From Candidatus Levyibacteriota bacterium (lineage in GTDB: Bacteria; Patescibacteriota; Microgenomatia; Levybacterales; UBA12049): 60,582 bases of DNA. The translations under genes were made by a program, and so were the position numbers. Below the pieces are notes generated by a model. The model saw only the letters and a list, made by a program, of their open reading frames with translations, did no database searches and had not been told where the DNA came from. Positions 1 through 60,582 of this stretch are shown in pieces. The DNA is taken from the NCBI GenBank assembly GCA_029260905.1, contig JAJDCH010000006.1, forward strand, positions 1-60,582. Reading direction: 5' to 3'. Within the stretch, counting starts at the first letter, position 1. Each line of letters starts with the position of its first letter.

Positions 1-146
1 ACCAATAAGAATCTTTACTGGTTATAAAACCTTTAACTTCTCTTGTATTTGCTCCCAGAAAAGGAAAAATCATAATCAATAATCCACTCAAAAAAATAAG
101 CGCAATTATCTGAAATTTTAACTTCGATGTGATAAAATTAAAATCC

Positions 147-1268
147 ATGAATCTCAAAAAGAAAAACGTTTTTTTGTTTACAGGAGCTGGTTTTTTATTG
201 ATTCTTTCTTTCTTTGCTTTCATAAAAACAGATACTCAAAAAGTTAGCATAAATAATAACACAAATAGCCTTGTAAAGACAGAACCAACAGCCACCAATA
301 CGCCAAACGCAAAACTTTTGCTACAAAAGCCAGAAGAACAAAAAATACTACCTACTAACTATCATGTTTTTCAATCCTTCAATAACTGCGGTCCAGCATC
401 TCTTTCAATGGCGCTCAGGTTTTATGGAATTGAAAAATCTCAAACAGAGCTGGGTCAATCTCTCAGACCATATCAAGTAGCAGGCGGTGATAATGACGAC
501 AAATCAGTCACCCTTGAAGAGTTAGCTGAGAAATCAAAAGAATTTGGATTTATCCCCTATCACAGACCAAATGGAGATATAGAAAAGGTAAAACTTTTTA
601 TAACATATGATATGCCTGTTATAACACGCACCTGGCTAAAACCAGATGATGATATCGGACATTATCGTGTCATCAAGGGCTACGACGAAACAACTGGAGA
701 ATTTATTCAGGATGATTCATTGCAAAACAAAAATCTGCGCTATACATATGCGCAGTTCAATGAAATCTGGGGAAAATTTAATTATGAATACTTGATACTT
801 GTTCCTGAGGACAAAAAAGAAATAGCTGATGCTATTCTTGGCGATGATACCAACTTTGAATCAGCTTGGCAAAATGCAGTGAAAAATGCAGAAAAAGAAC
901 TGCAGTCAAATCCGAACAACATTACAGCCAGATTTAATCTCTCAGTTGCCTACTATAATACAGGTGAATATCAAAAATCTGTTGACGAATTTGAAAAAAT
1001 AGAAAACCAATTAACTTTTCGCGCTCTTTGGTATCAGATCGAGCCGATTGAGGCTTATTATGAACTGGGAAATTATGACAGGGTCTTTGAGATAACTGAT
1101 AAAATTCTCAATAACCAAAACCGCGCCTTTTCAGAGCTGTATGTAATAAGGGGAAATATTTACAAACAAAAAGGACAACTGGATTTGGCAAAATCAGAAT
1201 ACGAAAAAGCTGTTCTCTACAATCAAAACCTCCAATCAGCAAAAGACGCCCTTGAATCCATTTATTGA
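147..1268 (+). CDS. C39-like cysteine peptidase with C-terminal TPR repeats, N-terminal membrane anchor
   Basis: QSFNNCGPASL (Cys), GHYRVIKGYD (His) and QDDS (Asp) motifs; helical TPR-like C-terminus. Start moved to ATG 147, which follows a TG-TAAAAT -10 box. Confidence 0.8.
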   Translation: MNLKKKNVFLFTGAGFLLILSFFAFIKTDTQKVSINNNTNSLVKTEPTATNTPNAKLLLQKPEEQKILPTNYHVFQSFNNCGPASLSMALRFYGIEKSQTELGQSLRPYQVAGGDNDDKSVTLEELAEKSKEFGFIPYHRPNGDIEKVKLFITYDMPVITRTWLKPDDDIGHYRVIKGYDETTGEFIQDDSLQNKNLRYTYAQFNEIWGKFNYEYLILVPEDKKEIADAILGDDTNFESAWQNAVKNAEKELQSNPNNITARFNLSVAYYNTGEYQKSVDEFEKIENQLTFRALWYQIEPIEAYYELGNYDRVFEITDKILNNQNRAFSELYVIRGNIYKQKGQLDLAKSEYEKAVLYNQNLQSAKDALESIY

Positions 1269-1286
1269 CATTTCTGTCCTTCTTCT

Positions 1287-1706
1287 CTACATCAACCCCA
1301 AAACTATTCCCATGGCTACCAGGGAAACAAGTTGATATCCGGTGTTAATGAAAAATAATTTTCCTGATCTGCCACCAAATATAACATCAGTCATTTGAAC
1401 TGGCGCTACAAAACCAAGCCACATCCAAAAAGCTGTTGTAAGACCTGTTTGAAGTCTTGGCAAACCAAAATAATTTTCAGAAAACACCATCACGTGTGTG
1501 AGTACATATGCCATGACTATCGCGCCGACAAATGATAAGGCATACATCGGTCCCATTTTTTTCTGAGCTTTCTTAATTGACTCAGGAGTATAACCCATCT
1601 CTTTCATCCATGGGTTGCCCAAAAATCCTGGCATATACCAAACAAACCCGATTATCATACTAACAACTGCTGCGATAATAACTGCAATAAAATTAACATC
1701 TATCAT
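1287..1706 (-). CDS. DUF1761-like four-TM membrane protein
   Basis: Four hydrophobic segments; IGFVWY...FLGNPWMKEMG and W(M/L)WLGFVAP motifs; strong SD (GGGGAGGTGA) upstream. Confidence 0.75.
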   Translation of the reverse strand: MIDVNFIAVIIAAVVSMIIGFVWYMPGFLGNPWMKEMGYTPESIKKAQKKMGPMYALSFVGAIVMAYVLTHVMVFSENYFGLPRLQTGLTTAFWMWLGFVAPVQMTDVIFGGRSGKLFFINTGYQLVSLVAMGIVLGLM

Positions 1707-1793
1707 ATTCTAATCACCTCCCCTCGTTGAATAACTCTTTTAAGAGTATCAATTAAATAATAGAACAAATATCTCAATCTTTGCAATACATAT

Positions 1794-4442
1794 TTAGTGC
1801 ACATGATGAAGAAAAAATTGATTTTTATTATTGTAAGCCTTGAAAATATCGAAAAATCCTGTTACTACAAAAACCGCGCCAAATGCCAAAAGCCAACTCT
1901 CAATCCCAAGAGGCACTGTTTCAAAAACTTTATTAAGAGGTGTGTAGATAATTAGAATTGATGCTAGAACCGAAGTCAAGCTTGCAAAGACTAAATACTT
2001 ATTGACAAAGATGCTACTCCCAAATACCTGATGACGGAAAGAGCGGAATGTATAAGCATTGGCAATCTGCACCAAAATCATACTCAGGAGAACTGTTGTT
2101 CTGGCTGTTTCAGGTGGGAATTTGATTATATTAAAGGAAAGATATGCAACCACAAAGGCTACAATTCCCATAATTGAGCCGTTCAAAATAATAATATTTA
2201 TAAATTCATTAGTCAAAATTTTGGCATTTTTTCTCGGCCTTTCTTTCATAATGTCTTTTGAAGAAGGATTAAATCCAAGAGTGAGCGCAGGGATATTATC
2301 AGTCACAATATTCATAAATAAAATCTGGAGCGCTGTAACAACTGGTGTGTACCAGCCAAGAAAAGGCGCAACAAGCATACCCATAAAAATAATATAAATA
2401 TCAGAAAAATTACACGCCAGCTGATAAGTCACGAACTTACGGATATTGTTAAAAATAGTTCTTCCCTCTTTAATGGCAAGAACAATTGTCGCGAAGTTAT
2501 CGTCTTTTAATGTAATATCCGCAACTGAACGAGATACATCAGTACCATTTATTCCCATAGCTACACCTATGTGTGCCTCCTTGAGAGCTGGCGCGTCATT
2601 TACACCGTCTCCTGTCATAGTCACTATCTCATCATTTTCTTTTAATGCCTTTATAATCCTGAGCTTGTCTTCTGGCTTAACGCGCGCAAAAACTCCTATT
2701 TCATTAACAATTTTTGAAAGCTCCGAATCCGTCATTTCGTCAAGCTCATAACCTGTAACTGTTTTTCCAACAATACCAATTTGACGGGCAATTGCCTCAG
2801 CTGTTTCCTTATTATCTCCTGTTATCATCTTGACCTTTATCCCACTTGCCCTACAAAGCTCAATCGCCTCTGCCACTTCTTCGCGTGGACTGTCCTCCAT
2901 GCCAGCAATTCCAAGAAATGTTAGATCGTCTTCTGTGTAAGATTTGCTTTTATTTTCTTTATAGGCAAAACTCAATGTCCGAAGCGCTTTTGCTGAAAAT
3001 TTCTGATTTGCTGCCACTTGTTCTTTTCTTTTCTTATCAGTAAGTTTCTCGCGTTTACCATTAATAAGAATATGCGTACATTTTGGAAGAACGACTTCAA
3101 TTGCGCCTTTCACATAAAGTAGATTGGTATCTTTTTCTGGATAAAGAACTGACATCATTTTACGCTTGGAATCAAATGGTATCTCCTCAATACGTGACTT
3201 GAGGTAATTTTCCCTGAAAATATCAAGCTTTGCTGCAAGAACCAAAAGAGCGCCCTCAGTTGATGAGCCTATCACTTTATATTCTCCATCCTCTCCTTCT
3301 CTTTCGATATTTGAATCATTACAAATAACTGCTGTTTTTAAAATCATACTCAGGGCATTCTCCCATGCAAGAGAAATCTTTTTTCCATTTCCTGTTATAT
3401 TTCCCTGGATGTCATAACCAACGCCTGAAACGTGATAAGTCTTTCCATCTGCAAAAAGCGTCTCGACTGTCATCTCGCCTTTTGTCAAAGTACCAGTCTT
3501 GTCAGAGCAAATTACTGATGTCTCACCAAGAGTTTCAATAATTGACATCCTATTCACAACAGCATTTTGCTTTGACATGCGGCTCACGCCTGCTGCAAGG
3601 GTGGTTGTCAGAACAACCGGAAATCCTTCAGGAAATGAAGAAACAGCAAGCGCTATGATAATAATAAAAATCCCAACCAGCACATCAGGAGTAATTGCAT
3701 CAGCGCGAAGAAACAAAATAACACCAGTCAAAACTGCGGCAGTCATACTCACTACCACCATATATTTGGAAATGTTATTTATCTTATCCTGAAGTGGCAG
3801 ATGTTTTTCCGCGCCAGATATCATTCCTGCTATTTCTCCAAATTTGGTATTCATCCCTGTATGGAGAACTCTTGCAAAAGCCCGTCCGCTGACCACATAT
3901 GATCCCATAAACAGTAAATTTTCATCCAATAGTTCTTTTTCAAGATCAGTTGCCCTAATCTTTCTGATATCAGAAGACTCCCCTGTGAGAATTGACTCAT
4001 TTACACTTAGACTTGATTCTCTTACCACCACACAATCTGCTGGTATTTTATCACCCGTTCTCAGGACCACTATGTCCCCTGGAACAATCTCGCTTGATGG
4101 AATCTCTTTTTCGCGTCCATCTCTTATCACGCGTGAGACAGGCATAATCAATTTTTTCAAAGCGCTAATTGCCTTCTCCGCCTTATATTCCTGGATAAAC
4201 CCTGTAATCACAACAAGAGCAATAACGATCAATACCACCCAGCCAGTAAAACCTTTATCGATAGCAAAGGATGCAATCGCAGTAAGCGCAAGCAAATAAA
4301 CAACAAAGTTTTTTTTCACTTGCCTGAAGAGGATCTGAAGAGGCGAAACTTTATTCTTCTCCTTGATTTCATTTAGACCAAACTCTTTTAATTTTTCTTT
4401 GGCTTGTATGACTGTCAGTCCATCAAGTATATTTTTGGGCAT
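1794..4442 (-). CDS. Cation-transporting P-type ATPase (type IIA, Ca2+-like)
   Basis: DKTGTLT phosphorylation site, TGES, PEGFP, KGA, TGDGVNDAPAL motifs. Start placed at MPKN (4442) behind a TATCAT -10. Confidence 0.95.
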   Translation of the reverse strand: MPKNILDGLTVIQAKEKLKEFGLNEIKEKNKVSPLQILFRQVKKNFVVYLLALTAIASFAIDKGFTGWVVLIVIALVVITGFIQEYKAEKAISALKKLIMPVSRVIRDGREKEIPSSEIVPGDIVVLRTGDKIPADCVVVRESSLSVNESILTGESSDIRKIRATDLEKELLDENLLFMGSYVVSGRAFARVLHTGMNTKFGEIAGMISGAEKHLPLQDKINNISKYMVVVSMTAAVLTGVILFLRADAITPDVLVGIFIIIIALAVSSFPEGFPVVLTTTLAAGVSRMSKQNAVVNRMSIIETLGETSVICSDKTGTLTKGEMTVETLFADGKTYHVSGVGYDIQGNITGNGKKISLAWENALSMILKTAVICNDSNIEREGEDGEYKVIGSSTEGALLVLAAKLDIFRENYLKSRIEEIPFDSKRKMMSVLYPEKDTNLLYVKGAIEVVLPKCTHILINGKREKLTDKKRKEQVAANQKFSAKALRTLSFAYKENKSKSYTEDDLTFLGIAGMEDSPREEVAEAIELCRASGIKVKMITGDNKETAEAIARQIGIVGKTVTGYELDEMTDSELSKIVNEIGVFARVKPEDKLRIIKALKENDEIVTMTGDGVNDAPALKEAHIGVAMGINGTDVSRSVADITLKDDNFATIVLAIKEGRTIFNNIRKFVTYQLACNFSDIYIIFMGMLVAPFLGWYTPVVTALQILFMNIVTDNIPALTLGFNPSSKDIMKERPRKNAKILTNEFINIIILNGSIMGIVAFVVAYLSFNIIKFPPETARTTVLLSMILVQIANAYTFRSFRHQVFGSSIFVNKYLVFASLTSVLASILIIYTPLNKVFETVPLGIESWLLAFGAVFVVTGFFDIFKAYNNKNQFFLHHVH

Positions 4443-4500
4443 TGAATCTATGATAACAAATTTGAGGGCAAACAGTCTAGGCTTATGATAAAATAAAATC

Positions 4501-4644
4501 ATGTCAGAAGAAACAACCAAAACAGGTCAAGACCTGAGAGATGCAATAGTAGATAAATTCAACACTCCTGAAAAAACCTTTAAAGGTGGTTACTCTATCA
4601 GTCAGCAAATTGCTTATCGGCAAACCAGAGTACAAATTATTTAA
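4501..4644 (+). CDS. Unannotated 47-aa small ORF (MSEETTKTGQDLRDAIVDKFNTPEKTFKGGYSISQQIAYRQTRVQII)
   Basis: Read directly from sequence; extended -10 TG-A-TAAAAT lies 6 nt before the ATG; divergent from the ATPase. Confidence 0.5.
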   Translation: MSEETTKTGQDLRDAIVDKFNTPEKTFKGGYSISQQIAYRQTRVQII

Positions 4645-4900
4645 AAATCTGACTCAGTATTCGATAAATATCTTTTCTATGACCAATGAGCACTATAAAG
4701 ATCTCATTTACCCGCTCGCGGTAAATGATCCTGTAATCACCCACTCGTACCCTATAAATATCTTTATATCCTGAAAGCTTTTCTTTTTTCAATTTCTCAT
4801 CAACAGGGAAAGATCTTATCTTTTTGACAATTGCGATTTGGTGAATTTTGGAAATTTTCTTGAGTGTTTTTTCCGCACGGGGTGAAATTTTCAGCTTCAT
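4637..4900 (-). CDS. relE: RelE/ParE-family toxin
   Basis: 87 aa, basic; KLSGYKDIYRVRVGDYRIIY motif; 4-nt overlap with the upstream antitoxin. Confidence 0.9.
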   Translation of the reverse strand: MKLKISPRAEKTLKKISKIHQIAIVKKIRSFPVDEKLKKEKLSGYKDIYRVRVGDYRIIYRERVNEIFIVLIGHRKDIYRILSQIFK

Positions 4901-5136
4901 AGATTAAGCTCTTTAGCTACATCTTCAAAATCATGACCTTTACTAAAATTTGTATCCTTAATATCCTTGCGGTCTATAAAATCCTCTATATATGAAACAA
5001 GCTTTTCATAAAGCTCACTGCCCACCAAGTATGCCTCGATTTTATTTCTATTCTCAACAGCCAAGGGAAAATCTGCTGCTTCCCTTATAGCTTTTGCAGG
5101 GTTTGTCTTCAATTGTGAAATAGACACTGAACTCAT
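4897..5136 (-). CDS. Phd/YefM-family antitoxin
   Basis: VSISQLKTNPAKAI...PLAVENRNKIEAYLV Phd-like N-terminus; acidic C-terminus; upstream of toxin. Confidence 0.85.
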   Translation of the reverse strand: MSSVSISQLKTNPAKAIREAADFPLAVENRNKIEAYLVGSELYEKLVSYIEDFIDRKDIKDTNFSKGHDFEDVAKELNL

Positions 5137-5145
5137 AGCAAAAAC

Positions 5146-5192
5146 ATAATACCAATCTATTGGTCTTTTGTCAAGACCTGTTAAAAGGTCTT
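5146..5192 (-). promoter_or_regulatory. TA operon promoter with palindromic operators
   Basis: Minus strand TTGACA-N17-TATTAT; overlapping palindromes ACCAAT-CT-ATTGGT (5151-5164) and AAGACCT-N6-AGGTCTT (5173-5192), as expected for TA autoregulation. Confidence 0.65.
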
Positions 5193-5307
5193 TCTAATGT
5201 ACTATTTCGCCGATCAAGCTTAAGCGTATGAAAAAATAAAAAAGTGATGAAATAAATTCTAGATCTTATTCTTTGTATAAAAACCGCCTAAGTTCTATAA
5301 TTAAATT

Positions 5308-5898
5308 ATGTACACGTGTCCCATGCACCCTGAAATAAAAAGCAGCAAATCAGGAACCTGTCCCAAATGCAACATGATGCTTGTGACAGTCAAAGACCTC
5401 AAAATAGAAAAAGAAGAAAACTCATTCACTCCTTTTTTTATTATTATTGGCTTGATACTTATCACATCACTTGCTATATCTTTTAAAGATTTTCAAGTAT
5501 CCAATTTTGTCTTAAATAGCTTCTTGTCAAATTTCATGGCCGGTTTTTTCATCGTCTTTGCTGGATTTAAACTGCTTGACCTAAAAGGCTTTGCAGATGG
5601 CTACTTCACTTACGATTTACTTGCAAAAAGATGGTATACATATGGATACATCTATCCATTTATCGAGCTTTTCTTTGGGCTTTCTATGATTCTTAATTTT
5701 ATGACTCGCGAAGTACTGATCGCTGAGATAATCGTCATGACTTTTAGTGGATTTGGAGTTTTGATAAAGCTTTTGAAAAAAGAAAAATTCAGCTGCGCGT
5801 GTCTTGGCACCTTTTTCAAACTTCCCCTCACCAAAGTAACTTTGATTGAGGACTTCGGCATGGCCGTCCTCGCCCTTGTTTTATTGTTTAATATATAA
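5308..5898 (+). CDS. Heavy-metal-binding (CPMHP) domain fused to MauE/DoxX-like membrane domain
   Basis: MYTCPMHPEI...GTCPKCNMML; GFADGYFTYDLLA, YPFIEL and CACLG motifs. Confidence 0.8.
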   Translation: MYTCPMHPEIKSSKSGTCPKCNMMLVTVKDLKIEKEENSFTPFFIIIGLILITSLAISFKDFQVSNFVLNSFLSNFMAGFFIVFAGFKLLDLKGFADGYFTYDLLAKRWYTYGYIYPFIELFFGLSMILNFMTREVLIAEIIVMTFSGFGVLIKLLKKEKFSCACLGTFFKLPLTKVTLIEDFGMAVLALVLLFNI

Positions 5899-5901
5899 TC
5901 A

Positions 5902-6771
5902 TTAGTTGCAAATACTTTCACAGGGTACGCCGTCATGATCCGCATCAAGCCTATCCAAACCGCAGGAATTAAGATAAAATTTGGCTTCCTCACAACCACT
6001 CATATCACCACAATACTTCTTACTTCCACAGGAAGAATTATTTGAATTTTGGGACGAGCTGGTTTGGGAACTTGAATTTTTTAAAACAGGTTCTGACACA
6101 TCTCCCGAACATGCGCCATCTGCCCAGAGACCTTTTTTATTTTTTTCAGCCTCAATTTGTGCCGATCTAAACTCTTCCTGATATTTATACTTGTTATCAT
6201 AAGTATATTCATAAGCAAAACCCTCCCTTATCATAAGCTTATTAAAACTTGTCCCATCAGCCAAAAATATATAACTAAGTCTTCTGTTGTATTTATCATA
6301 AGTTCCCTGACTCGGATCAAATTCCAGATAAACTATTTTCCCATCCAAAATTTCTTTTGCTTTATTTGATGCTTCACGTCCAAAACATTCAACTGGCTTT
6401 CTGGGATCAACTGTTTCGGGAGTATTTATCCCTATCAGTCTTAAAGTCTGAGTCTGTCCGTTTAACAAAACCTGCACAGTATCGCCATCTATTACTTTTA
6501 CAACTTTTACTTCTTGCCCTAATTGTTTAAGATTAGTCTTTTCTTCTGTTTTTTCTGACAAAACTTTTTTCCTTTCAAGCTCATCAGATTCTACCTCATC
6601 CTCAAGTAATATATAATTTGTAGGCGTTATTTCTGCGTAGTCACTATCTCCTTGTAAACGTGTAGAAACATTATCTTTTGTTAACAAATTTCCAACGATT
6701 ATTAGAAAAATTGAAACAGCAAAAAATATTAATTTATTTTTTCCTGAAAGCCTTTTGAAAAAAGTAATCAT
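5902..6771 (-). CDS. Thermonuclease (SNase-like) with C-terminal Excalibur Ca-binding domain
   Basis: VIDGDT, RLIGINTPE, DKYNRRL, KGLW; C-terminal KYCGDM-SGCEEA...LDADHDGVPCESIC. Confidence 0.9.
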   Translation of the reverse strand: MITFFKRLSGKNKLIFFAVSIFLIIVGNLLTKDNVSTRLQGDSDYAEITPTNYILLEDEVESDELERKKVLSEKTEEKTNLKQLGQEVKVVKVIDGDTVQVLLNGQTQTLRLIGINTPETVDPRKPVECFGREASNKAKEILDGKIVYLEFDPSQGTYDKYNRRLSYIFLADGTSFNKLMIREGFAYEYTYDNKYKYQEEFRSAQIEAEKNKKGLWADGACSGDVSEPVLKNSSSQTSSSQNSNNSSCGSKKYCGDMSGCEEAKFYLNSCGLDRLDADHDGVPCESICN

Positions 6772-7745
6772 GAGCTTTGTTTTAATAAACTTGCAGTCTT
6801 ATTAATTCCTATCTGAACTAGAATTGTCGGAATCAAAACAGCTAGAGAAAACGAATAAAAGCTCCAATTAAATTTATCAAGAAAAGGCGTAAGGCCAATC
6901 AAGATAATGTAGTGGATAAAATATATCGGATAAGAATAAATACTAAAAAAACTAACTATCCAATCTATGTATTTGTTTTTAGACATTTTTTGAAATCCAA
7001 AATACAAAAGACTTATCATAAAGATCCCAAAAGATGAAAAGAAAAGATTTGGCGGATACTTATTGTTCCTAAGAAGCAGATCTCTCCCCTCACCCAAAAG
7101 AAAAATATAAAGCAAAACAAAAACAAAAAGTGATCCAAAAATACTTATATTTCTAAACCATTTTTTATTTTCATAAAGCACAAAAAGAAATGCAAAAATA
7201 GCAGTCAAAGAATAAAAAAACCACATACTCCATTTGTAATTAAGCGGGATTTTATAAAAAATAATTGCGATTGATCCAAGAAAAGCTACAAGAGAATAAA
7301 GCCAAAACAACATTTTGTTTTTATTATAAAAAATCGCTATCAAAGGAAAAACAATTGTCAGCTGGATAAATAAAAGCACTAACCAGTTGATATCCACTCC
7401 GCCTGCTACAATCAGACTTTGCCAAAGATATTTGGGACTAAGTCGTAAAGGTTCGACAAGATAAAAAACAGGCAAGAAAAACAAAAGAAAAATATAATAA
7501 GGCTTCAAAAGTCTTATGAGGCGTTTTTTAAAATAATTTAAACTAACTAATTTTAAATCCTTTGCCTTTTGGAAAAAAAGATAAGCTGAGCAAAAAATAA
7601 AAACAGGTACAGAAAACTGTGCCCAGTTCCAGATAAACGCGGCAATTTTACTTGATCCTATAAAATAATAAGTGGTGTGAATAAGGATGATAGCAATCAT
7701 CGAGAAGCCTTTTAAAAGATCTATTTCCTGATATCTTTTCTTCAT
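6768..7745 (-). CDS. Acyltransferase family 3 (OafA-like) membrane protein
   Basis: IDLLKGFSMIAIILIH, VPVFIFCS, KRLIRLLKPY and SYPIYFIH motifs; about 10 TM segments. Confidence 0.85.
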   Translation of the reverse strand: MKKRYQEIDLLKGFSMIAIILIHTTYYFIGSSKIAAFIWNWAQFSVPVFIFCSAYLFFQKAKDLKLVSLNYFKKRLIRLLKPYYIFLLFFLPVFYLVEPLRLSPKYLWQSLIVAGGVDINWLVLLFIQLTIVFPLIAIFYNKNKMLFWLYSLVAFLGSIAIIFYKIPLNYKWSMWFFYSLTAIFAFLFVLYENKKWFRNISIFGSLFVFVLLYIFLLGEGRDLLLRNNKYPPNLFFSSFGIFMISLLYFGFQKMSKNKYIDWIVSFFSIYSYPIYFIHYIILIGLTPFLDKFNWSFYSFSLAVLIPTILVQIGINKTASLLKQSS

Positions 7746-8644
7746 GCAGATTTGAATTGATTACTCAGATATTCTTCCCTGCATTCTTTTTTACAAAAAG
7801 CTAATTGCAAATCTTGATCCAGACAATCCATGCAGCTTATATAATGGTAGTGACAGATGTCGTATTCACAATTCACATAATTATCTGATGAAGCTCCGCA
7901 ATGATAGCACTTGCCGACAATCTCGTGCTCCTTTGAATCCGTATTAAATCCAAGCGTCAACCGATTATCAAATACATACAATTTGCCCAAAAAATGCTGA
8001 TTTGGGTATTTTTCCATATATGTCTGGATGCCGTCCTTGAGTTGATAAACATCACGAAACCCGTTCTCCACCAAAAATCCTGACGCCTTCTCACATCTGA
8101 TTCCTCCTGTACAAACAGTCACTATTGTTTTATCTTTCAAATGCGCCAAACGTGGAAGAACATCTGGCAAATCGTAAAAATTATGGATTCCAGACGGGAT
8201 GAAATTTTCAAAATAACCAGATTCATACTCATAATCATTTCGCATATCAACTATGTAAAATTCTTTCTTTTTTTCAAACCAGCTATGAAGTTTTTCAGCG
8301 GTTATATACTTGCCGGTTGTTGTCAGAGGATCTATCTTTATTCTGGCTGTCACCACCTCAGGCCTCGCGCGGACGATTTGTTTGGAAAATGCTTTTCCAG
8401 TTCCTGCACTTTTTTTATATGAAATGCCACGGAATTTCTTCTGCGACTCCATCCATGCCATGTACTTTTGTGTATCCTCTGTTAACCCCTCAAGCGTGCC
8501 ATTAATTCCCTCTGGAGCGACAATGATCCTCCCCTTGAGGTTCAAAACCTCGCAAGCCAAGCGCTGCGCATCTCGCACTTTTTCAGGGTTTTTGAGCCGT
8601 ACGTATTTATAAAAAAGTAGCACTTGGTGTTTTTCAGATCTCAC
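7742..8644 (-). CDS. trhO: Rhodanese-domain protein, YceA/TrhO (tRNA U34 hydroxylation) family
   Basis: LLFYKY, LKGRIIVAPEGINGT, DMRNDYE, CTGGIRCEK, YQLKDGIQTY, GKLYVFDNR. Confidence 0.85.
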   Translation of the reverse strand: MRSEKHQVLLFYKYVRLKNPEKVRDAQRLACEVLNLKGRIIVAPEGINGTLEGLTEDTQKYMAWMESQKKFRGISYKKSAGTGKAFSKQIVRARPEVVTARIKIDPLTTTGKYITAEKLHSWFEKKKEFYIVDMRNDYEYESGYFENFIPSGIHNFYDLPDVLPRLAHLKDKTIVTVCTGGIRCEKASGFLVENGFRDVYQLKDGIQTYMEKYPNQHFLGKLYVFDNRLTLGFNTDSKEHEIVGKCYHCGASSDNYVNCEYDICHYHYISCMDCLDQDLQLAFCKKECREEYLSNQFKSA

Positions 8645-8677
8645 AGACTAATTATAACAAATTTTGAGGCAATTTTA

Positions 8678-8938
8678 CTATAAAAGAACTCGCCATGCTA
8701 CAAAAACAACAATTGCCGCAAGTACAGTAACAAGTGACAAGAGGACACTAAACCTTACCAGATTTCTTATAAAAAGTGGTGTCACCTGTCCAAATCCCCG
8801 ATCACCTTTTCGCACACCATGATAAAGATAAAACCAGTTGTAGCCTGTCAAAAGCACTGCCACTCCCAGATATCCAAAAAGCAAAACTGATTTCATGGCT
8901 GTACTATTTAGCAAACTATCAATTATTTCAATATTCAT
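8678..8938 (-). CDS. Hypothetical two-TM membrane protein
   Basis: ORF coupled by 4-nt overlap to the upstream gene; two hydrophobic segments. Confidence 0.55.
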   Translation of the reverse strand: MNIEIIDSLLNSTAMKSVLLFGYLGVAVLLTGYNWFYLYHGVRKGDRGFGQVTPLFIRNLVRFSVLLSLVTVLAAIVVFVAWRVLL

Positions 8939-9537
8939 ACTGCAGGCAAAGAAGAAGCAACCCTACTTCTTACCCATATCACCTCCTCTGCTTTATCGTC
9001 CAAATCTCGATCCATAAGTTTCTGGGTTAAAAATCTTGCTAAATTATGACAGTCTCCCACATCACTAAAGACAAATTCATCTTGGTGGGTGGGTCTATCA
9101 AATGTGATTGCTACATCTCCAACCCCTATCAGTTCGTGAAAAAACCCTTTTGATACTAAATCAATCTCAGTACAGTTTATCTTGTCCAAAAGCACATCTG
9201 TTACAACGTGTGAAAAAAGTGGAGTATAGTTAACAATCATTATTTTTTTATTGGTAAGTACGTGGAGATTGAAGTACCAGCGGACGATTATTTGGGCTGC
9301 GAAACTCGCACCAATCGTTGCAAGAAGTAATGTAGAAATGGTAAAAAGTGAAATAGATTTGATGACATATGAGTACAAATAATAATTCGCCGCGATCAAG
9401 ACGGCCATCACAAAACTAAGAAATAAAAGCGGAAGTACAAGAACAAATATGTGTCTTCTTCCAACGTATAAAAGCTTCTCGTTGGTAAGAGTCAGGAAAC
9501 TCTCCCAATTCCCCTTGATCAAGCGTGAATCTTCCAT
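8935..9537 (-). CDS. Membrane protein with bacterial PH-like domain
   Basis: Two TM helices then WY...LTNKKI...GVGDVAITF pattern typical of bPH domains; SD upstream. Confidence 0.65.
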   Translation of the reverse strand: MEDSRLIKGNWESFLTLTNEKLLYVGRRHIFVLVLPLLFLSFVMAVLIAANYYLYSYVIKSISLFTISTLLLATIGASFAAQIIVRWYFNLHVLTNKKIMIVNYTPLFSHVVTDVLLDKINCTEIDLVSKGFFHELIGVGDVAITFDRPTHQDEFVFSDVGDCHNLARFLTQKLMDRDLDDKAEEVIWVRSRVASSLPAV

Positions 9538-9707
9538 TTCTACTCACCCCCTCCCTTCCATCGCCAAATGCGCGATGTAGTCGGGTGGGCTGAAAATCAT
9601 CCAAAACTCTTACTTTGCTTTTCATATTAACTGCAGTATAAACTTTATTTATAAGGAGCAGATGAGGGATACATAAGAAAAGCGTAAGAGATGAAAAGTG
9701 AGAAAAA

Positions 9708-10088
9708 TCATCCCTCTAGATACTCTTTCATCGGGTTCATGTAGTAATCAACCCATCCTTTTTCAATCTCATCCAATTCATTATCAGGCACATCTATTTG
9801 AGAAAGATCCACCTTTGTACCAGAACCCTTTTTACTAAATGTGAAAGTAACAACTGATGGCTTATCCCATTTGCCACCAAACCATTCCTGAACCAATCTC
9901 TTCTGAGGTATAACTTCAATATTTTTTCCCCAAATATCTCCACCCCAAAGCTCAAATTCAAAACCATTCTCATCACTTATTTTCGCAGGCCCACCGCCCC
10001 AGCTGTTTATTTCTTTTGAATCAACAAATGCTTTCCAGACATCCACAACTGGCGCATCAATTACATAAGTTTGTTTTAGTTTTTTCAT
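9708..10088 (-). CDS. SRPBCC/AHA1-like domain protein
   Basis: IDAPVVDVWKAF, WGG, LVQEW, GWVDYY motifs. Confidence 0.85.
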   Translation of the reverse strand: MKKLKQTYVIDAPVVDVWKAFVDSKEINSWGGGPAKISDENGFEFELWGGDIWGKNIEVIPQKRLVQEWFGGKWDKPSVVTFTFSKKGSGTKVDLSQIDVPDNELDEIEKGWVDYYMNPMKEYLEG

Positions 10089-10193
10089 ATCTCACGACGT
10101 GGAACAAACAGTCTAGAACAAAACAAAAGATAAGACAATACCTTTTGTCCGTTGTCATTCTGATTTTTGTCTGTTAAACTAAAAAAGTTGCCC

Positions 10194-11477
10194 ATGGGTT
10201 TTATTAAAAACTACGATCAATTAGCCACCAATGACAACCGTAAAATCATACTAAGCCTCATTGAAGAAGCCTACAAATCAATCCAACCCAAACAAATTTT
10301 TGATGAACATTTCAAACTTACCGGAAATCAACTAGAAATTAAAGGTCAGGCTTTTGATCTCTCTAAATTTGAACAAATCAAGCTAGTCGGCTTTGGCAAA
10401 GGCTCTGCTGAAATGTGCAGGATTATCGAAGAAACACTTGGCGACAGACTACACGAGGGGTTTGATATCGATGTTATAGATGAGCAAAAATTCTCCAAAA
10501 TTAACTACACCAAGGGCACCCATCCCCTTCCCTCTGTAGAAAATATCGAATACACAAAAAAAGCGCTTAATTATCTTGAAGGAACAACTGAAAAAGATCT
10601 GGTACTCATAGTTGTATGCGGTGGTGGATCAGTACTTTTTGAAGCACCATATAAAATAGATTTGGAAACATTGACCAAGGTAAATGATACGCTTTTAGAT
10701 TCAGGCGCCAACATTACCGAGATGAATGTAATAAGACGCCATCTTTCTCGTGTCAAGGGAGGAAACTTAGCAAAAACCCTCTACCCATCAACTGTTGCAG
10801 CACTGCTCTTCTCAGATGTACCAGGAAATGACTTGTCAGTCATTGCATCAGGCCCAACTGTCAAAGACCATACCACTATGGCTGATGTAAAAAATATTCT
10901 TGATAAATACCAAATACTTGAAAAGGTGCAAATCACACCTGATGATTTTCTTGAAACCCCGACTGATGATAAATACTTTGAAAAAGTCCACAACATTCTC
11001 ATGCTCAGCAATCACACAGCTCTTAATGCAATGGAGAAAAAAGCAAAAGAACTTGGCAGGCAGGCTTTTGTCATGACTGATAGACTTCAAGGAGATGCAA
11101 GAAAGCTTGGTGAAAAATTGATTCTTGAAACAGCACCTGGACAAATACTTCTGGCAGGCGGTGAAAGTACGATTAAGATAACAGGTGATGGAAAAGGTGG
11201 TCGTAATCAGGCGCTGGTTCTTTGCTCTCTTCCCTATCTGAACGACAAAACAGCAATTGCCAGCTTTGGCTCAGATGGCTGGGATTTTTATCATTTTGCA
11301 GGAGCTATAGCTGATCAAGACACTTTAAAGAAAATAGATGATATGGAACTTGACGTAGAAGAATATTTGTCGGATGATAATAGTTACGGGTTTTGGGAAA
11401 AAACAGGTGACGGAATCGACACAGGAAAAATGGAATCAAACGTGTCAGATTTATTTATTGTCTATAAATCAAATTAA
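10194..11477 (+). CDS. Glycerate 2-kinase (DUF4147/MOFRL, GckA/TtuD family)
   Basis: GFGKGS, HPLP, CGGGSVL, RRHLSRVKGG, SDVPGNDLSVIASGPT, GGE, GGRNQ, SDGWD motifs. Confidence 0.9.
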   Translation: MGFIKNYDQLATNDNRKIILSLIEEAYKSIQPKQIFDEHFKLTGNQLEIKGQAFDLSKFEQIKLVGFGKGSAEMCRIIEETLGDRLHEGFDIDVIDEQKFSKINYTKGTHPLPSVENIEYTKKALNYLEGTTEKDLVLIVVCGGGSVLFEAPYKIDLETLTKVNDTLLDSGANITEMNVIRRHLSRVKGGNLAKTLYPSTVAALLFSDVPGNDLSVIASGPTVKDHTTMADVKNILDKYQILEKVQITPDDFLETPTDDKYFEKVHNILMLSNHTALNAMEKKAKELGRQAFVMTDRLQGDARKLGEKLILETAPGQILLAGGESTIKITGDGKGGRNQALVLCSLPYLNDKTAIASFGSDGWDFYHFAGAIADQDTLKKIDDMELDVEEYLSDDNSYGFWEKTGDGIDTGKMESNVSDLFIVYKSN

Positions 11478-11482
11478 CAATT

Positions 11483-12376
11483 ATGAATAGCAACCAACTA
11501 AAAGATTTAAAACTCAAAGCCAATGAAATTCGTCGTCTTATTATCGAGGCGCTTGATGGCGCCAATCACAACACAGGCTCAGGACATACAGGCGGCCCGC
11601 TTGGCATGGCTGATGTGTTTGCCGCGCTTTATTTCAATTTCATGAAACACGATCCCCAAAATCCTGATGATCCAGATCGCGACAGGCTTCTTCTCTCCAA
11701 TGGTCATATTTGCGCAGTTCTCTACTCAAGCCTTGCTTTATCTGGCTATTTTCCAACTAGTGAGCTAAAAACATTTAGAGGTTTTGAAACACGTCTTCAG
11801 GGGCATCCTCACCGAGGCGTTCTCCCCGGTCTTGAGAACACATCAGGACCACTTGGTGAGGGACTTTCTCAAGCAATTGGCATTGCTCTTGCACGAGACA
11901 TTGATAAAAAGACCTACACTGTTTACTGCGCAACATCTGACGGTGAACACCAGGAGGGAAACATCTGGGAAGCTGTGATGCTTGCAGGCAAATTAAAAAT
12001 CAATAACCTAATTCAAATAATTGACTTTAACAACATCCAGATTGATGGACCGGTTGATAAGACCATGCCGCTTGAGCCTTTCCGCGCAAAATATGAATCA
12101 TTCAATTGGCATGTGATTGATATTGATGGCAATGATATGAAAGAGATAGTTGATGCAATCAGTCAAGCAAAGGAAATAAAAGACAAACCTGTTATCATAA
12201 TTGCGCGTACTATCCCTGGTAAGGGAGTCAGCTTTATGGAGGGTGATTACAGATGGCATGGGATGCCACCTGGCCTCAAAGATGTAAGCGGCGCGCCGCC
12301 AAAAGACGAACAGGTAGCAGTCGCATTTAAAGAGATTGAAGAAGAACGGAAAAAAATTATAATGGGGAAAGCGTGA
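11483..12376 (+). CDS. tktA: Transketolase, N-terminal (TPP-binding) subunit
   Basis: SGHTGGPLG, DRDRLLLSNGH, LQGHP, SGPLGEGLS, SDGEHQEG, NNIQIDG. Confidence 0.95.
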   Translation: MNSNQLKDLKLKANEIRRLIIEALDGANHNTGSGHTGGPLGMADVFAALYFNFMKHDPQNPDDPDRDRLLLSNGHICAVLYSSLALSGYFPTSELKTFRGFETRLQGHPHRGVLPGLENTSGPLGEGLSQAIGIALARDIDKKTYTVYCATSDGEHQEGNIWEAVMLAGKLKINNLIQIIDFNNIQIDGPVDKTMPLEPFRAKYESFNWHVIDIDGNDMKEIVDAISQAKEIKDKPVIIIARTIPGKGVSFMEGDYRWHGMPPGLKDVSGAPPKDEQVAVAFKEIEEERKKIIMGKA

Positions 12377-12782
12377 AGGGTGAAGGGTAAAGATAAAATA
12401 GATGGTAAAATCATATAAAGAACTCATTGTTTGGAAAAAATCAATGGAGATGGTAAGATTTATTTATCAACTAACAGAAAGCTTTCCAAAAGACGAGCTA
12501 TATGGTTTACGGTCTCAGATGGAAAGATCTGCTGTTGCAATCCCAAGCAATATTGCAGAGGGATATTTGAGACGACATCGCAAAGAGTATGTTCAGTTTT
12601 TATCAATATCCCTCAGCTCTGCAGCTGAACTTGAAACACAAATTCTTGTTTGTAAATCATTAAAAAAGTTTAAACATATAGATTTTTCTGAAACAGAATC
12701 ATTACTAAATGAGGTATTAAAAATGTTATTTGTTATGATAAATAAGATGGCTTGACGCTTAACCCTTAACGCTTTACGCTTA
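12368..12782. mobile_element. Four-helix-bundle gene enclosed by inverted heptamer arrays (full element)
   Basis: Left arm AAAGCGT-GAAGGGT-GAAGGGT-AAAG (12368-12392, contains the tktA stop); right arm CTTG-ACGCTTA-ACCCTTA-ACGCTTT-ACGCTT (12751-12782) is its near reverse complement. Mobility is inferred. Confidence 0.65.
12402..12755 (+). CDS. Four-helix-bundle protein (23S rRNA IVP / TIGR02436 family)
   Basis: SYKELIVWKKS, FPKDELYGLRSQMERSAVAIPSNIAEG, SAAELETQ signature. Confidence 0.92.
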   Translation: MVKSYKELIVWKKSMEMVRFIYQLTESFPKDELYGLRSQMERSAVAIPSNIAEGYLRRHRKEYVQFLSISLSSAAELETQILVCKSLKKFKHIDFSETESLLNEVLKMLFVMINKMA

Positions 12783-12785
12783 AAT

Positions 12786-13778
12786 ATGTTAAATCCAAAC
12801 TTAAAACTAAATACAAAATTATTTGACGTAGACGTTGAAAAAAAACCAACCCGCGCAGGCTTTGGCACAGGCCTTCTTGCTCTTGGCAAAAAAGACAAAA
12901 ATGTAGTCGGGCTTTGTGCTGATCTCACAGAGTCAACCCAAATGAACCTTTTTGCTGATGCATTTCCTGAGAGATTTTTCCAAGTCGGTGTTGCTGAGCA
13001 AAATATGGCAGCAGTTGCAGCAGGACTAGGAGTTACTGGCAAAACAGCTTTTATTTCCAGTTATGCTACTTTCTCCCCTGGTAAAAATTGGGAAACAATC
13101 AGAACCACAATTGTTTACAACAAAGCAAATGTCAAAATAGCAGGCCATCATTCAGGAATCATGACAGGTCCTGATGGAGCAACTCACCAAGCAACTGAGG
13201 ATATAGCCATAACACGCTGCTGGCCGGGTATTGAAGTATATGTTCCATGTGATGCAATTGAAGCAGAAAAAGCAACTATTGCGTCTGCTAAAACACAAAA
13301 ACCAGTTTATCTTCGCTACTCAAGAGACAAAACTCCGCTAATCACAACTGCAGATACACCTTTTGAGGTAGGCAAACTACAGGACTTCTGGGTCAGTGAA
13401 AATCCGCAAGTAACTATCTTTGCAACAGGCTATATGCTTTACTATGCATTAGTTGCCGCAAAAGAGCTTGAAGATGAAGGCATAAATACAATAGCTGTAA
13501 ATGTCGCAACCATTAAACCACTTGACTCAAATGAAGTTCTCAAATTTACCAATCAAACAAGCGCTGTTGTAACAGTTGAAGATCATCAAATAACAGGCGG
13601 CATGGGCAGTGCAATTGCTGAATCTCTGGCCAAAACCAATCCCCTGCCGATTGAGTTTGTCGGCATGCAAGACGTATTTGGCGAAACAGGAACACCAGCC
13701 CAACTCTTAAAGAAATACAAAATGAATCCTGAAGCAATCAAAGAAGCTGTAAAAAGAGTGATACGTAGAAAGCGTTAA
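12786..13778 (+). CDS. tktB: Transketolase, C-terminal subunit
   Basis: TRAGFG, ADLTES, GVAEQNM, GPDGATHQ, PVYLR, IKPLD, VEDH, GMGSAIAE. Confidence 0.95.
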   Translation: MLNPNLKLNTKLFDVDVEKKPTRAGFGTGLLALGKKDKNVVGLCADLTESTQMNLFADAFPERFFQVGVAEQNMAAVAAGLGVTGKTAFISSYATFSPGKNWETIRTTIVYNKANVKIAGHHSGIMTGPDGATHQATEDIAITRCWPGIEVYVPCDAIEAEKATIASAKTQKPVYLRYSRDKTPLITTADTPFEVGKLQDFWVSENPQVTIFATGYMLYYALVAAKELEDEGINTIAVNVATIKPLDSNEVLKFTNQTSAVVTVEDHQITGGMGSAIAESLAKTNPLPIEFVGMQDVFGETGTPAQLLKKYKMNPEAIKEAVKRVIRRKR

Positions 13779-13840
13779 GGGTAAAGCGTCAAGGGTGAAG
13801 TTTTTTTCTTTCCCCTTAGCGCTTAGCGCTTTCCCCTTAA
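13769..13840. repeat. Empty inverted heptamer-array hairpin (AAAGCGT/AAGGGT class)
   Basis: AAAGCGT-TAAGGGT-AAAGCGT-CAAGGGT-GAAG, T7 loop, CTTT-CCCCTTA-GCGCTTA-GCGCTTT-CCCCTTA. Confidence 0.85.
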
Positions 13841-13845
13841 ATATT

Positions 13846-15501
13846 ATGGATCAAAACCTGCTCACAGAATTAAAAGAACTTATCTCAGGTGATGTGGAAA
13901 CATCAGAAGAGGTACTAAGCAAATATTCACACGACGCAAGTATTTTTGAGATACGTCCTCAAGTCGTTGTCTTCCCCAAAACAGATGCCGACATCCAAAA
14001 TCTCATAAAATTCGTTGCCAAACACAAAAAAGAACACCCAGATCTCAATATCACAGCACGGGCTGCCAGCACCTGCATGTCAGGAGGAGGACTTGGCACA
14101 TCAATTATTGTTGCTTTCCAGAAATATTTTAACCATCAGCCAAAAATTGTGGGCAAAATAGCCTCAACTCAGCCTGGTGTTTTTTATCGTGATTTTGAGA
14201 AAGAAACCCTCAAACATGATCTAATTTTTCCCTCTTTCCCCTCCTCCCGTGAGATTTGCGCAATGGGCGGAATTGTCAATAACAACGCAGGCGGTGAAAA
14301 ATCTCTAGAGTATGGCAAAACTGAAGATTATATCCATTCACTACAAATGATCCTTGCTGATGGTAATGAATACGAAATAAAACCACTAAACAAAAATCAG
14401 CTTGAAGAAAAAATGGCGCAAGATAACTTTGAAGGCATAGTTTATAAAAAAACCTACGAACTTATAACTAATAACTTAGAGCTTATAACCAAAGCCAAGC
14501 CAAAGGTTAGCAAAAACTCAAGCGGCTATTTCCTCTGGAATGTCTGGGATCCTGAAAAAAAGGTCTTTGATCTTTGTAAATTATTTACCGGCGCGCAGGG
14601 AACTCTAGGCATCATGACTGAGGCTAAGCTCAAACTCGTGTCAACCAAAAAACACCGTGAAATGATGATTATTTTTCTTCATGACTTCAAACACTTAGCA
14701 GAAATCATCAATAAAGTCTTGCCTCTTGAACCTGAAAGTTTTGAGGCTTACGATGACAAAACGCTTAAGCTTGCTCTCAAATTCTTTCCCGCATTTTCCA
14801 AAAAACTTGGCACCAGATCTGTTCTGACAACTGCGCTCGAATTTTTGCCTGAAATGCAAATGTACAAAGATCACAAACTCCCCAAGCTCGTCATGCAAAT
14901 TGATTTTGCTGATGATCACCTATCAGTTCTTAAAGAGAAAATAAATGATCTGACTGAGAAACTCCAATCAATTCATCCGAATGATGTCAAAGTAGCAATT
15001 GATACTGAAGAAAAAAAATACTGGCTGATCAGACGAGACAGCTTCGGCCTTCTGAGAAAACACGTTGAGAATATGTATTCTTCCCCTTTTATTGATGACA
15101 TCGTTGTTAATCCTGAACATCTGCCTGAGTTTTTACCACAATTTAATCAGATTTTGGATAAATATCCATCTGTAATTGGCACTTTTGCAGGACACGTCGG
15201 AAACGGCAATTTTCACTTTATCCCGCTTGTCGATCTCAAAGATCCCAAAGAACAAAAACTAATTCCCCAAATCTGTGATGAAGTTTTTAAGCTTGTCATC
15301 AAATACGGTGGCTCAACATCTGGCGAGCATAATGATGGCTGGATAAGAACACCTTTTATGAAATATCAGTTTGATGAGAAGATCCTAAAGCTTTTTGAGG
15401 AAACCAAAAATATTTTTGATCCAGATGGGATATTTAACCCACACAAAAAAGTCAACGGAGATCTGGATTTTGCTATGAAGCATGTAAGAACTAGTTGGTA
15501 G
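13846..15501 (+). CDS. FAD-binding oxidoreductase (GlcD/D-lactate dehydrogenase-like)
   Basis: YSHDASIF, PQVVVFP, MGGIVNNNAGG, GAQGTLG, GHVGNGNFH, GEHNDG, DPDGIFNP. Start at ATG 13846 after the hairpin. Confidence 0.88.
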   Translation: MDQNLLTELKELISGDVETSEEVLSKYSHDASIFEIRPQVVVFPKTDADIQNLIKFVAKHKKEHPDLNITARAASTCMSGGGLGTSIIVAFQKYFNHQPKIVGKIASTQPGVFYRDFEKETLKHDLIFPSFPSSREICAMGGIVNNNAGGEKSLEYGKTEDYIHSLQMILADGNEYEIKPLNKNQLEEKMAQDNFEGIVYKKTYELITNNLELITKAKPKVSKNSSGYFLWNVWDPEKKVFDLCKLFTGAQGTLGIMTEAKLKLVSTKKHREMMIIFLHDFKHLAEIINKVLPLEPESFEAYDDKTLKLALKFFPAFSKKLGTRSVLTTALEFLPEMQMYKDHKLPKLVMQIDFADDHLSVLKEKINDLTEKLQSIHPNDVKVAIDTEEKKYWLIRRDSFGLLRKHVENMYSSPFIDDIVVNPEHLPEFLPQFNQILDKYPSVIGTFAGHVGNGNFHFIPLVDLKDPKEQKLIPQICDEVFKLVIKYGGSTSGEHNDGWIRTPFMKYQFDEKILKLFEETKNIFDPDGIFNPHKKVNGDLDFAMKHVRTSW

Positions 15502-15522
15502 TTAGGATGCTTAGGAGGCCTT

Positions 15523-16575
15523 TTAGTGTGCTGGAACAGGGAATCCGTTCTGTTTGCACCATTCAGCAAACTCATCAGCAGGCATTGTTTGCTTTCTTAC
15601 ATCATACTGAATTTGCTTAGCATCAACTTCTACTTTTACATCTACATCTGAATCTCCACCTTCAGCATTAGCTTTTGCATCTCCGCCCTCTGCTTTTGCA
15701 TCTGAGTTTGCGCTTGAGTTTGCTTCTGATTTTGAAGTTCCAATTCCATCGTTGTTTGATGTTGCTTTTCCGCCTTCAGCTGTGATATCACCTATTTCTA
15801 CAAGTCCATTAGGAAGCTCTGTTATGCCTTCTGTTTCTTCAGTTGTCTTGATTCTAGCATTTGGACTCCTGAAGTTAACATCTCTTGATCCAACCACTGA
15901 ATCGGTAATAGTAGTAGTTTTGCCCAGGTTACAGACATCTCCTTTTCCTACTGAAATTGTATCACCCTTGACTATGCAGATTTCTTTTTGTTTCTGCTTT
16001 GAAAATACAGAACCTTCTCCGCTTATTTGTCCCTGTGAACCATCTCCGCTAACATCTACTGACTTGTCACCAAATGATAAGTTTTTCAAATCATCTAAGT
16101 TTATATGAGTTGTATTTGGACCTGCAATTATCTGTATTCCTCTTTCATTTTCACCTACTTGAACACTTTTTACTTCAAATGATGGTTTTGCTGGACGATA
16201 TGATGTTCTTTTTGGTGCTGCTGGTTTTGCTGGAGACTCTTTCTTGCCGTGGTGTGCTGGATCTCCACATGCACAGTCCTGAAGCTCAGCAACTGCTGCT
16301 GTCAATCCATTTATTTGTGTCGTAAGTGCTGATAAATGTGCTGTTGTGTCTGATGATGCCAACTGGGCTTCTAAACTTCCTTGAAGAGCTGATACTTCAC
16401 CATGTAGTGCTTCCATATTCCCTTTGTATTGTTCTCCGGCAAGATGTGCGCCTGTAACTCCTCCAGTTGCTGCGAGCGCAACCGCTCCTATAACTGTTCC
16501 AATTTTTCCTTGCCCTGTTTCGCCAGAAAATTTGGAAGGTGTTCTGTGTTTTGGTTGATATTCTTTATTGCTCAT
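15523..16575 (-). CDS. Hypothetical membrane-anchored protein with coiled coil and repetitive beta-rich C-terminus
   Basis: Long ORF; hydrophobic anchor, heptad region, AEGG repeats; no family recognised. Confidence 0.65.
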   Translation of the reverse strand: MSNKEYQPKHRTPSKFSGETGQGKIGTVIGAVALAATGGVTGAHLAGEQYKGNMEALHGEVSALQGSLEAQLASSDTTAHLSALTTQINGLTAAVAELQDCACGDPAHHGKKESPAKPAAPKRTSYRPAKPSFEVKSVQVGENERGIQIIAGPNTTHINLDDLKNLSFGDKSVDVSGDGSQGQISGEGSVFSKQKQKEICIVKGDTISVGKGDVCNLGKTTTITDSVVGSRDVNFRSPNARIKTTEETEGITELPNGLVEIGDITAEGGKATSNNDGIGTSKSEANSSANSDAKAEGGDAKANAEGGDSDVDVKVEVDAKQIQYDVRKQTMPADEFAEWCKQNGFPVPAH

Positions 16576-16693
16576 ATTTTTATAAAATTAATTATTTTGT
16601 TGGGACAGATTTTTATTTTTATTTTCGGGGCAGAAAATTTATTTATATTTATTTATATTTATTTTGGCAGTGATAAGCATTATAGGGTGTCAT

Positions 16694-16721
16694 TGTAAGT
16701 TTTATGTAAGAAGCATGTAAG
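16694..16721. promoter_or_regulatory. Three TGTAAG direct repeats at 11-bp period (possible OmpR/PhoB-type box)
   Basis: TGTAAG at 16694, 16705 and 16716. Confidence 0.45.
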
Positions 16722-16885
16722 AGTTCGTGCCTGAATGATTTATTTTTTTCGTTTTTATTTCTTATTTCTTTCTAGTTTTGTATCCTCTAGGTAATTATTA
16801 TAACACTTATTTTATATCAAGACGAACTATTTTCTGATTAAAAGCAGTCCTTGAATTTTAATAAAATAATGTTTAAGATAGATTT

Positions 16886-17926
16886 ATGTCTGATAATTTA
16901 GCTGATATTGCAAGATCGCTTGTCGCAAAAGGCAAAGGCATTCTTGCAGCAGATGAATCATCCCCCACCTGCGCGAAGCGCTTTGACTTAGTTGGTATCG
17001 AATGTACCGAAGAGACACGTCGTGAGTACAGAGAGCTGCTTTTGACTACACCTGAGGCAAGTCAGCATATGAGTGGTGTGATTCATTTTGATGAGACTTT
17101 CTGGCAATCAACAGACTCGCAGACCTTCCCCGAATATCTTAAATCCCAAAACATCATACCAGGCATCAAAGTAGACAAAGGCCTCATCCCACTTGATAAA
17201 TTTGAGGGTGAGAAGATCAGCCAGGGTCTTGACGGACTAAAAGAACGCATGGATAAATACTTTGAATCAGGCGCTAGATTTGCTAAATGGAGATCGGTTA
17301 TCGCAATTGGCGATGGCATTCCGACCCCCCAATGCATACAAGCCAACGCATTTGTCCTCACCCGCTATGCCGCCATCTGCCAGGCAGCCGGGATAGTGCC
17401 AATCGTTGAACCCGAAGTATTGTACGATGGTACACATACTATAGATAGTTGCTATGAAACCATTATCAAGGTTTATGATGCCCTCTTTGGCTCACTCAGA
17501 GAATACAGAGTAGATATGTCAGGGGTGATCCTTAAGACAAGTATGGTTCTTCCTGGAAAAACATCAGGAATATCCATAAATTATGATGAAGTCGCCGAAA
17601 AAACAGTCAAAGCGCTTCACGAACATCTACCACAAGACCTGGGAGGTGTGGTTTTCCTATCAGGAGGTCAAACCAGCAACGATGCATTTATAAACTTAAA
17701 TAGAATCGCAAAACTTGGTCCACACCCATGGGGTCTTACCTTCTCCTACTCAAGAGCGCTTCAAGATCCAGTCCTCAAACTCTGGGCCAAAGACAGAGAA
17801 AACAAAAAAGCAGTTCAGGAGCTTTTTGCAAATCAACTCAGGCTGGCTGGAGCTGCAAGCCTTGGCGAACTGAACGAATCTGAGCTACACGATAATACTG
17901 AGGCTACCAAATCCCAAGACCTCTAG
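16886..17926 (+). CDS. Fructose-bisphosphate aldolase class I
   Basis: KGILAADES, IPGIKVDKG, GARFAKWR, IVPIVEPEV, FLSGGQ, TFSYSRALQ. Confidence 0.95.
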   Translation: MSDNLADIARSLVAKGKGILAADESSPTCAKRFDLVGIECTEETRREYRELLLTTPEASQHMSGVIHFDETFWQSTDSQTFPEYLKSQNIIPGIKVDKGLIPLDKFEGEKISQGLDGLKERMDKYFESGARFAKWRSVIAIGDGIPTPQCIQANAFVLTRYAAICQAAGIVPIVEPEVLYDGTHTIDSCYETIIKVYDALFGSLREYRVDMSGVILKTSMVLPGKTSGISINYDEVAEKTVKALHEHLPQDLGGVVFLSGGQTSNDAFINLNRIAKLGPHPWGLTFSYSRALQDPVLKLWAKDRENKKAVQELFANQLRLAGAASLGELNESELHDNTEATKSQDL

Positions 17927-17927
17927 A

Positions 17928-18278
17928 AAATAACCCAATACTACCAATAACCCAATCAGCAAATCAATGCAGAATACCAGATGTAGAATAATTTGTTTCT
18001 TTACCTTCTTTTCTAACTATTGCATATTTTGCAATAAAATCTTTTCTGCTATCTGTTCCGTCTGCTTCTTGATCGTTTGCTCCCATTGAAGTAGCTGAGC
18101 GTGTTATCTGAGTTATTATAATAATATTCTCAGGAGTCTTTGGAAGTTGTTTTACTAATTTTAAAATCCTTATTATAAATTGATAAATTCTTTCATGAAT
18201 ATCCTGAATCTTTTCTGTGTTTTGCATTGGATTATTGATTAGTAGTATTTGTAGTATTGGTTTATTTGTTTATTTATT
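17928..18278. mobile_element. Inverted octamer arrays enclosing a truncated four-helix-bundle gene
   Basis: Arm 17928-17981 (AATAACCC/AATACTACC/AATCAGCA) and arm 18214-18278 (reverse complement AATAAACA/AATACTAC/AATAATCC). Mobility is inferred. Confidence 0.6.
17964..18227 (-). pseudogene. Four-helix-bundle (IVP family) gene lacking its C-terminal helix
   Basis: DIHERIYQF...LPKTPEN...QITRSATSMGANDQEADG...DFIAKYAIVRKEGKETNY then abruptly STSGILH*; roughly 30 aa shorter than the 117-aa paralogue. Confidence 0.75.
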
Positions 18279-19253
18279 AACCATCTCCTCCATCTCATCT
18301 CTTGTCAGAAGCCCTGCTTCAGCGCCTATGTGGCCAACCACTGATGAGGAATTGACAGCTCCCCAACCCATCGCATCAGGAATATTCATTCCCTGAACAA
18401 TTGCAGCCAAGAAGCCTGAAGCATATGCATCCCCTGCTCCTGTCCGCTCTATCGGCTCTCCAGGAATCAATCCGCGAAGGTAAAAATTACCATCCATATC
18501 AAGCGCGCTTGATCCTTCCTTGCCATTTGTTATTACCACAACACGTGGTCCCAATTTCTGCAACTCTTTGGATAATTTACGGATATACTCCTCACTATCA
18601 TCATCTGTTTTTTTATAGTGACCATAAAGAATACGCTCAGCCTCCTCTTTGTTTACAAAAAGAGCTTCAGTATTTCTAATTACTTCTTCGAATACTTCTC
18701 CTTGATCTTTAAGCTGGGTACTTCCAGGATTAAATGCTATTTTGGCTTTTTGCTTTTTGACAAAATCAAGAACTGTTTTATAAGGCTTTTCCCATTCTCT
18801 TCCTAGACTAGTCAGATAAATCCAACCTGCCTCTACATCCTCTAAATGAAAATCATGCTCCTGCTCACGCTCTTCAGCAAAAATAGTCCGATCTCCTGCA
18901 AAATTTATAATAACCGACAGGTTTGATGGCGCGTTTCTCTTCTCAACCATCAAAAGCCTTTCAATATTTTCTTTAGCAAGGCTATTTCTGATTTTAATTG
19001 AAAATTCATCATCCCCAACCTCTGCAACAATAGTTGCCTTGACACCAAGTCTAGACAAACCAACAGCCACATTAGCAGCATTTCCACCCATTTGAAATAC
19101 ATATTCATCAACCACTATCTTTTCACCAAGGCGAAAACAAACCCCGCCTGCATGTACACTGTCCTTATGCAATTCTTTTTGAGAATCATGAATTTTCATG
19201 TAGGCATCCAGCCTGGCAGTTCCAACTGTTATCACATCATATTTTCTGACCAT
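18270..19253 (-). CDS. PfkB-family carbohydrate kinase
   Basis: GGNAANVAVGLSRLG, FNPG, NKEE, VITNGKEGS, ERTGAGDAYASGF. Confidence 0.92.
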   Translation of the reverse strand: MVRKYDVITVGTARLDAYMKIHDSQKELHKDSVHAGGVCFRLGEKIVVDEYVFQMGGNAANVAVGLSRLGVKATIVAEVGDDEFSIKIRNSLAKENIERLLMVEKRNAPSNLSVIINFAGDRTIFAEEREQEHDFHLEDVEAGWIYLTSLGREWEKPYKTVLDFVKKQKAKIAFNPGSTQLKDQGEVFEEVIRNTEALFVNKEEAERILYGHYKKTDDDSEEYIRKLSKELQKLGPRVVVITNGKEGSSALDMDGNFYLRGLIPGEPIERTGAGDAYASGFLAAIVQGMNIPDAMGWGAVNSSSVVGHIGAEAGLLTRDEMEEMVNK

Positions 19254-19396
19254 ATATTCAGATTACAGGAAAATAACACTTAAGCGCAAGCAGAACTAGT
19301 AAATAAAAAGGGGTTAAAAAACTACAAGCATAAAAGCATATCTGGCGCTAAGCCTTATTTGCTCTTTTTTCACTTAAAATTTATAATTAACTCTCT

Positions 19397-20602
19397 ATGA
19401 AAAAACTGCTCATCATATCATCTCTTACTATAATAGTACTTGCTGGCATCTGGTTTTATTTTGCGTCAAACTATCCTGACACAAGCCCTCTCAAGTCTGT
19501 ACAGTTTTATATAGAGAAAATTATCAATCCAAGACCCAATCTTAAAAAAGAAACTTTTGGCTTTCTACCTTACTGGAGAGTAAACGAAACAAAAAATATC
19601 AAACTTCAATACATTTCGCATGTTGACTACTTCGGACTGGTTGTTGATGCAGATGGAGAATTTATTCAAGAAACAAATACTGAAACTGAACCTGGATATC
19701 GTGAATGGCAGACTCAAAAAGTAAAAGATTTTATGACAAAAGCTCAAATATTTGGTAGCAAAACATCACTTAGCATCATCTCACACGTCAATAGCACGAC
19801 TGAGGCGCTACTTGATCACCCTCAAGCCCAAGACAAGCTAATTGCAAATATTCTCAAAGAAGTAAAGACAAGAAAACTAGATGGAATAAATATTGACTTT
19901 GAATATTTGGGTGATGCTGATCCTGAATACAAAGCCAAATTTTCGGAATTTAGCAGGAATCTTAAAGAAGAGCTGACCAAACAAAACCCAGATAGCAAGC
20001 TCTACCTCAGCGTCATGCCCTATTCTGTGCGAAGTGATGACATTCTTGATTTAGTAAAACTTGAACCTATATATGATCGATTTATCGGTATGTCCTATGA
20101 TTTCTATGGAATATCAAGTGAAATCGCAGGACCAATTGCCCCTCTCACAGGCTATAAAGAAAACAAATATTACTTTGATGTAGCAACAATGTATGAAGAT
20201 CTTACCAAGCAAATCCCAAAAGAAAAAATCCTGATGGGTGTTGCTCACTATGGCTGGGACTGGACAGTTGAGGATGGAGAAACCATCCAAAGCCCAACTT
20301 TTCCGTCAGACCATGAAAATAATTACGCGGCTGTTATGTCTTATGCCAGAGCCCAAACTGATGAAAACATCAATCCTGAGAACTGTTCATGGGATGAATT
20401 CGCTTTTGAAACATGGTGCTGGTATACAGATACAGATGGAGTCGATCATCAGGTCTGGCTAGCAGATAACAAAACCATAAAATCACGCTACGATTTTGCA
20501 AAAAGTAATGATTTCACCGGCATCGCCATCTGGGTACTGGGATACGAAGGAGAAAATTCTAGTATTTGGGGTTTGATGAAGGATGGGTTTGGGAGAAATT
20601 AA
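19397..20602 (+). CDS. Glycoside hydrolase family 18 protein, membrane anchored
   Basis: LDGINIDFE catalytic DxxDxDxE-like motif, MSYDF, KILMGVAHYG, GIAIWVLGYE. Confidence 0.88.
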   Translation: MKKLLIISSLTIIVLAGIWFYFASNYPDTSPLKSVQFYIEKIINPRPNLKKETFGFLPYWRVNETKNIKLQYISHVDYFGLVVDADGEFIQETNTETEPGYREWQTQKVKDFMTKAQIFGSKTSLSIISHVNSTTEALLDHPQAQDKLIANILKEVKTRKLDGINIDFEYLGDADPEYKAKFSEFSRNLKEELTKQNPDSKLYLSVMPYSVRSDDILDLVKLEPIYDRFIGMSYDFYGISSEIAGPIAPLTGYKENKYYFDVATMYEDLTKQIPKEKILMGVAHYGWDWTVEDGETIQSPTFPSDHENNYAAVMSYARAQTDENINPENCSWDEFAFETWCWYTDTDGVDHQVWLADNKTIKSRYDFAKSNDFTGIAIWVLGYEGENSSIWGLMKDGFGRN

Positions 20603-21153
20603 ATATAACTTGCGTCAGCAGCTACTCGGGGTAAGTCCGGATCTGTTGCACCTTGCTTGACAGAAACAAGACCCCAAGCAGTAGGATTTCCCACAACCTT
20701 AGGCATATTCCTTAAATCAATAGGCTCTGGCATCATCCCAAGTAGATCACTATAAACTTTTCTTCCTACTACTCTGAAGTCTGCATCTTTTCCTTCCTCT
20801 ACTATTTTTAAATTAAAAAGCTTTGCCACCAGGTCTTCAACCAGCTTTGAATGTCCTCTATATTCTTTATCTCCTCTTGCATTCTTGATTCTTGCCTCAA
20901 TTTGGTCACGGCGGTTTTGATCACGCTCTATATGAATTGAACCAAACCTGCTGAAAATGTCCCGAAATGCGTTTCCTGCTACTCCCAGGTCTGCTCCATA
21001 AGCTTCTAATTCTTCTATGATCTGACCTCTTTTAACAGGCTCGCTGCTGGGAACTAGCTCAAAACTTTCTCTCCTCCTTACTCCCCTTGCGATATCCCAT
21101 TTTTTCTGAGCAGGGTTTTCTTCCGAAAACGATTTGGGATTAAATTCTCCCAT
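20599..21153 (-). CDS. Hypothetical protein
   Basis: 184-aa ORF; ends PRVAADASYI. Confidence 0.6.
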   Translation of the reverse strand: MGEFNPKSFSEENPAQKKWDIARGVRRRESFELVPSSEPVKRGQIIEELEAYGADLGVAGNAFRDIFSRFGSIHIERDQNRRDQIEARIKNARGDKEYRGHSKLVEDLVAKLFNLKIVEEGKDADFRVVGRKVYSDLLGMMPEPIDLRNMPKVVGNPTAWGLVSVKQGATDPDLPRVAADASYI

Positions 21154-21229
21154 ATAGATCTAGCAAAACATCAATTTTTACCTTTTCAAAAGTAAATTTA
21201 ACTCTATCTCTCCAAAGACATATATAAAA

Positions 21230-21688
21230 CTAATAATAATCTCGCATGTCAGCAGCTACTCTTGGATAATGAGGAGCAAGACACCCCGAGGAATTATGGG
21301 GTATCAAGCTCACAACTGTTACTTCAGGACCTGTTAATTTATCAGGTTTTTTGGGTTCTGGAAGTCTAATTCTTTCTGCAGGTGGCAAAATACCACTAGG
21401 CAACTCGGGATCCTTACCTGTAATTTTTTTTATTGTATCCATATTATCTCTTAATGCATTCTGATCCTGTGCCCACAATGGCCCTATAAAATGAGCACCA
21501 TCTTGTGGCTGCCTAAGCCTTCTCGTTTCTCTTGCAGTTCTCATCAAACCACCTTCTGCTCCCTGCAGCTTAAACCAATCTGGCAAAGAACCAGTGGAAG
21601 GAAAATTAACAACTACTCTTCCTGCCAAACCATCAGGAGGCCTTTGCAAACCTCCCCCTTGTCTTATTAGCTCTGCAGACCCAGCCAT
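21230..21688 (-). CDS. Hypothetical protein
   Basis: 152-aa ORF; ends PRVAADMRDYY. Confidence 0.6.
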   Translation of the reverse strand: MAGSAELIRQGGGLQRPPDGLAGRVVVNFPSTGSLPDWFKLQGAEGGLMRTARETRRLRQPQDGAHFIGPLWAQDQNALRDNMDTIKKITGKDPELPSGILPPAERIRLPEPKKPDKLTGPEVTVVSLIPHNSSGCLAPHYPRVAADMRDYY

Positions 21689-21813
21689 ATATTTACCGTA
21701 GCAACTGAATCAAACCTTGTCAATAGATATATATAGCGGTCATATCACTCAAACACACTAAATAAGCAATTTTCTCTCAAGGCTTAGCCTCACTATCTAT
21801 CACTTTCAAAAAC

Positions 21814-21842
21814 TTGACAAGAAACTTTATCCCTGATACATT
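21814..21842 (+). promoter_or_regulatory. Sigma70-type promoter
   Basis: TTGACA (21814-21819), 17 nt, TACATT (21837-21842). Confidence 0.65.
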
Positions 21843-21880
21843 TATATATAGATTTTAGATACTTATAGTTTCTGCCTTTT

Positions 21881-21979
21881 ATGATTTACTTAATACTTAT
21901 CGGAGCTTTAGTTTTTATCCCATTTCAGTTGTGGAAAATTCTCAAACCCCAACCAGCCAAAACACCCTCTAACAAATAA
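21881..21979 (+). CDS. Unannotated 32-aa single-TM peptide (MIYLILIGALVFIPFQLWKILKPQPAKTPSNK)
   Basis: Read directly; hydrophobic N-half and basic tail; lies just downstream of a near-consensus promoter. Confidence 0.55.
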   Translation: MIYLILIGALVFIPFQLWKILKPQPAKTPSNK

Positions 21980-21982
21980 CTC

Positions 21983-22100
21983 TCTAATTTTAATATCTAA
22001 ACACCAAATAAATCCAAAATATAAATATCTAATTTGTTTTGGAATTTGTACTTTTACTATTTGGTATTGTTTAGGATTTAGAATTTAGAGCTTAGGATTT
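21983..22100. repeat. Empty inverted heptamer-array hairpin (TCTAAAT class)
   Basis: AATATCT-AAACACC-AAAT...AAATATCT then GGAATTT...AGGATTT-AGAATTT-AGAGCTT-AGGATTT; overlaps the msrB stop. Confidence 0.75.
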
Positions 22101-22511
22101 ATCTTCCTTTTTCTTGAACTCAAGAGCTGCGGAGTTGATACAATAGTGCTGATTGGTTGGAGAAGAATTATCGTCAAACAAATGCCCCAGATGACCGCCA
22201 CACGTTTTACAAACTACTTCCGTTCGGGACATTCCCAAACTATTATCTTGGACTAGCTCAACCGTGTCCCTACTTGCCACATCAGCAAAGCTCGGCCAGC
22301 CCTCGAGTCCAGGAACATCTGATTCATACTTGGCATCACTCTTAAAAAGCACGCTCCCACAACCAGCACACGTATAGTCGCCTGTTTGACTATTTTGCAA
22401 AAGCTCTCCTGTCCCCGGGCGCTCCGTTCCCTTCTCTCGCAGTACTTTATACTGCTCAGGCGTCAGTCTTTCCTTCCAATATTTGTCGTCCTTGTCCCGC
22501 ATGTTGCCCAT
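22092..22511 (-). CDS. msrB: Peptide methionine-R-sulfoxide reductase
   Basis: LTPEQYKVLREKGTERP, CAGC, GWPSF, RTEVVCKTCGGHLGHLF, YCINS. Confidence 0.95.
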   Translation of the reverse strand: MGNMRDKDDKYWKERLTPEQYKVLREKGTERPGTGELLQNSQTGDYTCAGCGSVLFKSDAKYESDVPGLEGWPSFADVASRDTVELVQDNSLGMSRTEVVCKTCGGHLGHLFDDNSSPTNQHYCINSAALEFKKKEDKS

Positions 22512-22571
22512 GAATTTATTATATCAAAAAACTATAGATATTTTTGATACAGTCTGATATAATCGCCCGGC

Positions 22572-23015
22572 ATGGGAGTTGAAAATGAAACTAGAAAACT
22601 AGATGTGAGAGTCTTGGATAATCTTACTCCTGCCGACTTCGAGAATATAGATAATGTGCTGGGGAAAGGAAAGATTGCAGCACATTTTGGAACTAGTGGT
22701 TTACAAAGTGTGGTTATCTCATCAGGAGATAGACAACGTATAGTTTCTATCTACGCAGGTATTGTGCTTGAAGAAAAGAAAATTATAATAGCTTCACCTT
22801 CAATAAAGATTGATTCTAGCTCTCCAAGTGCTCACGATATTTACACATTAACAAAAGAAGAAACTTATCATAGAAAAATAATTGACTCGTCTCCTTCAGA
22901 TTATGGAAAAGTTCGGGAGGGAAAATTCATTGAGGCAGGTCTTGACGAAGCAACCAAAGCAGCAATCAAGGCTTCTATGAAACCGCGCACCCACGAAAAC
23001 CTTCAAAACATTTAG
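22572..23015 (+). CDS. Hypothetical protein
   Basis: 147-aa ORF with TATAAT 8 nt before ATG. Confidence 0.6.
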   Translation: MGVENETRKLDVRVLDNLTPADFENIDNVLGKGKIAAHFGTSGLQSVVISSGDRQRIVSIYAGIVLEEKKIIIASPSIKIDSSSPSAHDIYTLTKEETYHRKIIDSSPSDYGKVREGKFIEAGLDEATKAAIKASMKPRTHENLQNI

Positions 23016-23042
23016 CTTTGTGCTAAAATATAATCTCCTCAT

Positions 23043-25247
23043 ATGAAAAATCTATTTGGCATCAGGTGGAGAGAGATTGATCTCAAACTTGAACTGAAAA
23101 AGTTTTATAAAAAGCACAAAAGGCTTGTTTTTTTTGCTGGTTTGGCAGTATTTATATTTCTTCTTCTGATTCCTCCACTCACCTATCTCTACTTTGCAAA
23201 AGATCTCAAAGACAAAGAAACAATCATTAACCGTGGCAAAACAGGACTTACCCTACTTGACCGCGATGGACAGCAATTCTTTACATTCTTCCAGCCCAAG
23301 GAAATAAAATACGTAACAATTGACCAAATACCCAAACATACGCAAGAAGCAGTCATCGCAGCAGAGGATAAAAATTTCTATACAAATCCTGGATTTTCAA
23401 TCCGTGGGATAGCTCGAGCTTTTGTGGCCAATCTTTTTGCCGGACGTATAGTCGAGGGCGGATCAACCATTACCCAGGAGTTGGCCAAAAACGTCTTTCT
23501 TAACTCCAGGCGCAATTATCTGAGAAAATATCAAGAGCTTGTGCTGGCAGCAGAGCTAAATAGAAGATTCAGCAAAGAAGACATACTGGAGATGTATCTT
23601 AACTCTGTTTACTTCGGCGAGGGCGCGTTTGGGATTGAAAATGCCGCGCTTTCTTATTTTGGCAAATCTGCATCTGATCTGACTCTTGAAGAATCAGCAC
23701 TCCTTGTTGCTATACTTCCCGCCCCATCTGCTTTTTCTCCTCTTTCCAATGATGATTCTGAAGCGCTCAGACGTCAAAAAATAGTACTTAATGAAATGGT
23801 TGAAGATGGCTACATCACACAAAATGAGGCAGATACTACATCAAACATAGAGCTCAACTACAATCCTCAAGATATAACAGATCCCAGCATCCTCGCGCCT
23901 CATTTTGCTATCTTTATCAAGAACCAGCTTATCGAAAAATACGGCGAGGAACGTGTAACTAGAGAAGGATTCAGAGTGACAACAACAATTGATATTGAAA
24001 AGCAAGAATTTGCAGAAAAGACTGTCAAAAACCAAGTGCAAAATCTCAAGTTTAATGACGCCAGCAACTCAGCTGCAATTGCAATCAATCCTGAAAACGG
24101 GGAAGTAATCGTGATGGTCGGGTCTTATGACTGGTCTGATGAAAACTATGGAAAAACAAATATGACCCTCATCCCCCGTCAGCCTGGCAGCTCTTTCAAA
24201 CCAATTATCTATGCTGATGCACTTGAACGCAAACTGATAACACCTGCAACCATACTTGAAGACAAAGAAACTACTTTTGAGGGAGGCTACAAACCACAAA
24301 ATTATGACGAGCGTTTCCGTGGACCAGTTACTGTCAGACGCGCTCTTGCAAACTCACTAAACATACCTGCAGTTAGGACAATAGATATGGTAGGTATTAA
24401 AAATAGCCTTGAGAGAGCCGATGATTTTGGCATTACCACACTTGGGAAAGATAGCACAAAGTATGGTCTTTCACTTGTTTTGGGAGCAGGTGAGGTCCCA
24501 CTTATTGAGATGACCAGTACTTATGCAGCCTTTGCCAACAAGGGCGTCTGGCATGAACCAAAAACCATAATAAAAATTGAAAATAAATATGCTGAAACCG
24601 TGGATGAAAAAAACTGGTTCCAATCCCTCTTCAGCTTTATAAACGATCCTCAAAGTCATGAGGCCATTTCTGAAGAAACAGCTTTTCTCATTTCCAGTAT
24701 TCTATCTGATAATAAGGCGCGAGCTGAAACATTTGGCGGATCTCTCACTATCAATAGAGCTGCCGCAGTCAAGACAGGAACAACTGAAGATTATCGTGAC
24801 TCATTGACCATTGGCTATACACCAAATCTGGTTGTAGGTGTTTGGGTCGGCAATAATGACAACAGCCCCATGGATCGGGTGGCTGGATCAACTGGCGCAG
24901 GGCCAATCTGGAGAACTTTAATGAATAATTTCCTCTCAAATCTTGAAGTTATTGAATTTAAAAAACCAGCATTTGTGGTGGAGCAGGAAGTTTGTCTGGG
25001 CGCCAATTTCCCATACAAAGAATTTTTCCTAAGTGGTACTCAGCCTGAAGAATGCAACAGACCCACTCCTACGCCGACATCTACCCTGTCACCAACACCG
25101 ACCCAAACTCCTGATGAAAATAATGAAGAAAATGAAGAAAATAATCCGACTCCGACCCCAAGCCCTATCCCTACCAACGCGCCTATTCCAACAGTCCAAC
25201 CAACACCAACGACAATCACACTTCCTACAGTGACACTAAATCCATAA
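23043..25247 (+). CDS. Class A penicillin-binding protein (PBP1A family)
   Basis: GT51 motifs EDKNF, GGSTITQELAK, LEMYLN; transpeptidase SSFK, SLN, KTGT; Pro/Thr-rich tail. Confidence 0.95.
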   Translation: MKNLFGIRWREIDLKLELKKFYKKHKRLVFFAGLAVFIFLLLIPPLTYLYFAKDLKDKETIINRGKTGLTLLDRDGQQFFTFFQPKEIKYVTIDQIPKHTQEAVIAAEDKNFYTNPGFSIRGIARAFVANLFAGRIVEGGSTITQELAKNVFLNSRRNYLRKYQELVLAAELNRRFSKEDILEMYLNSVYFGEGAFGIENAALSYFGKSASDLTLEESALLVAILPAPSAFSPLSNDDSEALRRQKIVLNEMVEDGYITQNEADTTSNIELNYNPQDITDPSILAPHFAIFIKNQLIEKYGEERVTREGFRVTTTIDIEKQEFAEKTVKNQVQNLKFNDASNSAAIAINPENGEVIVMVGSYDWSDENYGKTNMTLIPRQPGSSFKPIIYADALERKLITPATILEDKETTFEGGYKPQNYDERFRGPVTVRRALANSLNIPAVRTIDMVGIKNSLERADDFGITTLGKDSTKYGLSLVLGAGEVPLIEMTSTYAAFANKGVWHEPKTIIKIENKYAETVDEKNWFQSLFSFINDPQSHEAISEETAFLISSILSDNKARAETFGGSLTINRAAAVKTGTTEDYRDSLTIGYTPNLVVGVWVGNNDNSPMDRVAGSTGAGPIWRTLMNNFLSNLEVIEFKKPAFVVEQEVCLGANFPYKEFFLSGTQPEECNRPTPTPTSTLSPTPTQTPDENNEENEENNPTPTPSPIPTNAPIPTVQPTPTTITLPTVTLNP

Positions 25248-25571
25248 AGCTGCTAATTTGAGATTTTTAACTTTTGCTTCAGGTTTCAATATCCGTTCTT
25301 CATGTTCATCGGCTTTCTCTTTCAAAACTTTGACTTCATGATCTTGAAAAATTCGATCCTCTCTGCCCTGGTCCAGCTCTCCCATGGCCTCATCCATTCT
25401 AGTAAAGATATCACTTCGGAATTCTATGAATTGATCTTTTATATCCCGCATCAAAGCTTCATTGCTTAGCTCTAAGGCAATCTTCGAGTCTTTCTTTGTC
25501 GGATAATTATCATGCGCTTCTTTTAGCTTCTCTTCTGTAACAGGCTTATCATTTGCGTATTTTTTCGTCAT
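25236..25571 (-). CDS. Hypothetical coiled-coil protein
   Basis: Charged helical ORF from MTKKYAND; start chosen at ATG 25571. Confidence 0.55.
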   Translation of the reverse strand: MTKKYANDKPVTEEKLKEAHDNYPTKKDSKIALELSNEALMRDIKDQFIEFRSDIFTRMDEAMGELDQGREDRIFQDHEVKVLKEKADEHEERILKPEAKVKNLKLAALWI

Positions 25572-25650
25572 GAACCAAAGTATAGTAAAGTGGTTTCTAA
25601 AAGAGAAGATAACAAACTGCAACAAAATCCAAATCTCTGCAAATTATCAC

Positions 25651-26391
25651 CTATTTCCCAAACCTCCTCTGTCTTCCCGCGAACTCTTGAAGAATGTCGC
25701 GAAATTCTTCCTTGCCAAAATCTGGCCATAATGTAGGTGTATGCTCCCACTCACTATATGCGCCTTTCCACATCTGAAAACCGCTTGTGCGAATTTCTCC
25801 GCCTGTTCTGATAATTAAATCGGGGTTGGGCTGATCGGGGAGATAGGTCTTATTTGTTATATGTTCTTCTCTGATTCGTCCTGTCATTCTTCTCCATAAA
25901 GGCGCTTTATTTACAGCATCTACAATTTCTGCTCTGCCACCATAATTAAGCGCGAAATTAACTGTAATTGACGTTCCGTTTTTACTTCTCTTTTGAACAT
26001 CTTCTATGCTTTCCACAATATCTTCTGGGAATTTTTTCCATCTCCCAACAGCTCTGACCTGCACTCCTTTTTCGATAAGCTGATTCATGTCTTCACTGTT
26101 AAAATATTCTCTAAAAACATCAAAAAGCTCTCCTACTTGCTCCTTTCCTCTTTTCCAATTTTCAGTTGAAAATGCCCAAAGAGTTAATTCTTTTATTCCT
26201 TGACTAGCCGCAAAATCAACAATTTCCTGAACATTTTTAGCGCCAATCCTGTGACCATCTATTCTTTCTCTACCGTTTTTTTCTGCGTATCTTCTGTTCC
26301 CATCCATGATTATCGCAACATGCTGAGGAACACGAGGTTCAAGATTTTCTCCTGCTTCTGGTGATCTTGGGTTACTTTCAGTAGCTACCAT
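25651..26391 (-). CDS. uppS: Undecaprenyl diphosphate synthase
   Basis: PQHVAIIMDGNRR, FSTENWKR, NYGGRAEI, PDLIIRTGGEIRTSGF. Confidence 0.96.
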   Translation of the reverse strand: MVATESNPRSPEAGENLEPRVPQHVAIIMDGNRRYAEKNGRERIDGHRIGAKNVQEIVDFAASQGIKELTLWAFSTENWKRGKEQVGELFDVFREYFNSEDMNQLIEKGVQVRAVGRWKKFPEDIVESIEDVQKRSKNGTSITVNFALNYGGRAEIVDAVNKAPLWRRMTGRIREEHITNKTYLPDQPNPDLIIRTGGEIRTSGFQMWKGAYSEWEHTPTLWPDFGKEEFRDILQEFAGRQRRFGK

Positions 26392-26429
26392 TGTCCGATA
26401 TTAACACATTTGAGGCCGATAATAAAGTC

Positions 26430-27854
26430 TTATGCTTTGCGGACCCTTGCTCCCTTTTTCCCATCTTCGACTATGTAGCCAAGCTTCTCTATTTTTTTGC
26501 GGGCAAGATCAGCAAGATTGAAGCGTTTTTCTCTTCGAAGCTTTTCTCTTTCTCTGAGCATTTCTTTTATATGCTCAGGCACAACCCCCTCCTCTTTTTT
26601 TATTTCAAAACTTCGATTCTTTATATCAAGACCCAATATCTCATCCATCTTAAAAAGAAGACGAGACTTGGCGCCAGTTGGATTGTCTGATTTCACAAGC
26701 TCCCACATCACGCCCAGGGCTTTTGACATATTCAGATCATCATTAACAGCCTCCATAAAAACTTCTTCATAGTCCTTAAAATCTTTCTCCAATGGACGAT
26801 CGCTTTCGGCTGGATCTTCCCAACTCGATACATCCTGCCAAAGTTTTTTTAATGCAGTTTGAGCTGCATCGAGTGAAGCAAATGTGAAATTCAACTCTTT
26901 TCTATAATGAGTCTGAAGATATAAATATCGAAGCGCTAAGGGATCATACCCTTCTTTCTGAAGATCATAAAGCTTGTAATTATTGCCAAGGCTTTTACTC
27001 ATACGCTCCCCAGCAACAAGTATGAATGCGCCGTGTATCCAGTAATTTACAAATTTTTTGCCTGTTGCAGCCTCGCTCTGTGCAATTTCATTTGGATGAT
27101 GAGTTGATTTAAGATCCACCCCACCTGTGTGAATATCAAACGTTTCTCCCAGATATTTCATACTCATAGCAGAGCATTCCAAGTGCCAGCCTGGGAATCC
27201 GACACCCCAAGGACTATCCCACTCCATTTGTCTTTTTCCTTGTCCTGAGCTTGCCGAAGGGCTAAATTTCCAAAGAGCAAAATCACGCTTGTTTTTTTTG
27301 TCCTTATTTATCTGGATCCTTGCGCCCTGTTCAATCTTATCCAAATCTGATAAAGCTCCATAATCTTCAAACTGTGAGGTATCAAAATATATTCCATCAG
27401 TAATGATATATGTAAAACCCTTTTCTTCAAGTCTTTGAATCAGCTCAATCTGTTCTCTGATGTGATCTGTTGCTCTGACAAATCTCTTGGGTTTGGTCAG
27501 ACCTAGAAGTTCATAGTCCTTGAAAAACGCATCAGTATAAAATTTTGCCACCTCCCAGGCGCTGCGACCTTCTTTGGCTGCTGTTTTTTCCATCCTATCA
27601 TCACCAAGATCTGCATCACCGAGATTATCCCCAGTCAGATGACCAACATCTGTAAGGTTCATAACGTAATCAACATCATAATTATTATATTTGAGAACTC
27701 TTACTAAAAGATCAGATGTATTATATGTACGGAAATTTCCGATATGAGCAAAATCATATACAGTTGGTCCACAAGCATACACACCAACGGTTGTTGGACT
27801 GATCGGCTTAAAAGATTCAAGCTTGCGGGTGAGAGAATTGTAGAGTTTTAACAT
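26430..27854 (-). CDS. cysS: Cysteine--tRNA ligase
   Basis: CGPTVYDFAHIGN, PGWHLECSAMS, DIHTGG, HHPNEIAQS, RMSKSLGN. Confidence 0.97.
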   Translation of the reverse strand: MLKLYNSLTRKLESFKPISPTTVGVYACGPTVYDFAHIGNFRTYNTSDLLVRVLKYNNYDVDYVMNLTDVGHLTGDNLGDADLGDDRMEKTAAKEGRSAWEVAKFYTDAFFKDYELLGLTKPKRFVRATDHIREQIELIQRLEEKGFTYIITDGIYFDTSQFEDYGALSDLDKIEQGARIQINKDKKNKRDFALWKFSPSASSGQGKRQMEWDSPWGVGFPGWHLECSAMSMKYLGETFDIHTGGVDLKSTHHPNEIAQSEAATGKKFVNYWIHGAFILVAGERMSKSLGNNYKLYDLQKEGYDPLALRYLYLQTHYRKELNFTFASLDAAQTALKKLWQDVSSWEDPAESDRPLEKDFKDYEEVFMEAVNDDLNMSKALGVMWELVKSDNPTGAKSRLLFKMDEILGLDIKNRSFEIKKEEGVVPEHIKEMLREREKLRREKRFNLADLARKKIEKLGYIVEDGKKGARVRKA

Positions 27855-27912
27855 AATCCACTTCTATGTATTATAGCTGATGAGGGTAATTATTGAAAGA
27901 AAAATCCATCCG

Positions 27913-28578
27913 TTATCCCTTATTTCCTCGTCCTGTTTCTCTTTTTCTAACTGCCTGATCACGCTCCATGCTTGATGCTTTCTTTCCCCCAGGCATTCCC
28001 ATTCTGTTTCTACCCTTTGACTGTGCAGGCGTAAATGCCTGTTTTTTTCTCTCCTCCTCTTCTTTTTTTCTTTTTTCTTCTTCCTCTTCTTCCTGCTTTC
28101 TTTGCTGATCTTCCTGCTCTACTTTTCTCTGTTCTTTCTTAACAGTATCCTCAAGCGTTCCGAGAGTATCATCATAATAATGCTGCATGTGATGCATAGC
28201 ATGCTCTGCGCCTTTATGATCGCCTTTGGCAAGATATTGCTGTCTGATCCGATACTTTGCATGATCTGAGACATTGGCCATTCCTCCCAGCTTGTGCATA
28301 GCCTTTCCCTGTTGAACAGGGGGCACGACAGACGCGCTTTGCTGCTTTTGTTGCTGCTGTTTTAACTGCTGTTGAGCTTGTGGATCATCGGGATTGATGT
28401 CTTTTTGTTCTGGAGATTTTTCTGTCTTACCATAAAGCTGGGCAACTATATCTTCATTTAGCTGTTTTCTGACAGCCTGAGCAGCAGCCGTTGTCTGACC
28501 TGCTGTTTTTTTTACTGATCTAATGACATTTTCTATGCCACCCTCAAAAGGGCTTCTTTTATACGGATTCCCCGCCAT
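27913..28578 (-). CDS. Hypothetical low-complexity Q/K/E-rich protein
   Basis: 221-aa ORF with poly-Q and EK-rich coiled coil; TATCAT 6 nt before ATG. Confidence 0.65.
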   Translation of the reverse strand: MAGNPYKRSPFEGGIENVIRSVKKTAGQTTAAAQAVRKQLNEDIVAQLYGKTEKSPEQKDINPDDPQAQQQLKQQQQKQQSASVVPPVQQGKAMHKLGGMANVSDHAKYRIRQQYLAKGDHKGAEHAMHHMQHYYDDTLGTLEDTVKKEQRKVEQEDQQRKQEEEEEEKRKKEEEERKKQAFTPAQSKGRNRMGMPGGKKASSMERDQAVRKRETGRGNKG

Positions 28579-28631
28579 GGTTCTATGATACTATTTTGGG
28601 AACAAATTGCAAAATGGGGAAAAATAGCTTA

Positions 28632-29804
28632 TCAACTCGCCTTCGAGGTCGGTAAATTATAAACCGCAGCTCTTGAACCATCTTCAGAATCACCACCTAC
28701 CGGGAAATACTTTTTTATTCTTCCTACTACCTCCACACTCAAAGTTTCATCCCCGCCCTTTCTATCTCTAATTCCACGTAGTATTTCTCTAATCCGTCCC
28801 ACGGAGTAATCAGTTCCAAGCATTTTTGAAACCTCCCCTGCAAGTTCTTTTGCAGTAATGCCAGAATTTTCTTTAATCAAAACAAGAAGAGCATTTTCCA
28901 CCTCTTTCTTTTTGCGCGCATGGGCAGCGCTTGATGACTCATATGCCTTAGCAAGCAATTTAGAAAACCTATCTGAATCATTTACAATCTTAGACGCTGT
29001 ATTTTTCCCGTGTGTAAGATAATCAGCAAAATCCTGCTCTGCAAACCCACCAACTATATCAACATATCCTCCAATCATCTCTCTTTGCTTTTCATCAAGT
29101 TCATAGCCAATTCTTTTCGAGTCAGTTCCATTTACTTCATTGATTAAATTATTCGTTACCAATCTTTCCAGATGAGAAACCAATTGAGATCTGTCTTTTT
29201 CTTCCCCTACCTTATACTTATAGTCTCCTCCATAAACAGTTGACATTGACTTAAGAAGATCAGCCTCAGAAACAGGTGGGCTTGCTGATACAAGTCTCTG
29301 AAGCATTCTTAAAACTGTAACTGAACTATCCATAGACTCTTTACTATTTCCATCATTATTGTCTACTTTTCGTACTCTTGGCGAACCGTTTAATTTTTCC
29401 AACGAAAATTCTGGAAATTTTTCTGAATGCCCAAGTAAACGACCCCACAGCTCGACAGAACGAACTCCATCAGGGGTAAGCTTATATTCTTTGCCTGATT
29501 TCCTGCTTGAACTTCCCCCAGCTCTACTCTCAGCTAATCCGTGATTCTCTGCTGCTACTATCCAATTCCTAGGGGTATCCCTACCCATATTTGGCCATGC
29601 AGTTCCAAGCGGATCTCTCGTATCTACCAACATTTTTAATTCAGGTCCTGAATACCAATTTCGTGAACCCATTGCTGAAATAAGAAGCCCTGACGCTTCA
29701 GAGTGTCCACCTACTGCAAGTGTATTCCCAAGCTGATACTCATTAAGAGGTTCTCTTCTTTTATCTTCAACACCCGTTCGTCCGATTTGTCCTTCATTTT
29801 CCAT
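28632..29804 (-). CDS. Hypothetical protein with probable tandem winged-helix domains
   Basis: Three segments ending in wing-like motifs (KEYKLTPDG, IGYELDEKQ, IKKYFP); TTGACA-N16-TATAAT promoter. Confidence 0.55.
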   Translation of the reverse strand: MENEGQIGRTGVEDKRREPLNEYQLGNTLAVGGHSEASGLLISAMGSRNWYSGPELKMLVDTRDPLGTAWPNMGRDTPRNWIVAAENHGLAESRAGGSSSRKSGKEYKLTPDGVRSVELWGRLLGHSEKFPEFSLEKLNGSPRVRKVDNNDGNSKESMDSSVTVLRMLQRLVSASPPVSEADLLKSMSTVYGGDYKYKVGEEKDRSQLVSHLERLVTNNLINEVNGTDSKRIGYELDEKQREMIGGYVDIVGGFAEQDFADYLTHGKNTASKIVNDSDRFSKLLAKAYESSSAAHARKKKEVENALLVLIKENSGITAKELAGEVSKMLGTDYSVGRIREILRGIRDRKGGDETLSVEVVGRIKKYFPVGGDSEDGSRAAVYNLPTSKAS

Positions 29805-29878
29805 ATAATAATTATAACAGATTTTATTTCAATGTCAACTATAGGATGTAAGAGTTTTGAAAGAGAATTTTTCTCTCT

Positions 29879-30487
29879 TTAATACTCACTTCTCCCACTT
29901 AACGCCTGGTCAAGAGTCGTGCTGTCAGCGTATTCTATATCTGCACCTGTCGGCAAACCTCTACCGATTCGCGTAATTTTAAGTTCTTGGTTCAAGGTTT
30001 TGAGTTGTTTCGAAAGAAACATAGCTGTTGCCTCACCCTCCATCGTCGGATTCGTAGCCAGGATAATCTCGCGGATTTCTGATTCTTGGTTCTTGATTCT
30101 CTCCATCAATTCGCTGATCCTTATCTCCTCCGGCCCGATATTATTCAGCGGATCAATCCTCCCATGAAGCACGTGATAGACTCCTTTGTATTTTCCTGAC
30201 TTTTCAATTGCCAGTACGTCTAGGGGCTCCTCCAGAACACAAATCATCGTCCTATCCCGTCTTTCATCACTGCAAATACTGCATGGATCTGTTTCATCAA
30301 TTGCTTGACAAACTGAACAAATAACTGTATCGATCTTTAGTTTTTGGATTGAGGAAGCGAATTTATCAAGCTCGCCCTGTGGAACATGCAAAAGATAAAA
30401 AGTAAGCCTTTGGGCTGACTTTGGACCCACGCCAGGAAGACGTTCAAAACTTTCAACTAGATTGGTAATAGCTTTTGGTATACGCAT
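29879..30487 (-). CDS. recR: Recombination mediator RecR
   Basis: LPGVGPKSAQRL, C4 zinc finger, YHVLHG, EIILATNPTMEGEATA, TRIGRGLPTG. Confidence 0.97.
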   Translation of the reverse strand: MRIPKAITNLVESFERLPGVGPKSAQRLTFYLLHVPQGELDKFASSIQKLKIDTVICSVCQAIDETDPCSICSDERRDRTMICVLEEPLDVLAIEKSGKYKGVYHVLHGRIDPLNNIGPEEIRISELMERIKNQESEIREIILATNPTMEGEATAMFLSKQLKTLNQELKITRIGRGLPTGADIEYADSTTLDQALSGRSEY

Positions 30488-30595
30488 AATTCTAAACTCT
30501 AAATACTAATATCTAAATCCTAAATAATTTCAAAATTCTAATTTAGAAATCATATTGTTTTGTACTTTTACTTTCGGTCATTTGATATTATTTAA
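30488..30595. repeat. Empty inverted heptamer-array hairpin (TCTAAAT class)
   Basis: AATTCT-AAACTCT-AAATACT-AATATCT-AAATCCT arm and GTACTTT-TACTTTC...GATATTATTT arm between the prs stop and recR start. Confidence 0.75.
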
Positions 30596-31657
30596 CTCCT
30601 CAGCTATCATCTCCGCAACACTGAGTGTTTCAAGTTTTTCAAATCTCTTTTCCTCTGGCACAAATACAGAATCTGTTACAAAAACCTTTTCAACATCTGA
30701 TCTTTGCAAAAGTATTGGCGCATCTGATGAAAAAATCGGATGAGTAACAAATGCAAAAAATCTCTCAAACCCCTTTTCTTTCAAGAGCTTAATCGCTTCA
30801 ATAATTGTCTTGCCGCTTGATGTCATATCATCAACTATAAATGCAGTTTTTGCCGTATCTGGCAGCTCGCCTTCTATTCTGTTGGTCTGTATCTCACCTG
30901 TTGCCAGATCACGATCCTTAACTGTTGCAATCCAGGGCATACTGTCCAAGTCGCTTGATATCATCTTTATCCGCCTCAGACCACCCATATCTGGGGAAAC
31001 GAGAACAGCATTTTCAAAAAAGTGGGATGACTGTCCACTTGCAGATGAATTGAAAACCGATTTGTTCTCATTATCATTATTCAAATCTGCTCCTGATCGT
31101 TTTTCGCTTAGCGAGGATTGTTCTAAGTCTGAATCTTCATCCGCGAAAGGCCGAGCGCCATCTGCAACGTGCGACAGACTTCCCACTCCCATCAAGCCTT
31201 TTATCTTCTCTGCAAACATCGGCAATGCCGAAAGCTCAATCTGAGGAATATGAAAAAACTCAGGGATTTTGATACTGTGAAGATCAAGCGTGATGATGCG
31301 ATCAACTTTCAAGGACTCCAAAATCTTTATCATTACCTTCAGGGAAACTGCCTCACCATCTCGAAAGACATGATCCTGTCTCTGATAGCCAACATATGGC
31401 ATCACAACTGTCACAGATCTAGCGCCAGACCTTTTTAGCGCATCAATGATAAAAAATAATTCTGTGTAGCTATTGTCAACTGGCGTAGCTGTTGATTGGA
31501 CAACAATTGTGTCATCGTCTACTACTCTTTCATTTAATTTAATTCTTCGCTCTCCATCAGGAAAAACAAATACTTCAACAGGACTAAGAATCAAACCTAA
31601 ATGATCCGCAATTTTTTCTGCCAAAGGTTTATTAAAACTCCCGCTAAATATCTTCAT
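30578..31657 (-). CDS. prs: Ribose-phosphate pyrophosphokinase paralogue 1, with ~55-aa insertion
   Basis: FPDGE, YQRQD, DLHS, VSPDMGG, VDDMTSSGKT; extra segment before ENAVLVSPD. Confidence 0.9.
   Translation of the reverse strand: MKIFSGSFNKPLAEKIADHLGLILSPVEVFVFPDGERRIKLNERVVDDDTIVVQSTATPVDNSYTELFFIIDALKRSGARSVTVVMPYVGYQRQDHVFRDGEAVSLKVMIKILESLKVDRIITLDLHSIKIPEFFHIPQIELSALPMFAEKIKGLMGVGSLSHVADGARPFADEDSDLEQSSLSEKRSGADLNNDNENKSVFNSSASGQSSHFFENAVLVSPDMGGLRRIKMISSDLDSMPWIATVKDRDLATGEIQTNRIEGELPDTAKTAFIVDDMTSSGKTIIEAIKLLKEKGFERFFAFVTHPIFSSDAPILLQRSDVEKVFVTDSVFVPEEKRFEKLETLSVAEMIAEELNNIK
31021..31187. mobile_element. In-frame miniature inverted-repeat element inside prs
   Basis: Terminal IR AGTGGGA-TGA-CTGTC-CAC-TTGCAGATG / CATCTGCAA-CGTG-C-GACAG-ACT-TCCCACT plus internal hairpins. 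Confidence 0.6.
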
Positions 31658-31701
31658 TTGAGTTTATTTTACTATTTTGAAGCTTGAGGAGCAATAAACA
31701 G

Positions 31702-32694
31702 TTACAGGATCAGATCACGGCTTAAGGATTCTCCTGTTTGAATTCTTCTAATTGCCTCAGCAAGAAGCGGTGCTATGGTTACAATCTTTACTTTTTTATT
31801 TTTTGCAACCTCTACTCTTTGCTTTAGCGTATCAGTTATTATGACCTCTTTTATGGGAGATTTGTTGATTATATCCATTGCTTTTCCAGAAAAAAGCCCA
31901 TGAGTTACGGCCACCCTTACAGACAAAGCGCCTCTCCGCTTTAAATACTCCGCTGCCTTTACAATCGTTCCTCCAGTATCAAGCATATCATCTACTAGTA
32001 AAATTCTCTTTCCCCCAACTTTTCCAATCATTCCCATTGCCTCAGACTTATTATTAACTGCTATATCCCGCTCTTTATAAACAAGAGCAACACCCTCTGC
32101 GCCCAAGAGCTTGGCATATGCTGTAGCTCTCACCAATCCCCCTTTATCTGGTGAGGCAACCACCAATCCTTCCAGTTTTTCTGACTTGATTGCGGGAAGA
32201 AGTGCAAATGATCCGTATAAATTATCCCATGGAATTTGCGTAAATCCTTGCTGTTGCTCTGAATGAATATCAAGCGTGAGAATCCTTGAAGCACCAGCAT
32301 TTGTAATCATATTGGCAACAACTGATGAAGAAATAGGAACTCTTGGCATTTCTTTTCTATCCTGCCTACTGTAGCCAAAATATGGAATTACAGCAGTTAT
32401 CTCAGCTGCGCTAGAACGCCTTACTGCATCTATCATAAGAACCAACTCCATTATATTGTCATTGACCGGAACGCTAGTTGGCTGGATTATAAAAACATGA
32501 CGTCTTCGCATGTTTTGTGGAATTCTAACTCTTATCTCACCATCTGAAAAGCTGGTAATTGGTTCATAAAGTTTTTGCCCCAAAAGCTTTGCAATATCTC
32601 GTGCTAGTTGAGGATGAGATCTTCCTGTCAAAAGAATAGAATCTTCAACAAATTTTGATAATGTTTTTCTGATTGATGTTCTTGAAATAGTCAT
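31702..32694 (-). CDS. prs: Ribose-phosphate pyrophosphokinase paralogue 2
   Basis: FSDGEI, PYFGYSRQDR, DIHS, ASPDKGG, VDDMLDTGGT, THGLFS. Confidence 0.95.
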   Translation of the reverse strand: MTISRTSIRKTLSKFVEDSILLTGRSHPQLARDIAKLLGQKLYEPITSFSDGEIRVRIPQNMRRRHVFIIQPTSVPVNDNIMELVLMIDAVRRSSAAEITAVIPYFGYSRQDRKEMPRVPISSSVVANMITNAGASRILTLDIHSEQQQGFTQIPWDNLYGSFALLPAIKSEKLEGLVVASPDKGGLVRATAYAKLLGAEGVALVYKERDIAVNNKSEAMGMIGKVGGKRILLVDDMLDTGGTIVKAAEYLKRRGALSVRVAVTHGLFSGKAMDIINKSPIKEVIITDTLKQRVEVAKNKKVKIVTIAPLLAEAIRRIQTGESLSRDLIL

Positions 32695-32697
32695 TAT

Positions 32698-32780
32698 GTA
32701 ATCAACAAATCATCTAACTCCAAATCAACTAATAATCCACTTAATCAAATTTGTTTATTAGTTGATTTACTACTTCTTGA
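32698..32780. repeat. Empty inverted octamer-array hairpin
   Basis: Perfect 14-bp IR AAATCAACTAATAA (32722-32735) / TTATTAGTTGATTT (32755-32768) inside 8-mer periodic arms. Confidence 0.8.
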
Positions 32781-32781
32781 T

Positions 32782-33069
32782 TTACTTTCCGCCCAACATT
32801 CCTGCAAGTCCACCCATGCCCCCAGCCATGCTTTGCATTTTTTTAGCTGCTACTTCTTGAGATTTCTTAACAGCTTCATTAATAGCTTTTCTTATGTCAT
32901 CATCAGATTTGCCGTTTGATTTTATTTCCCTTATCTCTTGATCACCTGATATCCGTACATATACTCCGTGCTTGCTTATTTCAACTTCTTCAGCTTTTAG
33001 CTGCTTCTGAATCGCCATCGCCTGATCACGCATTTTTTTCAATTCTCCGAGTTGTGAAAATGGATTCAT
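32782..33069 (-). CDS. ybaB: YbaB/EbfC nucleoid-associated protein
   Basis: QAMAIQKQL, VRISGDQEI, AINEAVKKSQ; located between dnaX and recR. Confidence 0.88.
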   Translation of the reverse strand: MNPFSQLGELKKMRDQAMAIQKQLKAEEVEISKHGVYVRISGDQEIREIKSNGKSDDDIRKAINEAVKKSQEVAAKKMQSMAGGMGGLAGMLGGK

Positions 33070-33096
33070 AATAAAATCACCTACCTTTCATTTTTA

Positions 33097-34641
33097 CTAT
33101 TTCAATTCTACAACAATATCTACACTATTTCCAGTAAGCATTTTCGCAGCTCTTGAAAGACTTTCCTGCACTTTTACATCATCTAGTCTTTCTTTGTGAA
33201 ATTTAAATTTTGATTCAATTAAAAGCATTTTTTTATCATAACTTTTTAATCTGCAACCCCGCAAGACTCCTGCAATTGTATGATTGTGATTTTTCATTTC
33301 ATCTATTAGACTATTCCAGAGAGTATCAAGCCACTCAGGTGTTATCTCAGAGCTTGATGTATGCATTAACTCAATTGAAGGCTTGGTATTTACCTTTTCA
33401 GTATTTGTTGCTTTTTTAGAAATGGATCCATTTATGGCATTTTCCTTTGCGATATTACCAATCTTTTTTTTAAAATCTCCTATATTGCCAGTACCGTATT
33501 TTGACTGACTTTTAACCCCTTCTACTCCTTTATCAACTTCCAAATTTTCAGCTGTTGCTTCACGTGTTTTTATAGAATACTCAATCACTGCAAGCTCCAG
33601 CGGAAGCTGTGGAAGAACTGAGTATTTCATCTCCTGATATGATTTTGAGAGAATATCAAAAAGCAAAGCAATCTCAGCTATTTCAAAATTAGCACCAGGT
33701 ATTTCAAATACCTCTTGGGTTGCATTTGTTTTGGAGAGAAGAAGTTTGTGGAGCGTTTCTATAACCTGCTGCAAAAAATATCTAAAATCAATTCCCGTTT
33801 CAGTTAATTTTGAAATTGTTTTCATGCCTTCCCCACTATCTTTTTTATAAAGTGAAGCAAGAAGCGCTATAACATAATGATTTATACTTGTAACTCTGTA
33901 TTTTTCCTCAATCATTTCTCCTGTTATCTTCTTGCCGTTTGACTGCATCACAATCTCCTCCAATATCTTTGTCCCATCCCTAAATCCGCCATCCGACAAA
34001 TGAGCAATTGATAAAAGAGCCTCATCATCAATAGCAACCCTCTCGCCTTTTGTTATACGTTTGAATGAACGAATCAGCTCCATGTCAGTTGCCAAATGAA
34101 AAGAAATATGAAAACATCGCGATACAATTGTTGATGGAACTTTTTCAAGAGCGGTCGTACAAAGTATAAATATGGCATGATTCGGTGGCTCTTCAAGTGT
34201 CTTAAGAAGTGCATTAAATGCCTCAGTTGTTAGCATATGAACCTCATCTATTATATAGACCTTCTTGCTTGCGGAAATAGGCGAAAGCCCAATTTTTTCC
34301 TTTAGATCACGTATCTCATCTATCCCCCTATTACTTGCCCCATCTATCTCCAGAATATCCATATTTGTTCCTTCAGTAATTGATAGACATTGATCACATT
34401 TATTACAAGGCTCTATTTCCCTCCCCTTTACGCTTTCCCCCTTACGCTTTTTGTCAGTACAATTAAGGACTTTAGCTACAATTCTGGCTGTTGATGTTTT
34501 ACCAAGACCCTTTGGGCCTGTGAAGAGAAATGCATGCGGAGTATTTTCCTGATTTTTTAGAACCGATAAAAGACTTTCCCTTACCTTTTCACTATCTAAA
34601 TCATCAATAATCTGTGGTCTGTATTTTCTATAAAAAACCAT
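33097..34641 (-). CDS. dnaX: DNA polymerase III subunit gamma/tau
   Basis: FYRKYRPQ, GPKGLGKTS, EIDGASNRGID, IIDEVHML, FNALLKTLEEPP, TIVSRC. Confidence 0.97.
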   Translation of the reverse strand: MVFYRKYRPQIIDDLDSEKVRESLLSVLKNQENTPHAFLFTGPKGLGKTSTARIVAKVLNCTDKKRKGESVKGREIEPCNKCDQCLSITEGTNMDILEIDGASNRGIDEIRDLKEKIGLSPISASKKVYIIDEVHMLTTEAFNALLKTLEEPPNHAIFILCTTALEKVPSTIVSRCFHISFHLATDMELIRSFKRITKGERVAIDDEALLSIAHLSDGGFRDGTKILEEIVMQSNGKKITGEMIEEKYRVTSINHYVIALLASLYKKDSGEGMKTISKLTETGIDFRYFLQQVIETLHKLLLSKTNATQEVFEIPGANFEIAEIALLFDILSKSYQEMKYSVLPQLPLELAVIEYSIKTREATAENLEVDKGVEGVKSQSKYGTGNIGDFKKKIGNIAKENAINGSISKKATNTEKVNTKPSIELMHTSSSEITPEWLDTLWNSLIDEMKNHNHTIAGVLRGCRLKSYDKKMLLIESKFKFHKERLDDVKVQESLSRAAKMLTGNSVDIVVELK

Positions 34642-34661
34642 ACTTCTCCTTTCAGTCGAAG

Positions 34662-34763
34662 AATACTACAAATAAACAAATAAGCCAATAAACAAATTTA
34701 TTGGAGATTTTTAATTGAGTTATTGATTGGTAGTATTTGCATATTGGGTTATTGATAGTATTT
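34662..34763. repeat. Empty inverted octamer-array hairpin
   Basis: AATACTACA-AATAAACA-AATAAGCC-AATAAACA versus ATTGAGTT-ATTGATTG-GTAGTATTTG...TAGTATTT. Confidence 0.8.
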
Positions 34764-35148
34764 ACTCGTGGTGCAGGCCGAGCAGATGATGCATACTGTG
34801 TCTGACCAACTCATCCACTTTCTCATCCACCAACACCTCATCTCTTGACGCCTCTTTTATAACCATTGGGTAAGATATCACAATATCTCCAAGCCTTACT
34901 ACACCTGCTGGCAGATGAGTCTCCTCTCCCTCACCAAGCGGAAATGATAAAACATTGGTTGTTCCGTCTTTATCACGATACTTTTTATTCAGGAGCGTCA
35001 TTTTCCGATCTCCTACTATTGCAATAGAAACTTCAACTGGACTTTTTACCTCTTGTTCTTCAAGCACCTGAGAAACCGCGAACTTTATTTTCTTCCGGTT
35101 CACTTTATACCTGCTCTCAACGTAAATAAGTACTTTGATATTTTCCAT
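34762..35148 (-). CDS. ybeY: rRNA maturation endoribonuclease YbeY
   Basis: LNKKYRDKDGTTNVLSFP, LGDIVIS, HSMHHLLGLHH. Start at MENIK. Confidence 0.93.
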   Translation of the reverse strand: MENIKVLIYVESRYKVNRKKIKFAVSQVLEEQEVKSPVEVSIAIVGDRKMTLLNKKYRDKDGTTNVLSFPLGEGEETHLPAGVVRLGDIVISYPMVIKEASRDEVLVDEKVDELVRHSMHHLLGLHHE

Positions 35149-35151
35149 TAC

Positions 35152-35229
35152 AATCGACAAATCAACTAATTACTCACCATCTCTTATTTAGTAATTGGCT
35201 GATTGGATAATTTGTATATTGGTTGATTA
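35152..35229. repeat. Empty inverted octamer-array hairpin
   Basis: AATCGACA-AATCAACT-AATTACTC versus ATTGGCTG-ATTGGATA-ATTTGTAT-ATTGGTTG-ATT. Confidence 0.75.
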
Positions 35230-35415
35230 TGTTAGCTTTACTCTCGCTGCTTCTTCTTGCTTGAGCTTTTTCTTCAGCTTTTTTGCAAGCGAAGGCTTGA
35301 GATAAAACTGTCTCCTCTTTGCTTCCTGCACGATCCCTGCATCCATTACTTTTCTGGAAAAATTTCTGATTACCTGATCGTCTGACTGACCAGGCATTTT
35401 CTTAACATGTACCAT
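35227..35415 (-). CDS. rpsU: 30S ribosomal protein bS21
   Basis: 62 aa; VIRNFSRKV...EAKRRQFYLKPS...KKK. Confidence 0.88.
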   Translation of the reverse strand: MVHVKKMPGQSDDQVIRNFSRKVMDAGIVQEAKRRQFYLKPSLAKKLKKKLKQEEAARVKLT

Positions 35416-35554
35416 AAATTAAAAAACACCACCTTTCTATTTCCCTTATTTTACTCCAAATCCCGCCTGCTGTAAACTGCCACAAAGTCACAAAAGCCAA
35501 AAAATACTACAGGATTGACAACCCCTTATAAAGACTGCTAGAATTAATCTATCT

Positions 35555-36532
35555 ATGGAGACGGATACACCGGAAGCACAGGAAACACCACGACTAACAG
35601 AAAAAAAAGAACCAACAACTCTTGAACTTATAACAAAAGCTAAGGAGCTGTTTTTAGAAATCCCTCCTGATTTTATATTAGGCCAAGATGCAAGAGTATT
35701 AATTAATTTTAAAGAAAATGATCCTACTAATAGTGTTTCTCTAACTATATTAAAAGAACATTCCAAAATGAACACCAAGTGGGATCTTACACGAATAACG
35801 CTCTTTTCTAATGCCGAAACAGGCGAAGAAGGTGGATCTTTAGAGAAGGGAAAATTTAATCCCCTTAATGGCAATGAGGACATAGACAAAGATCCAAGCC
35901 AGAATGGAAGGTCAGAATTGGAGAAACAAAATCATCTTAAGCAAAAATTTTCTGGAATCTTAAGATCTATTAAAGACAAACTTACTTCTAGTGATCAAGT
36001 AGCACCAGAAGACACAGAAAGTGATCCTGTTTCTTCTCCGGAATTTAATGTGAAAAATACAATTTCTGAATTACTTGTTTTAGCAAGAAAATTAATCAAA
36101 AAAATACCTGATGTAAAACAATCAGACTATGATGCTGATGGGCAAGGTGAGAGAAATCTTTCGGGAGATTTTTATATTGCTGGGAAAGAAGCGTCTGTAG
36201 ATCTTGACGTTATACTTGATGATAAGGGGCAACCTCTTCCAGGAACAGAAAATTTTTCGCTTGCAGTCCCCTTTGGAAGAGGACCAACTGGCAGAATTGA
36301 AATCGAGATACTTCAAATACCTGCGCTTGGCATAAATTATCGAAGAATAGAAAACACACAAGGTAAGAATGGAAGTTTTCTAAAAAAAGAACCAACTACC
36401 CCTAGTAAAGAAAATAATAATTACCAAGAGCATATTACAGATGAAAATATGTTAGACAAAGGACCAGACGCAGGGGTAGCTAAAATTAAAACTGTTCTAA
36501 ACGGCCTAAATACAATGTTTAGTGATAGATAA
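35555..36532 (+). CDS. Hypothetical protein, possible internal domain duplication
   Basis: 325-aa ORF; TTLELITKAKELFLEIP resembles TISELLVLARKLIKKIP. Confidence 0.6.
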   Translation: METDTPEAQETPRLTEKKEPTTLELITKAKELFLEIPPDFILGQDARVLINFKENDPTNSVSLTILKEHSKMNTKWDLTRITLFSNAETGEEGGSLEKGKFNPLNGNEDIDKDPSQNGRSELEKQNHLKQKFSGILRSIKDKLTSSDQVAPEDTESDPVSSPEFNVKNTISELLVLARKLIKKIPDVKQSDYDADGQGERNLSGDFYIAGKEASVDLDVILDDKGQPLPGTENFSLAVPFGRGPTGRIEIEILQIPALGINYRRIENTQGKNGSFLKKEPTTPSKENNNYQEHITDENMLDKGPDAGVAKIKTVLNGLNTMFSDR

Positions 36533-36550
36533 ATCCCTCACAATAACTAA

Positions 36551-36877
36551 CTACATCCCGTCCGTCTTCTTCATAGGTCCCATGAGGTGGATGTGGAAAT
36601 GAGGGATCGCTTCTGCTCCTCCTGCATTGATACCAACTCGATAGCCTTTCCCGCCTGACAAGCCCTGCTCTTTGGCTACCTTTTTGACAACTTCCATCAA
36701 TTTCTGTAGCAAATCGGGTGCAACTTCTGATAATTCTGAAAGGTGTTTTTTGGGGATTGTTATCAAATGAACTGGTTTCACGGGGTGGATATCAGGAAAT
36801 ACCAGCACTTCTTCGTCTTCATAAACGATTTCTGCCGGCAACTCTTTTCTGATAATTTTACAAAAAACACAATCCAT
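36551..36877 (-). CDS. HIT-family nucleotide hydrolase
   Basis: DCVFCKI, FPDIHP, HLITIPKKH, HFHIH histidine triad. Start at MDCVF. Confidence 0.93.
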   Translation of the reverse strand: MDCVFCKIIRKELPAEIVYEDEEVLVFPDIHPVKPVHLITIPKKHLSELSEVAPDLLQKLMEVVKKVAKEQGLSGGKGYRVGINAGGAEAIPHFHIHLMGPMKKTDGM

Positions 36878-36880
36878 AGG

Positions 36881-36931
36881 TAATAAACCAATCAACTAAT
36901 TATCCAATGCAATTTGTTTATTAGTTGATTA
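36881..36931. repeat. Empty inverted octamer-array hairpin
   Basis: AATAAACC-AATCAACTAAT ... ATTTGTTT-ATTAGTTGATT. Confidence 0.8.
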
Positions 36932-37825
36932 TATCCTCTCAAGCACTTTAATAATATCTGTAAGTTTTAATTTGGTTGGTTTCATTTTGGGATTTTTGGA
37001 TGAACCATTAAGAAGCATTTTTTTGGAAACATGCAAATACCATGTTGCCTCAGGATCCATTTTGCTCAGCTGGTCGTGCGCTGACGTCAAATCAATTCCC
37101 GGATTATCTGGTGTCTCAGGAAGAGTTTTGATCGCCACATTGCCTCTTCTTGGATCTTTTTTAACCACCAGCACATATCCCATTTTTTGACCCAATTTTA
37201 ATACCTGCTCATTCATCGTCTCAACTCCCAACGCTCCCCCCTTGGACGTTTCAAATTCAATTCCTTTTTCTTTTATTTCTTTTTCTGCCCAAATCCTACT
37301 TTCAAATTCATGAAAAAGCGCGTCCAGACACTCCATCCCAAAAACCACATAATAACTATCCTGTCCTGGCTTTGCATATTTAAGACCCTCAAGAACTCCG
37401 ATTAAAGAAAATTCATACTGATCAGATGCAGGATCCGCCCAAAAAACCTCCCGAAAATGATCTATCTCAACTACTACTTTTACGATTCTTTGCAGCGATT
37501 CTTTATGCTCTTGTGTCAGATGTTGTCCGTTTTTTTCCAAAAAATCCAAAACATAATCCATTGTCCTGCTCATACCACAAACATCTCTATCTGATGTCTG
37601 ATGATGATCAAGCGGACCCATACCTGTATCAACCTGCAGCACCTCATCATCCCCGATAATCTCAATTGGATCTTTTACATCCTCACCCTTTACATTCCCC
37701 ACTCTACTTCCTGCAGGGACAAATTGAACATTGGCGTCTTGCCAGCCAGGAAAAAACTTCTTGATAATCCAAACAGACCCGATCGCATCCCAATCTGGTG
37801 AGACATGGGTGACAATAACTTTCAT
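36929..37825 (-). CDS. DHH/MYG1-like phosphoesterase
   Basis: THVSPDWDA, DTG and DHHQ motifs. Confidence 0.6.
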   Translation of the reverse strand: MKVIVTHVSPDWDAIGSVWIIKKFFPGWQDANVQFVPAGSRVGNVKGEDVKDPIEIIGDDEVLQVDTGMGPLDHHQTSDRDVCGMSRTMDYVLDFLEKNGQHLTQEHKESLQRIVKVVVEIDHFREVFWADPASDQYEFSLIGVLEGLKYAKPGQDSYYVVFGMECLDALFHEFESRIWAEKEIKEKGIEFETSKGGALGVETMNEQVLKLGQKMGYVLVVKKDPRRGNVAIKTLPETPDNPGIDLTSAHDQLSKMDPEATWYLHVSKKMLLNGSSKNPKMKPTKLKLTDIIKVLERI

Positions 37826-37909
37826 AGGGATAAGTATAGCACAGAAATAATTTTAATTTAAAATTATGAAATACTAATAACTAACACTAAAATACATAAA
37901 TTAATAAGA

Positions 37910-38008
37910 GGGGTGACGTGACTGGGGACCCCGTTCGAGTGCCCGCAACGTATGTGAGGACATCGGAGCGGGGTGAGGAGCGGCAGGACCCCGAAAAAAC
38001 TCAACCCC
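37910..38008 (+). ncRNA. Candidate structured RNA or palindromic element (unassigned)
   Basis: Markedly GC-rich island in AT-rich intergenic DNA; GGGGTGA...TCAACCCC ends; two GGGGTGA-N9-GGACCCCG units exactly 60 nt apart. Strand is inferred. Confidence 0.4.
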
Positions 38009-38055
38009 AATTACTTGACAAAATTCGGCAAATCCAAGAAGATATAAATACCATT

Positions 38056-38610
38056 ATGGATCCTCAATCTCTTAATAATCTTGATCCCAAACTCCGCGAA
38101 ACTTACGAACGCGTAATGGGTGGTGCGGCAAGCGCAGCCAGAGCAGCGGTCCCAGATCAAAATACATCAGAGGATACGAATTTACCTGATAATCCTCCGC
38201 CACCATCCTCATTTCAAGTCCCACAAGGACCCGAACTCACACCAAAACCATCTGATACGCTAGCTGTATCGCCTGATGATAACGATCAACAACCTATCCA
38301 AACCCAACCAGAACAACCCCAGCAGTCAACTGAACAGCCAGAACCAAAAGCAACTTTCTCAACTCCTCTTAGTCAGCAAAACCAACAGATTAATACTCCG
38401 CAGCCAACTGGCCCTGTTAATCTGCCTGATCTAAACAATGTCCCCAACCTGTCAGAAAACAAGAATGCGAACAATCAAGCGCATGAAGCTCAGGAAACGT
38501 CTCCTGTTCTTAAAATTCTATACATTTTCGGAGGAACTGTATTTTTCCTGATCTATATTTTTCTCTGGGCCAAAATCTTCAAACTCCCAATCCCCTTCCT
38601 ATCGTTCTAA
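38056..38610 (+). CDS. Hypothetical Pro/Gln-rich protein with C-terminal TM
   Basis: Start moved to MDPQSLNNLDPKLRETYERVMG (TATAAA 7 nt upstream); disordered middle; C-terminal TM. Confidence 0.65.
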   Translation: MDPQSLNNLDPKLRETYERVMGGAASAARAAVPDQNTSEDTNLPDNPPPPSSFQVPQGPELTPKPSDTLAVSPDDNDQQPIQTQPEQPQQSTEQPEPKATFSTPLSQQNQQINTPQPTGPVNLPDLNNVPNLSENKNANNQAHEAQETSPVLKILYIFGGTVFFLIYIFLWAKIFKLPIPFLSF

Positions 38611-38697
38611 TTGGAATTAGAAATTAAGAATTAGGAAATTACATCTCTGTCTCACATATATTAAAACCGTCGCATTTTCCGCGTTCGCGGGATTTTG

Positions 38698-40440
38698 TTA
38701 CTTCTTAATTTTTTGAAGTATCTCGTCAAAACTCAGAAGCTTGGATTCTTTCTCAGTTCGTTTTTTAAATTCAATCTTTTCCCCTGCTTGCCCTGAGCCA
38801 TGCTGAAGGGTCTTTTCACTTACCACCAAACGCACAGGAATTCCGATCAAATCTGCATCTGCAAATTTGTTGCCAACTGATACCTCCCGGTCATCATACA
38901 AAACCTCTACTCCCACATCCTGCAATTTTTCGTAAATTTCATCTCCAAAATTTTTAACTTTTGAATTGTCATTTTGAGTTTTGACTTTTGAATTTTGAAT
39001 TATAATCAGATGCACATCAAACGGCGCAATTGACTCAGGCCAGATAATACCACGATCATCATTGCTTACCTCAACCACCGCAGCCAGTGTCCTCCCAATT
39101 CCTATTCCGTAGCAACCCATATAGTAAGGCTTTTCCGATCCATCTTCATCGATAAAAGTAGCGCCTTTCATTTTTTTACTGTAATGATATCCAAGCTGGA
39201 AAATATTTCCAACTTCAATTCCTCGGAATACCTCGTAAGGTTCGCCTGTTTCAGGATAGAGATCTCCTGCTCTGGTTTCTTTAAAGTCATAAAATTTTTC
39301 AGGTAGTGGCAAGTCCCGCTCAAAGTTTACATTTATTACATGGACGTCTGTTTTATTTGATCCCATTTCAAAATTAACTCTTCCTCTCATTGAATCATCC
39401 AGAAACACTTTCACCTCTTTTGGTAGATTGAGAATTCCTGCATATCCGACCTCTGCCCCGGTCAGCTCCTTAATTTTCTCAGACGCAATCAATGTCAAGC
39501 TCTGACAGCCAATGATTCTTTTAAGTTTTATTTCATCAATATCGTATTCTCCACGCAGTGCTGCTGCGATAACATCTCCTTTTTCTGTTTCAAAAAGAAT
39601 TGTTTTTGTCGTTTTCTCAACTGGAATATTTAAGAATTTTGCCAGTGCCTCAACTCCGATAATTCCTTTTCCAACAACATCCTCCATTGGTTTTGGCTCT
39701 TCCCCTTTCTGGTCAAATGGTGTTGCCATGGTTGGTGCAATTTCTTTATTAAAATACATCTTTTTCGATGGAACATAAAAAATAGTATCCTCTCCTGCAT
39801 TTGATTTGACCTGAAATTCGTGCGCATAATCCCCACCTATGTCACCATTGTCTGCACCCACCATGAATGTATTAAGTCCGACTCGCTCAAATATTTTTGT
39901 GTAAGTTTTTGACATTTTTTCATATTCTTTCTTAAAATCATCCTCTGATGCGTGAAATGAATATCCATCTTTCATGATAAACTCCCTAACCCTCAGAAGT
40001 CCCCCTCGAGCTCTTAGCTCGTCTCGGAATTTGGAAGCAAACTGATAAAGCTGAAAAGGCAAATCTTTATAGCTAATTTGAAACTTACGAACCAAATCAA
40101 CAAGCATTTCCTCAGCCGTCCCGCCGAGAACAAATTCCATATCACGTCGGTCTTTTATTTTAAGTAGGCCAAAATCAGCCTTGTCACGGTTGGTTTCTTT
40201 CCACAAATCAAGCGGATGGAGAATTGGAACGAGGATTTCCTGGGCACCTGCTCTATCCATTTCTTCTTTAACTACTTTTATAATTTTCTGCTGCACTCTC
40301 TGTCCTAGAGGCAGGAAATAATATCTTCCCGCTGTACTTTCCCTTATAAATCCTGCTTGATACAAAAGCTGATGCGATTTCAGAGTTGCATCTTTTGGTA
40401 TGTCTTTAATTGTCTTTCCAAAAAGGTGTGAATATTTCAT
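38698..40440 (-). CDS. proS: Proline--tRNA ligase (bacterial type with editing domain)
   Basis: SHQLLYQAGFI, FRDELRARGGLLRVREFIMKDGYSF, GIEVGNIFQLG, MGCYGIGIGR. Confidence 0.96.
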   Translation of the reverse strand: MKYSHLFGKTIKDIPKDATLKSHQLLYQAGFIRESTAGRYYFLPLGQRVQQKIIKVVKEEMDRAGAQEILVPILHPLDLWKETNRDKADFGLLKIKDRRDMEFVLGGTAEEMLVDLVRKFQISYKDLPFQLYQFASKFRDELRARGGLLRVREFIMKDGYSFHASEDDFKKEYEKMSKTYTKIFERVGLNTFMVGADNGDIGGDYAHEFQVKSNAGEDTIFYVPSKKMYFNKEIAPTMATPFDQKGEEPKPMEDVVGKGIIGVEALAKFLNIPVEKTTKTILFETEKGDVIAAALRGEYDIDEIKLKRIIGCQSLTLIASEKIKELTGAEVGYAGILNLPKEVKVFLDDSMRGRVNFEMGSNKTDVHVINVNFERDLPLPEKFYDFKETRAGDLYPETGEPYEVFRGIEVGNIFQLGYHYSKKMKGATFIDEDGSEKPYYMGCYGIGIGRTLAAVVEVSNDDRGIIWPESIAPFDVHLIIIQNSKVKTQNDNSKVKNFGDEIYEKLQDVGVEVLYDDREVSVGNKFADADLIGIPVRLVVSEKTLQHGSGQAGEKIEFKKRTEKESKLLSFDEILQKIKK

Positions 40441-40551
40441 GTTTTTAGTATAGCATGATTAAAAATCACCTGAACATACTTTCAGTCTAATTTGCCTTGA
40501 CTGCAAGCTCAAAACTTCTTGCTAACCCATGCCCTGCTCCTTTGAACACAC

Positions 40552-40600
40552 AAAAAAACCCTTGTAAAAACACCAACAGTTAGTTGATGATCTTACAAGG
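40552..40600 (-). terminator. Rho-independent terminator
   Basis: Minus strand CCTTGTAAGATCATCAAC-loop-GTTGGTGTTTTTACAAGG followed by G-T7, downstream of the YggT-like gene. Confidence 0.7.
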
Positions 40601-40636
40601 ACCCTTGGATAAACGCATGTCAATCAGGTTTTAGAC

Positions 40637-41095
40637 TTATACCTCATCAACCGTTTGTTCGACCTCGTGGCGGTCAACGGGTTTGGCCATCTGGAGAAGT
40701 TGGATTATCCCAAATGCGACCAAAACATAAACAGCTGCAGCAATCATGCTTGACCATTCAATTACCGAATTTGCTGTAATTGTCGTCCCGAATAACCCGC
40801 TGAATGGAATTGCAAAAGGACTACTCAGGGCATAAATTAATACGGCAAATCCGCTTGACGGATTTGCGCCAAGCGCTTTGAGAACTACTCTAAGCGCAAG
40901 CAGCACTTCGATAACTCCCAATACGTACCAGATCCATTGATAAGTCCTGAATAATGTTTTCTTTTTATTAAAAACTTTTTGTGGATGTTCAGCGTGTCCA
41001 GCTGGGTCAGCAACTGTTTTTGTAGTTCGTACAACTTGTTGTGGTGCAACAGTTGAGGAAGTGGTTACTGTTTCTTCTGTTTGCTTCTCTTCCAT
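40637..41095 (-). CDS. YggT-like membrane protein
   Basis: IWYVLGVIEVLLALRVVLKALGANPSSGF...PFSGLF pattern; start likely MEEKQ. Confidence 0.65.
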   Translation of the reverse strand: MEEKQTEETVTTSSTVAPQQVVRTTKTVADPAGHAEHPQKVFNKKKTLFRTYQWIWYVLGVIEVLLALRVVLKALGANPSSGFAVLIYALSSPFAIPFSGLFGTTITANSVIEWSSMIAAAVYVLVAFGIIQLLQMAKPVDRHEVEQTVDEV

Positions 41096-41280
41096 ATTAT
41101 TTAATAAGTTCATCTTTATTATCACACATAATATATGTGTAACGTGTAAGAAATTAAGATTGTTGATTTTCTTTAGTGCTTTCGATTTGCTGGCTCCCTA
41201 ATCCCAACACATCACCTAGACCATACCTACTATCAACTAGACCCTTGACTAAATCAGACTTATAATGCAGTATCTCTCTC

Positions 41281-41547
41281 ATGAACGAAGCGGCAAAACC
41301 AACCGTAGTTGACTTACTAACGGAAACTTACAAAACCTCAAAAAGAATTGATGGAATAGTACCAGCCCTTAATGTCCTTCTAGGAGGTCTTGTTTTTTTT
41401 AAACCATTCACTTCACAAACTCGTGAAGGTTTTTTTAGAGATCACGCTCTTTCTGAATTAAATAATCCTGAACTATCAGAAGATCAGAGAAAAAAAATTA
41501 CAGATTTGCTTGAGAAAAACTTCAAAATCAATAACCCTACAAGCTAA
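41281..41547 (+). CDS. Hypothetical protein
   Basis: 88-aa ORF with TAGACC-N17-TATAAT upstream. Confidence 0.5.
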   Translation: MNEAAKPTVVDLLTETYKTSKRIDGIVPALNVLLGGLVFFKPFTSQTREGFFRDHALSELNNPELSEDQRKKITDLLEKNFKINNPTS

Positions 41548-41639
41548 TTTACCAAATCTAAATATTCTTTAAGAAAAAGATCTCAATCCCCCATTGAAAT
41601 CAAGAATCTTTGCCTGTATACTAAATACTACTTTAACAA

Positions 41640-42920
41640 ATGAACAACACTAGTGTTTATCAAAAATCACGTGAAGACATACTTGAAATTGGCGAAAAAT
41701 ACGGCCTCTCATTAAATAAGCTTGAAAATCTTCTCGAACCAGATAGAATAGTTGAAATAACTATTCCTATTCAAATCGGATCTGAAACAATAACTTTTAA
41801 AGGCTATCGCTCTCAACACAGCAATCTGCTCGGACCATACAAGGGAGGTCTTCGCTTTCATCCAAGTGTCACCAAAGATGAGGTCAAAGCGCTTTCCCTC
41901 TGGATGACACTAAAAGCTGCGATTATTGGCGTCCCGCTTGGCGGTGGCAAAGGAGGAGTTGCAGTTGATCCCAAAGTCTTAACTGAGGCGCAAATCGAAG
42001 AAATATCACGTGAGTATGTAAGAAAAGTTTATGATGTTATCGGACACGACAAAGACATCCCAGCACCAGATGTAAATACCAATTCCAAAATCATGGATTG
42101 GATGACAGATGAATACATAAAAATTGCAGAAAAGAAAAATCCCGAAACAGCAAATCACAAACATTTCGCAACATTTACTGGTAAAGGCAAAAAAGGTCTT
42201 GCAGGACGCATAGAAGCAACTGGTTTTGGCGGAGTTTCTATTCTTAAGGAACTATCAAAAAAACTCAAATTAAAGCCAAGCGAAACAACAATTGCAGTTA
42301 TGGGTTTTGGAAATGTAGGATTTTATTTTGCCAAACTCGCAGAAGAACTTGGCTTTCAAGTAGTTGCTGTATCTGATTCCAAAGGAGGCATAGTCAAAAA
42401 AACAGCAGATGGAAAATTTTTACCGCTTGATATTGACCTTGTTTATGAGTGCAAACAGGAAAAAGGAAGTCTCAATGGATGCTACTGCTCAGGTGGTGTT
42501 TGTGACACCAGAGGCGGTCAGCTCATCACCAATGAAGAACTGCTCTCACTTCCAGTTGACATACTTGTACCATCCGCTCTTGAAGACGTGATAAATGATA
42601 ACAATATGCAAAATGTAAAATCAGGTGTCATAATTGAGATGGCCAATGGCCCAGTCAGTCCAAAAGCGCACCACTTTCTAACAAGCAAAAAAACAATAAT
42701 CGTTCCTGATATCCTTGCCAACTCTGGCGGAATTGCAGGATCATATCTGGAATGGATGCAGAACCTAGAAAATAAGGTTTATGAAAAAGACGTTGTACTG
42801 AAAAAAATTGATGAAATGATGATCAAAGCTTTTGATGCAGTCTGGAATGAATCAGAAAAAGCCAAAACAAATCTAAGAGAAGCATCCTACCTCGTTGCTC
42901 TTAAAAAGCTTCTTATATAA
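41640..42920 (+). CDS. gdhA: Glu/Leu/Phe/Val dehydrogenase (glutamate dehydrogenase-like)
   Basis: GPYKGGLRFHP, PLGGGKGG, DIPAPDVNT, ATGFG, GFGNVG, EMANGP, PDILANSGG. Confidence 0.92.
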   Translation: MNNTSVYQKSREDILEIGEKYGLSLNKLENLLEPDRIVEITIPIQIGSETITFKGYRSQHSNLLGPYKGGLRFHPSVTKDEVKALSLWMTLKAAIIGVPLGGGKGGVAVDPKVLTEAQIEEISREYVRKVYDVIGHDKDIPAPDVNTNSKIMDWMTDEYIKIAEKKNPETANHKHFATFTGKGKKGLAGRIEATGFGGVSILKELSKKLKLKPSETTIAVMGFGNVGFYFAKLAEELGFQVVAVSDSKGGIVKKTADGKFLPLDIDLVYECKQEKGSLNGCYCSGGVCDTRGGQLITNEELLSLPVDILVPSALEDVINDNNMQNVKSGVIIEMANGPVSPKAHHFLTSKKTIIVPDILANSGGIAGSYLEWMQNLENKVYEKDVVLKKIDEMMIKAFDAVWNESEKAKTNLREASYLVALKKLLI

Positions 42921-43215
42921 CAAATCTGCTTAAGATGAACCATAGCGCAACTAGACAAACAAGCGTTGCGATAAGAACCATTACTGATTCCTGAGGATTC
43001 AAATCAGTAAACATTTTTTCAAACTTTATCCATTTTTCAACTATATTCTTGACCCATGGAATTTGCATCAAATGCTCGTGTCGGATGCGAGAAATGGCTT
43101 GATTTATTTCCTCTTCAGAATAACCCTTGGAAAAAAGAATCTCAGTGATACTTTGTCTGCTCTCGCCATTTTTAAAGCGTTCTGTTATCTCTTGAACCAA
43201 TTCTTGCTTTGGCAT
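42913..43215 (-). CDS. Hypothetical protein with C-terminal TM
   Basis: 100-aa ORF; TATACT 9 nt upstream. Confidence 0.55.
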   Translation of the reverse strand: MPKQELVQEITERFKNGESRQSITEILFSKGYSEEEINQAISRIRHEHLMQIPWVKNIVEKWIKFEKMFTDLNPQESVMVLIATLVCLVALWFILSRFVI

Positions 43216-43266
43216 ATTAATATCAGTATATCAAGTGCAAAAGACTGAGGCAATTATTCATTTAAT

Positions 43267-44475
43267 CTACTTAAAAAAGACTTGCGCTAGGTCCTTGAAG
43301 GTAACGACAATAATAAGCCCAATCAAAATAAGTATCCCAATTGAATTTGCATATGCTTCAAATTTAGGATTTAGCTTTCTCCTCGTCACTGCCTCAATCG
43401 CTATGAAAAATAGCCGTCCCCCATCAAGACCTGGAATTGGTAGAACATTGAAAAAAGCAAGTGATATTGACAAAACTCCTGCGAGATTAAGAATTTGTAA
43501 AATTACAAATCTGAGATCAGGAATCTCTATAATCTGTCCCACCACATTAAAAATCAAAACAGGCCCACCCACACTATCACTAAGTGGTTTTACTGTTTTC
43601 TCCTGAACTGATTTATTTATTAACTCACCAAAACCGCCAATACTGTAAAGAAAGGTATTGTAGGTATGCGAGAAACCCGAAAATGCAATTTGAGTCGGAG
43701 TGTTGTAGTTTACAATAACAGTATTCAAATCATTATAGCCAAAAGATATTCCAAGCGCTCCCTCTCCCTCTGGCGGATCTTTTCTTGGAATCATCGTCTT
43801 TACAAAGTTTTTATCAGCTTTGAAGTCATACCACTCTATTGCTATTTCCTTTCCCAGATTTTTATCAATCAGATCAATTATGTCTTTTTCGCCCTCAAGT
43901 CGCACGCCCTGAATAGTCAAAATAACAGCTGGCGCTTCCATCCCTGCATCCTGCGCCGGTGAACCATCTGCCACCTCGCCAACAGCTATTCCCTTTGGAA
44001 TAAATCTCTTTTCAGCTCCGATAAAACCTGGATCTTTTTCTCCTAGAACAGGAAGAGGTGTCACAAAACCTGAGATGAATAAAAACAGATAAAAAACAAC
44101 AACTGCCAAAAGCGTATTCATCACTACTCCCGCACCAACCACTGATGCTCTTTGCCAGATAGGACGGGCAAAATAAGCCCTTTTCATATCCTTAAAGTTC
44201 TTGGATCTTAACTCTTGGTTCTTGGTAGGCGCAGCAACTGCGCCTCTTCCTGCTTCATCTTCTCCATAAAGCTTTACAAATCCGCCAATTAAAGCTGGAT
44301 AGAAAGAATACTTAGTCTCACCTTTTTTTATTGAAAAAAGAGGCTTTGTCAGTGGCAATCCAAACCCAAACTCCTCTACCTTTATCCCAAATTTCTTGGC
44401 CACAAAAAAATGCCCTGCTTCATGAATAAGAACAAGAACTGAAAGAATAAGAAGAAAAATAAGTGCCGTCAGCAT
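43267..44475 (-). CDS. rseP: Site-2 (M50) intramembrane zinc metalloprotease with PDZ domain
   Basis: HEAGH, GGFVKLYGE, GAGVVMN, PDZ region, NVLPIPGLDGGR. Confidence 0.94.
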   Translation of the reverse strand: MLTALIFLLILSVLVLIHEAGHFFVAKKFGIKVEEFGFGLPLTKPLFSIKKGETKYSFYPALIGGFVKLYGEDEAGRGAVAAPTKNQELRSKNFKDMKRAYFARPIWQRASVVGAGVVMNTLLAVVVFYLFLFISGFVTPLPVLGEKDPGFIGAEKRFIPKGIAVGEVADGSPAQDAGMEAPAVILTIQGVRLEGEKDIIDLIDKNLGKEIAIEWYDFKADKNFVKTMIPRKDPPEGEGALGISFGYNDLNTVIVNYNTPTQIAFSGFSHTYNTFLYSIGGFGELINKSVQEKTVKPLSDSVGGPVLIFNVVGQIIEIPDLRFVILQILNLAGVLSISLAFFNVLPIPGLDGGRLFFIAIEAVTRRKLNPKFEAYANSIGILILIGLIIVVTFKDLAQVFFK

Positions 44476-44564
44476 AAAATTTATTATAACAGGAATTTGG
44501 CAAATAGCATATAGCCTATGGCATCACCCTTGCAAACTCTCGCCAATTTAAGTAATCTAAATAT

Positions 44565-45656
44565 ATGGCTGAAGACTCTCCAGAAACAGACGGCGGTATT
44601 GATGGTTCTGAGCTGACCGAATTCCTGAAAGATAACTTTGGAAAAACAACAGACGGATCAAAACCTGAATACAGACCGCCCGATGTATTTAGCACATTTA
44701 AAGATCCATTTGACAAATTCGCTGCCGCCCCGAAAAGTTTTGGTTTGGTAATTAAAGATGAAGATGGGAAATTGAGACAAGTAAAAGAAGCGCCACATGA
44801 AAAATCTCTAAAAGAAAGAACGCCTGTTTCACTCGAAGTTCCAGATGATATACGACAAGAGTTTAAACGCCACAAAAATGCTTTAGCAATTCTTGACCGG
44901 ATGGGAATCAGTCATGATCAAATTGGGAAGAAAACACTCGAAGAAATTTCAAATTCCGCGAGCTTAGAAGATCTTAAAACTTATCTCGTTGAGTCCCAAA
45001 ACGAATTAAAAAAGCTTGATAAAGAATTTAAAGAAAATCTATCAGATGAAAACAAAAGAAGGCTATATGTGGCAAACGTTGCTCGTGAAGCCTTTGATTT
45101 ATTCCCTCCAGATAGAAACGAGGTGCCTATTTACAAGATAGAAGAGTTTGGGGAAATGCGATATACTGCGTTTGATAAGCCAGGCTCAGTAAAAGTCCGC
45201 AATGTAACAAGAGACGAAATCACGCCTGACAAAATAAATCCTCTGGCTACTCATCAAGAATCTCTTGGTGAAATAATAAAACCGCTTAAAAAAATTATTG
45301 AAGTCAAAAAACGTCTTGATGAAGGCGTAGATCTGGGAGAATTGGCTGACAACCCTTTGTCTCTTGATGCTGACTTGACAGAGGTATGGGCATATCTGCA
45401 GACAGAACAAACCGAATGGTTCCCGCTTGAAAACAGCAAAACAGGGGGGGGGCAACAAGCTCTTGATGCTGTAAATTATGCACAATTTGACGGACTTACT
45501 GATAGGATAAATGAAGTCATGACAAAGTTAGGAAATCATACTTCTTTAGGAGATGAATCAGATTTTTTCGATCCTTTTGACGGTGGTGTAGATCCTGAGA
45601 CAGCCCGATTAAATGCTTTATTAGTTGGATATGACCCGACCGCCCGAATTGACTAG
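44565..45656 (+). CDS. Hypothetical protein
   Basis: 363-aa charged helical ORF; no family recognised. Confidence 0.65.
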   Translation: MAEDSPETDGGIDGSELTEFLKDNFGKTTDGSKPEYRPPDVFSTFKDPFDKFAAAPKSFGLVIKDEDGKLRQVKEAPHEKSLKERTPVSLEVPDDIRQEFKRHKNALAILDRMGISHDQIGKKTLEEISNSASLEDLKTYLVESQNELKKLDKEFKENLSDENKRRLYVANVAREAFDLFPPDRNEVPIYKIEEFGEMRYTAFDKPGSVKVRNVTRDEITPDKINPLATHQESLGEIIKPLKKIIEVKKRLDEGVDLGELADNPLSLDADLTEVWAYLQTEQTEWFPLENSKTGGGQQALDAVNYAQFDGLTDRINEVMTKLGNHTSLGDESDFFDPFDGGVDPETARLNALLVGYDPTARID

Positions 45657-45700
45657 ATTCCCTTGCATTTCACCCACAAATCCGCTACACTACAGGCTCT

Positions 45701-46285
45701 ATGAATACTGAAAGAACTTATCCAGTTATTGCTACCATCTTCAGTCGCGGAGGAATCGAAACACCAACCATACCACAAAGTGGTAAAGATTTTTTCGTGA
45801 GTCTGATTGACAAAGTCGGAACAACACCTCCTCGAGTAAGATACAATCTTGAACAAAACCCAAATCTTATTGGTTTTCAGGATTTACAAAAAATGATCTC
45901 TGCTGACCAAGAATACTTACAGGGTTTTGCCCAAACCATAAAAGCTATGCCGCCAAATCCAAAAGCACCTATTGATGCAGACATCAACCTAATGTCAGAT
46001 CTTATTATGTATCTGGAGGAAGTTTCACAAGTACAGGTAGGACTTGATGCCCTGAAGGCAACTCAAGATGTTGTCCAAGACATGATTGATGGAGAAAGAG
46101 TAACGAAGAGAAAAAGAATGGATCTTGTGGGAGGTTATCTCGAGAGAAAAATAAATTTATGCAAAAGTGGATCTGAACAACAAGAAAATAGAAATACCAA
46201 AGGAATTTATGGCGCGGTTATTGTAGTTTTTGAAGACCTACTCGCAAAAACTCAAAACTACAAACCAAAACCCGCAAATAAATAA
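45701..46285 (+). CDS. Hypothetical protein
   Basis: 194-aa ORF; no family recognised. Confidence 0.6.
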   Translation: MNTERTYPVIATIFSRGGIETPTIPQSGKDFFVSLIDKVGTTPPRVRYNLEQNPNLIGFQDLQKMISADQEYLQGFAQTIKAMPPNPKAPIDADINLMSDLIMYLEEVSQVQVGLDALKATQDVVQDMIDGERVTKRKRMDLVGGYLERKINLCKSGSEQQENRNTKGIYGAVIVVFEDLLAKTQNYKPKPANK

Positions 46286-46837
46286 CTAGATCTGCATCAG
46301 TTCTTCTTCTTTCTGCTTTCCCCACTGATCAATAGTCGTAACCGTTTCATCAACCATTTTTTGCACTTCTTTTTCCAGTCTTTTGATATCATCTTCCATT
46401 CCTTCAAGTTCTTTTTTGATTCTTTCCATCGCTTCATGCCGCGCCTGCCTGACCATTATTTTACCGTTTTCTAGCTTTTGCCTCATTGCCTTTATCAACT
46501 CACCACGTCTTTCCTGTGAAAGAGGTGGGATAGCAATCCTCAAAAGAGTTCCATCAATTGCTGGTGCAAGCCCAACATTGGCGCCCTCTATCCCCTTTTG
46601 CAACTCATTAATAATACTTGCATCAAAAGGCGTAACAACAAGTGTCTTAGTATCAGATGTGGTGATTGTTGCTAACTCCTTTACCTTTAGATTTGTACTA
46701 CCACCATAAACACTAACAACTATATTTTCAACAAGTGATGGAGTTGCCCGTCCTGTGCGGACTGTGTCGAGGTCTTGCTTGAGGACATCAAGTATTTTAT
46801 CTATCCTTTTTTGTGTATCCTTTGCAATCTGATCCAT
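46286..46837 (-). CDS. frr: Ribosome recycling factor
   Basis: VRTGRATPSLV, GLAP, IPPLSQERR, KQKEEELM. Confidence 0.96.
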   Translation of the reverse strand: MDQIAKDTQKRIDKILDVLKQDLDTVRTGRATPSLVENIVVSVYGGSTNLKVKELATITTSDTKTLVVTPFDASIINELQKGIEGANVGLAPAIDGTLLRIAIPPLSQERRGELIKAMRQKLENGKIMVRQARHEAMERIKKELEGMEDDIKRLEKEVQKMVDETVTTIDQWGKQKEEELMQI

Positions 46838-46846
46838 ATTTTGAAA

Positions 46847-46956
46847 ATTTCTAAGCTCTAATTTCTAATTACCTAATCAAATCCTAATTATAAATTTATA
46901 AATTAGGTTTTAGACATTTTTTAGAAATTAGGTTAATTTAAGTCAATTAGGAATTA
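46847..46956. repeat. Empty inverted heptamer-array hairpin (TCTAAAT/TTCTAAT class)
   Basis: ATTTCTA-AGCTCTA-ATTTCTA-ATTACCTA versus TAGAAAT-TAGGTTAAT...TAGGAAT between the tsf stop and frr start. Confidence 0.8.
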
Positions 46957-46962
46957 CAAAAA

Positions 46963-47418
46963 TTATATCTCATATCGAATAAATCTTTTAACTGTGATAT
47001 TTTCTCCCAATTTCCCAATTGTTGCTTTTACCAACTTCTCAATAGTCTGGGATCCATCTCTAATATACTCTTGCTTGAGCAATGCGTCAACGTCTTTGGG
47101 ATTCATAGCAGATACCTGCATTGCCACTTCATGAGCAAGCGATTTGAACTCATCTGTCTTGGCGACAAAATCCGTCTCGCAAGAAAGCTCGACCAAAACT
47201 CCAATTTTTCCTTCCCCATGAATATATGCTTCAATTAAACCCTGGGATGTTTCTCTGTCTGATTTTTTTTCAGCTTTCTCAAGTCCTCTTTTCTGAATCC
47301 ATTCAACTGCTTTTTTGTAGTCATTATCAGTTTCTGCCAATGCTTTATTGCAATCAGAAATGCTAGCGCTTGTCTCAAGTCGGAGTTTTTTTAGTAGATT
47401 TAGATCAACGCTTGCCAT
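46963..47418 (-). CDS. tsf: Elongation factor Ts (short form)
   Basis: LKKLRLETSASISDCNKAL, CETDFVA, GENITVKRFIRYE. Confidence 0.96.
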   Translation of the reverse strand: MASVDLNLLKKLRLETSASISDCNKALAETDNDYKKAVEWIQKRGLEKAEKKSDRETSQGLIEAYIHGEGKIGVLVELSCETDFVAKTDEFKSLAHEVAMQVSAMNPKDVDALLKQEYIRDGSQTIEKLVKATIGKLGENITVKRFIRYEI

Positions 47419-47421
47419 AAG

Positions 47422-48261
47422 CTATTTGCTCTCCTTTTTTACTTTCGGTTTTTCGGCCAGTTTTTCAACTGATTTTTCTTCAGTTTTCTTCTCTTTTTCT
47501 GCTGCTTTTTTCTCTTCTTTTTGTTTTGCTGCCTCTGCCTTTTTTGCTTCTTCACCCTTTAACTTATTTCCTTCAAGCCATGCATCAATAATATAGCTTG
47601 TGATTAATCTCAATGAACCAACAGCATCATCATTTGCTGGAATCGGATATGAGATGATCATAGGATCTGAATTGGTATCAGTTATACCAACAGTTGGAAC
47701 TCTCATCTTTAGCGCCTCACCTGCTGCTACGTGCTCATTGTGAGTATCGATTATAAAAATAGCAGCTGGCGCATCAGTCATATCACCTATTCCGCCATAA
47801 AAAGATTCTAATTTTGCTCTTTCTTTATCCCATTTACTGACTTCTTTTTTTGTGTATGTTGCTCGAGCGTGCTTGTCTTGAAGTTTTTCTTTGAGGTCTT
47901 TGAGTTTTTTGAAGTTCTTAGCAACTTCCTGAAAATTGGAAAGCGTACCACCAATCCATCTCTTGGTCACAAAATACATATTGTGTCCATCTACTTCGTC
48001 TATCTTTTTCCTCTCATCACGAAGTATTTCTTGAGCTTGCCTCTTGGTACCAACAACGAGAAGTTTTCCGTTTTTCCTTGCAACCTCTTTAAGAAAATTC
48101 GCAGCATCTTCAAGTCCTTCTTTGGTTTTCTCAAGATCAATAATGTGGATTCCGTCTCTTGCCTCAAATATAAATTCACGGGCTTTGGGGTTGGCACGCT
48201 GTACCTGATGTCCGAAATGGCAACCTGCCTCCAATAATTCTTCAAGTGAAATAGTTTTCAT
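47422..48261 (-). CDS. rpsB: 30S ribosomal protein uS2
   Basis: LLEAGCHFGH, IHIIDL, VGTKRQA, RWIGGTLSNF, DTNSDP, PANDDA. Confidence 0.97.
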   Translation of the reverse strand: MKTISLEELLEAGCHFGHQVQRANPKAREFIFEARDGIHIIDLEKTKEGLEDAANFLKEVARKNGKLLVVGTKRQAQEILRDERKKIDEVDGHNMYFVTKRWIGGTLSNFQEVAKNFKKLKDLKEKLQDKHARATYTKKEVSKWDKERAKLESFYGGIGDMTDAPAAIFIIDTHNEHVAAGEALKMRVPTVGITDTNSDPMIISYPIPANDDAVGSLRLITSYIIDAWLEGNKLKGEEAKKAEAAKQKEEKKAAEKEKKTEEKSVEKLAEKPKVKKESK

Positions 48262-48330
48262 AATTGTCCTTTAAACCTCCACCTAACCAATGTATCTAAA
48301 ATGCAAGGACAAAGTTAGATGTGTAAGATT
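48262..48330 (-). ncRNA. rpsB (S2) leader RNA, t44-like pseudoknot
   Basis: Minus strand CACA-TCTAAC-TTT-GTCCTT-GC...GTTAGG-TGGAGG-TTT-AAAGGAC. The crossed stems and TGGAGG match the architecture of the E. coli S2 autoregulatory leader; TATAAT just upstream. Confidence 0.7.
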
Positions 48331-48408
48331 GAACATATTATACAAAAAATTAGATCCTTATGCAAGGCTCAATTGACAAAAATCAGTCAATTCTATACGC
48401 TGAGATTG

Positions 48409-48660
48409 GTGAAAGAATTTGTTAAAAAGCTCAAAAAGATAAACCTACAAAAAGGTGGTATGGGCGCAGGATTTGGCTACATTCTTATTATCATGATCAT
48501 GCTGACACTTGGCTCATGGCTGATGGTCGGAGCCTTTCCACCTGATAATCCATCCACCAATCCTCCCACAGGCACACCTCCACCTGGAGTGCAACTTGAC
48601 TCAGGAACAGTTGCTACTTCATCTGCTGACACGGCTACCGATTCAGCTACCACTCCTTGA
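48409..48660 (+). CDS. Small pilin-like membrane protein
   Basis: TTGACA-N17-TACGCT then GTG; basic leader ending QKG, hydrophobic helix, Pro/Thr/Ser tail. Confidence 0.5.
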   Translation: MKEFVKKLKKINLQKGGMGAGFGYILIIMIMLTLGSWLMVGAFPPDNPSTNPPTGTPPPGVQLDSGTVATSSADTATDSATTP

Positions 48661-48672
48661 CCAACATAAAAC

Positions 48673-49644
48673 ATGAACTTGAAACAAGCTAAAAGCAAAG
48701 GCAAACGTCCACCGCCCTGGCGCGGGACAGGATATCTTTTTATCCTTCTTATTCTTGGTTTTTCAATTGCATTTGGCAATGTCATGACTGGCGGATCAAG
48801 TTTGCCAGTTGACCCAAACGGGCCAGATGGAGCGCCAACTCTTGCTCCAGGAGAAGAAACAGATACCTCAAACCAAAAAGTAATAATCCCTCCTGATGTA
48901 AATCTCAAAAACGACAAAGGCAATCTTCAACTCTACACATTTCAAGTTTGCAACCCCAAAACAGCAATTTATTTTCTTATTGATGTTTCTGGATCAATGG
49001 ATTATAAAAATGGAATAAAAAGAAAAAACGAACAAAAAGCTCTTAGGAGATTTACAGAAAAAATGAAATCTACCTCAGTTATCGGTTTTCAAACTTTTAG
49101 TGATAATAGAAACAACAACATTCAAACCCTTATTGATCTTACCCAGTTTACATCGGATGCTAAATCCGACACGTCAGGAGCAATTGATCAACTTAAATCC
49201 AATGGCGCCACTTATACTCGTGATGCCATGATTGTCGCAAGAGACAACTTAGCCAATGCTATAAATTCTAATAAATTTCCAGGATACAAATACTCGCTTA
49301 TATTTCTCACAGATGGTGTACCAGAAATAAATGATAACGATCCGTCAATCTCAGATAAAAGCTGCCGAATTGACTACAAACCTGCTGATCGATGTTTTGC
49401 AAATGGCCAAGACCCTCGTATTCCAAATAATATTGCAACTGAAATAAAAAATCTGGGAGTTGATATTTATTCAATCGTTTTAACAACTGATGTCCCAAGC
49501 GATATATTTATGCAGCCACATCTTGAAGAACTTTTAAAAGACGTTGCTTCCAAACCCCTATCTCAATACTACTCAGTTAGCCGTGACGGAACAAACCTGG
49601 AAAGTATATTAAATGGAGTTTTTGAAAACATTTGCGGACAATAA
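48673..49644 (+). CDS. Membrane-anchored von Willebrand factor A domain protein
   Basis: MIDAS motif DVSGS...T...LTDG; N-terminal TM. Confidence 0.85.
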   Translation: MNLKQAKSKGKRPPPWRGTGYLFILLILGFSIAFGNVMTGGSSLPVDPNGPDGAPTLAPGEETDTSNQKVIIPPDVNLKNDKGNLQLYTFQVCNPKTAIYFLIDVSGSMDYKNGIKRKNEQKALRRFTEKMKSTSVIGFQTFSDNRNNNIQTLIDLTQFTSDAKSDTSGAIDQLKSNGATYTRDAMIVARDNLANAINSNKFPGYKYSLIFLTDGVPEINDNDPSISDKSCRIDYKPADRCFANGQDPRIPNNIATEIKNLGVDIYSIVLTTDVPSDIFMQPHLEELLKDVASKPLSQYYSVSRDGTNLESILNGVFENICGQ

Positions 49645-49645
49645 C

Positions 49646-50971
49646 TCAGGGTACGGGGTATTTGAAACAAAATTTCCTAACTTCACCAGCTATTAACTTC
49701 AATTTTTTATTGGCAAGTATTTCTTTTTTCATCTTTTTCCAAATCTCGCGCCTTTTTTCTTTATCAGCCGGCAAGTCCTCACCTGCCACCTCGTCAATTG
49801 CCTGTGCCATCCAAGAAGCTACTTTTTTCATATCCTTTTCTTTCATGCCTCGAGTTGTGATCGCTGGTGTTCCAAGCCTTATTCCAGATGGATAAAAAGG
49901 CGGATTGGTATCAAAGGGCACGCCGTTTTTGTTAAGAACTATTCCAGCCATCTCCAGAGCGAGTGCTGCTGGGGCGCCGTTGACTTTTTTGTTACGCAAA
50001 TCAATAAGAATCAGGTGATTATCCGTCCCTCCACTAACCAAGTCAAACCCAAGACGCGTCAACTCTGAGGCCAAGGCTTTGGAATTTTTGACAATTTGTG
50101 CTCCGTACTTCTTAAATGCTGGCTTACCTGCTTCAAGAAGTGCAACAGCAATTGCCGCTGTTTGATTGTCGTGCGGCCCTCCCTGAAGACCAGGAATTAT
50201 TGCCCGTTCGATATCTGCAGGCATGTCAGGATTACGCTTCAAGCCCTTATCCGTTACCATTATCATCGCACCTCTTGGACCCCTGAGTGTCTTATGAGTT
50301 GTTGTCATCACAACATCTGCGTATTTCACAGGTGACTCGTGCTCTTCTGCAATTATCAGACCAGTAATATGTGATATATCAGCCAGTAGATATGCACCCA
50401 CCTTTTCTGCAATCTTTGCAAACCTTTTAAAATCAATTTTTCGAGGATATGCGGTAAATCCTGCCACAATTATCTGTGGTTTTTCCTTAATTGCCTGCTT
50501 CTCAATCGCCTCATAATCAAGCAAGCCATCCTTCCCAAGTGTGTATGGAATTGCCTTATAAAAAGTACTAGACATATTAAGTTTTGCTCCATGTGTCAGG
50601 TGCCCGCCAAAAGAAAGCGACATTCCCATTATCTTGTCTCCAGGTTTTAGTAGCGCGAAGTAAATTGCAGCATTTGCTGGGCTGCCTGAGTAAGCTTGCA
50701 CATTAGCATACGGAACACCAAAAAGCTTCTGCGCCCTCTCTTGAGCCGTTATCTCAACACTATCTGCAACCGCATTTCCCTGATAATATCTTTTCTTTGG
50801 AAAACCTTCTGAATATTTATTGGTCAAGACAGTTCCCAGTGCCTCCATCACCGCGCGTGATGTGTAATTTTCTGAAGGGATCATCTCGAGTACATCTTTT
50901 TGTCTTTGCTCTTCCTGTTTTATCAAATTATAAATCTGCGGATCTGTCTTTTTGAGATTTTGCACGTCCAT
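49646..50971 (-). CDS. glyA: Serine hydroxymethyltransferase
   Basis: IPSENY, NKYSEGFPKKRYYQG, GGHLTHG, TTTHKTLRGPRG, SGIRLGTPAITTRG. Start at MDVQN. Confidence 0.97.
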   Translation of the reverse strand: MDVQNLKKTDPQIYNLIKQEEQRQKDVLEMIPSENYTSRAVMEALGTVLTNKYSEGFPKKRYYQGNAVADSVEITAQERAQKLFGVPYANVQAYSGSPANAAIYFALLKPGDKIMGMSLSFGGHLTHGAKLNMSSTFYKAIPYTLGKDGLLDYEAIEKQAIKEKPQIIVAGFTAYPRKIDFKRFAKIAEKVGAYLLADISHITGLIIAEEHESPVKYADVVMTTTHKTLRGPRGAMIMVTDKGLKRNPDMPADIERAIIPGLQGGPHDNQTAAIAVALLEAGKPAFKKYGAQIVKNSKALASELTRLGFDLVSGGTDNHLILIDLRNKKVNGAPAALALEMAGIVLNKNGVPFDTNPPFYPSGIRLGTPAITTRGMKEKDMKKVASWMAQAIDEVAGEDLPADKEKRREIWKKMKKEILANKKLKLIAGEVRKFCFKYPVP

Positions 50972-51216
50972 ACTATACAAACTTTTTCCCTCCATTGCAA
51001 GGTTTAATAATTCGAGGATTTAAAGTGATATCTAGCAGAGTGAAGGAGTAAATTTTTTCGCCAGGACGAATGGCTGATCTGATTTTTAAATAACAATAAA
51101 AGGTAATCGCCCACAATAAGAGGACAACATCATAAACGCCAAAAGGTGGGTCCAAGAAAAAATTATATTCCTGAGCTCAAAATCAGAATAGAATGCCGTG
51201 ACAAGACCTGCAAGGC

Positions 51217-51717
51217 TTATTTTTCAAGCGTTAGAAATTTGTATTTGTATCCATCTGCTTCACGATCTATCTCCTCAATTACTTTTGTAAATTTTGAATA
51301 ATTTGGGAAAAATACATCTGCTCCATAATCTCCCTCAACAACAGTCAGATACAATCTATCAATCATGTTCTTATCAAGCGCTTCCTTGAAAATCTGTCCT
51401 CCACCAAAAACAATTATCTCATCCGCTCCCTCACTTCTTTTTGCTATTTCCAGACCCTCCTCAAGCGAGGCGACCACAACTGCTCCTGAAATTTTGTATT
51501 TGGGATCACGGGTGATGATGACATTTGTGCGATCGGGAAGAACCCGACCAATTGATTCAAAAGTTTTTCTCCCCATCACAACTGGATGATCGGTGGTCAA
51601 CTCCTTCATGCGTTTAAAATCCTCAGGAATCCTAAAAAGAAGATCATTATTTTTCCCAATCCCCTTCTTCTCATCAATTGCCACAACTATCGAAACCCTT
51701 TGCTTATTCATAATCAT
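51217..51717 (-). CDS. folA: Dihydrofolate reductase
   Basis: GIGKNNDL, PEDFKRMK, VMGRKTFESIGRVLPDRTNVI, FGGGQIF, DVFFP. Confidence 0.96.
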   Translation of the reverse strand: MIMNKQRVSIVVAIDEKKGIGKNNDLLFRIPEDFKRMKELTTDHPVVMGRKTFESIGRVLPDRTNVIITRDPKYKISGAVVVASLEEGLEIAKRSEGADEIIVFGGGQIFKEALDKNMIDRLYLTVVEGDYGADVFFPNYSKFTKVIEEIDREADGYKYKFLTLEK

Positions 51718-51800
51718 TTATCTCTCAAGCTTCAAACACAGTATACCACTTTGTAAAATAAAATTGATAAATTAATAAAATTGTTTTTTATGAAAAGCTT

Positions 51801-52795
51801 TTATTTTTTATTTTTGGGTCTTCTCTTCTCTCCTGCCTTAAGCTTTGGTAAAGGGTCATAATATCCGCCGGCCACAGTCAGCTCTGCCTTGATAGTCGGG
51901 TGTGGTTCGTAGCCGATCAACTCAACGTGTTCGGGTCGAAAATCTGACAAACCCTTGAATTTGCCAAGTTTTAGCTTTGGAAAAGACTTTGGTTTTCTTT
52001 TCAGCTGCTCTTTAACTTGTGCTACATGATTTTCATAAATATGCGCATCACCATATGTATGGATAAACTCCCCGGGTTTATAACCCAAGATTTTGGCAAG
52101 TATCACAGCAAGAAGTGAATAACTGCCGATATTAAAAGGCACACCAAGAAACATATCACAACTTCTCTGATACAGATGCAGCGACAACTTGTTGTCTTTG
52201 ACACTTACCTGATACATATTGTGACAAATTGGAAAATATGATGTCTCATCTTTCTCCGCCATACTGTAGAGATATTCAGGATTCCAGCTGTTAACTATTG
52301 CGTTTCTGGCATCAGGGTCTTCACTCAATTCTTTAATTACCCATGAGAGCTGATCAATTGTCTTCCCTTTTTTCCTTGTCGGCCATCTCCTCCACATCTC
52401 TCCATAAATACGCGGCAGCTCTCCCCATTTCTTGGCAAACTTCGCATCTGTCCTAATCTTTTCTATAAACTCCTCTTTTGTCAGCTTTTTGCTTTTTGCT
52501 TTTTGCTATATATCTTATATGGGTAGTCATCCCAGATGTGGACATTGTTATCAACTAGATATTTGATGTTGGAGTTACCTGACAAGAACCAATACAGCTC
52601 CTTGAGAACTCCGTTCCAGTACACTCTTTTGGTTGTCAAAAGCGGAAAACTTTCTGACAAATCATACCTAGACTGTCTACCAAAAACGCTGTATGATTTG
52701 ACCCCAGTCCCTCGATCTACATTGACAACTCCATTTTTGAGGATGTCTTTGAGAAGATCTAAATATTGATGCTCTTGATGTTTGTCTCCTGCCAT
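51801..52795 (-). pseudogene. thyA: Thymidylate synthase split by a frameshift in a (GCAAAAA)3 repeat
   Basis: N-part: QYLDLL, DRGTG, FPLLTTKRV, ELYWFLSG, IWDDY. C-part in another frame: LTKEEFIEK...WGELPRIYG, PICH, QRSCDMFLGVPFN, DAHIYENH. Confidence 0.85.
52486..52506. repeat. Perfect heptamer tandem repeat (TTTTTGC)3
   Basis: Read directly at the thyA frame break. Confidence 0.9.
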
Positions 52796-52854
52796 AATAT
52801 CTACCCAATACTACCAATAACCAAGTAAACAAATCAAGCAATAAATTTTCCACC

Positions 52855-52892
52855 ACACATCTTTTTACAACGATCGTTTCAAAAAGATGTGT
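52855..52892. repeat. 38-bp imperfect palindrome
   Basis: ACACATCTTTTT-ACA-ACGATCGT-TTC-AAAAAGATGTGT. Confidence 0.85.
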
Positions 52893-52968
52893 AATCCGAT
52901 ATCACTTTTTATTAATTTTGGGGGTTGCAAAAATTAATAATAAATCAGTTTTACTATTTATAACCTGC

Positions 52969-54015
52969 TCAAAGCTGATCGTTAATCAAAAATGCCAGAA
53001 CTAGTGAAACTGCCAGGCCAAATCCTGCTCTCAAAAGATCTTTTCTCACTAACTTCAACGTATGTGAGTAAGGTTTTTTCTTATGAAGTGTTGCACGTAG
53101 CGCAATCTCCCGCCCTGCAAGTAGGCCCAGGAATACCCAAGTCGTACTCATCGGCAAATCATTTATCCATTTGAAATAAACCAAGACCAAACCATATACA
53201 AAATCTATAATTGTTGCAGATTTTACATATAAAACATCTGTTTTCTCTGTAACAACTTTCTGAATCTCTCCTCCCCTGCGAGAGATGATATATCCAAGCG
53301 CAAAAAACATAAACAGCAAAACAACAATTGCCTCAAATCCGCTCAAGACTCGGGGTAAATATACTGTAGCATTGGCTGCATCTTGAGTAAGCCAAGCGCT
53401 CCACAGAAATCCTGTTGACAACCATTGCAGTATGCGCCACTTTCTTTCTTGTTTTTTGGTAAGCTTTCGATCAAGCTTTTGCTGTCTTTTTTTGACTAAA
53501 TATCCAATGGCTCCCCAGACAAGAAGCGCCACCAGGAACGAAAGGATATATCCAGTAATGGTTTTGTTTATCATGCCGGTTATTGTTTTTGAGGAAGAAA
53601 ATGTGGCAAGAATCAAAAAAGTAGTTGACACAGGCATCCTATATCTCGTCAATGAAATCAATATAATCGGTGCCAGAAGCTGAAGAAAAGAAAAATCACT
53701 TGGCTGAGGGATTCTATTTAACCTGTCAAAACTCACACTCCCTGCATTTGCAAACCAACCATATCCAAGAGTCACAAGCATAATCCCACCCATAAAAAGC
53801 CAGAGGATTTTCCAGGGAGTATTTCTATTGGAAGATAAAAAAGTACCTAGCGTCTGAATACTGTCATTACTAACTGTTGAAAACGCGGCTACCGCAAATC
53901 CAAACCACATTGCTAAAATCGGCTGATCAAATATAATCCCAGCTGTCAGAATTAGAACTGACATTATAGAAATAAAAACTACGTTGTTGCCGAAAAACGC
54001 ACGAGCTGCTCTCAT
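52969..54015 (-). CDS. Multi-pass membrane protein, distantly PiT/PHO4 (phosphate/sulfate permease)-like
   Basis: SNDSIQTLGTF, MPVSTT, QDAANATV and PMSTTWV resemble the duplicated PiT signatures. Confidence 0.55.
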   Translation of the reverse strand: MRAARAFFGNNVVFISIMSVLILTAGIIFDQPILAMWFGFAVAAFSTVSNDSIQTLGTFLSSNRNTPWKILWLFMGGIMLVTLGYGWFANAGSVSFDRLNRIPQPSDFSFLQLLAPIILISLTRYRMPVSTTFLILATFSSSKTITGMINKTITGYILSFLVALLVWGAIGYLVKKRQQKLDRKLTKKQERKWRILQWLSTGFLWSAWLTQDAANATVYLPRVLSGFEAIVVLLFMFFALGYIISRRGGEIQKVVTEKTDVLYVKSATIIDFVYGLVLVYFKWINDLPMSTTWVFLGLLAGREIALRATLHKKKPYSHTLKLVRKDLLRAGFGLAVSLVLAFLINDQL

Positions 54016-54142
54016 AAATAACTATAAATAACTATTTCTTTGTAACGGTTCTAAAAGAGCATAACTAAAAAATTATCAATACGCAATGCCCCCAGATTAG
54101 GGTTATTTTGGAAATTCTACAGATACGAAATATAACCAACCC

Positions 54143-54180
54143 ACACATTTTTTATACACGATCGTGTATAAAAAATGTGT
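54143..54180. repeat. Perfect 38-bp palindrome
   Basis: ACACATTTTTTATACACGATCGTGTATAAAAAATGTGT equals its own reverse complement. Confidence 0.92.
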
Positions 54181-54326
54181 ATTATTTCTGAGCTGGTTAA
54201 AGCCTCTATTGGAAAATTTTTTATAAAAAAAGCATCGACAGATAAATTTTAAACTGGAATAATCAATGAATGAAAAGCAATTAATATTGAAACACAAATG
54301 TACAACCTCTGCTTGTCTGATCTAGA

Positions 54327-54866
54327 CTAAACCTGCTTCTCTTTCTTCGTCGTTGTCACCCGGCCGCCCTGCCACTGGCCCCGGTACATATTGCCCCCAC
54401 CTGCGACTTCATGGAATTGGATGTGGACTATTCGCGCGCCAAGTTCTATCGTCACCGGAACTGGTCCTTCGTTTTTCAAACCAAAGTTCAAACCGCCACA
54501 ATATCCCGGTGGGACATTTCCTGTCCGAATAAATAAACCGCTGCGGTAAGTGGTGGAACGAGGCGTAATACTTGCAGTTAAATCTGGAGGCATATTGACA
54601 TTTTCTATGGTTTTGACAAGATAAAACTCACCCGGCTTGATGACCACTTTTTGTACTCTTTTTTCATCATACGCCTTGATGAGACTAACCTCAGCGGTGT
54701 GCCGTTCTGTGACACCCAGGAATGCTTTTCCAGATATTTTATAAACCTCACCAAGTCGCAGATCAAAACCTGCGCCCTCAGGATTTGTCAGCTCCCGCTC
54801 AGACAAGCTCTCAACAAGCTTTAGCTTTTTAACTAATTGTAATAATTTTTTCGGACCTAAAACCAT
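54327..54866 (-). CDS. Trimeric dUTPase/dCTP deaminase family protein
   Basis: GFDLRLG, PRSTTYRSG, PPGYCGGL, GARIVHIQF. Confidence 0.8.
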   Translation of the reverse strand: MVLGPKKLLQLVKKLKLVESLSERELTNPEGAGFDLRLGEVYKISGKAFLGVTERHTAEVSLIKAYDEKRVQKVVIKPGEFYLVKTIENVNMPPDLTASITPRSTTYRSGLFIRTGNVPPGYCGGLNFGLKNEGPVPVTIELGARIVHIQFHEVAGGGNMYRGQWQGGRVTTTKKEKQV

Positions 54867-54871
54867 AAATT

Positions 54872-54941
54872 AAATAAATCAGCAAATCAACTAATTCCCA
54901 ATCATCTAATTATCCAATTAACTTGCTGCTTGGTTGATTGC
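54872..54941. repeat. Inverted octamer-array hairpin with one arm inside the tmk 3' end
   Basis: AATAAATC-AGCAAATC-AACTAATT-CCCAATCA-TCTAATTA versus ACTTGCTG-CTTGGTTG-ATTGC (encodes AINQAAS*). Confidence 0.65.
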
Positions 54942-55589
54942 TTTTACAATCTCCCCCGCGACTTCCTCAACGCTCTTTCCAGCATCAATTATCTTAAACT
55001 CCTCAGAAAATTCTTTCAAGAGCCATTCATAACCATGGCAAACCTTCTCTATTTTATTTTTTTCCTCATAAATCTCTTTCTCTCCTCCCTTTTCTGAAAG
55101 TCTTTCTAGTGCTGTTTCTAAAGGCAGCTGAAGATAAAAAGTCTGATCAGGTATGGTAAAAGGCAACGCATGTCCAATCAGAAATTGATATGCCAAGGAA
55201 TAATCATATTCTCCATTCATCCGGTCAAGGATGCCATAAACAATCGCTGACCAAAAAGCCCTATCTGTTATTACAACTTTACCAGCTTTCAAGGCGGGCA
55301 CAATCAACTCTTCATGTTTTATTGCCCTATCTGTTGAAAAAAGATACTGATTGGCAATATCAGGAATTTTTATCTCGCCTGTTAAAACTTTTTCTACAAT
55401 ATCGCCAATTAAGCCTTCTTTTCTAGGCTCTCTCGTAGTTACAACAACACGTCCTTTTTCCTCAAAAAATCTTTTCAACTCATTAACTTGTGTAGTTTTT
55501 CCAGACCCATCTATGCCCTCAAGCGCAATATAAAGCCCCTCGTGGGGATTTCGTTTAAATTCAATGCCAAAATCAATGTGATACTTCAT
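54918..55589 (-). CDS. tmk: Thymidylate (dTMP) kinase
   Basis: EGIDGSGKTTQ, TREP, LFSTDRA, VITDRA, PDQTFYL. Confidence 0.94.
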   Translation of the reverse strand: MKYHIDFGIEFKRNPHEGLYIALEGIDGSGKTTQVNELKRFFEEKGRVVVTTREPRKEGLIGDIVEKVLTGEIKIPDIANQYLFSTDRAIKHEELIVPALKAGKVVITDRAFWSAIVYGILDRMNGEYDYSLAYQFLIGHALPFTIPDQTFYLQLPLETALERLSEKGGEKEIYEEKNKIEKVCHGYEWLLKEFSEEFKIIDAGKSVEEVAGEIVKAINQAAS

Positions 55590-55593
55590 AAAA

Positions 55594-55689
55594 AATCAAC
55601 TAATTTCCAATTAACCAATCATCTAATTATAAACCCTCAAAATGTATTGTTTAATTTGTTGATTGGTTTATTAGATGATTTGTTTATTA
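55594..55689. repeat. Empty inverted octamer-array hairpin
   Basis: AATCAACT-AATTTCC-AATTAACC-AATCATCT-AAT versus ATTGTTTA-ATTTGTTG-ATTGGTTT-ATTAGATG-ATTTGTTT-ATT. Confidence 0.85.
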
Positions 55690-55692
55690 CAA

Positions 55693-56262
55693 CTATTTCT
55701 CCTCGTGAATTCTTGACTCTTCAGGTCCTTTTTGAAATCTGTACTTGGCATATCTTTTCTTGGAATAAGGATTGGTTGACTCACTGCTTAGTTCTTCAAA
55801 AGTCATAGCGCAAATCCGCATCCCAACTGTTAGCTTCAAGGCCATTCTGCCCAAATTTCCAAGCTCAAGAACAGGATTCCCATCCCATCCTGGATCAAAA
55901 ATACTAGCAGTTGAGTGAACAACTAGACCCAAACGACCAAGTGACGAACGCCCCTCAAGCCTACCCATCAGATCAGATGGAATTTTTACTGATTCAAGCG
56001 TGACAGCAAGCACAAATTCCCCAGGTTGCATAATAAAGCTACCATTTTGGGGCACTTTGATAACTTTTGTAATTTCATTGCTGTAGTCTTTCTGCGAAGG
56101 GTCTATGTAGGCGTGTCTCGAATGATCAAAAACCCGAAATGTGTCACCAAGCCTCAAATCAATTGAGCAACTACCAAGCTGTTTGTTCAAATCTGGCTTT
56201 GGTTTTATGAGAATTCTTTTTGAATCCAAAGCTTTTTTGATGTCCTGATCCGATAAAACCAT
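55693..56262 (-). CDS. dcd: dCTP deaminase
   Basis: MVLSDQDI, SIDLRLG, QPGEFVLA, EGRSSLGRLG, DPGWDG, LELGN, RICAM. Confidence 0.94.
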   Translation of the reverse strand: MVLSDQDIKKALDSKRILIKPKPDLNKQLGSCSIDLRLGDTFRVFDHSRHAYIDPSQKDYSNEITKVIKVPQNGSFIMQPGEFVLAVTLESVKIPSDLMGRLEGRSSLGRLGLVVHSTASIFDPGWDGNPVLELGNLGRMALKLTVGMRICAMTFEELSSESTNPYSKKRYAKYRFQKGPEESRIHEEK

Positions 56263-56328
56263 GATAGAAAGTTTACCACGGCTTGGGTATATTGACAATG
56301 CCTTATACATCTAATACGCTTAATTTGT

Positions 56329-58644
56329 ATGCGAAAAAATCTCAAATTCAGGCAAAGACTAAAAAAAATGCTTTTTTTTTCACTTATATTTCTCGGGGTC
56401 ATTGCGCTTAGCCTCACCCCTCTTCCTAAATCCACAATAAACAATCATCTGACTACCATCCTTCTTGCCCAGACAACTGGATCCAGTGGTGGTGATGGTC
56501 CAAATAACGCAGGAAGCGGCGGAAAAGGAGGAGTAAATGGCCAAGCTGGCGAAAAAGGAGAAAACAGCAATACAGCATCTGGTGGAAATGGTGGAAGCGC
56601 AAATGGTGGTGCGGGAGGCAATGGTGGCAATTCCAACTTGTCAACTGGAAAACAAGGCTTTGGCGCAGGTGGCGGTGGCGGTGGCGCATCACTTACAGGC
56701 TTAGGTGGAAGAGGCGGTAACGGTGGCAAAGGTCAAGGCACTGCAGGCGGACAACATGGATTTGGTGGTGGTGGCGGTGGCGGTGGCGCAGGACTAACTG
56801 GCGGACTAGGAGGTAATGGTGGAGAGGGAGCAGGTGGCGGAGGAGGCGCAGATGGGAATGGAGGCGGTGGAGGAACTGGAGGTGCTGGTATAAATGGTGG
56901 AAACGGTGGACAAGGTGGAAATGGAGGCAATGGAAATGGAGGAGGAGGGGGTGCAACTGCCAGAGGCGGTGCAGGAGGAAGCGGAGGTCCTGGCAGCCCA
57001 GGAATCAATAACGGACCAGCTGGACGAGGTGGCACGGGAGGACGCGGAGGCGATATTGACAGCGATAGAAACGGTGGTCGTCCGGGTAGAGGCGGTACAG
57101 GCGGGCGAGGAGGCGATGCTTGTGGCGGACCAGGACTTCCTGGAATAAGCGCAACTGATCCCTCCCCAGGGTCAAGAGTAGGCACAGATGGCGGAACTGG
57201 TGGAATTGGAGGACCAGCGTGTTCTCCACCAACTCCCAGTTGCAATCCCGCAACAGGAACAGTCACATGGACATGGGGAGAGATCAATGGCAGTAGCAAT
57301 GCAACTCTTAGGGTTTACAATCAAGACACTGGAGATTTCTTAAGCGAACAAACAGGACCATCTCCACAACAAACAACCCATCTTGTTCTCAATACTGAAG
57401 GAGAAATAGCATATAATGGCTCGACAGTTTTTTCAACCAGAACAGCTATACAATGTATTCCTCCTACATATACTATTTCAGGAAATATCTTCAACGACAC
57501 AAACAAAAACCGCATAAAAGATTCAACTGAATCAAACTATCTTAAAGCCCCAAACATTTCAATTTCGCCAGACAGAGGCATTATTACAACAAACCCAAAT
57601 GGCACATATAACATCTCAGGAATTTACGCAGGAACTTATACAGTTTCCTATGGATCAATACCTATTTCTGAGGGGTATGTGATGATCCACCCCAAACCAC
57701 CCTCTTTTCAAGTAAAAGTTGGCGCGGGTTGTTTGGTCACAGATCCATCAACTGGTGGTACCTGTACAGCATTAAATAACGTAAACAACCTTAACTTCGC
57801 GATATCCAATTCTTTCCCTTGGATGCAAACATATGATCTGGATATTAGGGTTGACAGTGGTTACAGCAACTTATTGCCAAATCTCAAATATGCATCAGCA
57901 ATTTCCGCATCCGCAACAACACCAGGTATCATATTCACAGGAAATATAAATGCTGATTTTGGAATCGGACAGGCATCAACCAAAAATTGGGTTGTTGGTG
58001 GTGCTGCATATCCTGAAACCTACAGAAAATCAGGAAGCAGCCTCCAAACATCCTACAAATATCTACTTGATAAAGCAATAAGGTCTGGTTCTGAAATAAA
58101 AGATCTTACAACAGTCTGCCCTGTTCTTAGTAACTGCACACTCCCAATCAGTTTACCCAAAGGCATTTATCATGCTGATGGAGATGTTGGTCTTAACGCA
58201 TACACGTTTCCTGCAAATAATCAAATAGTTATACTCGTGAAAGGAAAGATTACGATAAATGGCAATACTTCTACACCAAACAGTTCTTCGGTTGTTTTTT
58301 CAACAAGTGAAGATATAATAGTAGACGAAAACGTAGGAATCAACACTCCAACAAGTCCCCTTCTTCCGCCTGGACAACTACAAGGAATCTTTGTCGCAGG
58401 AAGAAACTTTATTATTAATGGAAATGGAACCAACTGCGCAACTAAAGATAAAATGTTAAATATTGATGGAGCTGTAATTATAAATGCTTTGGGCCTTGGC
58501 GGATCACTTCAAAACAAGCGCGACCTCTGTGGTGACAATGAATCATTTCCTGCTTTTTCAATCAGCCCTAGGCTTGATTTTCTTCTTAATGCGCCAAATT
58601 TTCTAATGCAGACAAATATTTCATCATATGAGGAGACTCCATGA
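56329..58644 (+). CDS. Large secreted/surface protein with long glycine-rich region and SdrD-B-like domain
   Basis: N-terminal TM; about 250 aa of GGxGGxGG repeats; YTISGNIFNDTNKN..KD motif; beta-rich C-terminus. Confidence 0.8.
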   Translation: MRKNLKFRQRLKKMLFFSLIFLGVIALSLTPLPKSTINNHLTTILLAQTTGSSGGDGPNNAGSGGKGGVNGQAGEKGENSNTASGGNGGSANGGAGGNGGNSNLSTGKQGFGAGGGGGGASLTGLGGRGGNGGKGQGTAGGQHGFGGGGGGGGAGLTGGLGGNGGEGAGGGGGADGNGGGGGTGGAGINGGNGGQGGNGGNGNGGGGGATARGGAGGSGGPGSPGINNGPAGRGGTGGRGGDIDSDRNGGRPGRGGTGGRGGDACGGPGLPGISATDPSPGSRVGTDGGTGGIGGPACSPPTPSCNPATGTVTWTWGEINGSSNATLRVYNQDTGDFLSEQTGPSPQQTTHLVLNTEGEIAYNGSTVFSTRTAIQCIPPTYTISGNIFNDTNKNRIKDSTESNYLKAPNISISPDRGIITTNPNGTYNISGIYAGTYTVSYGSIPISEGYVMIHPKPPSFQVKVGAGCLVTDPSTGGTCTALNNVNNLNFAISNSFPWMQTYDLDIRVDSGYSNLLPNLKYASAISASATTPGIIFTGNINADFGIGQASTKNWVVGGAAYPETYRKSGSSLQTSYKYLLDKAIRSGSEIKDLTTVCPVLSNCTLPISLPKGIYHADGDVGLNAYTFPANNQIVILVKGKITINGNTSTPNSSSVVFSTSEDIIVDENVGINTPTSPLLPPGQLQGIFVAGRNFIINGNGTNCATKDKMLNIDGAVIINALGLGGSLQNKRDLCGDNESFPAFSISPRLDFLLNAPNFLMQTNISSYEETP

Positions 58645-58692
58645 TAAACTATTGACAGGGTTTGATTTATTCTATACGATAAATATAAATCA

Positions 58693-59946
58693 ATGAACAA
58701 GAAACTGATTCTAGGACTTATTCTGGCTGTTCTCGCAATAGGCATACCGCTTACGCTTTATGTGATGCAGACTCCACAAGAAACACGAACTCGTGCATCT
58801 GGCAATACCACTCTTACTTTTGAACCTTCATCAACTCAGTCAAATCCTATTCAAAAAAATTCAGGCGATAATGTAAATCTTGACATTTCAATTAATCCAG
58901 GCGGAAGCAACATAGGCTTTGTTCGTTTTGAAGTAAAATTTGATCCAACCAAACTAACCCCAGATACAAATCCTTTTACTTTAAACCAATCTGTATTTTC
59001 AACAATTGTTGAAGGGCCAGTCGTCGAATCAGGAAGAATCGCTGCATCAATCTCTGTTGGAGCAGATCCGACAAAAGTCGTAACACAAACTTCAAAAGTC
59101 GGAACAATTAATCTAAAAGCAATAAATGGTACAGGTGGCACTCCAACAAAAGTTGAATACGGACAACTATCGCAATCACTGTCAACTGGATCAAACGAGG
59201 AGTTTGGACAAGACACTTTGTCAGGAACTACTCCTGCGTATATTGCAATCGGAGGCGGATCCACAACCCCTCAACCAAGCCCAAACCCAACCGGTGATCC
59301 ATGTGGAGGACTAATTCCCGCAAGTGACTGTCCAAGCGTTACTCCCCCTGTGGCAGGTGATACAACAGTTCTTAACTTTGATCTTCTTCTTCATGGAATT
59401 GGAGCAGCAGGAGATAATCCAAATCCTTCTGGAAATAGTTTAAGCAACAAAAACCCGCTTACACCACAAAGACTTATGTCTATTCAGATATATAACAGTA
59501 GCAACCAACTTGTAGCAAGTGAGGCAGGATTTGTTAACTACGACAGTAATGCAGGTTCGTTTAGGGGAGGGATAGATCTAGGTCCTGACTTTCCTGATGG
59601 AAGTTATATCCTAAAAATACAAACAGGAAGATATCTAAAGAAACTTGTTCCTGGAATTCAATCAATAACAGCACTCCAGAATAACAATGTAAAACAAATT
59701 GATCTCGTAGCTGGTGATATAAATGGTGATAATCTCCTAAACGTGCTTGACTATAACGCATTTCTTAATTGTGGATATGGGGTACTCGAGCCACTTCCAA
59801 TTGCTGATCCCAACTCTTTATTTAACTCTTCCGAATGTCAAGTATTTACACCTATTGGCTATGTTGATCTTGATGATAACGGTATTGTAAATAACTTCGA
59901 CTACAATCTATTCTTGAGAGAATTATCCGTTCAAAACGGAGACTAG
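58693..59946 (+). CDS. Surface protein with cohesin-like domain and dockerin-like EF-hand pair
   Basis: VNLDISINPG...FEVKFDPTKL cohesin pattern; GDINGDNLLNVLDY and DLDDNGIVNNFDY repeats. Confidence 0.75.
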   Translation: MNKKLILGLILAVLAIGIPLTLYVMQTPQETRTRASGNTTLTFEPSSTQSNPIQKNSGDNVNLDISINPGGSNIGFVRFEVKFDPTKLTPDTNPFTLNQSVFSTIVEGPVVESGRIAASISVGADPTKVVTQTSKVGTINLKAINGTGGTPTKVEYGQLSQSLSTGSNEEFGQDTLSGTTPAYIAIGGGSTTPQPSPNPTGDPCGGLIPASDCPSVTPPVAGDTTVLNFDLLLHGIGAAGDNPNPSGNSLSNKNPLTPQRLMSIQIYNSSNQLVASEAGFVNYDSNAGSFRGGIDLGPDFPDGSYILKIQTGRYLKKLVPGIQSITALQNNNVKQIDLVAGDINGDNLLNVLDYNAFLNCGYGVLEPLPIADPNSLFNSSECQVFTPIGYVDLDDNGIVNNFDYNLFLRELSVQNGD

Positions 59947-59964
59947 ACAATCTAATTATTTATT

Positions 59965-60582
59965 ATGCAAAGACCTTCAAAAAATTCATTAATAACAATT
60001 GGTCTTATTGCCCTTCTTCTTGTCGGACTTCCGGCAGCTTTTTTTCTATCTCAAACCCCTCAAGACACAAGATCAAAAGCAGCTGGTGGAACAACTTGTA
60101 GTAGCGAACTTATTCAAGGCAATCTTAACGGAGACATTGTTGGAAACAATTGTAAAGTTGAAGGAAGCGTAAGGGGAAATGTACGTGGAAACAATAATAT
60201 AGTTGAGGGACATGTAACAAATGATGTTATAGGAGACAAAAATAGCATTGACGGAAACGTTTCAGGCTGTGTTAATGGAGATAAAAATAAGATTGAAGGA
60301 CATGTAAAAGGAACCGTTAGTGGCGTAGGAAACATAGTTGAAGGAAGTGTTCTTAATAGAAGTGAGAACTGTAACGGTGGTGGTAATGGTGGTGGACCGA
60401 CTCCCACCAATTCACCAACCCCTCGCTGCGCTGACAACATTGACAACGATAACAATGGTGTAAAGGATGCAGCAGATTCATCTTGTCACACTGATGGTAA
60501 TCCCAACAACCCCAACAGTTATGATCCCAACAAAAATGGTGAGAATGGAGGCGGTGGCACTTGTGCAGATTCAAAAGACAAT
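59965..60582 (+). CDS. Surface protein, partial (runs off window), with 15-aa beta-solenoid repeats and Cys/Asp Ca-binding repeats
   Basis: Hand translated: MQRPSKNSLITIGLIALLLVGLPAAFFLSQTPQDTRSKA...five GxVxGxVxGxxNxVE-type repeats...CADNIDNDNNGVKDAADSSC. Confidence 0.8.
   Translation, partial: MQRPSKNSLITIGLIALLLVGLPAAFFLSQTPQDTRSKAAGGTTCSSELIQGNLNGDIVGNNCKVEGSVRGNVRGNNNIVEGHVTNDVIGDKNSIDGNVSGCVNGDKNKIEGHVKGTVSGVGNIVEGSVLNRSENCNGGGNGGGPTPTNSPTPRCADNIDNDNNGVKDAADSSCHTDGNPNNPNSYDPNKNGENGGGGTCADSKDN

Follow-up and report, generated by a model that had tools for sequence, protein, structure and literature searches.

Proteins of the IVP/S23p family are among the commonest uncharacterised small proteins of bacteria, and they have been without a function since their discovery in 23S rRNA intervening sequences (IVSs) about 30 years ago. 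Intercistronic hairpins processed by RNase III are found in the early polycistronic mRNA of phage T7, and the STRR repeats of cyanobacteria are tandem repeats comparable to those described here. In the 23S IVS of Coxiella, 2 or 3 tandem heptamers (GACAGAT) stand immediately upstream of the IVP ORF, and RNase III cuts the IVS (PMC4990558). Avd forms a positively charged pentamer with a defined RNA element as its ligand (bioRxiv 10.1101/2023.10.23.563531). Paired tandem hepta-, octa-, and nonanucleotide "global regulator sites" have been reported for Geobacter metallireducens (Aklujkar et al. 2009), and the occupants of the paired hepta- and octanucleotide sites at operon junctions there are insertion sequences of the IS110 family, not IVP genes (PMC2700814).

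The window, that is, the whole 60,582-nucleotide stretch of DNA analysed, contains an IVP gene in a protein-coding operon, in the order tktN, IVP, tktC, next to genes for a DUF4147/MOFRL (glycerate-kinase-like) protein and an FAD oxidase (Table 1). A preliminary description had this gene bracketed by inverted heptamer arrays between the two transketolase genes, with the stop codon of tktN (there named tktA) in the left arm, and both points were confirmed. Because the arms occupy the spacers, the 5' arm encloses the upstream stop, and the 3' arm is closely followed by the downstream start. The 5' arm, with the heptamer consensus AAGSGTN, bears two further stops, TGA at 12381 and TAA at 12388, and since the three lie 7 nt apart, all three frames are closed. 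The 3' arm overlaps the stop codon of the IVP gene and ends 4 nt before the ATG of tktC (12786); the 3 nt given earlier hold only if the next A is counted. The proposed stem with the gene as its loop was borne out as well: the arms are complementary over 24 nt at 83%, or over 40 nt at 73% when extended, and the minimum-free-energy RNA fold of positions 12340 to 12810 (-109.7 kcal/mol, z = -4.0, with 0 of 100 shuffles as good) pairs them around the IVP ORF. The tktN-tktC element thus shares with an IVS the predicted pairing of its flanks as a long stem whose loop is the ORF.

Table 1. Coordinates of the features discussed (positions in the window).
Feature	Position	Strand	Remarks
tktN (Transketolase_N)	11483-12376	+	Stop TGA 12374-12376
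5' arm, a tandem array of four heptamers (AAAGCGT GAAGGGT GAAGGGT AAAGATA)	12368-12395	+	Read from sequence
IVP ORF	12402-12755	+	PF05635 E 6e-36; 117 aa; stop 12753-12755
3' arm, GACGCTT AACCCTT AACGCTT TACGCTT	12754-12781	+	Reverse complement of 5'-arm units
tktC (Transket_pyr + Transketolase_C)	12786-13778	+	Stop 13776-13778
ORF-less hairpin, same heptamer class as IVP element	13770-13839	+	-31.2 kcal/mol, z -2.8
Second IVP element, different repeat class	17928-18267	-	22 nt arms at 91%
Truncated IVP ORF	17964-18227	-	87 aa; PF05635 E 2e-12
ORF-less hairpin, AT-rich class, between co-directional genes	32722-32768	-	z -3.7
ORF-less hairpin, AT-rich repeat class (weaker)	34655-34745	-	z -2.0
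ORF-less hairpin, AT-rich repeat class	36890-36930	-	z -3.5
ORF-less hairpin, AT-rich repeat class	55606-55688	-	z -3.2

Simple-sequence heptamer arrays might have come to lie inverted around a small gene by accident or slippage, the more so as heptamer repeats of this kind are widespread without IVP (PMC4679880, PMC4692102). The low fold z score speaks against such an origin, as does the distribution of the two-unit pattern AAGSGTNAAGSGT, which has 9 matches in the window where 0.73 would be expected, a count reached by 0 of 100 shuffles, with 8 of the 9 matches clustered at the IVP element or the hairpin right after tktC. Neither of these two hairpins resembled an intrinsic terminator, and no T run stood 3' of the arms. 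A TTGAAG-16-TATAAT match lies directly 5' of the left arm; promoter-like matches were not enriched (7 versus 6.2 expected), and a promoter of its own for the IVP gene was rejected. Other repeats near the gene comprised a few two-copy families of 10 to 19 nt, likely chance matches. Searches of the window with Rfam (rRNA families included) and with the PADLOC defence models gave no match.

The assignment of the 117-aa protein to PF05635/TIGR02436 was correct, with 123.3 bits (cutoff, 33.8) and 114.7 bits (cutoff, 24), respectively, and PDB entry 2GSC matched it at E 2e-22. Its AlphaFold2 model (pLDDT, 94.3) has helices at residues 5 to 25, 36 to 57, 60 to 86, and 96 to 116, a four-helix bundle like those of XCC0516 and BT_0352, and Foldseek matched it to 2GSC (TM 0.83, rmsd 1.7) and 2RLD (TM 0.75), both deposited with five chains. 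The R...S...N..EG motif reported earlier for the family (PMC3936711) is present, and Q39, R42, N50, E53, G54, R57, and E76 were invariant in 19 diverse members. The IVP gene is under strong purifying selection (dN/dS 0.04 to 0.12, pS 0.68 to 0.84). The structural relation to Avd of diversity-generating retroelements (DGRs) also held, in the fold (TM 0.77 to 0.79) and in weak matches to the bAvd and Avd profiles PF22296 (26.2 bits) and NF033474 (29 bits). These likenesses would suit an orphan Avd gene left behind after the loss of a reverse transcriptase and of the template and variable repeats. However, both scores fall short of the curated thresholds (40 and 80 bits), no reverse transcriptase was found among the neighbours and no repeat resembling a template/variable pair, and over 100 loci share the architecture with no reference to DGR parts, so that a DGR remnant is highly improbable and this reading is effectively refuted.

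We then compared the flanks of related IVP genes. Inverted arrays of 7- to 9-nt repeats were found around about 33 of 38 relatives of the 117-aa protein, from roughly 12 phyla; in these loci the inverted-repeat score was above that of all shuffles, and in the upstream flanks period 7 was the best in about 32 of the 38. Relatives of the truncated IVP of the window, a second class, had significant inverted arms with 7- to 9-nt units in 59 of 75 cases, again with inverted-repeat scores above those of all shuffles. The predicted energies of the arm duplexes ranged from -17 to -106 kcal/mol and were in most cases at -30 or lower. Neighbouring genes were mostly co-directional, upstream in 31 of 37 and downstream in 34 of 36 cases in the first set, and in 58 of 71 and 49 of 72 cases, respectively, in the second class. 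The rule that the G-rich arm always stands upstream held for the first clade set and failed in the second class, whose upstream arm is the A/C-rich one; arm polarity is therefore class-specific, not universal. Several copies per genome were seen, in differing contexts. Viral contigs yielded no relatives. An IVP ORF within periodic inverted arms is thus a widespread architecture, represented by more than 100 related genes in more than a dozen phyla, and because of this recurrence across genomes we consider a chance or slippage origin refuted, its probability being practically nil.

A reverse search, for AAGSGTN arrays in 596 Gb of sequence, returned 130 arrays in 119 public loci, none with an adjacent IVP gene; since by our own estimate about 140 matches were expected by chance, the result says little about cognate arrays. 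All that the loci show is the existence of long heptamer simple-sequence repeats in the absence of IVP. In the openly searchable full-text literature, no paper was found that connects IVP genes with periodic inverted arms of mRNA operons, and the class of elements is apparently undescribed so far.

Six elements from the candidate phyla radiation (CPR) could be aligned. Conservation spanned the arms and the ORF and stopped at the outer arm edges, although the host sites differ (tktN-tktC in the window, a junction of a glycerate-kinase-like gene with tktN in locus L001, and others). No loop remnant was seen between arm and ORF. The hexamer cores of the arms were invariant in all six copies, even though synonymous changes had reached saturation. 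At the tktN-tktC junction all three states that had been foreseen, full, ORF-less, and absent, were found. The window has the full element. Five other loci (L048, L062, L070, L101, and L103) have ORF-less periodic hairpins of other motifs, and the element is absent from many loci, including the closest relative, L040 (tktN 83% identical), whose junction is a plain 38 nt and whose tktC is likewise not followed by a hairpin. The ORF-less hairpin after tktC is also absent from L001. One of 80 tkt loci carried an IVP gene, at a different junction. Presence and absence among close relatives are thus sporadic, as in IVSs. Large tktN-tktC spacers of other CPR genomes (280 to 1900 nt) were considered as IVP-like cassettes and turned out to contain genes for unrelated membrane proteins, with no inverted arms.

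The preliminary description had counted eleven or more related hairpins in the window. Of these, one ORF-less hairpin of the same heptamer type, one further IVP hairpin, and about 5 ORF-less hairpins of other, AT-rich 7- to 8-nt repeat classes (three with z below -3) stood; the classes differ, and several arrays are unpaired, i.e., not hairpins. The window holds 2 IVP genes, whereas its ORF-less hairpins number about 6 and its arrays about 5. The autocorrelation of intergenic sequence gave only a modest bump at periods 7 and 8. The hairpin of the same type follows tktC directly, with a left arm (13770-13800) holding the tktC stop, a loop of about 9 nt, and a right arm (13810-13839) separated from the following ATG (13846) by 6 nt. 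The second IVP element has arms at 17928-17949 and 18246-18267, made of AT-rich 7- to 9-nt units (CCAATAN/ATTGGTN). Its ORF, at 47.6 and 57.3 bits in the family profiles (PF05635 and TIGR02436), retains residues 1 to 80 of about 120, the C-terminal 40 aa being deleted, and a full-length orthologue stands at the same pfkB-fba site in L240. With respect to transcription, the G-rich arm was 5' in all three ORF-less hairpins of class A (the one at 13770 and two in L170, at ATP-synthase junctions), and the A/C-rich arm was 5' in all six AT-rich cases.

These ORF-less forms raise the question of which came first. The hairpins might be host punctuation, serving processing, stability, or coupling, or self-propagating MITE- or REP-like repeats, with IVP a secondary occupant that settles in the loops or persists nowhere else, much like the IS110-family elements in Geobacter, and to which the arms are not cognate. 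The excess of ORF-less hairpins and arrays over IVP genes in the window would fit this, as would the ORF-less hairpins of other motifs in the five tktN-tktC loci and those of class A in L170. So would two earlier reports: the paired tandem-repeat sites of G. metallireducens are often occupied by ISGme8/9 (PMC2700814), and Xanthomonas has 70 to 75 convergent GGGAATC array pairs (PMC4692102). Yet the arms and the ORF are conserved together across host junctions with no remnant of an older loop, the arm motif tracks the IVP clade while paralogues in one genome differ in their arms, and both junctions of L040 are free of hairpins, which means that there is no evidence here of a pre-existing empty hairpin. 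We consider prior hairpins a possible but rather doubtful origin of the arms.

The link between arms and protein was then quantified. Arm sequences diverged between protein clades and remained complementary within nearly every element, and IVP paralogues of the same genome bore different arms. Arms and proteins covaried, with a Spearman r of 0.79 for the full set of elements and 0.39 for the second class taken alone (permutation p = 0.001), a correlation that is ambiguous because simple linkage would also produce it. The view of a selfish or regulatory unit of operon junctions, put forward in the preliminary description, was partly supported. Three comparative predictions were borne out, namely, periodic inverted arms at IVP genes elsewhere, the three junction states, and compensatory pairing, with arms that differ between lineages, keep their complementarity, and follow the protein clade. 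The sense-strand wobble test for RNA-specific pairing was negative. Arm mismatches showed no excess of G·U on the sense strand (27 of the G·U type versus 31 of the A·C type in the first set, and 48 versus 35 in the second class). Sense arm duplexes were marginally more stable than antisense ones (-45.5 versus -42.9 kcal/mol, p = 0.05). Co-orientation with transcription and the fixed polarity of the ORF-less hairpins point to a strand-specific constraint at the level of the transcript.

The lack of a G·U excess could instead suit a foldback transposon acting at the DNA level, in which the arms would be terminal inverted repeats composed of subrepeats and used as recombination or transposition sites by an enzyme of the host or of an element acting in trans, IVP a DNA-binding accessory, and the RNA stem incidental. 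Conservation of the arm sequence beyond pairing alone, several copies per genome in varied contexts, and the decayed copy (17964-18227) agree with this. On the other hand, no catalytic domain was recognised in IVP, whose profile matches were to PF05635 and bAvd only, and the profile search found neither an HUH/Y1 (IS200-like) nor any other transposase encoded by the element. The termini are inverted, but no target-site duplication was discernible at the L040 junction or in the six CPR copies, the full-versus-empty comparison being possible at 83% protein identity only. Strong co-orientation with transcription, the fixed ORF-less polarity, and the action of the known rRNA relatives at the RNA level (PMC4990558) are likewise at odds with a DNA-level foldback element, which we judge unlikely.

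The reading that we favour, with some reserve, is that positions 12368-12781 form one discrete cassette that was acquired and that belongs to a very widespread class of fixed layout, an IVP ORF with inverted arms of 3 to 6 tandem 7- to 9-nt units lying co-directionally in operon junctions. A Levybacteria-like CPR genome would have acquired a promoterless IVP gene with its inverted heptamer arrays at the tktN-tktC junction. Pairing of the arms within the polycistronic transcript would yield a duplex of about 24 to 30 bp, sufficient for RNase III, which might excise the element as it does in rRNA; alternatively, the element could be insulated, with ribosomes that terminate in the 5' arm opening the stem for the next cistron. 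Excision or coupling would in either case keep the insertion near-neutral for the flanking genes. IVP, which is homologous to the pentameric, RNA-binding Avd, may recognise the tandem repeats of its own arms, and a natural guess is that each subunit takes one repeat. The ORF-less hairpins would be decayed or non-autonomous relatives, with the truncated copy at 17964-18227 a putative intermediate.

A broader proposal, which we offer tentatively and which may well prove wrong, is that IVP genes together with periodic-arm hairpins make up a selfish system of two parts across bacteria, RAYT/REPIN-like but without a canonical transposase, in which a pentameric IVP reads its own 7- to 9-nt repeats sequence-specifically, at about one unit per subunit, and drives the maintenance, processing, or spread of cassettes and ORF-less hairpins in mRNA and rRNA. 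The arms, as RNA or DNA, are concrete candidate ligands for IVP/S23p, and processing of the RNase III type or coupling at operon junctions is a concrete testable process, which makes a 30-year-old question of function testable. Heptamer-repeat phenomena in Coxiella IVSs, Xanthomonas, Geobacter, Beggiatoaceae, and cyanobacteria could thereby be connected. In annotation, arms and ORF should count as a single feature, the arms providing the stop codons of the upstream genes and taking the place of the ribosome-binding region of the downstream genes.

Among known systems, the T7 hairpins are likewise long intergenic stems that separate co-transcribed cistrons while expression is kept, but they are non-periodic, non-mobile, and without a gene, and the analogy can be functional only. 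Avd shares a homologous fold, whereas the IVP locus has no reverse transcriptase and no template or variable repeat. The repeat arrays of Geobacter, of Xanthomonas (GGGAATC), and of Beggiatoaceae (TAACTGA) are similar in having 3 to 5 tandem 7- to 9-nt units in opposite-strand pairs (PMC2700814, PMC4692102, PMC4679880); they lie at operon junctions, e.g., nifD-nifK and proB-proA, and end beside start codons, and the papers do not link them to IVP genes and interpret them as IHF/HU sites, G-quadruplexes, or translational signals. REP/REPIN-RAYT systems are similar in architecture only: one gene stands between inverted short hairpin-forming repeats, and the repeat is dispersed in the same genome as more numerous ORF-less junction hairpins. 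RAYT, however, is an HUH/Y1 transposase, while IVP is a four-helix bundle without a known catalytic motif, and REPs are single palindromes, in contrast to the tandem 7- to 9-nt arrays of several arm classes per genome here. The 23S rRNA IVSs (Leptospira, Coxiella burnetii, and others) likewise carry an IVP-family protein inside a long stem of inverted flanks, are sporadic in distribution, and occur in ORF-bearing and ORF-less forms, with an ORF that may decay. Excision by RNase III is a feature of the Coxiella IVS and a conjecture for the window element; the latter lies in a protein-coding operon rather than in helix 25 or 45 of rRNA, its arms are fully periodic on both sides, and it must keep the flanking stop and start. 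IVSs with an IVP ORF would then be the instance already known, and the window element their operon-junction counterpart; if the two-part system exists, the rRNA IVSs would represent one niche of a general intervening element of operon junctions.

The source genome, that of a candidate-phyla-radiation (CPR) bacterium near Levybacteria, has a low GC content (39%), and the top match of its tktN was in a Levyibacteriota MAG (83% identical). [quoted passage not shown] Its structure model is a four-helix bundle (pLDDT 94), nearest to 2GSC and 2RLD and then to the DGR protein Avd; a DGR remnant was excluded. The spacers around the ORF (25 nt 5' and 30 nt 3') consist nearly throughout of tandem heptamers (AAAGCGT, GAAGGGT, GAAGGGT, and AAAGATA in the 5' arm; GACGCTT, AACCCTT, AACGCTT, and TACGCTT in the 3' arm), the arms are 83% complementary over 24 nt, and in the minimum-free-energy fold of the region the arm stem closes the ORF (z = -4.0). 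The two-unit heptamer pattern is enriched >10-fold in the window, where it is restricted to this element and to the hairpin that follows tktC. The tktN stop falls within the 5' arm. The first unit of the 3' arm shares bases with the IVP stop, and this arm ends 4 nt ahead of the tktC ATG, where a Shine-Dalgarno sequence is lacking. Since ORF, arms, complementarity, fold, and stop/start placement were all found as listed, the preliminary description of an IVP gene looped out by inverted heptamer arrays between transketolase subunits was correct.

The 5' arm contains three stops (TGA, TGA, and TAA at 12374, 12381, and 12388; window 12374-12390) spaced 7 nt apart, and therefore all three reading frames are closed. 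Frame closure is a possible, though not universal, rationale for the 7-nt period. Stops in all frames also arise from the AATCGTR, GACAGGT, and AGGTAAT arms of several other clades; GGGTCNA and GGCAAAG arms contain none. Directly 5' of the left arm there is a promoter-like TTGAAG-16-TATAAT (10/12; 12336-12363, plus strand), and promoter-like matches around the element were not enriched (7 versus 6.2 expected). The stems were rejected as intrinsic terminators, the terminator search showing them not to be terminator-like.

Relatives of the first IVP were found at 39 loci in about 12 phyla (CPR, Bacteroidota, Desulfobacterota, Nitrospirota, Acidobacteriota, Chloroflexota, Omnitrophota, Verrucomicrobiota, Planctomycetota, Melainabacteria, and others). 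On inspection of the flanks, nearly all the intact ones had tandem repeats 5' and the reverse complement of these 3', in clade-specific units (AAGSGTN, GGGTATC, GGGTCNA, AATCGTR, GACAGGT, GGCAAAG, GGGGTGT, and a few 8- and 9-mers). Of 38 upstream flanks, about 32 had 7 as their best period; the inverted-repeat score was higher than in any shuffle for about 33 of the 38 relatives, and the exceptions were mostly broken ORFs. A chance origin was excluded. The 80 loci with second-IVP relatives, all from Microgenomates, showed the same design with AT-rich 7-9-nt units and significant inverted arms in 59/75, so that the arms anticipated in the preliminary description do flank IVP genes elsewhere. 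The spacers measured about 25-65 nt, little beyond arm length, and the neighbors were co-directional with the IVP in 31/37 and 34/36 cases (first set) and in 58/71 and 49/72 (second set).

The second IVP ORF of the window is flanked by arms of 22 nt with 91% complementarity; their repeat (CCAATAN / ATTGGTN) is AT-rich, unlike that of the first element. This ORF lacks codons 81-120, and a full-length orthologue occupies the same pfkB-fba site in another Levyibacteriota genome. The window also holds ORF-less hairpins, one of which has the tktC stop inside its left arm; the remaining repeat sites are unpaired arrays, and the 7-8-nt periodicity of the intergenic DNA overall is only modest. Two ORF-less AAGSGTN-class hairpins (about 3040-3135 and 5490-5590) in L170, a public locus from the same MAG as L004, exactly fill co-directional junctions, running from the stop codon through one arm, a short loop, and the other arm to the start codon, between genes read as ATP-synthase by eye, without a domain search. 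That genome additionally holds an IVP element of the same class.

The IVP genes are under strong purifying selection (dN/dS of 0.04-0.12, synonymous sites saturated). The hexamer cores of the arms are invariant at the divergence at which these sites saturate, and the arm sequence is thus constrained within clades beyond pairing. Protein distance correlated with arm k-mer distance overall (r = 0.79, permutation p = 0.001) and within the second class (r = 0.39, permutation p = 0.001), and arms of paralogous elements of the same genome differ. Such sequence covariation fits a cognate protein-arm pair; plain linkage would give the same.

An alignment of six CPR elements spans the arms and the ORF, with similarity ending at the outer arm edges and with different host genes. 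Comparison of orthologous tktN-tktC junctions across tkt loci revealed full (the window), hairpin-only, and absent states: the distant loci L048, L062, L070, L101, and L103 carry periodic hairpins that are built from other motifs and lack an ORF, and the closest relative, L040, has plain spacers of 38 nt there and 45 nt after tktC. Among the 80 tkt loci examined, only the contig of L001 carried an IVP, 83% identical and one junction upstream, between a glycerate-kinase-like gene and tktN; heptamer hairpins were not found at its tktN-tktC and tktC-FAD-oxidase junctions. Junction length varied from overlap to 1.9 kb. At the same junction, two CPR genomes (L041, 3395-3509, and L044) keep a GC-rich structured insert, GCGGGTGGCG.GCGGAGAGGGACTC...GGAGC.CGACAGGACCCG, which seems to be a different type of intergenic element; a similar insert is present in L072.

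Given the observed architecture, recurrence, unit character, presence/absence pattern, and selection pattern, we lean slightly toward a cassette that was acquired and belongs to a widespread class, one that corresponds at operon junctions to the intervening sequences of rRNA, with the mechanism proposed below. Its main rival, that the periodic hairpins predate IVP and have it as one occupant among several, draws on the ORF-less forms outnumbering IVP genes, on the 70-75 convergent pairs of GGGAATC arrays in Xanthomonas (PMC4692102), and on paired sites of tandem octa/nona/heptanucleotides (24+21+8 pairs) at G. metallireducens operon junctions, including nifD-nifK and proB-proA, which were read there as IHF/HU sites and frequently hold IS110-family insertion sequences (PMC2700814). 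Since the distance of ISGme8 (IS110-family) and ISGme9 (IS481-family) to paired sites of tandem octanucleotides is constant (PMC2700814, supplementary Table S4), periodic-arm hairpins may, by analogy, be insertion targets of unrelated mobile elements. However, arms and ORF stay together at junctions that differ, and no empty hairpin is present in the nearest relative; we regard this order of events as unlikely.

Pairing selected in the sense transcript would bias transition mismatches to G·U. No such bias was seen, G·U versus A·C arm mismatches being 27 versus 31 in the first set and 48 versus 35 in the second. Sense arm duplexes were only slightly stabler than antisense ones (p = 0.05), and strand-specific features were found: IVP elements are co-oriented with host transcription, and ORF-less hairpins have a class-specific polarity relative to mRNA in 9/9 scorable cases. 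On the sense strand of the first clade set, purine-purine mismatches exceeded pyrimidine-pyrimidine ones (82 versus 40), a bias absent from the second class (102 versus 116). A pure DNA foldback transposon seems rather improbable.

For the acquired cassette, we infer processing, coupling, and IVP-arm binding as follows. The cassette would be transcribed by read-through and its arms would pair; the stem would either be cleaved by RNase III or be opened by ribosomes that terminate within the 5' arm, and either event would keep the flanking cistrons expressed. A stem of 24-30 bp is of sufficient length for RNase III. IVP may recognize the tandem repeats, by analogy with its RNA-binding homologue Avd, and the ORF-less hairpins would be decayed or non-autonomous relatives. 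The Coxiella 23S IVS, with tandem heptamers immediately 5' of its IVP ORF, is excised by RNase III (PMC4990558), and Avd is an RNA-binding pentamer (bioRxiv 10.1101/2023.10.23.563531).

Elsewhere in the window, overlapping ParE-family and Phd/YefM genes form a type II toxin-antitoxin pair (4637-5136) within a stretch without an ORF of at least 100 aa. Two related palindromes, both intergenic in a minus-strand gene run, show no heptamer periodicity and could represent either an operator or a different repeat family.

Coordinates of features in the window
Feature	Position	Strand	Details
ParE-family toxin	4637-4900	-	PF05016, E 6e-10
Phd/YefM antitoxin	4897-5136	-	PF02604, E 8e-8
tktN, one half of split transketolase	11483-12376		
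First IVP ORF	12402-12755		117 aa; between tktN and tktC; PF05635, TIGR02436
tktC, other half of split transketolase	12786-13778		
ORF-less hairpin, AAGSGTN class	13770-13839		directly after tktC; -31 kcal/mol
Second IVP ORF	17964-18227	-	87 aa; PF05635
Unpaired tandem heptamer array	22060-22100		ATTTAGN / GAATTAG types
Unpaired tandem heptamer array	30488-30540	-	ATTTAGN / GAATTAG types
ORF-less hairpin, AT-rich 7-8-nt repeat class	32722-32768		between co-directional genes
ORF-less hairpin, AT-rich 7-8-nt repeat class	about 34655-34745		between co-directional genes
ORF-less hairpin, AT-rich 7-8-nt repeat class	36890-36930		between co-directional genes
Unpaired tandem heptamer array	38611-38640		ATTTAGN / GAATTAG types
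Zero-loop palindrome	52855-52892		19-nt arms ACACATCTTTTTACAACGA and TCGTTTCAAAAAGATGTGT, 89% complementary
Zero-loop palindrome	54143-54180		19-nt arms ACACATTTTTTATACACGA and TCGTGTATAAAAAATGTGT, 100% complementary
ORF-less hairpin, AT-rich 7-8-nt repeat class	55606-55688		between co-directional genes

No link between IVP genes and periodic inverted operon-junction arms was found in the full-text literature, subscription journals and database family notes being outside the scope of the search. The function of this large orphan family now becomes directly testable. Known separately are IVSs with an IVP ORF, IVP in CPR rRNA insertions, the Coxiella heptamers, and heptamer arrays in several phyla, and IVP genes are known within cas operons (PMC3936711). 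The unpaired arrays of the window, which lie directly against start or stop codons and form no hairpins, resemble the TAACTGA arrays of Beggiatoaceae that stop 1 nt short of start codons (PMC4679880).

Follow-up and report, generated by a model that had tools for sequence, protein, structure and literature searches.

IVP/S23p genes and the intervening sequences (IVSs) of rRNA have been known since the early 1990s; to our knowledge, neither their function nor their means of spread has been established, and we know of no explanation for the tandem heptamer repeats of cyanobacteria and Xanthomonas. The short rRNA IVSs of Salmonella, Campylobacter, and Yersinia, which carry no ORF, are stem-loops of ~90-150 nt that are removed by RNase III. 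The IVP itself (PF05635) is an Avd-like four-helix bundle. In the Coxiella 23S IVS, GACAGAT heptamers, repeated in tandem a variable number of times, lie ahead of the IVP ORF; RNase III cuts within the stem of this element in vitro, and RACE places the RNA ends in the stem (PMC4990558). The same paper is the only literature found to link IVP to heptamers; earlier work records them for Coxiella alone and not as a property shared by IVP genes in general. In Xanthomonas, GGGAATC heptamers often occur as convergent pairs of arrays (70-75 pairs per genome) that are able to form stem-loops (PMC4692102), and other heptamer repeats are the STRR of cyanobacteria (GGGGAYT) and the TAACTGA repeats of Beggiatoaceae (PMC4679880).

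The window analysed here, a stretch of 60,582 nucleotides from a Candidatus Levyibacteriota bacterium (contig JAJDCH010000006.1), contains an IVP gene enclosed by inverted heptamer arrays between tktA and tktB (the full cassette) and, one gene downstream, an ORF-less copy of the arms of this cassette, located between tktB and a gene for a FAD-linked oxidase (FADox). The features of the locus are listed below, with arms C and D and the loop between them as read from the sequence.

11483-12376, + strand: tktA, transketolase N-terminal subunit, upstream neighbour of the full cassette
12365-12392, + strand: left arm A of the full cassette, GGGGAAA GCGTGAA GGGTGAA GGGTAAA G, which includes the tktA stop codon TGA, with stops in each of the three frames
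12402-12755, + strand: IVP gene, 117 aa (PF05635, E = 6e-36; PDB 2GSC, XCC0516, E = 1.7e-22)
12750-12783, + strand: right arm B of the full cassette, CTTGACG CTTAACC CTTAACG CTTTACG CTTAA, which includes the stop of the IVP gene, with 2 nt separating it from the tktB ATG
12786-13778, + strand: tktB, transketolase C-terminal subunit, with arm B upstream and arm C downstream
13770-13800, + strand: left arm C of the empty hairpin, AAGCGTT AAGGGTA AAGCGTC AAGGGTG AAG, which holds the tktB stop codon
13776-13778, + strand: tktB stop codon TAA, inside arm C (AAG CGT TAA, units 1 and 2)
13801-13807, + strand: loop, TTTTTTT
13808-13838, + strand: right arm D of the empty hairpin, CTT TCCCCTT AGCGCTT AGCGCTT TCCCCTT, composed of diverged AAGGGGA/AAGCGCT units
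13846-15501, + strand: FAD-linked oxidase gene (PF01565 and PF02913)

The tktB/FADox hairpin comprises 69 bases: four AAGSGTN heptamers, a T7 loop, and four inverted heptamers. The original prediction placed a hairpin of the same heptamer class as the tktA/tktB element at 13769-13840, starting in the tktB stop and having a loop of T7 only, and all of this can be confirmed from the arrays; a three-unit pattern of the AAGSGTN class has eight matches in the window, against 0.01 expected by chance. The predicted distance of 5 nt to the next ATG is correct if counted from position 13840, but the true last base of arm D is 13838, and the ATG at 13846 lies 7 nt past it. The hairpin spans an intra-operon junction, with the upstream stop codon inside its left arm and the downstream start codon soon after its right arm; no Shine-Dalgarno-like sequence precedes this ATG. 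There is no PF05635 gene between arms C and D, which are separated by 7 nt only, and the sequences bordering the hairpin (AGAAAG and AAATAT) show no target-site duplication. Scans of the window with Rfam and for tRNA gave no matches and no rRNA, and the window contains no rnc gene.

Arm C belongs to the heptamer class of the IVP-flanking arrays at 12365-12392 and 12750-12783, and is complementary at 24 of 25 positions to arm B, 1 kb upstream, which is better than its match to its own partner, arm D, the units of which (AAGGGGA and AAGCGCT types) differ from arrays A, B, and C at unit position 6. Aligned in register over 31 positions, arms C and D form 21 Watson-Crick pairs, three G.U pairs, one A.C mismatch, and six other mismatches. 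The minimum-energy fold of the sense strand (-28.7 to -29.0 kcal/mol; z = -3.35; 0 of 200 shuffles as good) has 24 pairs, with one left unit bulged out (7 nt) and the last right unit unpaired; three of the pairs are G.U, in agreement with the roughly three sense-strand wobbles that had been predicted. The antisense fold has an energy of -25.7 kcal/mol (z = -3.36). The imperfection of the C:D stem, namely its 7-nt bulge and unpaired terminal unit, and the better pairing of arm C with arm B count against the explanation preferred below.

The closest solved structure to the IVP of the full cassette is XCC0516. A second, diverged IVP gene with inverted arrays of its own was detected by Pfam in the window (17964-18227). 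A jackhmmer search started from the first IVP, covering all ORFs of the window and of 80 further loci, recovered only the window copy and that of locus L009, and overlooked the diverged second IVP, so the absence of IVP according to this screen is weak evidence.

The layout of the full cassette recurs elsewhere. AAGSGKN arrays flank an IVP gene at eight further operon junctions in Patescibacteria, and the cassette junctions of this phylum include MOFRL/tktA, ruvC/ruvA, cupredoxin/copA, GHMP kinase/MVD, and ATP-grasp/CoA-ligase, among others. Arrays of the same class flank IVP genes in five metagenome contigs (36-56% GC), and arrays built from other heptamers, likewise inverted and in tandem, lie on both sides of IVP in 8 of 10 plasmid copies (Cyanobacteria and Gemmatirosa). 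The cassette occupies junctions within operons, its left array beginning at or over the upstream stop codon and its right array stopping shortly ahead of the next start codon. The IVP gene is co-directional with both neighbouring genes at 15 of the 16 sites that could be judged. Pairs of IVP that are at least 70% identical have a common heptamer class. The occupied junction differs among related genomes, being MOFRL/tktA in L009 and L221 and tktA/tktB in the window; the two IVP proteins are 83% identical, against 60-78% for the host proteins. Cassette and arms are inherited together, at different junctions in different genomes, and the classic rRNA intervening-sequence element also sits between ordinary protein genes.

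Further empty hairpins of the same class adjoin IVP genes in L094 (four hairpins) and L216, and the arrays R1 and L2 around IVP in L094 are complementary at 16 of 16 positions. Heptamer copy number varies between samples (L081 versus L086). A metagenome scan with three consecutive AAGSGKN units proved too permissive: of 120 matches only five had IVP, and most were telomere-like repeats or unrelated heptamer arrays in contigs of high GC. Near the cassettes that were examined, no integrase was noted. The locus was matched in four sequencing runs, all of biofilm DNA and none of RNA; neither excision nor IVP-less joints were found in these DNA runs, in which the depth was 3-7x and contigs break at the arrays.

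A look-up for proteins identical to the tktB product of the window found none on record. The order of genes around tktB and FADox is conserved in ~76 relatives, and in ~28 of the 76 the gap between the two genes is at most 26 nt, many having the form RKK-TAA-(0-3 nt)-ATG; given these short junctions, the tktB/FADox hairpin is an insertion. The same empty hairpin is present at the same nucleotide position in at least two other Levybacteria, L229 and L001, which provide the two complete orthologues, with array alignments that are ambiguous in register. Four-fold third-codon identity between the genomes of the window, L229, and L001 is only 0.32-0.44 (synonymous sites are saturated), and despite this saturation the heptamer periodicity, the order of units, and the pairing are retained across all three. 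The left arm is identical at 28 of 31 positions and at 10 of 12 variable positions in the orthologue comparison; a random pair of same-class arrays is already ~77% identical, so that orthology of the three empty copies is moderately, not overwhelmingly, supported. No IVP was found in L229 and L001 within the 5-7 kb available. At the tktA/tktB junction of L229, an empty hairpin of the same class lies exactly where the window has its IVP gene. The near-perfect complementarity of arm C to arm B had hinted that the C/D hairpin is a fresh copy made from arm B, a candidate origin that is weakened by the orthologues: since L229 and L001 are also empty at tktB/FADox, the hairpin is not a fresh by-product of the neighbouring cassette. 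Of the prediction that the empty copy is either a deletion derivative or a pre-insertion target, the part that stands is that it is a gene-less copy of the cassette; both origins persist as readings, with the tktA/tktB site being empty in L229 and filled in the window.

The ORF-bearing 23S IVSs of Leptospira and Coxiella (PMC4990558) and the cassette described here both consist of a PF05635 gene inside terminal inverted repeats capable of a long stem, the 5' arm of each contains heptamers in tandem, in varying copy number (GACAGAT in Coxiella), and in both groups ORF-less and ORF-bearing versions coexist, with a sporadic distribution that suggests mobility. The 23S IVSs sit in helix 9, 25, or 45, whereas the tktB/FADox hairpin, outside any rRNA helix, lies between genes of a sugar-metabolism operon and is without an ORF; RNase III cuts inside the stem of the Coxiella IVS, a cleavage that is putative for the hairpin. 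The short rRNA IVSs of Salmonella, Campylobacter, and Yersinia resemble the 69-nt hairpin in size, in being simple extended non-coding hairpins, and in being inserted where the base of the stem restores continuity of the host RNA; the hairpin differs in that its host RNA is an mRNA junction and its arms are made of tandem heptamers. The repeats of Xanthomonas, cyanobacteria, and Beggiatoaceae are like the cassette arms in being tandem heptamers, mostly intergenic, in lineages rich in IVP paralogues. The papers on the Xanthomonas and Beggiatoaceae repeats (PMC4692102 and PMC4679880, respectively) draw no link to IVP, whereas such a link was found here on cyanobacterial plasmids. MITEs and REP/BIME palindromes are also short, non-coding, intergenic palindromes related to a longer gene-bearing element, with copies at neighbouring junctions, but the hairpin lacks a transposase or RAYT gene and target-site duplication, and its arms are tandem arrays rather than unique terminal repeats; inverted arms, as in a MITE, are present, but the gene-bearing relative encodes IVP and not a transposase.

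We lean towards the view that the tktB/FADox hairpin is an ORF-less member of a family of IVS-type IVP cassettes that would form an RNase III-type stem in the operon mRNA, such a stem being, by analogy, the most likely mechanism. As with the rRNA IVSs of Coxiella, Leptospira, and Salmonella, the element would be transcribed within its host, here the MOFRL-tktA-(IVP)-tktB-FADox operon, and its two arms may pair in the mRNA to give a stem of ~24 bp, a putative substrate of RNase III. Cutting at a full cassette would free the IVP message from the transcript of its host; at the empty one it would do no more than sever, or structurally bridge, the tktB/FADox junction. The stop codons of the arms, with the upstream stop brought beside the downstream start, could leave host expression tolerable and thereby allow the insertion to persist.

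Selection at the RNA level had been predicted from G.U wobbles that would be A.C mismatches on the other strand, and the family as a whole does not bear this argument out. Ungapped alignments of the arms of 13 independent IVP cassettes contain 25 G:T against 32 A:C, and eight same-class empty hairpins contain 12 G:T against 10 A:C, a balance on which the arms resemble palindromes of DNA no less than stems of RNA. When both strands were folded, the proposed check for strand bias, only 9-11 of the 15 cassettes had arms that folded more stably on the sense strand (Wilcoxon p = 0.10-0.33), and of 94 generic junction hairpins of the same operon, 44 favoured the sense strand and 50 the antisense (p = 0.49); only the same-class empty hairpins lean towards sense, all eight being at least as stable on that strand, in a sample that is small and non-independent. 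Metagenome empty hairpins oriented by their flanking ORFs yielded three usable cases, all ambiguous. A better argument for a role in RNA is the co-orientation of IVP with both neighbouring genes.

The lack of a consistent sense-strand excess of G:T over A:C equally suits an explanation in which the arms act as DNA, as cassette ends or recombination sites resembling the attC sites of integrons (cruciform or single-stranded hairpin), with the empty hairpin as a solo site or landing pad and its AT-rich loop as the place of gene entry and exit. The tktA/tktB hairpin that is filled in the window and empty in L229, the presence of a cassette at different junctions in related genomes with IVP more similar than their hosts, and the variation of unit copy number between L081 and L086 all point in the same direction, and the outward-flanking arrays are near-perfect complements (B:C and R1:L2), as site-by-site recombination between hairpins would leave them. 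We nevertheless think it unlikely that this is the basis of the hairpin: no recombinase, transposase, or nuclease gene accompanies the cassette, IVP is a helical bundle of 117 aa without known catalytic activity, target-site duplication is not visible, the four DNA runs contain no insertion or excision variants at their depth, and near-universal co-orientation with host operons is unexpected of a site that functions purely in DNA. The heptamer arrays might instead be putative binding sites of IVP, pictured as a pentamer of four-helix bundles related to Avd and made one gene upstream, for which the empty hairpin would be a second operator tuning the translation or stability of tktB/FADox. Homologues of Avd bind nucleic acid together with reverse transcriptase, the arms co-vary with the IVP lineage, same-class empty hairpins of the window and of L094 cluster at distances of a few kb from IVP genes, and the heptamer consensus is conserved in sequence as well as in pairing across saturated divergence. 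Inheritance of whole cassettes explains the co-variation equally well, however, and the hairpin is retained in L229 and L001, where the 5-7 kb available contain no IVP, so that a role as operator seems improbable.

A similarly small probability attaches to the hairpin being an inert remnant, either what is left of an earlier IVP cassette in decay or the result of repeat slippage. The imperfect C:D stem and the drift of its right arm to AGCGCTT and TCCCCTT units would fit, and several unrelated families of palindromic elements crowd the operon junctions of Levybacteria, which suggests that insertions there are tolerated rather than needed; but period 7, unit order, and pairing are kept at the same nucleotide in three genomes, and at saturated divergence a neutral relic of that age should be unrecognisable, while three recent independent insertions at one nucleotide would imply that the element is active and site-specific. 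As a stable stem-loop that immediately follows a stop codon, the hairpin could also be a Rho-independent terminator or attenuator between tktB and FADox, an identity that was rejected and is very improbable indeed: there is no T-run past the stem on either strand (the + strand tail is AAATATTATG, and the T7 lies in the loop), a terminator scan of 10000-17000 predicted no site at 13770-13845, the downstream gene begins 7 nt past the stem in a gene order kept in ~76 relatives, and the same arms enclose a gene one junction upstream.

The locus and its comparisons connect IVP genes, rRNA IVSs, and heptamer repeats. Inverted heptamer arrays regularly border the IVP gene, and the unit occurs in rRNA and also in mRNA operon junctions; hairpins of this class that lack the gene have been retained at one and the same junction over deep divergence, and at one orthologous hairpin the gene is present in one genome and missing from another. 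A broader proposal, which is speculative and which we hold only tentatively, is that inverted heptamer arrays may be the cis-acting ends of an unrecognised mobile one-gene cassette, the only product of which is the Avd-like IVP; the loops of the hairpins (T7) would be the sites of gene entry and exit, and IVP would recognise its own heptamers. This might also explain rRNA IVSs, the presence of IVP between cas, ruv, cop, and tkt genes, the cyanobacterial STRR, and perhaps the Xanthomonas repeats. A hairpin of 69 nt, a protein of 117 aa, and RNase III make up a compact system in which RNA-processing signals, protein-binding arrays, and recombination sites can be tested against each other. The arrays also matter for the annotation of Patescibacteria: heptamer repeats break assemblies, contribute the final codons of host genes, their stops included, and are at times found in frame within genes.

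[quoted passage not shown] The features are as follows.

12365-12392: array A, match to the class pattern
12402-12755: IVP ORF, 117 amino acids (PF05635), enclosed by A and B
12750-12783: array B, match to the class pattern
12786-13778: tktB ORF, with Transket_pyr and Transketolase_C domains
13770-13800: arm C, AAGCGTT AAGGGTA AAGCGTC AAGGGTG AAG
13801-13807: loop of the gene-less hairpin, TTTTTTT
13808-13838: arm D, CTT TCCCCTT AGCGCTT AGCGCTT TCCCCTT

The 3' end of tktB (AAG CGT TAA) falls within the first units of arm C, and the FADox start codon (ATG at 13846) lies 7 nt past the stem. Paired in register over 31 positions, C and D form 21 Watson-Crick and 3 G.U pairs; the other 7 positions are mismatched, one of them A.C. 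The fold of the sense RNA has an energy of -29.0 kcal/mol (z -3.35) and leaves one left unit bulged and the final right unit unpaired; none of 200 shuffles is as stable. For the antisense RNA the energy is -25.7 kcal/mol (z -3.36). A three-unit pattern of C's heptamer class has 8 matches in the window, against 0.01 expected, distributed over four arrays (A, B, C and an array within dnaX); arm D is a member of the class, although position 6 of its units is C or G. The hairpin is real and non-random, and its structure is as the original prediction described it, in every particular. A transcription terminator was considered and rejected: neither strand has a T-run after the stem, the T7 being the loop; a terminator scan placed no site there; and FADox, in a conserved operon, begins only 7 nt further on.

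The ORF of the full cassette matches 23S_rRNA_IVP (PF05635) clearly (E 6e-36), the bAvd match being weaker, and its closest solved structure is XCC0516 of Xanthomonas (2GSC, E 1.7e-22). The stop codon of tktA lies inside array A and that of the IVP gene inside array B, with 2 nt left between the end of B and the ATG of tktB; both arrays contain stop codons in all three frames because the 7-nt unit contains TGA or TAA. Immediately upstream of A, in the 3' end of tktA, is a sigma-70-like site (12336-12363, TTGAAG-16-TATAAT, 10/12), in a region where the count of such sites is at chance level. A contig of a co-occurring population in one DNA sequencing run (X2) has AAGAAATAGAAAAATAAATTTAAAAATAAC in place of arm B immediately upstream of the tktB start (12786), a hint that the tktA/tktB junction of some related strain lacks the cassette.

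The arms and the IVP gene are inherited together. Among 2505 matches to the IVP, the close ones (70-83% identity) are in Levy-, Gottesman- and Daviesbacteria, and every retrieved context of these has an AAGSGKN array upstream, at the stop codon of the preceding gene, and an inverted array downstream, adjoining the next ATG (ruvC-IVP-ruvA, cupredoxin-IVP-copA, MOFRL-IVP-tktA, GHMP kinase-IVP-MVD, ATP-grasp-IVP-CoA ligase and two others). The heptamer class is common to IVP pairs of at least 70% identity, and the number of units at one locus varies among samples (L081 vs L086). The same anatomy is found in 5 metagenome contigs of 36-56% GC, and inverted tandem arrays of other heptamers, including GGGAARA, GGCAGRA, GTCAGRA, GGGAACA and GGGCAGG, flank 8 of 10 plasmid-borne IVP genes of Cyanobacteria and Gemmatirosa. 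One plasmid-borne IVP gene lies between cas6 and cas4; on this Pseudanabaena plasmid (L226) it is preceded by approximately 17 tandem AAAAGCT units, with inverted AGCTTTT further upstream, and followed by approximately 10 AAAAGCC units in direct orientation, unlike the usual inverted layout. The window has a second, diverged IVP on the minus strand (17964-18227, 87 amino acids; PF05635 E 2e-12, profile positions 4-74), probably truncated to judge from its profile coverage, downstream of a pfkB kinase gene and convergent with an aldolase gene; the inverted arrays of its cassette (17928-18267), at 17928-17949 and 18246-18267, are built from another unit of 8-9 nt, AATAACCC / AATACTACC.

The gene-less hairpin is related to the full element, as originally proposed. 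On a 406-kb JGI contig (L229), tktB is 79% identical to that of the window, and the tktA/tktB junction has an empty hairpin of the same class (AAGGGAG AAGCGTA AAGCGTA AAGGGTG AAG / TATATA / CTTAACG CTTAACC CTTAACG CTTTACC CT), the right arm of which is nearly identical to array B; one hairpin is therefore empty in L229 and carries the IVP gene in its loop in the window. Such a filled and empty pair is what both proposed origins, a deletion derivative and a pre-insertion target, predict, and it does not indicate the order of events. Other architectures include an IVP gene between two complete hairpins with two further hairpins at nearby junctions (L094), and a complete hairpin upstream with a single inverted array downstream (L216 and Gemmatirosa). 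Arrays B and C, on either side of tktB, are complementary at 24 of 25 positions (12751-12775 vs 13769-13793), more than the arms of either hairpin are to each other, and those directly flanking the IVP gene of L094 at 16 of 16 (2471-2491 vs 2842-2869). Recombination between hairpin sites would fit the cross-gene complementarity and multi-hairpin layouts, and gene conversion between such sites would fit the complementarity of B with C and of the L094 arrays.

The order MOFRL-tktA-tktB-FADox is retained in nearly all of 80 loci encoding tktB relatives (64-81% identical), almost all of them from Candidatus Levyibacteriota and other Patescibacteria. The tktB/FADox gap is -10 to 26 nt in 28 of 76 loci, typically in the form RKK-TAA-(0-3 nt)-ATG; in 42 it is 39-134 nt, mostly filled by hairpins, many of them tandem heptamers with a sequence that varies among genomes; and 6 have still larger inserts. 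In L002, the closest relative, the gap is an unrelated spacer of 44 nt, and L003 and L009 have 3 nt. Given the short gaps in relatives, hairpin C/D is an insertion into a formerly tight junction, which was probably translationally coupled. Seven is the commonest tandem-repeat period in a 717-kb sample of these loci. The MOFRL/tktA, tktA/tktB and tktB/FADox junctions (L001-L080) are hot spots for unrelated palindromic families: a GC-rich family GGGCGGGTGGC...GACAGGACCCGCC (L001, L006 twice, L009), another, GTCATCCTGAAC...GTTCAGGATGAC (L004, L015, L016, L034, L059, L231), and numerous AT-rich heptamer hairpins, adjacent junctions of one genome often sharing a family (L027, L038, L059, L067). At the tktB/FADox junction of L231 (3333-3674), a GTCATCCTGAAC-type hairpin precedes a 101-aa GIY-YIG gene, a further kind of small selfish cargo at this site.

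Hairpin C/D is conserved, or recurrent, at its site. In L229 an empty hairpin of the same class (-32.9 kcal/mol) begins after the same AAG codon of tktB (AAGGGTT AAGGGTA AAGCGTG AAGGGTG AAT / TCTTTT / CCCTT TACGCTT AACGCTT TTCCCT), and L001, with a tktB 78% identical to that of the window, has AAGGGTT AAGGGTA AAGCGTT AAGGGGG AAG / TAAAAGT / CTTTAC up to the contig end. The left arms agree at 28 of 31 positions; among the 12 class-variable positions 9-10 agree, against an estimated 5.6 or so for a random pair of such arrays. Four-fold third-codon identity among these genomes is at saturation (0.32-0.44), and over such a time periodicity and pairing would be lost from a neutral relic; the hairpin is therefore under constraint, homogenised by exchange with other copies, or independently inserted at the same nucleotide in a site-specific manner.

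By analogy with rRNA intervening sequences (IVSs), the arms may pair in the operon transcript as an RNase III-type stem. Its cleavage would release the message for the IVP from the full form; at the empty form the stem would do no more than cut or bridge the junction. Stop codons in all frames, with a stem that apposes stop and start, would limit damage to host genes. Pairing in RNA has two live rivals: the arms may act as DNA, being a landing pad or the ends of the cassette, or they may be binding arrays for the IVP. Selection as RNA had been proposed from G.U wobbles; the three G.U pairs are present, but neither a G.U excess nor a strand bias is consistent across the family. Among 94 junction hairpins of the operon, whose genes are co-directional, the sense strand is stabler in 44 and the antisense in 50 (Wilcoxon p 0.49), and G.U pairs number 250 of 3087 in sense folds vs 309 of 3171 in antisense. 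Ungapped arm alignment of 13 independent IVP cassettes, with both mismatches scored equally, gives 25 G:T vs 32 A:C; in 15 IVP cassettes G.U pairs in 45-nt windows number 34 sense vs 35 antisense, and arms-only duplex energy favours sense in 9-11 (p 0.10-0.33). The 8 same-class empty hairpins, from only four loci, have 12 G:T vs 10 A:C (ungapped alignment) and sense stability at least equal to antisense in 8 of 8 (mean difference approximately 4 kcal/mol). The three G.U pairs of C/D are therefore not evidence for selection on RNA, and across the family the signal for the sense strand amounts at most to a slight tendency. A stronger argument for the arms mattering in RNA is the co-orientation of cassettes with host operons, the IVP gene being co-directional with both neighbours at 15 of 16 judgeable sites.

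Hairpin C/D is an IVS-type element that lacks the ORF and lies at an mRNA junction. In the 23S rRNA IVS of Coxiella burnetii, tandem GACAGAT heptamers of strain-variable copy number precede the IVP (S23p) ORF (PMC4990558). IVP ORFs occur within insertion sequences of 16S and 23S rRNA genes of CPR bacteria (bioRxiv 10.1101/2024.02.27.582315) and between cas genes (PMC3936711), and the convergent GGGAATC heptamer pairs of Xanthomonas (PMC4692102) may be the same kind of element. Literature searches found no paper generalising the heptamer arms or reporting ORF-less copies at mRNA junctions; hairpin C/D opens the old questions of the IVS, its protein and heptamer repeats to experiment.

Arrays also occur inside genes. 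The same-class array at 34422-34450 is in frame in dnaX (33097-34641, minus strand), the DNA polymerase III gamma/tau gene; its coding strand (AAGCGTA AGGGGGA AAGCGTA AAGGGGA) encodes KRKGESVKGRE between cysteines of the zinc module, a spacing about 8 residues longer than in E. coli DnaX. Solitary same-class arrays lie inside genes of L216 (1612-1632, 10044-10064) and L218 (7114-7141). An AATTTTG array (7.6 copies, 38949-39001) within the minus-strand ORF 38698-40440 encodes QNSKVKTQNDNSKVKNF; to judge by its translation, the ORF looks like a prolyl-tRNA synthetase gene, with the array in the putative anticodon-binding region. Other intergenic tandem-unit arrays or hairpins of the window are at 46854-46935, 55609-55685, 30488-30560, 38609-38641 and 22070-22101, with the units CTAATTT, CCAATTA/CATCTAATTA, TCTAAAn, AATTAGG and TTTAGAA; the first two are hairpins of approximately -18 kcal/mol between co-directional genes. 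Two related, near-perfect 38-nt palindromes, ACACATnTTTTT...AAAAAnATGTGT (52855-52892 and 54143-54180; -14 and -21 kcal/mol), bracket a minus-strand gene (52969-54015).

Follow-up and report, generated by a model that had tools for sequence, protein, structure and literature searches.

A short open reading frame lodged between a pfkB kinase gene and a class I aldolase gene of a Candidatus Levyibacteriota bacterium, with short tandem repeats in opposite orientations on either side, raises the question of whether it is a small gene in its own right or the remains of a larger element. An earlier note, made from the letters of the window (the whole 60,582-nt stretch of contig JAJDCH010000006.1 that was analysed), had taken it for a four-helix gene of the SMGANDQEA type cut off after KETNY, and comparison with homologues bears this out. 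The ORF (17964–18227, minus strand; 87 aa) matches PF05635, the family of the Avd-like 23S rRNA intervening sequence protein (IVP), with 47.6 bits (curated cut-off 33.8), covering profile positions 4–74 of 106 only. Codons 1–80 (17988–18227, minus strand) encode helices 1 and 2 and most of helix 3, with SMGANDQEA in helix 2. The best 120 of 819 homologues are nearly all 118–125 aa long and can be aligned over residues 1–80 only, at 73–90% identity, the alignment stopping exactly after KETNY. At the nucleotide level, every blastn alignment against 40 relatives ended at the junction 17986|17987, and DNA alignment with intact cassettes (L004, L001, L003 and L005) defines a single deletion of ~126 nt at this position, by which codons 81–120, the stop codon and a few bases beyond it have been lost. 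Because the deletion took the stop codon, the frame enters the inner 3′ flank for seven codons (STSGILH and a stop; 17964–17987, minus strand), a segment that is non-coding in intact copies. An array-mediated origin of the deletion was considered and rejected, as the right breakpoint does not lie within an array unit.

The consequences for the protein are evident from the AF2 model of an intact relative (P0001), in which helices span residues 10–26, 32–57, 61–88 and 90–119. The homology of the 87-aa product ends at residue 80, inside the third of these, and helix 4 is absent, so that it is a truncated PF05635 member rather than a complete four-helix bundle (~110–125 aa). Deprived of nine invariant residues (W81, L82, I85, D87, N89, E102, E105, I109 and I113), the product is very probably inactive. 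It is most improbable that 87 aa is instead a conserved functional short form. A 93-aa form, produced by an in-frame loss between two EGKE repeats, does occur in two sequences (P0072 and P0090) that differ at about a quarter of aligned positions, and some shortened versions may therefore persist; the 87-aa form, however, is a singleton from one population whose three partners in a 90%-identity cluster are 119–120 aa long, it lacks helix 4 together with the invariant residues, and its tail is read-through of the flank. A search for sequencing runs of this organism turned up DNA runs only. Contigs of three of them, all from one study, carry the truncated form, without any difference between two independent runs, and these contigs, in which low depth would leave rare variants invisible, held no longer allele. 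When metagenomes were scanned with the pfkB protein to find a genome nearly identical to this one but with an intact allele, the best match reached only 61% identity; the same scan brought the clean, empty sites described below to light.

Inverted arrays of [C/A]AATNNNN(N) units surround the truncated gene and fill the pfkB|aldolase spacer. The 5′ arm (18228–18275, minus strand; period 8), which can be aligned with the arm of the syntenic cassette in L004, consists on the sense strand of the G-free units AAATAAAC, AAATAAACC, AATACTACA, AATACTACT, AATCAAT and AATCC, and overlaps the pfkB stop codon (18270–18272), extending as far as the IVP start codon. The 3′ arm (17927–17963, minus strand) begins immediately after the aldolase stop codon and is G/T-rich on the sense strand, reading AAAATAACCC AATACTACC AATAACCC AATCAGCAAAT on the plus strand. 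With TRF detecting period 8 on both sides, and with outer arms (17928–17949 and 18246–18267; 22 nt) that are 91% complementary and inner arms (17954–17977 and 18217–18240; 24 nt) that are 75% complementary, the flanking inverted 8-mer arrays described in the earlier note are confirmed. The 361-nt transcript is predicted to fold at a dG of −67.5, against −51.3 ± 4.75 for shuffled sequences (z −3.4), and the inner pairing of CAATGCAAAACACAGA with TCTGGTATTCTGCATTG is found in both its MFE and its centroid fold; the terminal inverted repeats thus form a predicted stem that encloses the ORF. That this stem extends into the coding region holds on the side of the start codon. Its 3′ partner, the tail segment at 17964–17987, is complementary to the start-codon region (duplex −13.1 versus −7.5 shuffled, z −2.4) but is coding only through the deletion, the corresponding sequence in intact relatives being non-coding and just past the stop. 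Across relatives, the start region pairs only modestly with the segment beyond the stop codon (mean z −0.86, significant in 5 of 19). An Rfam search of positions 12000–19000 matched no family, rRNA included, and the gene's neighbours place it outside any rRNA gene; promoter and terminator scans of the truncated locus gave nothing above chance.

The same site takes several forms in related genomes. L004 carries an intact 119-aa cassette at pfkB|aldolase, whose protein is 87.5% identical to the window copy over codons 1–80 and whose arms are ~83% identical (manual count on the DNA alignment); dS between the two is saturated, and the data on this site therefore fit long vertical residence as well as they fit recent movement. 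In five other relatives the spacer is clean (0–25 nt), while L200 retains a one-arm remnant. When occupied and empty sites were compared at g436|TK-N and pfkB|aldolase, no target-site duplication was visible, unlike in a transposon or MITE, and the arrays directly abutted the flanking stop and start codons.

The window holds one further IVP gene, encoding an intact 117-aa protein of the SNIAEG/XCC0516-like subfamily (PF05635, 123 bits) that is 20% identical to the truncated product. Its cassette (12369–12783, plus strand) lies in the spacer between two transketolase subunit genes and is bounded by heptamer arrays (GTGAAGG / GCTTAAC); 1 kb downstream follows an ORF-less heptamer hairpin (13768–13841, plus strand) with the units AAAGCGT TAAGGGT AAAGCGT CAAGGGT ... 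CCCCTTA GCGCTTA GCGCTTT. Against these two IVP genes stand a dozen or more ORF-less arrays, and 16 of 20 arrays lie within the non-coding 9% of the window. An ORF-less element of the octamer class of the truncated cassette (34656–34761, minus strand; dG −19.1, z −2.0; units AATACTATC AATAACCC AATATGCA AATACTACC AATCAAT ... TTTGTTTATTGGCTTATTTGTTTATTTGTAGTATT) fills the ybeY|dnaX spacer, where L031 and L037 have intact IVP cassettes at exactly this place and where four different states or repeat classes are seen across genomes. The spacer that separates a 298-aa gene from the HIT gene (g298|HIT) contains a short ORF-less hairpin of the AATCAACT/AATTATCC class (36896–36928, minus strand), whereas the same spacer in L191 holds a class-A cassette with P0002, the intact protein most closely related to the truncated product. 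A further ORF-less hairpin (55590–55692, minus strand) fills dcd|tmk, a site of intact cassettes in L040 and L047. One-armed arrays occur between tmk and a dUTPase-like gene (54867–54917, minus strand), where L011 has an intact and L002 a truncated cassette, and immediately upstream of thyA-N (52796–52850, minus strand; octamer class), where the rest of the dut|thyA spacer is taken up by a palindrome-bounded insertion and where L009, L012, L026 and L039 carry intact cassettes. Two sequences in these hairpins, CAATTAAAAAT (in 34656–34761) and CCAATGCAA (in 36896–36928), had been candidates for vestiges of an IVP start codon; this reading was downgraded because the start codon itself sits in a unit-like octamer, AATGCAAA, which means that strings of this kind may be no more than normal array units.

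Across genomes, spacers are thus found clean, with an ORF-less hairpin, with a one-armed array, with a truncated cassette or with an intact one, and because one and the same spacer shows different states in different genomes, cassettes must have been gained, replaced and lost. Two protein clades (74–93% identity within, 53–68% between) each occur at many sites, a single site can hold different clades in different genomes, gene position is not conserved between genomes, and each genome has one copy per clade, with no bursts. The pattern in the nucleotide-metabolism cluster may reflect differential loss from a multi-copy ancestor. The earlier proposal, in which deletions reduce elements step by step to empty hairpins, finds partial support: the extent of the deletion is established, other broken copies exist (L002 truncated, L067 and L109 frameshifted, L076 truncated at its 5′ end), and ORF-less hairpins stand where relatives hold intact cassettes. 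Hairpins in the window nevertheless often differ in repeat class from the cassette found at the same site elsewhere, and pfkB|aldolase is clean in five relatives, so that gain, replacement and independent insertion of hairpins also occur and some hairpins may not be remnants at all.

These same observations lend some weight, though less than even, to a different reading, in which it is primarily the hairpin arrays that spread by themselves, akin to MITEs or REPINs, the IVP gene is a nested, single-copy partner acting in trans, and most ORF-less hairpins have inserted independently or serve as landing pads. It would fit the excess of ORF-less arrays over IVP genes, the mismatch in class between hairpins and the relatives' cassettes (ybeY|dnaX, g298|HIT) and the single IVP copy per clade and genome. 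It would also fit the situation in Xanthomonas, where 186 GGGAATC arrays have been described (PMC4692102) and where XCC0516 orthologues lie between accB and accC, nested inside arrays of this type. Genuine decay intermediates (the locus studied here and the four broken copies listed above), one-armed remnants where relatives carry full cassettes, and the lack of a known catalytic domain in IVP speak against it; it overlaps with the explanation by cassette gain and loss that we prefer and does not exclude it.

Whether arrays and protein belong together can be judged from how the two covary. Protein identity correlates with 6-mer similarity of the flanks (Spearman 0.70, Mantel p 0.001; 0.42 and 0.38 within subfamilies), and the flanks of a gene are more similar to those of its own clade in other genomes than to those of a different clade in its own genome (Jaccard 0.161 versus 0.078; 13 of 13 comparisons, seven genomes). 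The flank repeats therefore follow the protein clade and not the host genome, and repeat class is not random with respect to IVP clade. The stronger idea that each repeat class has its own cognate protein subfamily survives as an association, with which recognition and mere linkage are both compatible, and not as a strict link to repeat period: period 7 predominates in the SNIAEG/XCC0516-like subfamily and the period is mostly 8 (range 7–9) in the CPR SMGANDQEA clade, yet an Oscillospiraceae relative of the SMGANDQEA type (L069) has heptamers. A literature search for a stated link between IVP and repeats turned up nothing beyond the heptamers of Coxiella and the repeats of Xanthomonas; papers on the Beggiatoa TAACTGA repeat and on UCYN-A proved irrelevant to such a link.

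The arrangement is widespread. PF05635/TIGR02436 proteins are very common, each search returning hundreds of homologues from many phyla. An intact cassette measures ~475 bp, with a 120-aa PF05635 gene between inverted arrays of three to six short tandem units, which fill the spacer up to the stop codon of the preceding gene on one side and the start codon of the following gene on the other. The median inverted-repeat score was 36 for 98 IVP genes and 14 for 211 neighbouring genes (p 1e-34). With the threshold set at the 95th percentile of these neighbours (n=211), 85% of the 98 IVP genes exceeded it, as did 57 of 74 (77%) in an independent set from more than 15 phyla, and the arm duplex energy was −38.6 kcal/mol compared with −24.0 for shuffled sequences (p 4e-17). 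Such cassettes thus occur across bacterial phyla with arms that pair far above chance. The arrays could in principle be nothing more than terminator hairpins, or simple repeats prone to slippage, as expected where a genome is AT-rich, with the IVP gene among them by accident, for many spacers of this genome hold arrays without an IVP gene and heptamer repeats are common in bacteria generally (PMC4679880). This is very unlikely given that paired arms accompany 85% and 77% of IVP genes in three independent samples spanning many phyla and GC contents, as opposed to 5% of neighbours, that the class of unit goes with the protein clade from genome to genome and that no terminator-like site was found at the locus. 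Among intact copies dN/dS is ~0.05–0.1, and the protein in these copies is under strong purifying selection.

Structural comparison relates IVP to solved members of its family and to Avd. The intact relative P0001 scores 57.8 bits with PF05635 and 74.9 bits with TIGR02436 (cut-off 24); the fold of an intact relative resembles 2RLD (TM 0.80–0.89; sequence match at an E-value of 9e-16), 2GSC (~0.8) and the Avd structure 4DWL (0.75–0.83), and all three have five chains and are homopentameric rings. Avd forms pentamers, which bind a stem-loop in the RNA of its own element, in which distal sequences pair and loop out the intervening segment (10.1101/2023.10.23.563531). With the Avd of diversity-generating retroelements (4DWL, 8UB7) IVP shares a homologous four-helix-bundle fold; unlike it, the cassettes adjoin no reverse transcriptase, and the DGR-Avd model stays below its cut-off. 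That the truncated gene is itself the Avd remnant of such a retroelement is scarcely credible: the fold is Avd-like and the intact 117-aa IVP of the window matches the bAvd and DGR-Avd models weakly, below their cut-offs, but no reverse transcriptase was found among the neighbours of TIGR02436/PF05635 cassettes, which are aldolase and pfkB here and housekeeping genes at many related loci, where the cassette stands alone.

One close parallel is with the intervening sequences (IVSs) of 23S rRNA. In Coxiella, the terminal stem of the IVS is cut by RNase III, tandem heptamers precede the S23p ORF, repeat number varies and one strain has a 176-bp deletion in the ORF (PMC4990558); rRNA insertions carrying IVP are scattered in occurrence (10.1101/2024.02.27.582315). 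Like the IVSs of Coxiella, Leptospira and CPR, the cassettes encode a PF05635 protein in an ORF enclosed by terminal inverted repeats that would loop it out, have tandem heptamers by the start codon, vary in repeat number and, in some strains, carry deletions in the ORF. Unlike the IVSs, they lie between protein-coding genes inside operons and not within a 23S or 16S rRNA gene, and their arms are built wholly of tandem 7–9-nt units; excision by RNase III, known for the IVS, is a prediction here.

A second parallel concerns layout only. In REP/REPIN–RAYT systems a repeat stands in inverted copies on both sides of a gene and recurs elsewhere in the form of many intergenic hairpins that lack an ORF, with one repeat class per protein clade and, as a rule, a single copy of the gene for each class in a genome. 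The RAYT protein is under purifying selection (REP/REPIN background: Nunvar 2010, Bertels & Rainey 2011, Ton-Hoang 2012). The IVP gene likewise sits between inverted repeats that are also dispersed as ORF-less hairpins, but IVP is a small helical bundle without an HUH/Y1 transposase domain (the profile search gave PF05635 only), its repeats are tandem short units and not a unique palindrome, and its gene position is not conserved. Tandem short units in intergenic spacers are further shared with the GGGAATC repeats of Xanthomonas, GGGGA(C/T)T of Nostoc and the cyanobacterial STRR. The Xanthomonas heptamers often form convergent inverted pairs (70–75 per genome), are conserved in position and variable in length, and have been described without a linked protein and discussed as G-quadruplex formers (PMC4692102); the AAT-anchored octamer/nonamer class described here, by contrast, has no G on one arm and is unable to form quadruplexes.

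Taken together, these data make it probable that what lies at the locus is a copy, in the course of decay, of an IVS-like stem-loop cassette that carries an IVP gene, is embedded in an operon and belongs to a kind that is gained and lost intergenically. As to how such cassettes move and what the protein does, we infer the following. A cassette would be transcribed as part of the host operon, and in the RNA its arms may pair, though imperfectly, over a long stem, so that the ORF is looped out and the start codon covered, as in 23S rRNA IVSs. This predicted stem is a likely substrate of RNase III and a likely target of IVP itself, acting as a pentameric RNA-binding protein. Movement from one spacer to another probably proceeds via the arms, by recombination between arrays of one class, since there is neither a recombinase nor a target-site duplication.

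The level at which the arms act bears on this scheme. Sense folds were only slightly better than antisense folds (49 versus 13 in the CPR clade, with no difference in the other subfamily), so RNA-level selection is not proven against a DNA-level role. It is conceivable, if rather unlikely, that the arrays are iteron-like sites or cruciform arms for the IVP pentamer and that DNA recombination moves or maintains the cassettes, orientation bias reflecting expression from host promoters. The near equality of the two strands would suit this, as would the units themselves, which on direct reading of the arrays differ mostly by A/C transversions, with no G-U wobble on either strand, and whose order and number vary among close relatives while unit types are retained; so would syntenic arms still ~83% identical despite saturated dS. 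Against it, Avd, the nearest characterised homologue, acts on RNA stem-loops, IVP cassettes that sit in rRNA genes undergo processing as RNA, and of 57 cassettes between co-directional genes 56 share the operon direction (56:1).

More broadly, we tentatively suggest, as a possibility that falls well short of even odds, that PF05635 proteins and class-specific hairpins of tandem units form a widespread two-component system, in which the pentamer recognises its own 7–9-nt units, perhaps one unit per protomer, in RNA or single-stranded DNA, and maintains, processes or disperses the arrays. To our knowledge, intergenic heptamer repeats and rRNA IVSs have been described for decades without a mechanism. 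If true, such a system would explain rRNA IVSs, intergenic heptamer families such as Xanthomonas GGGAATC and the cyanobacterial STRR, and the origin of DGR Avd. The PF05635/TIGR02436 family, heptamer repeats and rRNA IVSs are tied together by the nesting of gene within repeats, by units that follow the protein clade and by the full, broken and empty states of the cassettes. Xanthomonas offers a tractable organism, as a structure (2GSC) and the repeat family are both published there and have not yet been linked. For genome annotation, many short calls of 'four helix bundle protein' and odd AT-rich or G-rich spacer hairpins would be parts of one kind of element.

The 87-aa ORF at 17964–18227 (−) is enclosed by a convergent pair of genes encoding a class I fructose-bisphosphate aldolase (16886–17926, +) and a pfkB-family kinase (18270–19253, −). 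A profile search placed its product in PF05635 (23S_rRNA_IVP), with a score of 47.6 bits where the cut-off is 33.8 and coverage limited to profile positions 4–74 of 106. When 5.8 billion proteins were searched, 819 homologues were found, and the best 120 of these were nearly all 118–125 aa long, 73–90% identical and aligned solely to residues 1–80. Homology in the protein alignment ended after ...KEGKETNY, and the terminal seven residues (STSGILH) had no match. Nucleotide alignment with four intact relatives defined the deletion as a single gap of ~126 nt that opens at the TGG of codon 81 and closes shortly beyond the stop codon, by a few bases, with its junction at 17986/17987; blastn alignments of 40 related loci all terminate at the junction base. 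In the AlphaFold model of the intact relative P0001 (pLDDT 92), helices span residues 10–26, 32–57, 61–88 and 90–119, so that, with homology ending at residue 80, the window product lacks helix 4 entirely, together with the last part of helix 3. Nine of the lost residues are invariant among 30 relatives (W81, L82, I85, D87, N89, E102, E105, I109 and I113). The alternative that the 87-aa version is a conserved intact form fails, since no other sequence in its 90%-identity cluster is short (the rest measure 120, 120 and 119 aa), it is known from contigs of one population and it ends in a tail without matches. The junction was identical in two runs of one biofilm study, and the longer allele that the earlier note had suggested looking for was absent from their contigs, whose low depth could let a rare allele escape. 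The ORF is therefore a truncated gene, lost after KETNY and lying between inverted arrays, as that note had described.

Both flanking spacers are full of these arrays. On the sense strand the G-free 5' arm (18228–18275) reads AAATAAAC AAATAAACC AATACTACA AATACTACT AATCAAT AATCC, and the 3' arm (17927–17963) is its imperfect complement. An extension of the stem into the coding region had been proposed, and the quoted inner pairing was found, joining the start-codon region to the sequence now coding for the tail. The 3' partner in intact relatives is non-coding and lies immediately past the stop codon, so the extension is general on the 5' side only. RNA folding of the 361-nt element placed both arms and the inner pairing in a terminal stem, in the MFE and the centroid structure alike, at −67.5 kcal/mol versus −51.3 ± 4.75 for shuffles (z −3.4). 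Among 19 close relatives, pairing between the start region and the post-stop segment recurs with varying sequences (e.g. ATGACAAAA/TTTTGTCAT in locus L015), an effect that is statistically modest (mean z −0.86; significant in 5/19). The same pfkB–aldolase spacer holds an intact 119-aa cassette in another Levyibacteriota genome (L004). For this syntenic pair dS is saturated in the IVP and aldolase genes and about 2 in pfkB, yet the arms are ~83% identical by hand count on the DNA alignment, so that they are either constrained or homogenised.

Paired arms were assessed in fetched loci holding relatives of the truncated gene (68, all except three from CPR/Patescibacteria), of the other window IVP at 12402–12755 (39) and of Xanthomonas XCC0516 (80), by scoring the 90 nt upstream against the reverse complement of the 90 nt downstream. 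The median score was 36 for IVP genes (n=98) versus 14 for neighbours in the same loci (n=211), with 85% of the IVP genes above the neighbours' 95th percentile of 20.5 (Mann-Whitney p 1e-34). In a third, independent sample, 57 of 74 IVP genes exceeded the neighbours' 95th percentile. Arm-arm duplexes averaged −38.6 kcal/mol, whereas shuffling the arms gave −24.0 (p 4e-17).

The array units vary widely among lineages: GTGAAGG/GTAAAGC in CPR, GGGTCAA/GGGGCAA in Nitrospirota, Omnitrophota, Desulfobacterota and Chloroflexota, CGTGAAT and GTGACAG in Pyrinomonadaceae, GGGCAAA in Thermomicrobiales, GGGAATC in Xanthomonas and GTAATGC in Oscillospiraceae. A period of 7 was found in 22–23 of 25 arms in the second set (relatives of the 12402–12755 IVP) and in 50 of 58 in the third (XCC0516 relatives). 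The truncated gene's own CPR clade mostly has a period of 8, ranging from 7 to 9 because units like AATAAACA and AATACTACC are mixed. Protein identity correlated with flank 6-mer similarity (Spearman 0.70, Mantel p 0.001), as it did inside each of two subfamilies (0.42 and 0.38, p 0.001 each), and unit drift is gradual, CGTGAAT and GTGACAG accompanying proteins 75–79% identical. Seven genomes carrying two IVP genes from different clades served as a control for host. Mean flank Jaccard similarity was 0.161 for the same clade in other genomes versus 0.078 for the other clade in the same genome, and all 13 comparisons agreed; the association of clade and repeat is thus real and independent of host. 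The window is one such genome, with octamers at one IVP gene and heptamers at the other; the two proteins are 20% identical and phmmer does not link them. The proposal that each repeat class has its own cognate protein subfamily accordingly stands as an association, which may arise either because the protein recognises its units or from physical linkage alone. In one CPR clade (L026, L027, L037, L040, L043 and L061) the annotated N-terminus MSNTTN is coded by array units (ATG TCA AAT ACT ACA AAT); either the array enters the ORF or the real start lies further downstream.

Among 86 loci with both neighbours visible, the cassette lay between co-directional genes in 57 and shared their direction in 56 of these; the remaining cassettes were co-oriented with one neighbour. 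The arrays occupy their spacers fully (median about 45 nt per side), and 16 of 20 window arrays of this type fall within the non-coding 9% of the sequence. This co-orientation and filling of spacers argue that the cassette would be expressed as part of host transcripts, with a looped-out geometry that would leave the cistrons on either side next to each other, much as the helix around an rRNA intervening sequence stays intact. Wherever a cassette leads its transcription unit, a conserved promoter-like string (CATATTGGCAAAA, ~17 nt, TAGAAT) is seen about 20–60 nt upstream of the 5' arm (L005, L006, L007, L018, L043 and L061).

A tblastn comparison of all window proteins with the fetched loci revealed extensive synteny, and spacers that are occupied in one genome and empty or reduced in another. 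In five metagenomic relatives pfkB and the aldolase gene stand end to end, 0–25 nt apart and without arrays, and in L200 pfkB is followed by three units of the truncated cassette's class, the gene being absent. The ybeY–dnaX spacer of the window contains an ORF-less element of 106 nt (34656–34761) in the octamer class of the truncated cassette; in L031 and L037 this spacer is occupied by intact cassettes from two other clades. Intact cassettes also occupy the dcd–tmk spacer in L040 and L047 (a hairpin in the window), the tmk–dut spacer in L011 (truncated in L002; a one-armed array in the window) and the dut–thyA spacer in L009, L012, L026 and L039 (a one-armed array together with a foreign insertion in the window). 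Between g298 and the HIT gene, L191 carries P0002, the intact relative closest to the truncated gene, and the window a 33-nt hairpin. The window's heptamer-class cassette separates the transketolase subunit genes; in L072 this cassette stands before the first of them, in place of a 5-nt spacer, and reaches exactly from stop to start codon. Comparison of the occupied site with that spacer showed no target-site duplication. Two protein clades (74–93% identity within, 53–68% between) are each spread over many different spacers, and a single spacer may contain either of them. With the truncated gene's own site left out, window arrays lie in 5 of 8 spacers that elsewhere hold a cassette, compared with about 28% of spacers overall (hand-computed binomial p about 0.04).

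In L191 the ybeY–dnaX spacer (4527–4639) holds a hairpin of yet another class, with CTCAGAAT units, and a further class with TCAAAAN units precedes the S21 gene (3780–3950), showing that many array families coexist in these genomes. Four more intergenic arrays or hairpins in the window (21958–22101, 30488–30577, 38611–38641 and 46838–46962) belong to other unit classes (TTTAGAA / TCTAAAT / AATTTCT), and the window contains no IVP gene whose class matches theirs. The dut–thyA insertion contains two similar 38-nt perfect or near-perfect palindromes (52855–52892 and 54143–54180, ACACATNTTTTTAYAMCGA|TCG...), which enclose a gene for a 348-aa membrane protein with a weak PHO4 match (52969–54015); the insertion is apparently a separate element that took the place of the cassette, of which one arm survives. 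Thymidylate synthase (51801–52795, −) is split into ORFs of 104 aa (profile positions 1–84) and 198 aa (98–266) with an 83-nt gap between them, and L009, L012, L026 and L039 have the same split. The transketolase subunit spacer of L072 (2735–2899) contains, in place of a cassette, 130 nt of G+C-rich sequence, the genome itself being AT-rich.

Decay was frequent. Besides the window locus, IVP genes are frameshifted in L067 and L109 and truncated at the 5' end in L076, and the 93-aa proteins P0072 and P0090 have lost 27 codons in frame between two EGKE repeats. By eye, roughly a quarter of aligned positions differ between these two, and their short form may have persisted. L002 carries an independent truncated protein (P0047, 80 aa), broken no more than one base away from where the window deletion starts. 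L002 and intact L011 are 99.5% identical up to the break (L002 650 / L011 1742) and unrelated beyond it; the coincidence with 17986/17987 marks a hot spot or else a chimeric assembly. Purifying selection on intact copies is strong (dN/dS about 0.05–0.1). Decay inside the loop towards empty hairpins, as proposed, holds as a pattern, seen in the deletion and in hairpins where relatives have cassettes, although some hairpins are of another class. Both inferences of the earlier note, on cognate repeats and on decay, are thus largely borne out as patterns, with these qualifications.

By sequence, an intact relative matched 2RLD (E 9e-16) and the other window IVP matched 2GSC, which is XCC0516 (E 1.7e-22); Foldseek ranked 2RLD and 2GSC first, then Avd (4DWL, and 8UB7, a DGR ribonucleoprotein), with TM 0.75–0.89. 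Avd forms a pentamer with positive charge, which holds a stem-loop of the RNA from its own element; in DGR RNA, sequences flanking the template pair together (10.1101/2023.10.23.563531). The Coxiella IVP ORF lies within a 23S rRNA intervening sequence with a terminal stem of 28 bp, which RNase III cuts, and tandem GACAGAT heptamers of variable number before the start codon, and in one strain carries a 176-bp deletion (PMC4990558). Because of the Avd fold and its RNA binding, and of the processing of the Coxiella intervening sequence, we infer that the cassette would act at the RNA level, its stem looping out the ORF.

XCC0516 orthologues in Xanthomonas (L111, L112, L113 and L114; 1152–1605 in L113, from Xanthomonas hortorum) lie between accB and accC within GGGAATC-type inverted arrays, with upstream units CGGGAAT CGGGAGT GGAGAAT and their complement downstream. 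These arrays are the family described in X. campestris in 2015, with 186 arrays, 70 of them convergent pairs, in a description that does not mention the XCC0516 protein (PMC4692102). The non-subscription literature searched did not yield a statement of the general association of IVP genes with repeats. Closest in layout is REPIN/RAYT, which likewise has a gene between class-specific arms and many ORF-less hairpins of the same kind; the IVP cassettes differ in their unrelated Avd-like protein, which has no known catalytic activity. The family is one of Avd-like genes between class-specific arms of tandem units, gained and lost at intergenic spacers, and the locus studied here is a dead or dying copy of such an operon-embedded cassette resembling an rRNA intervening sequence.
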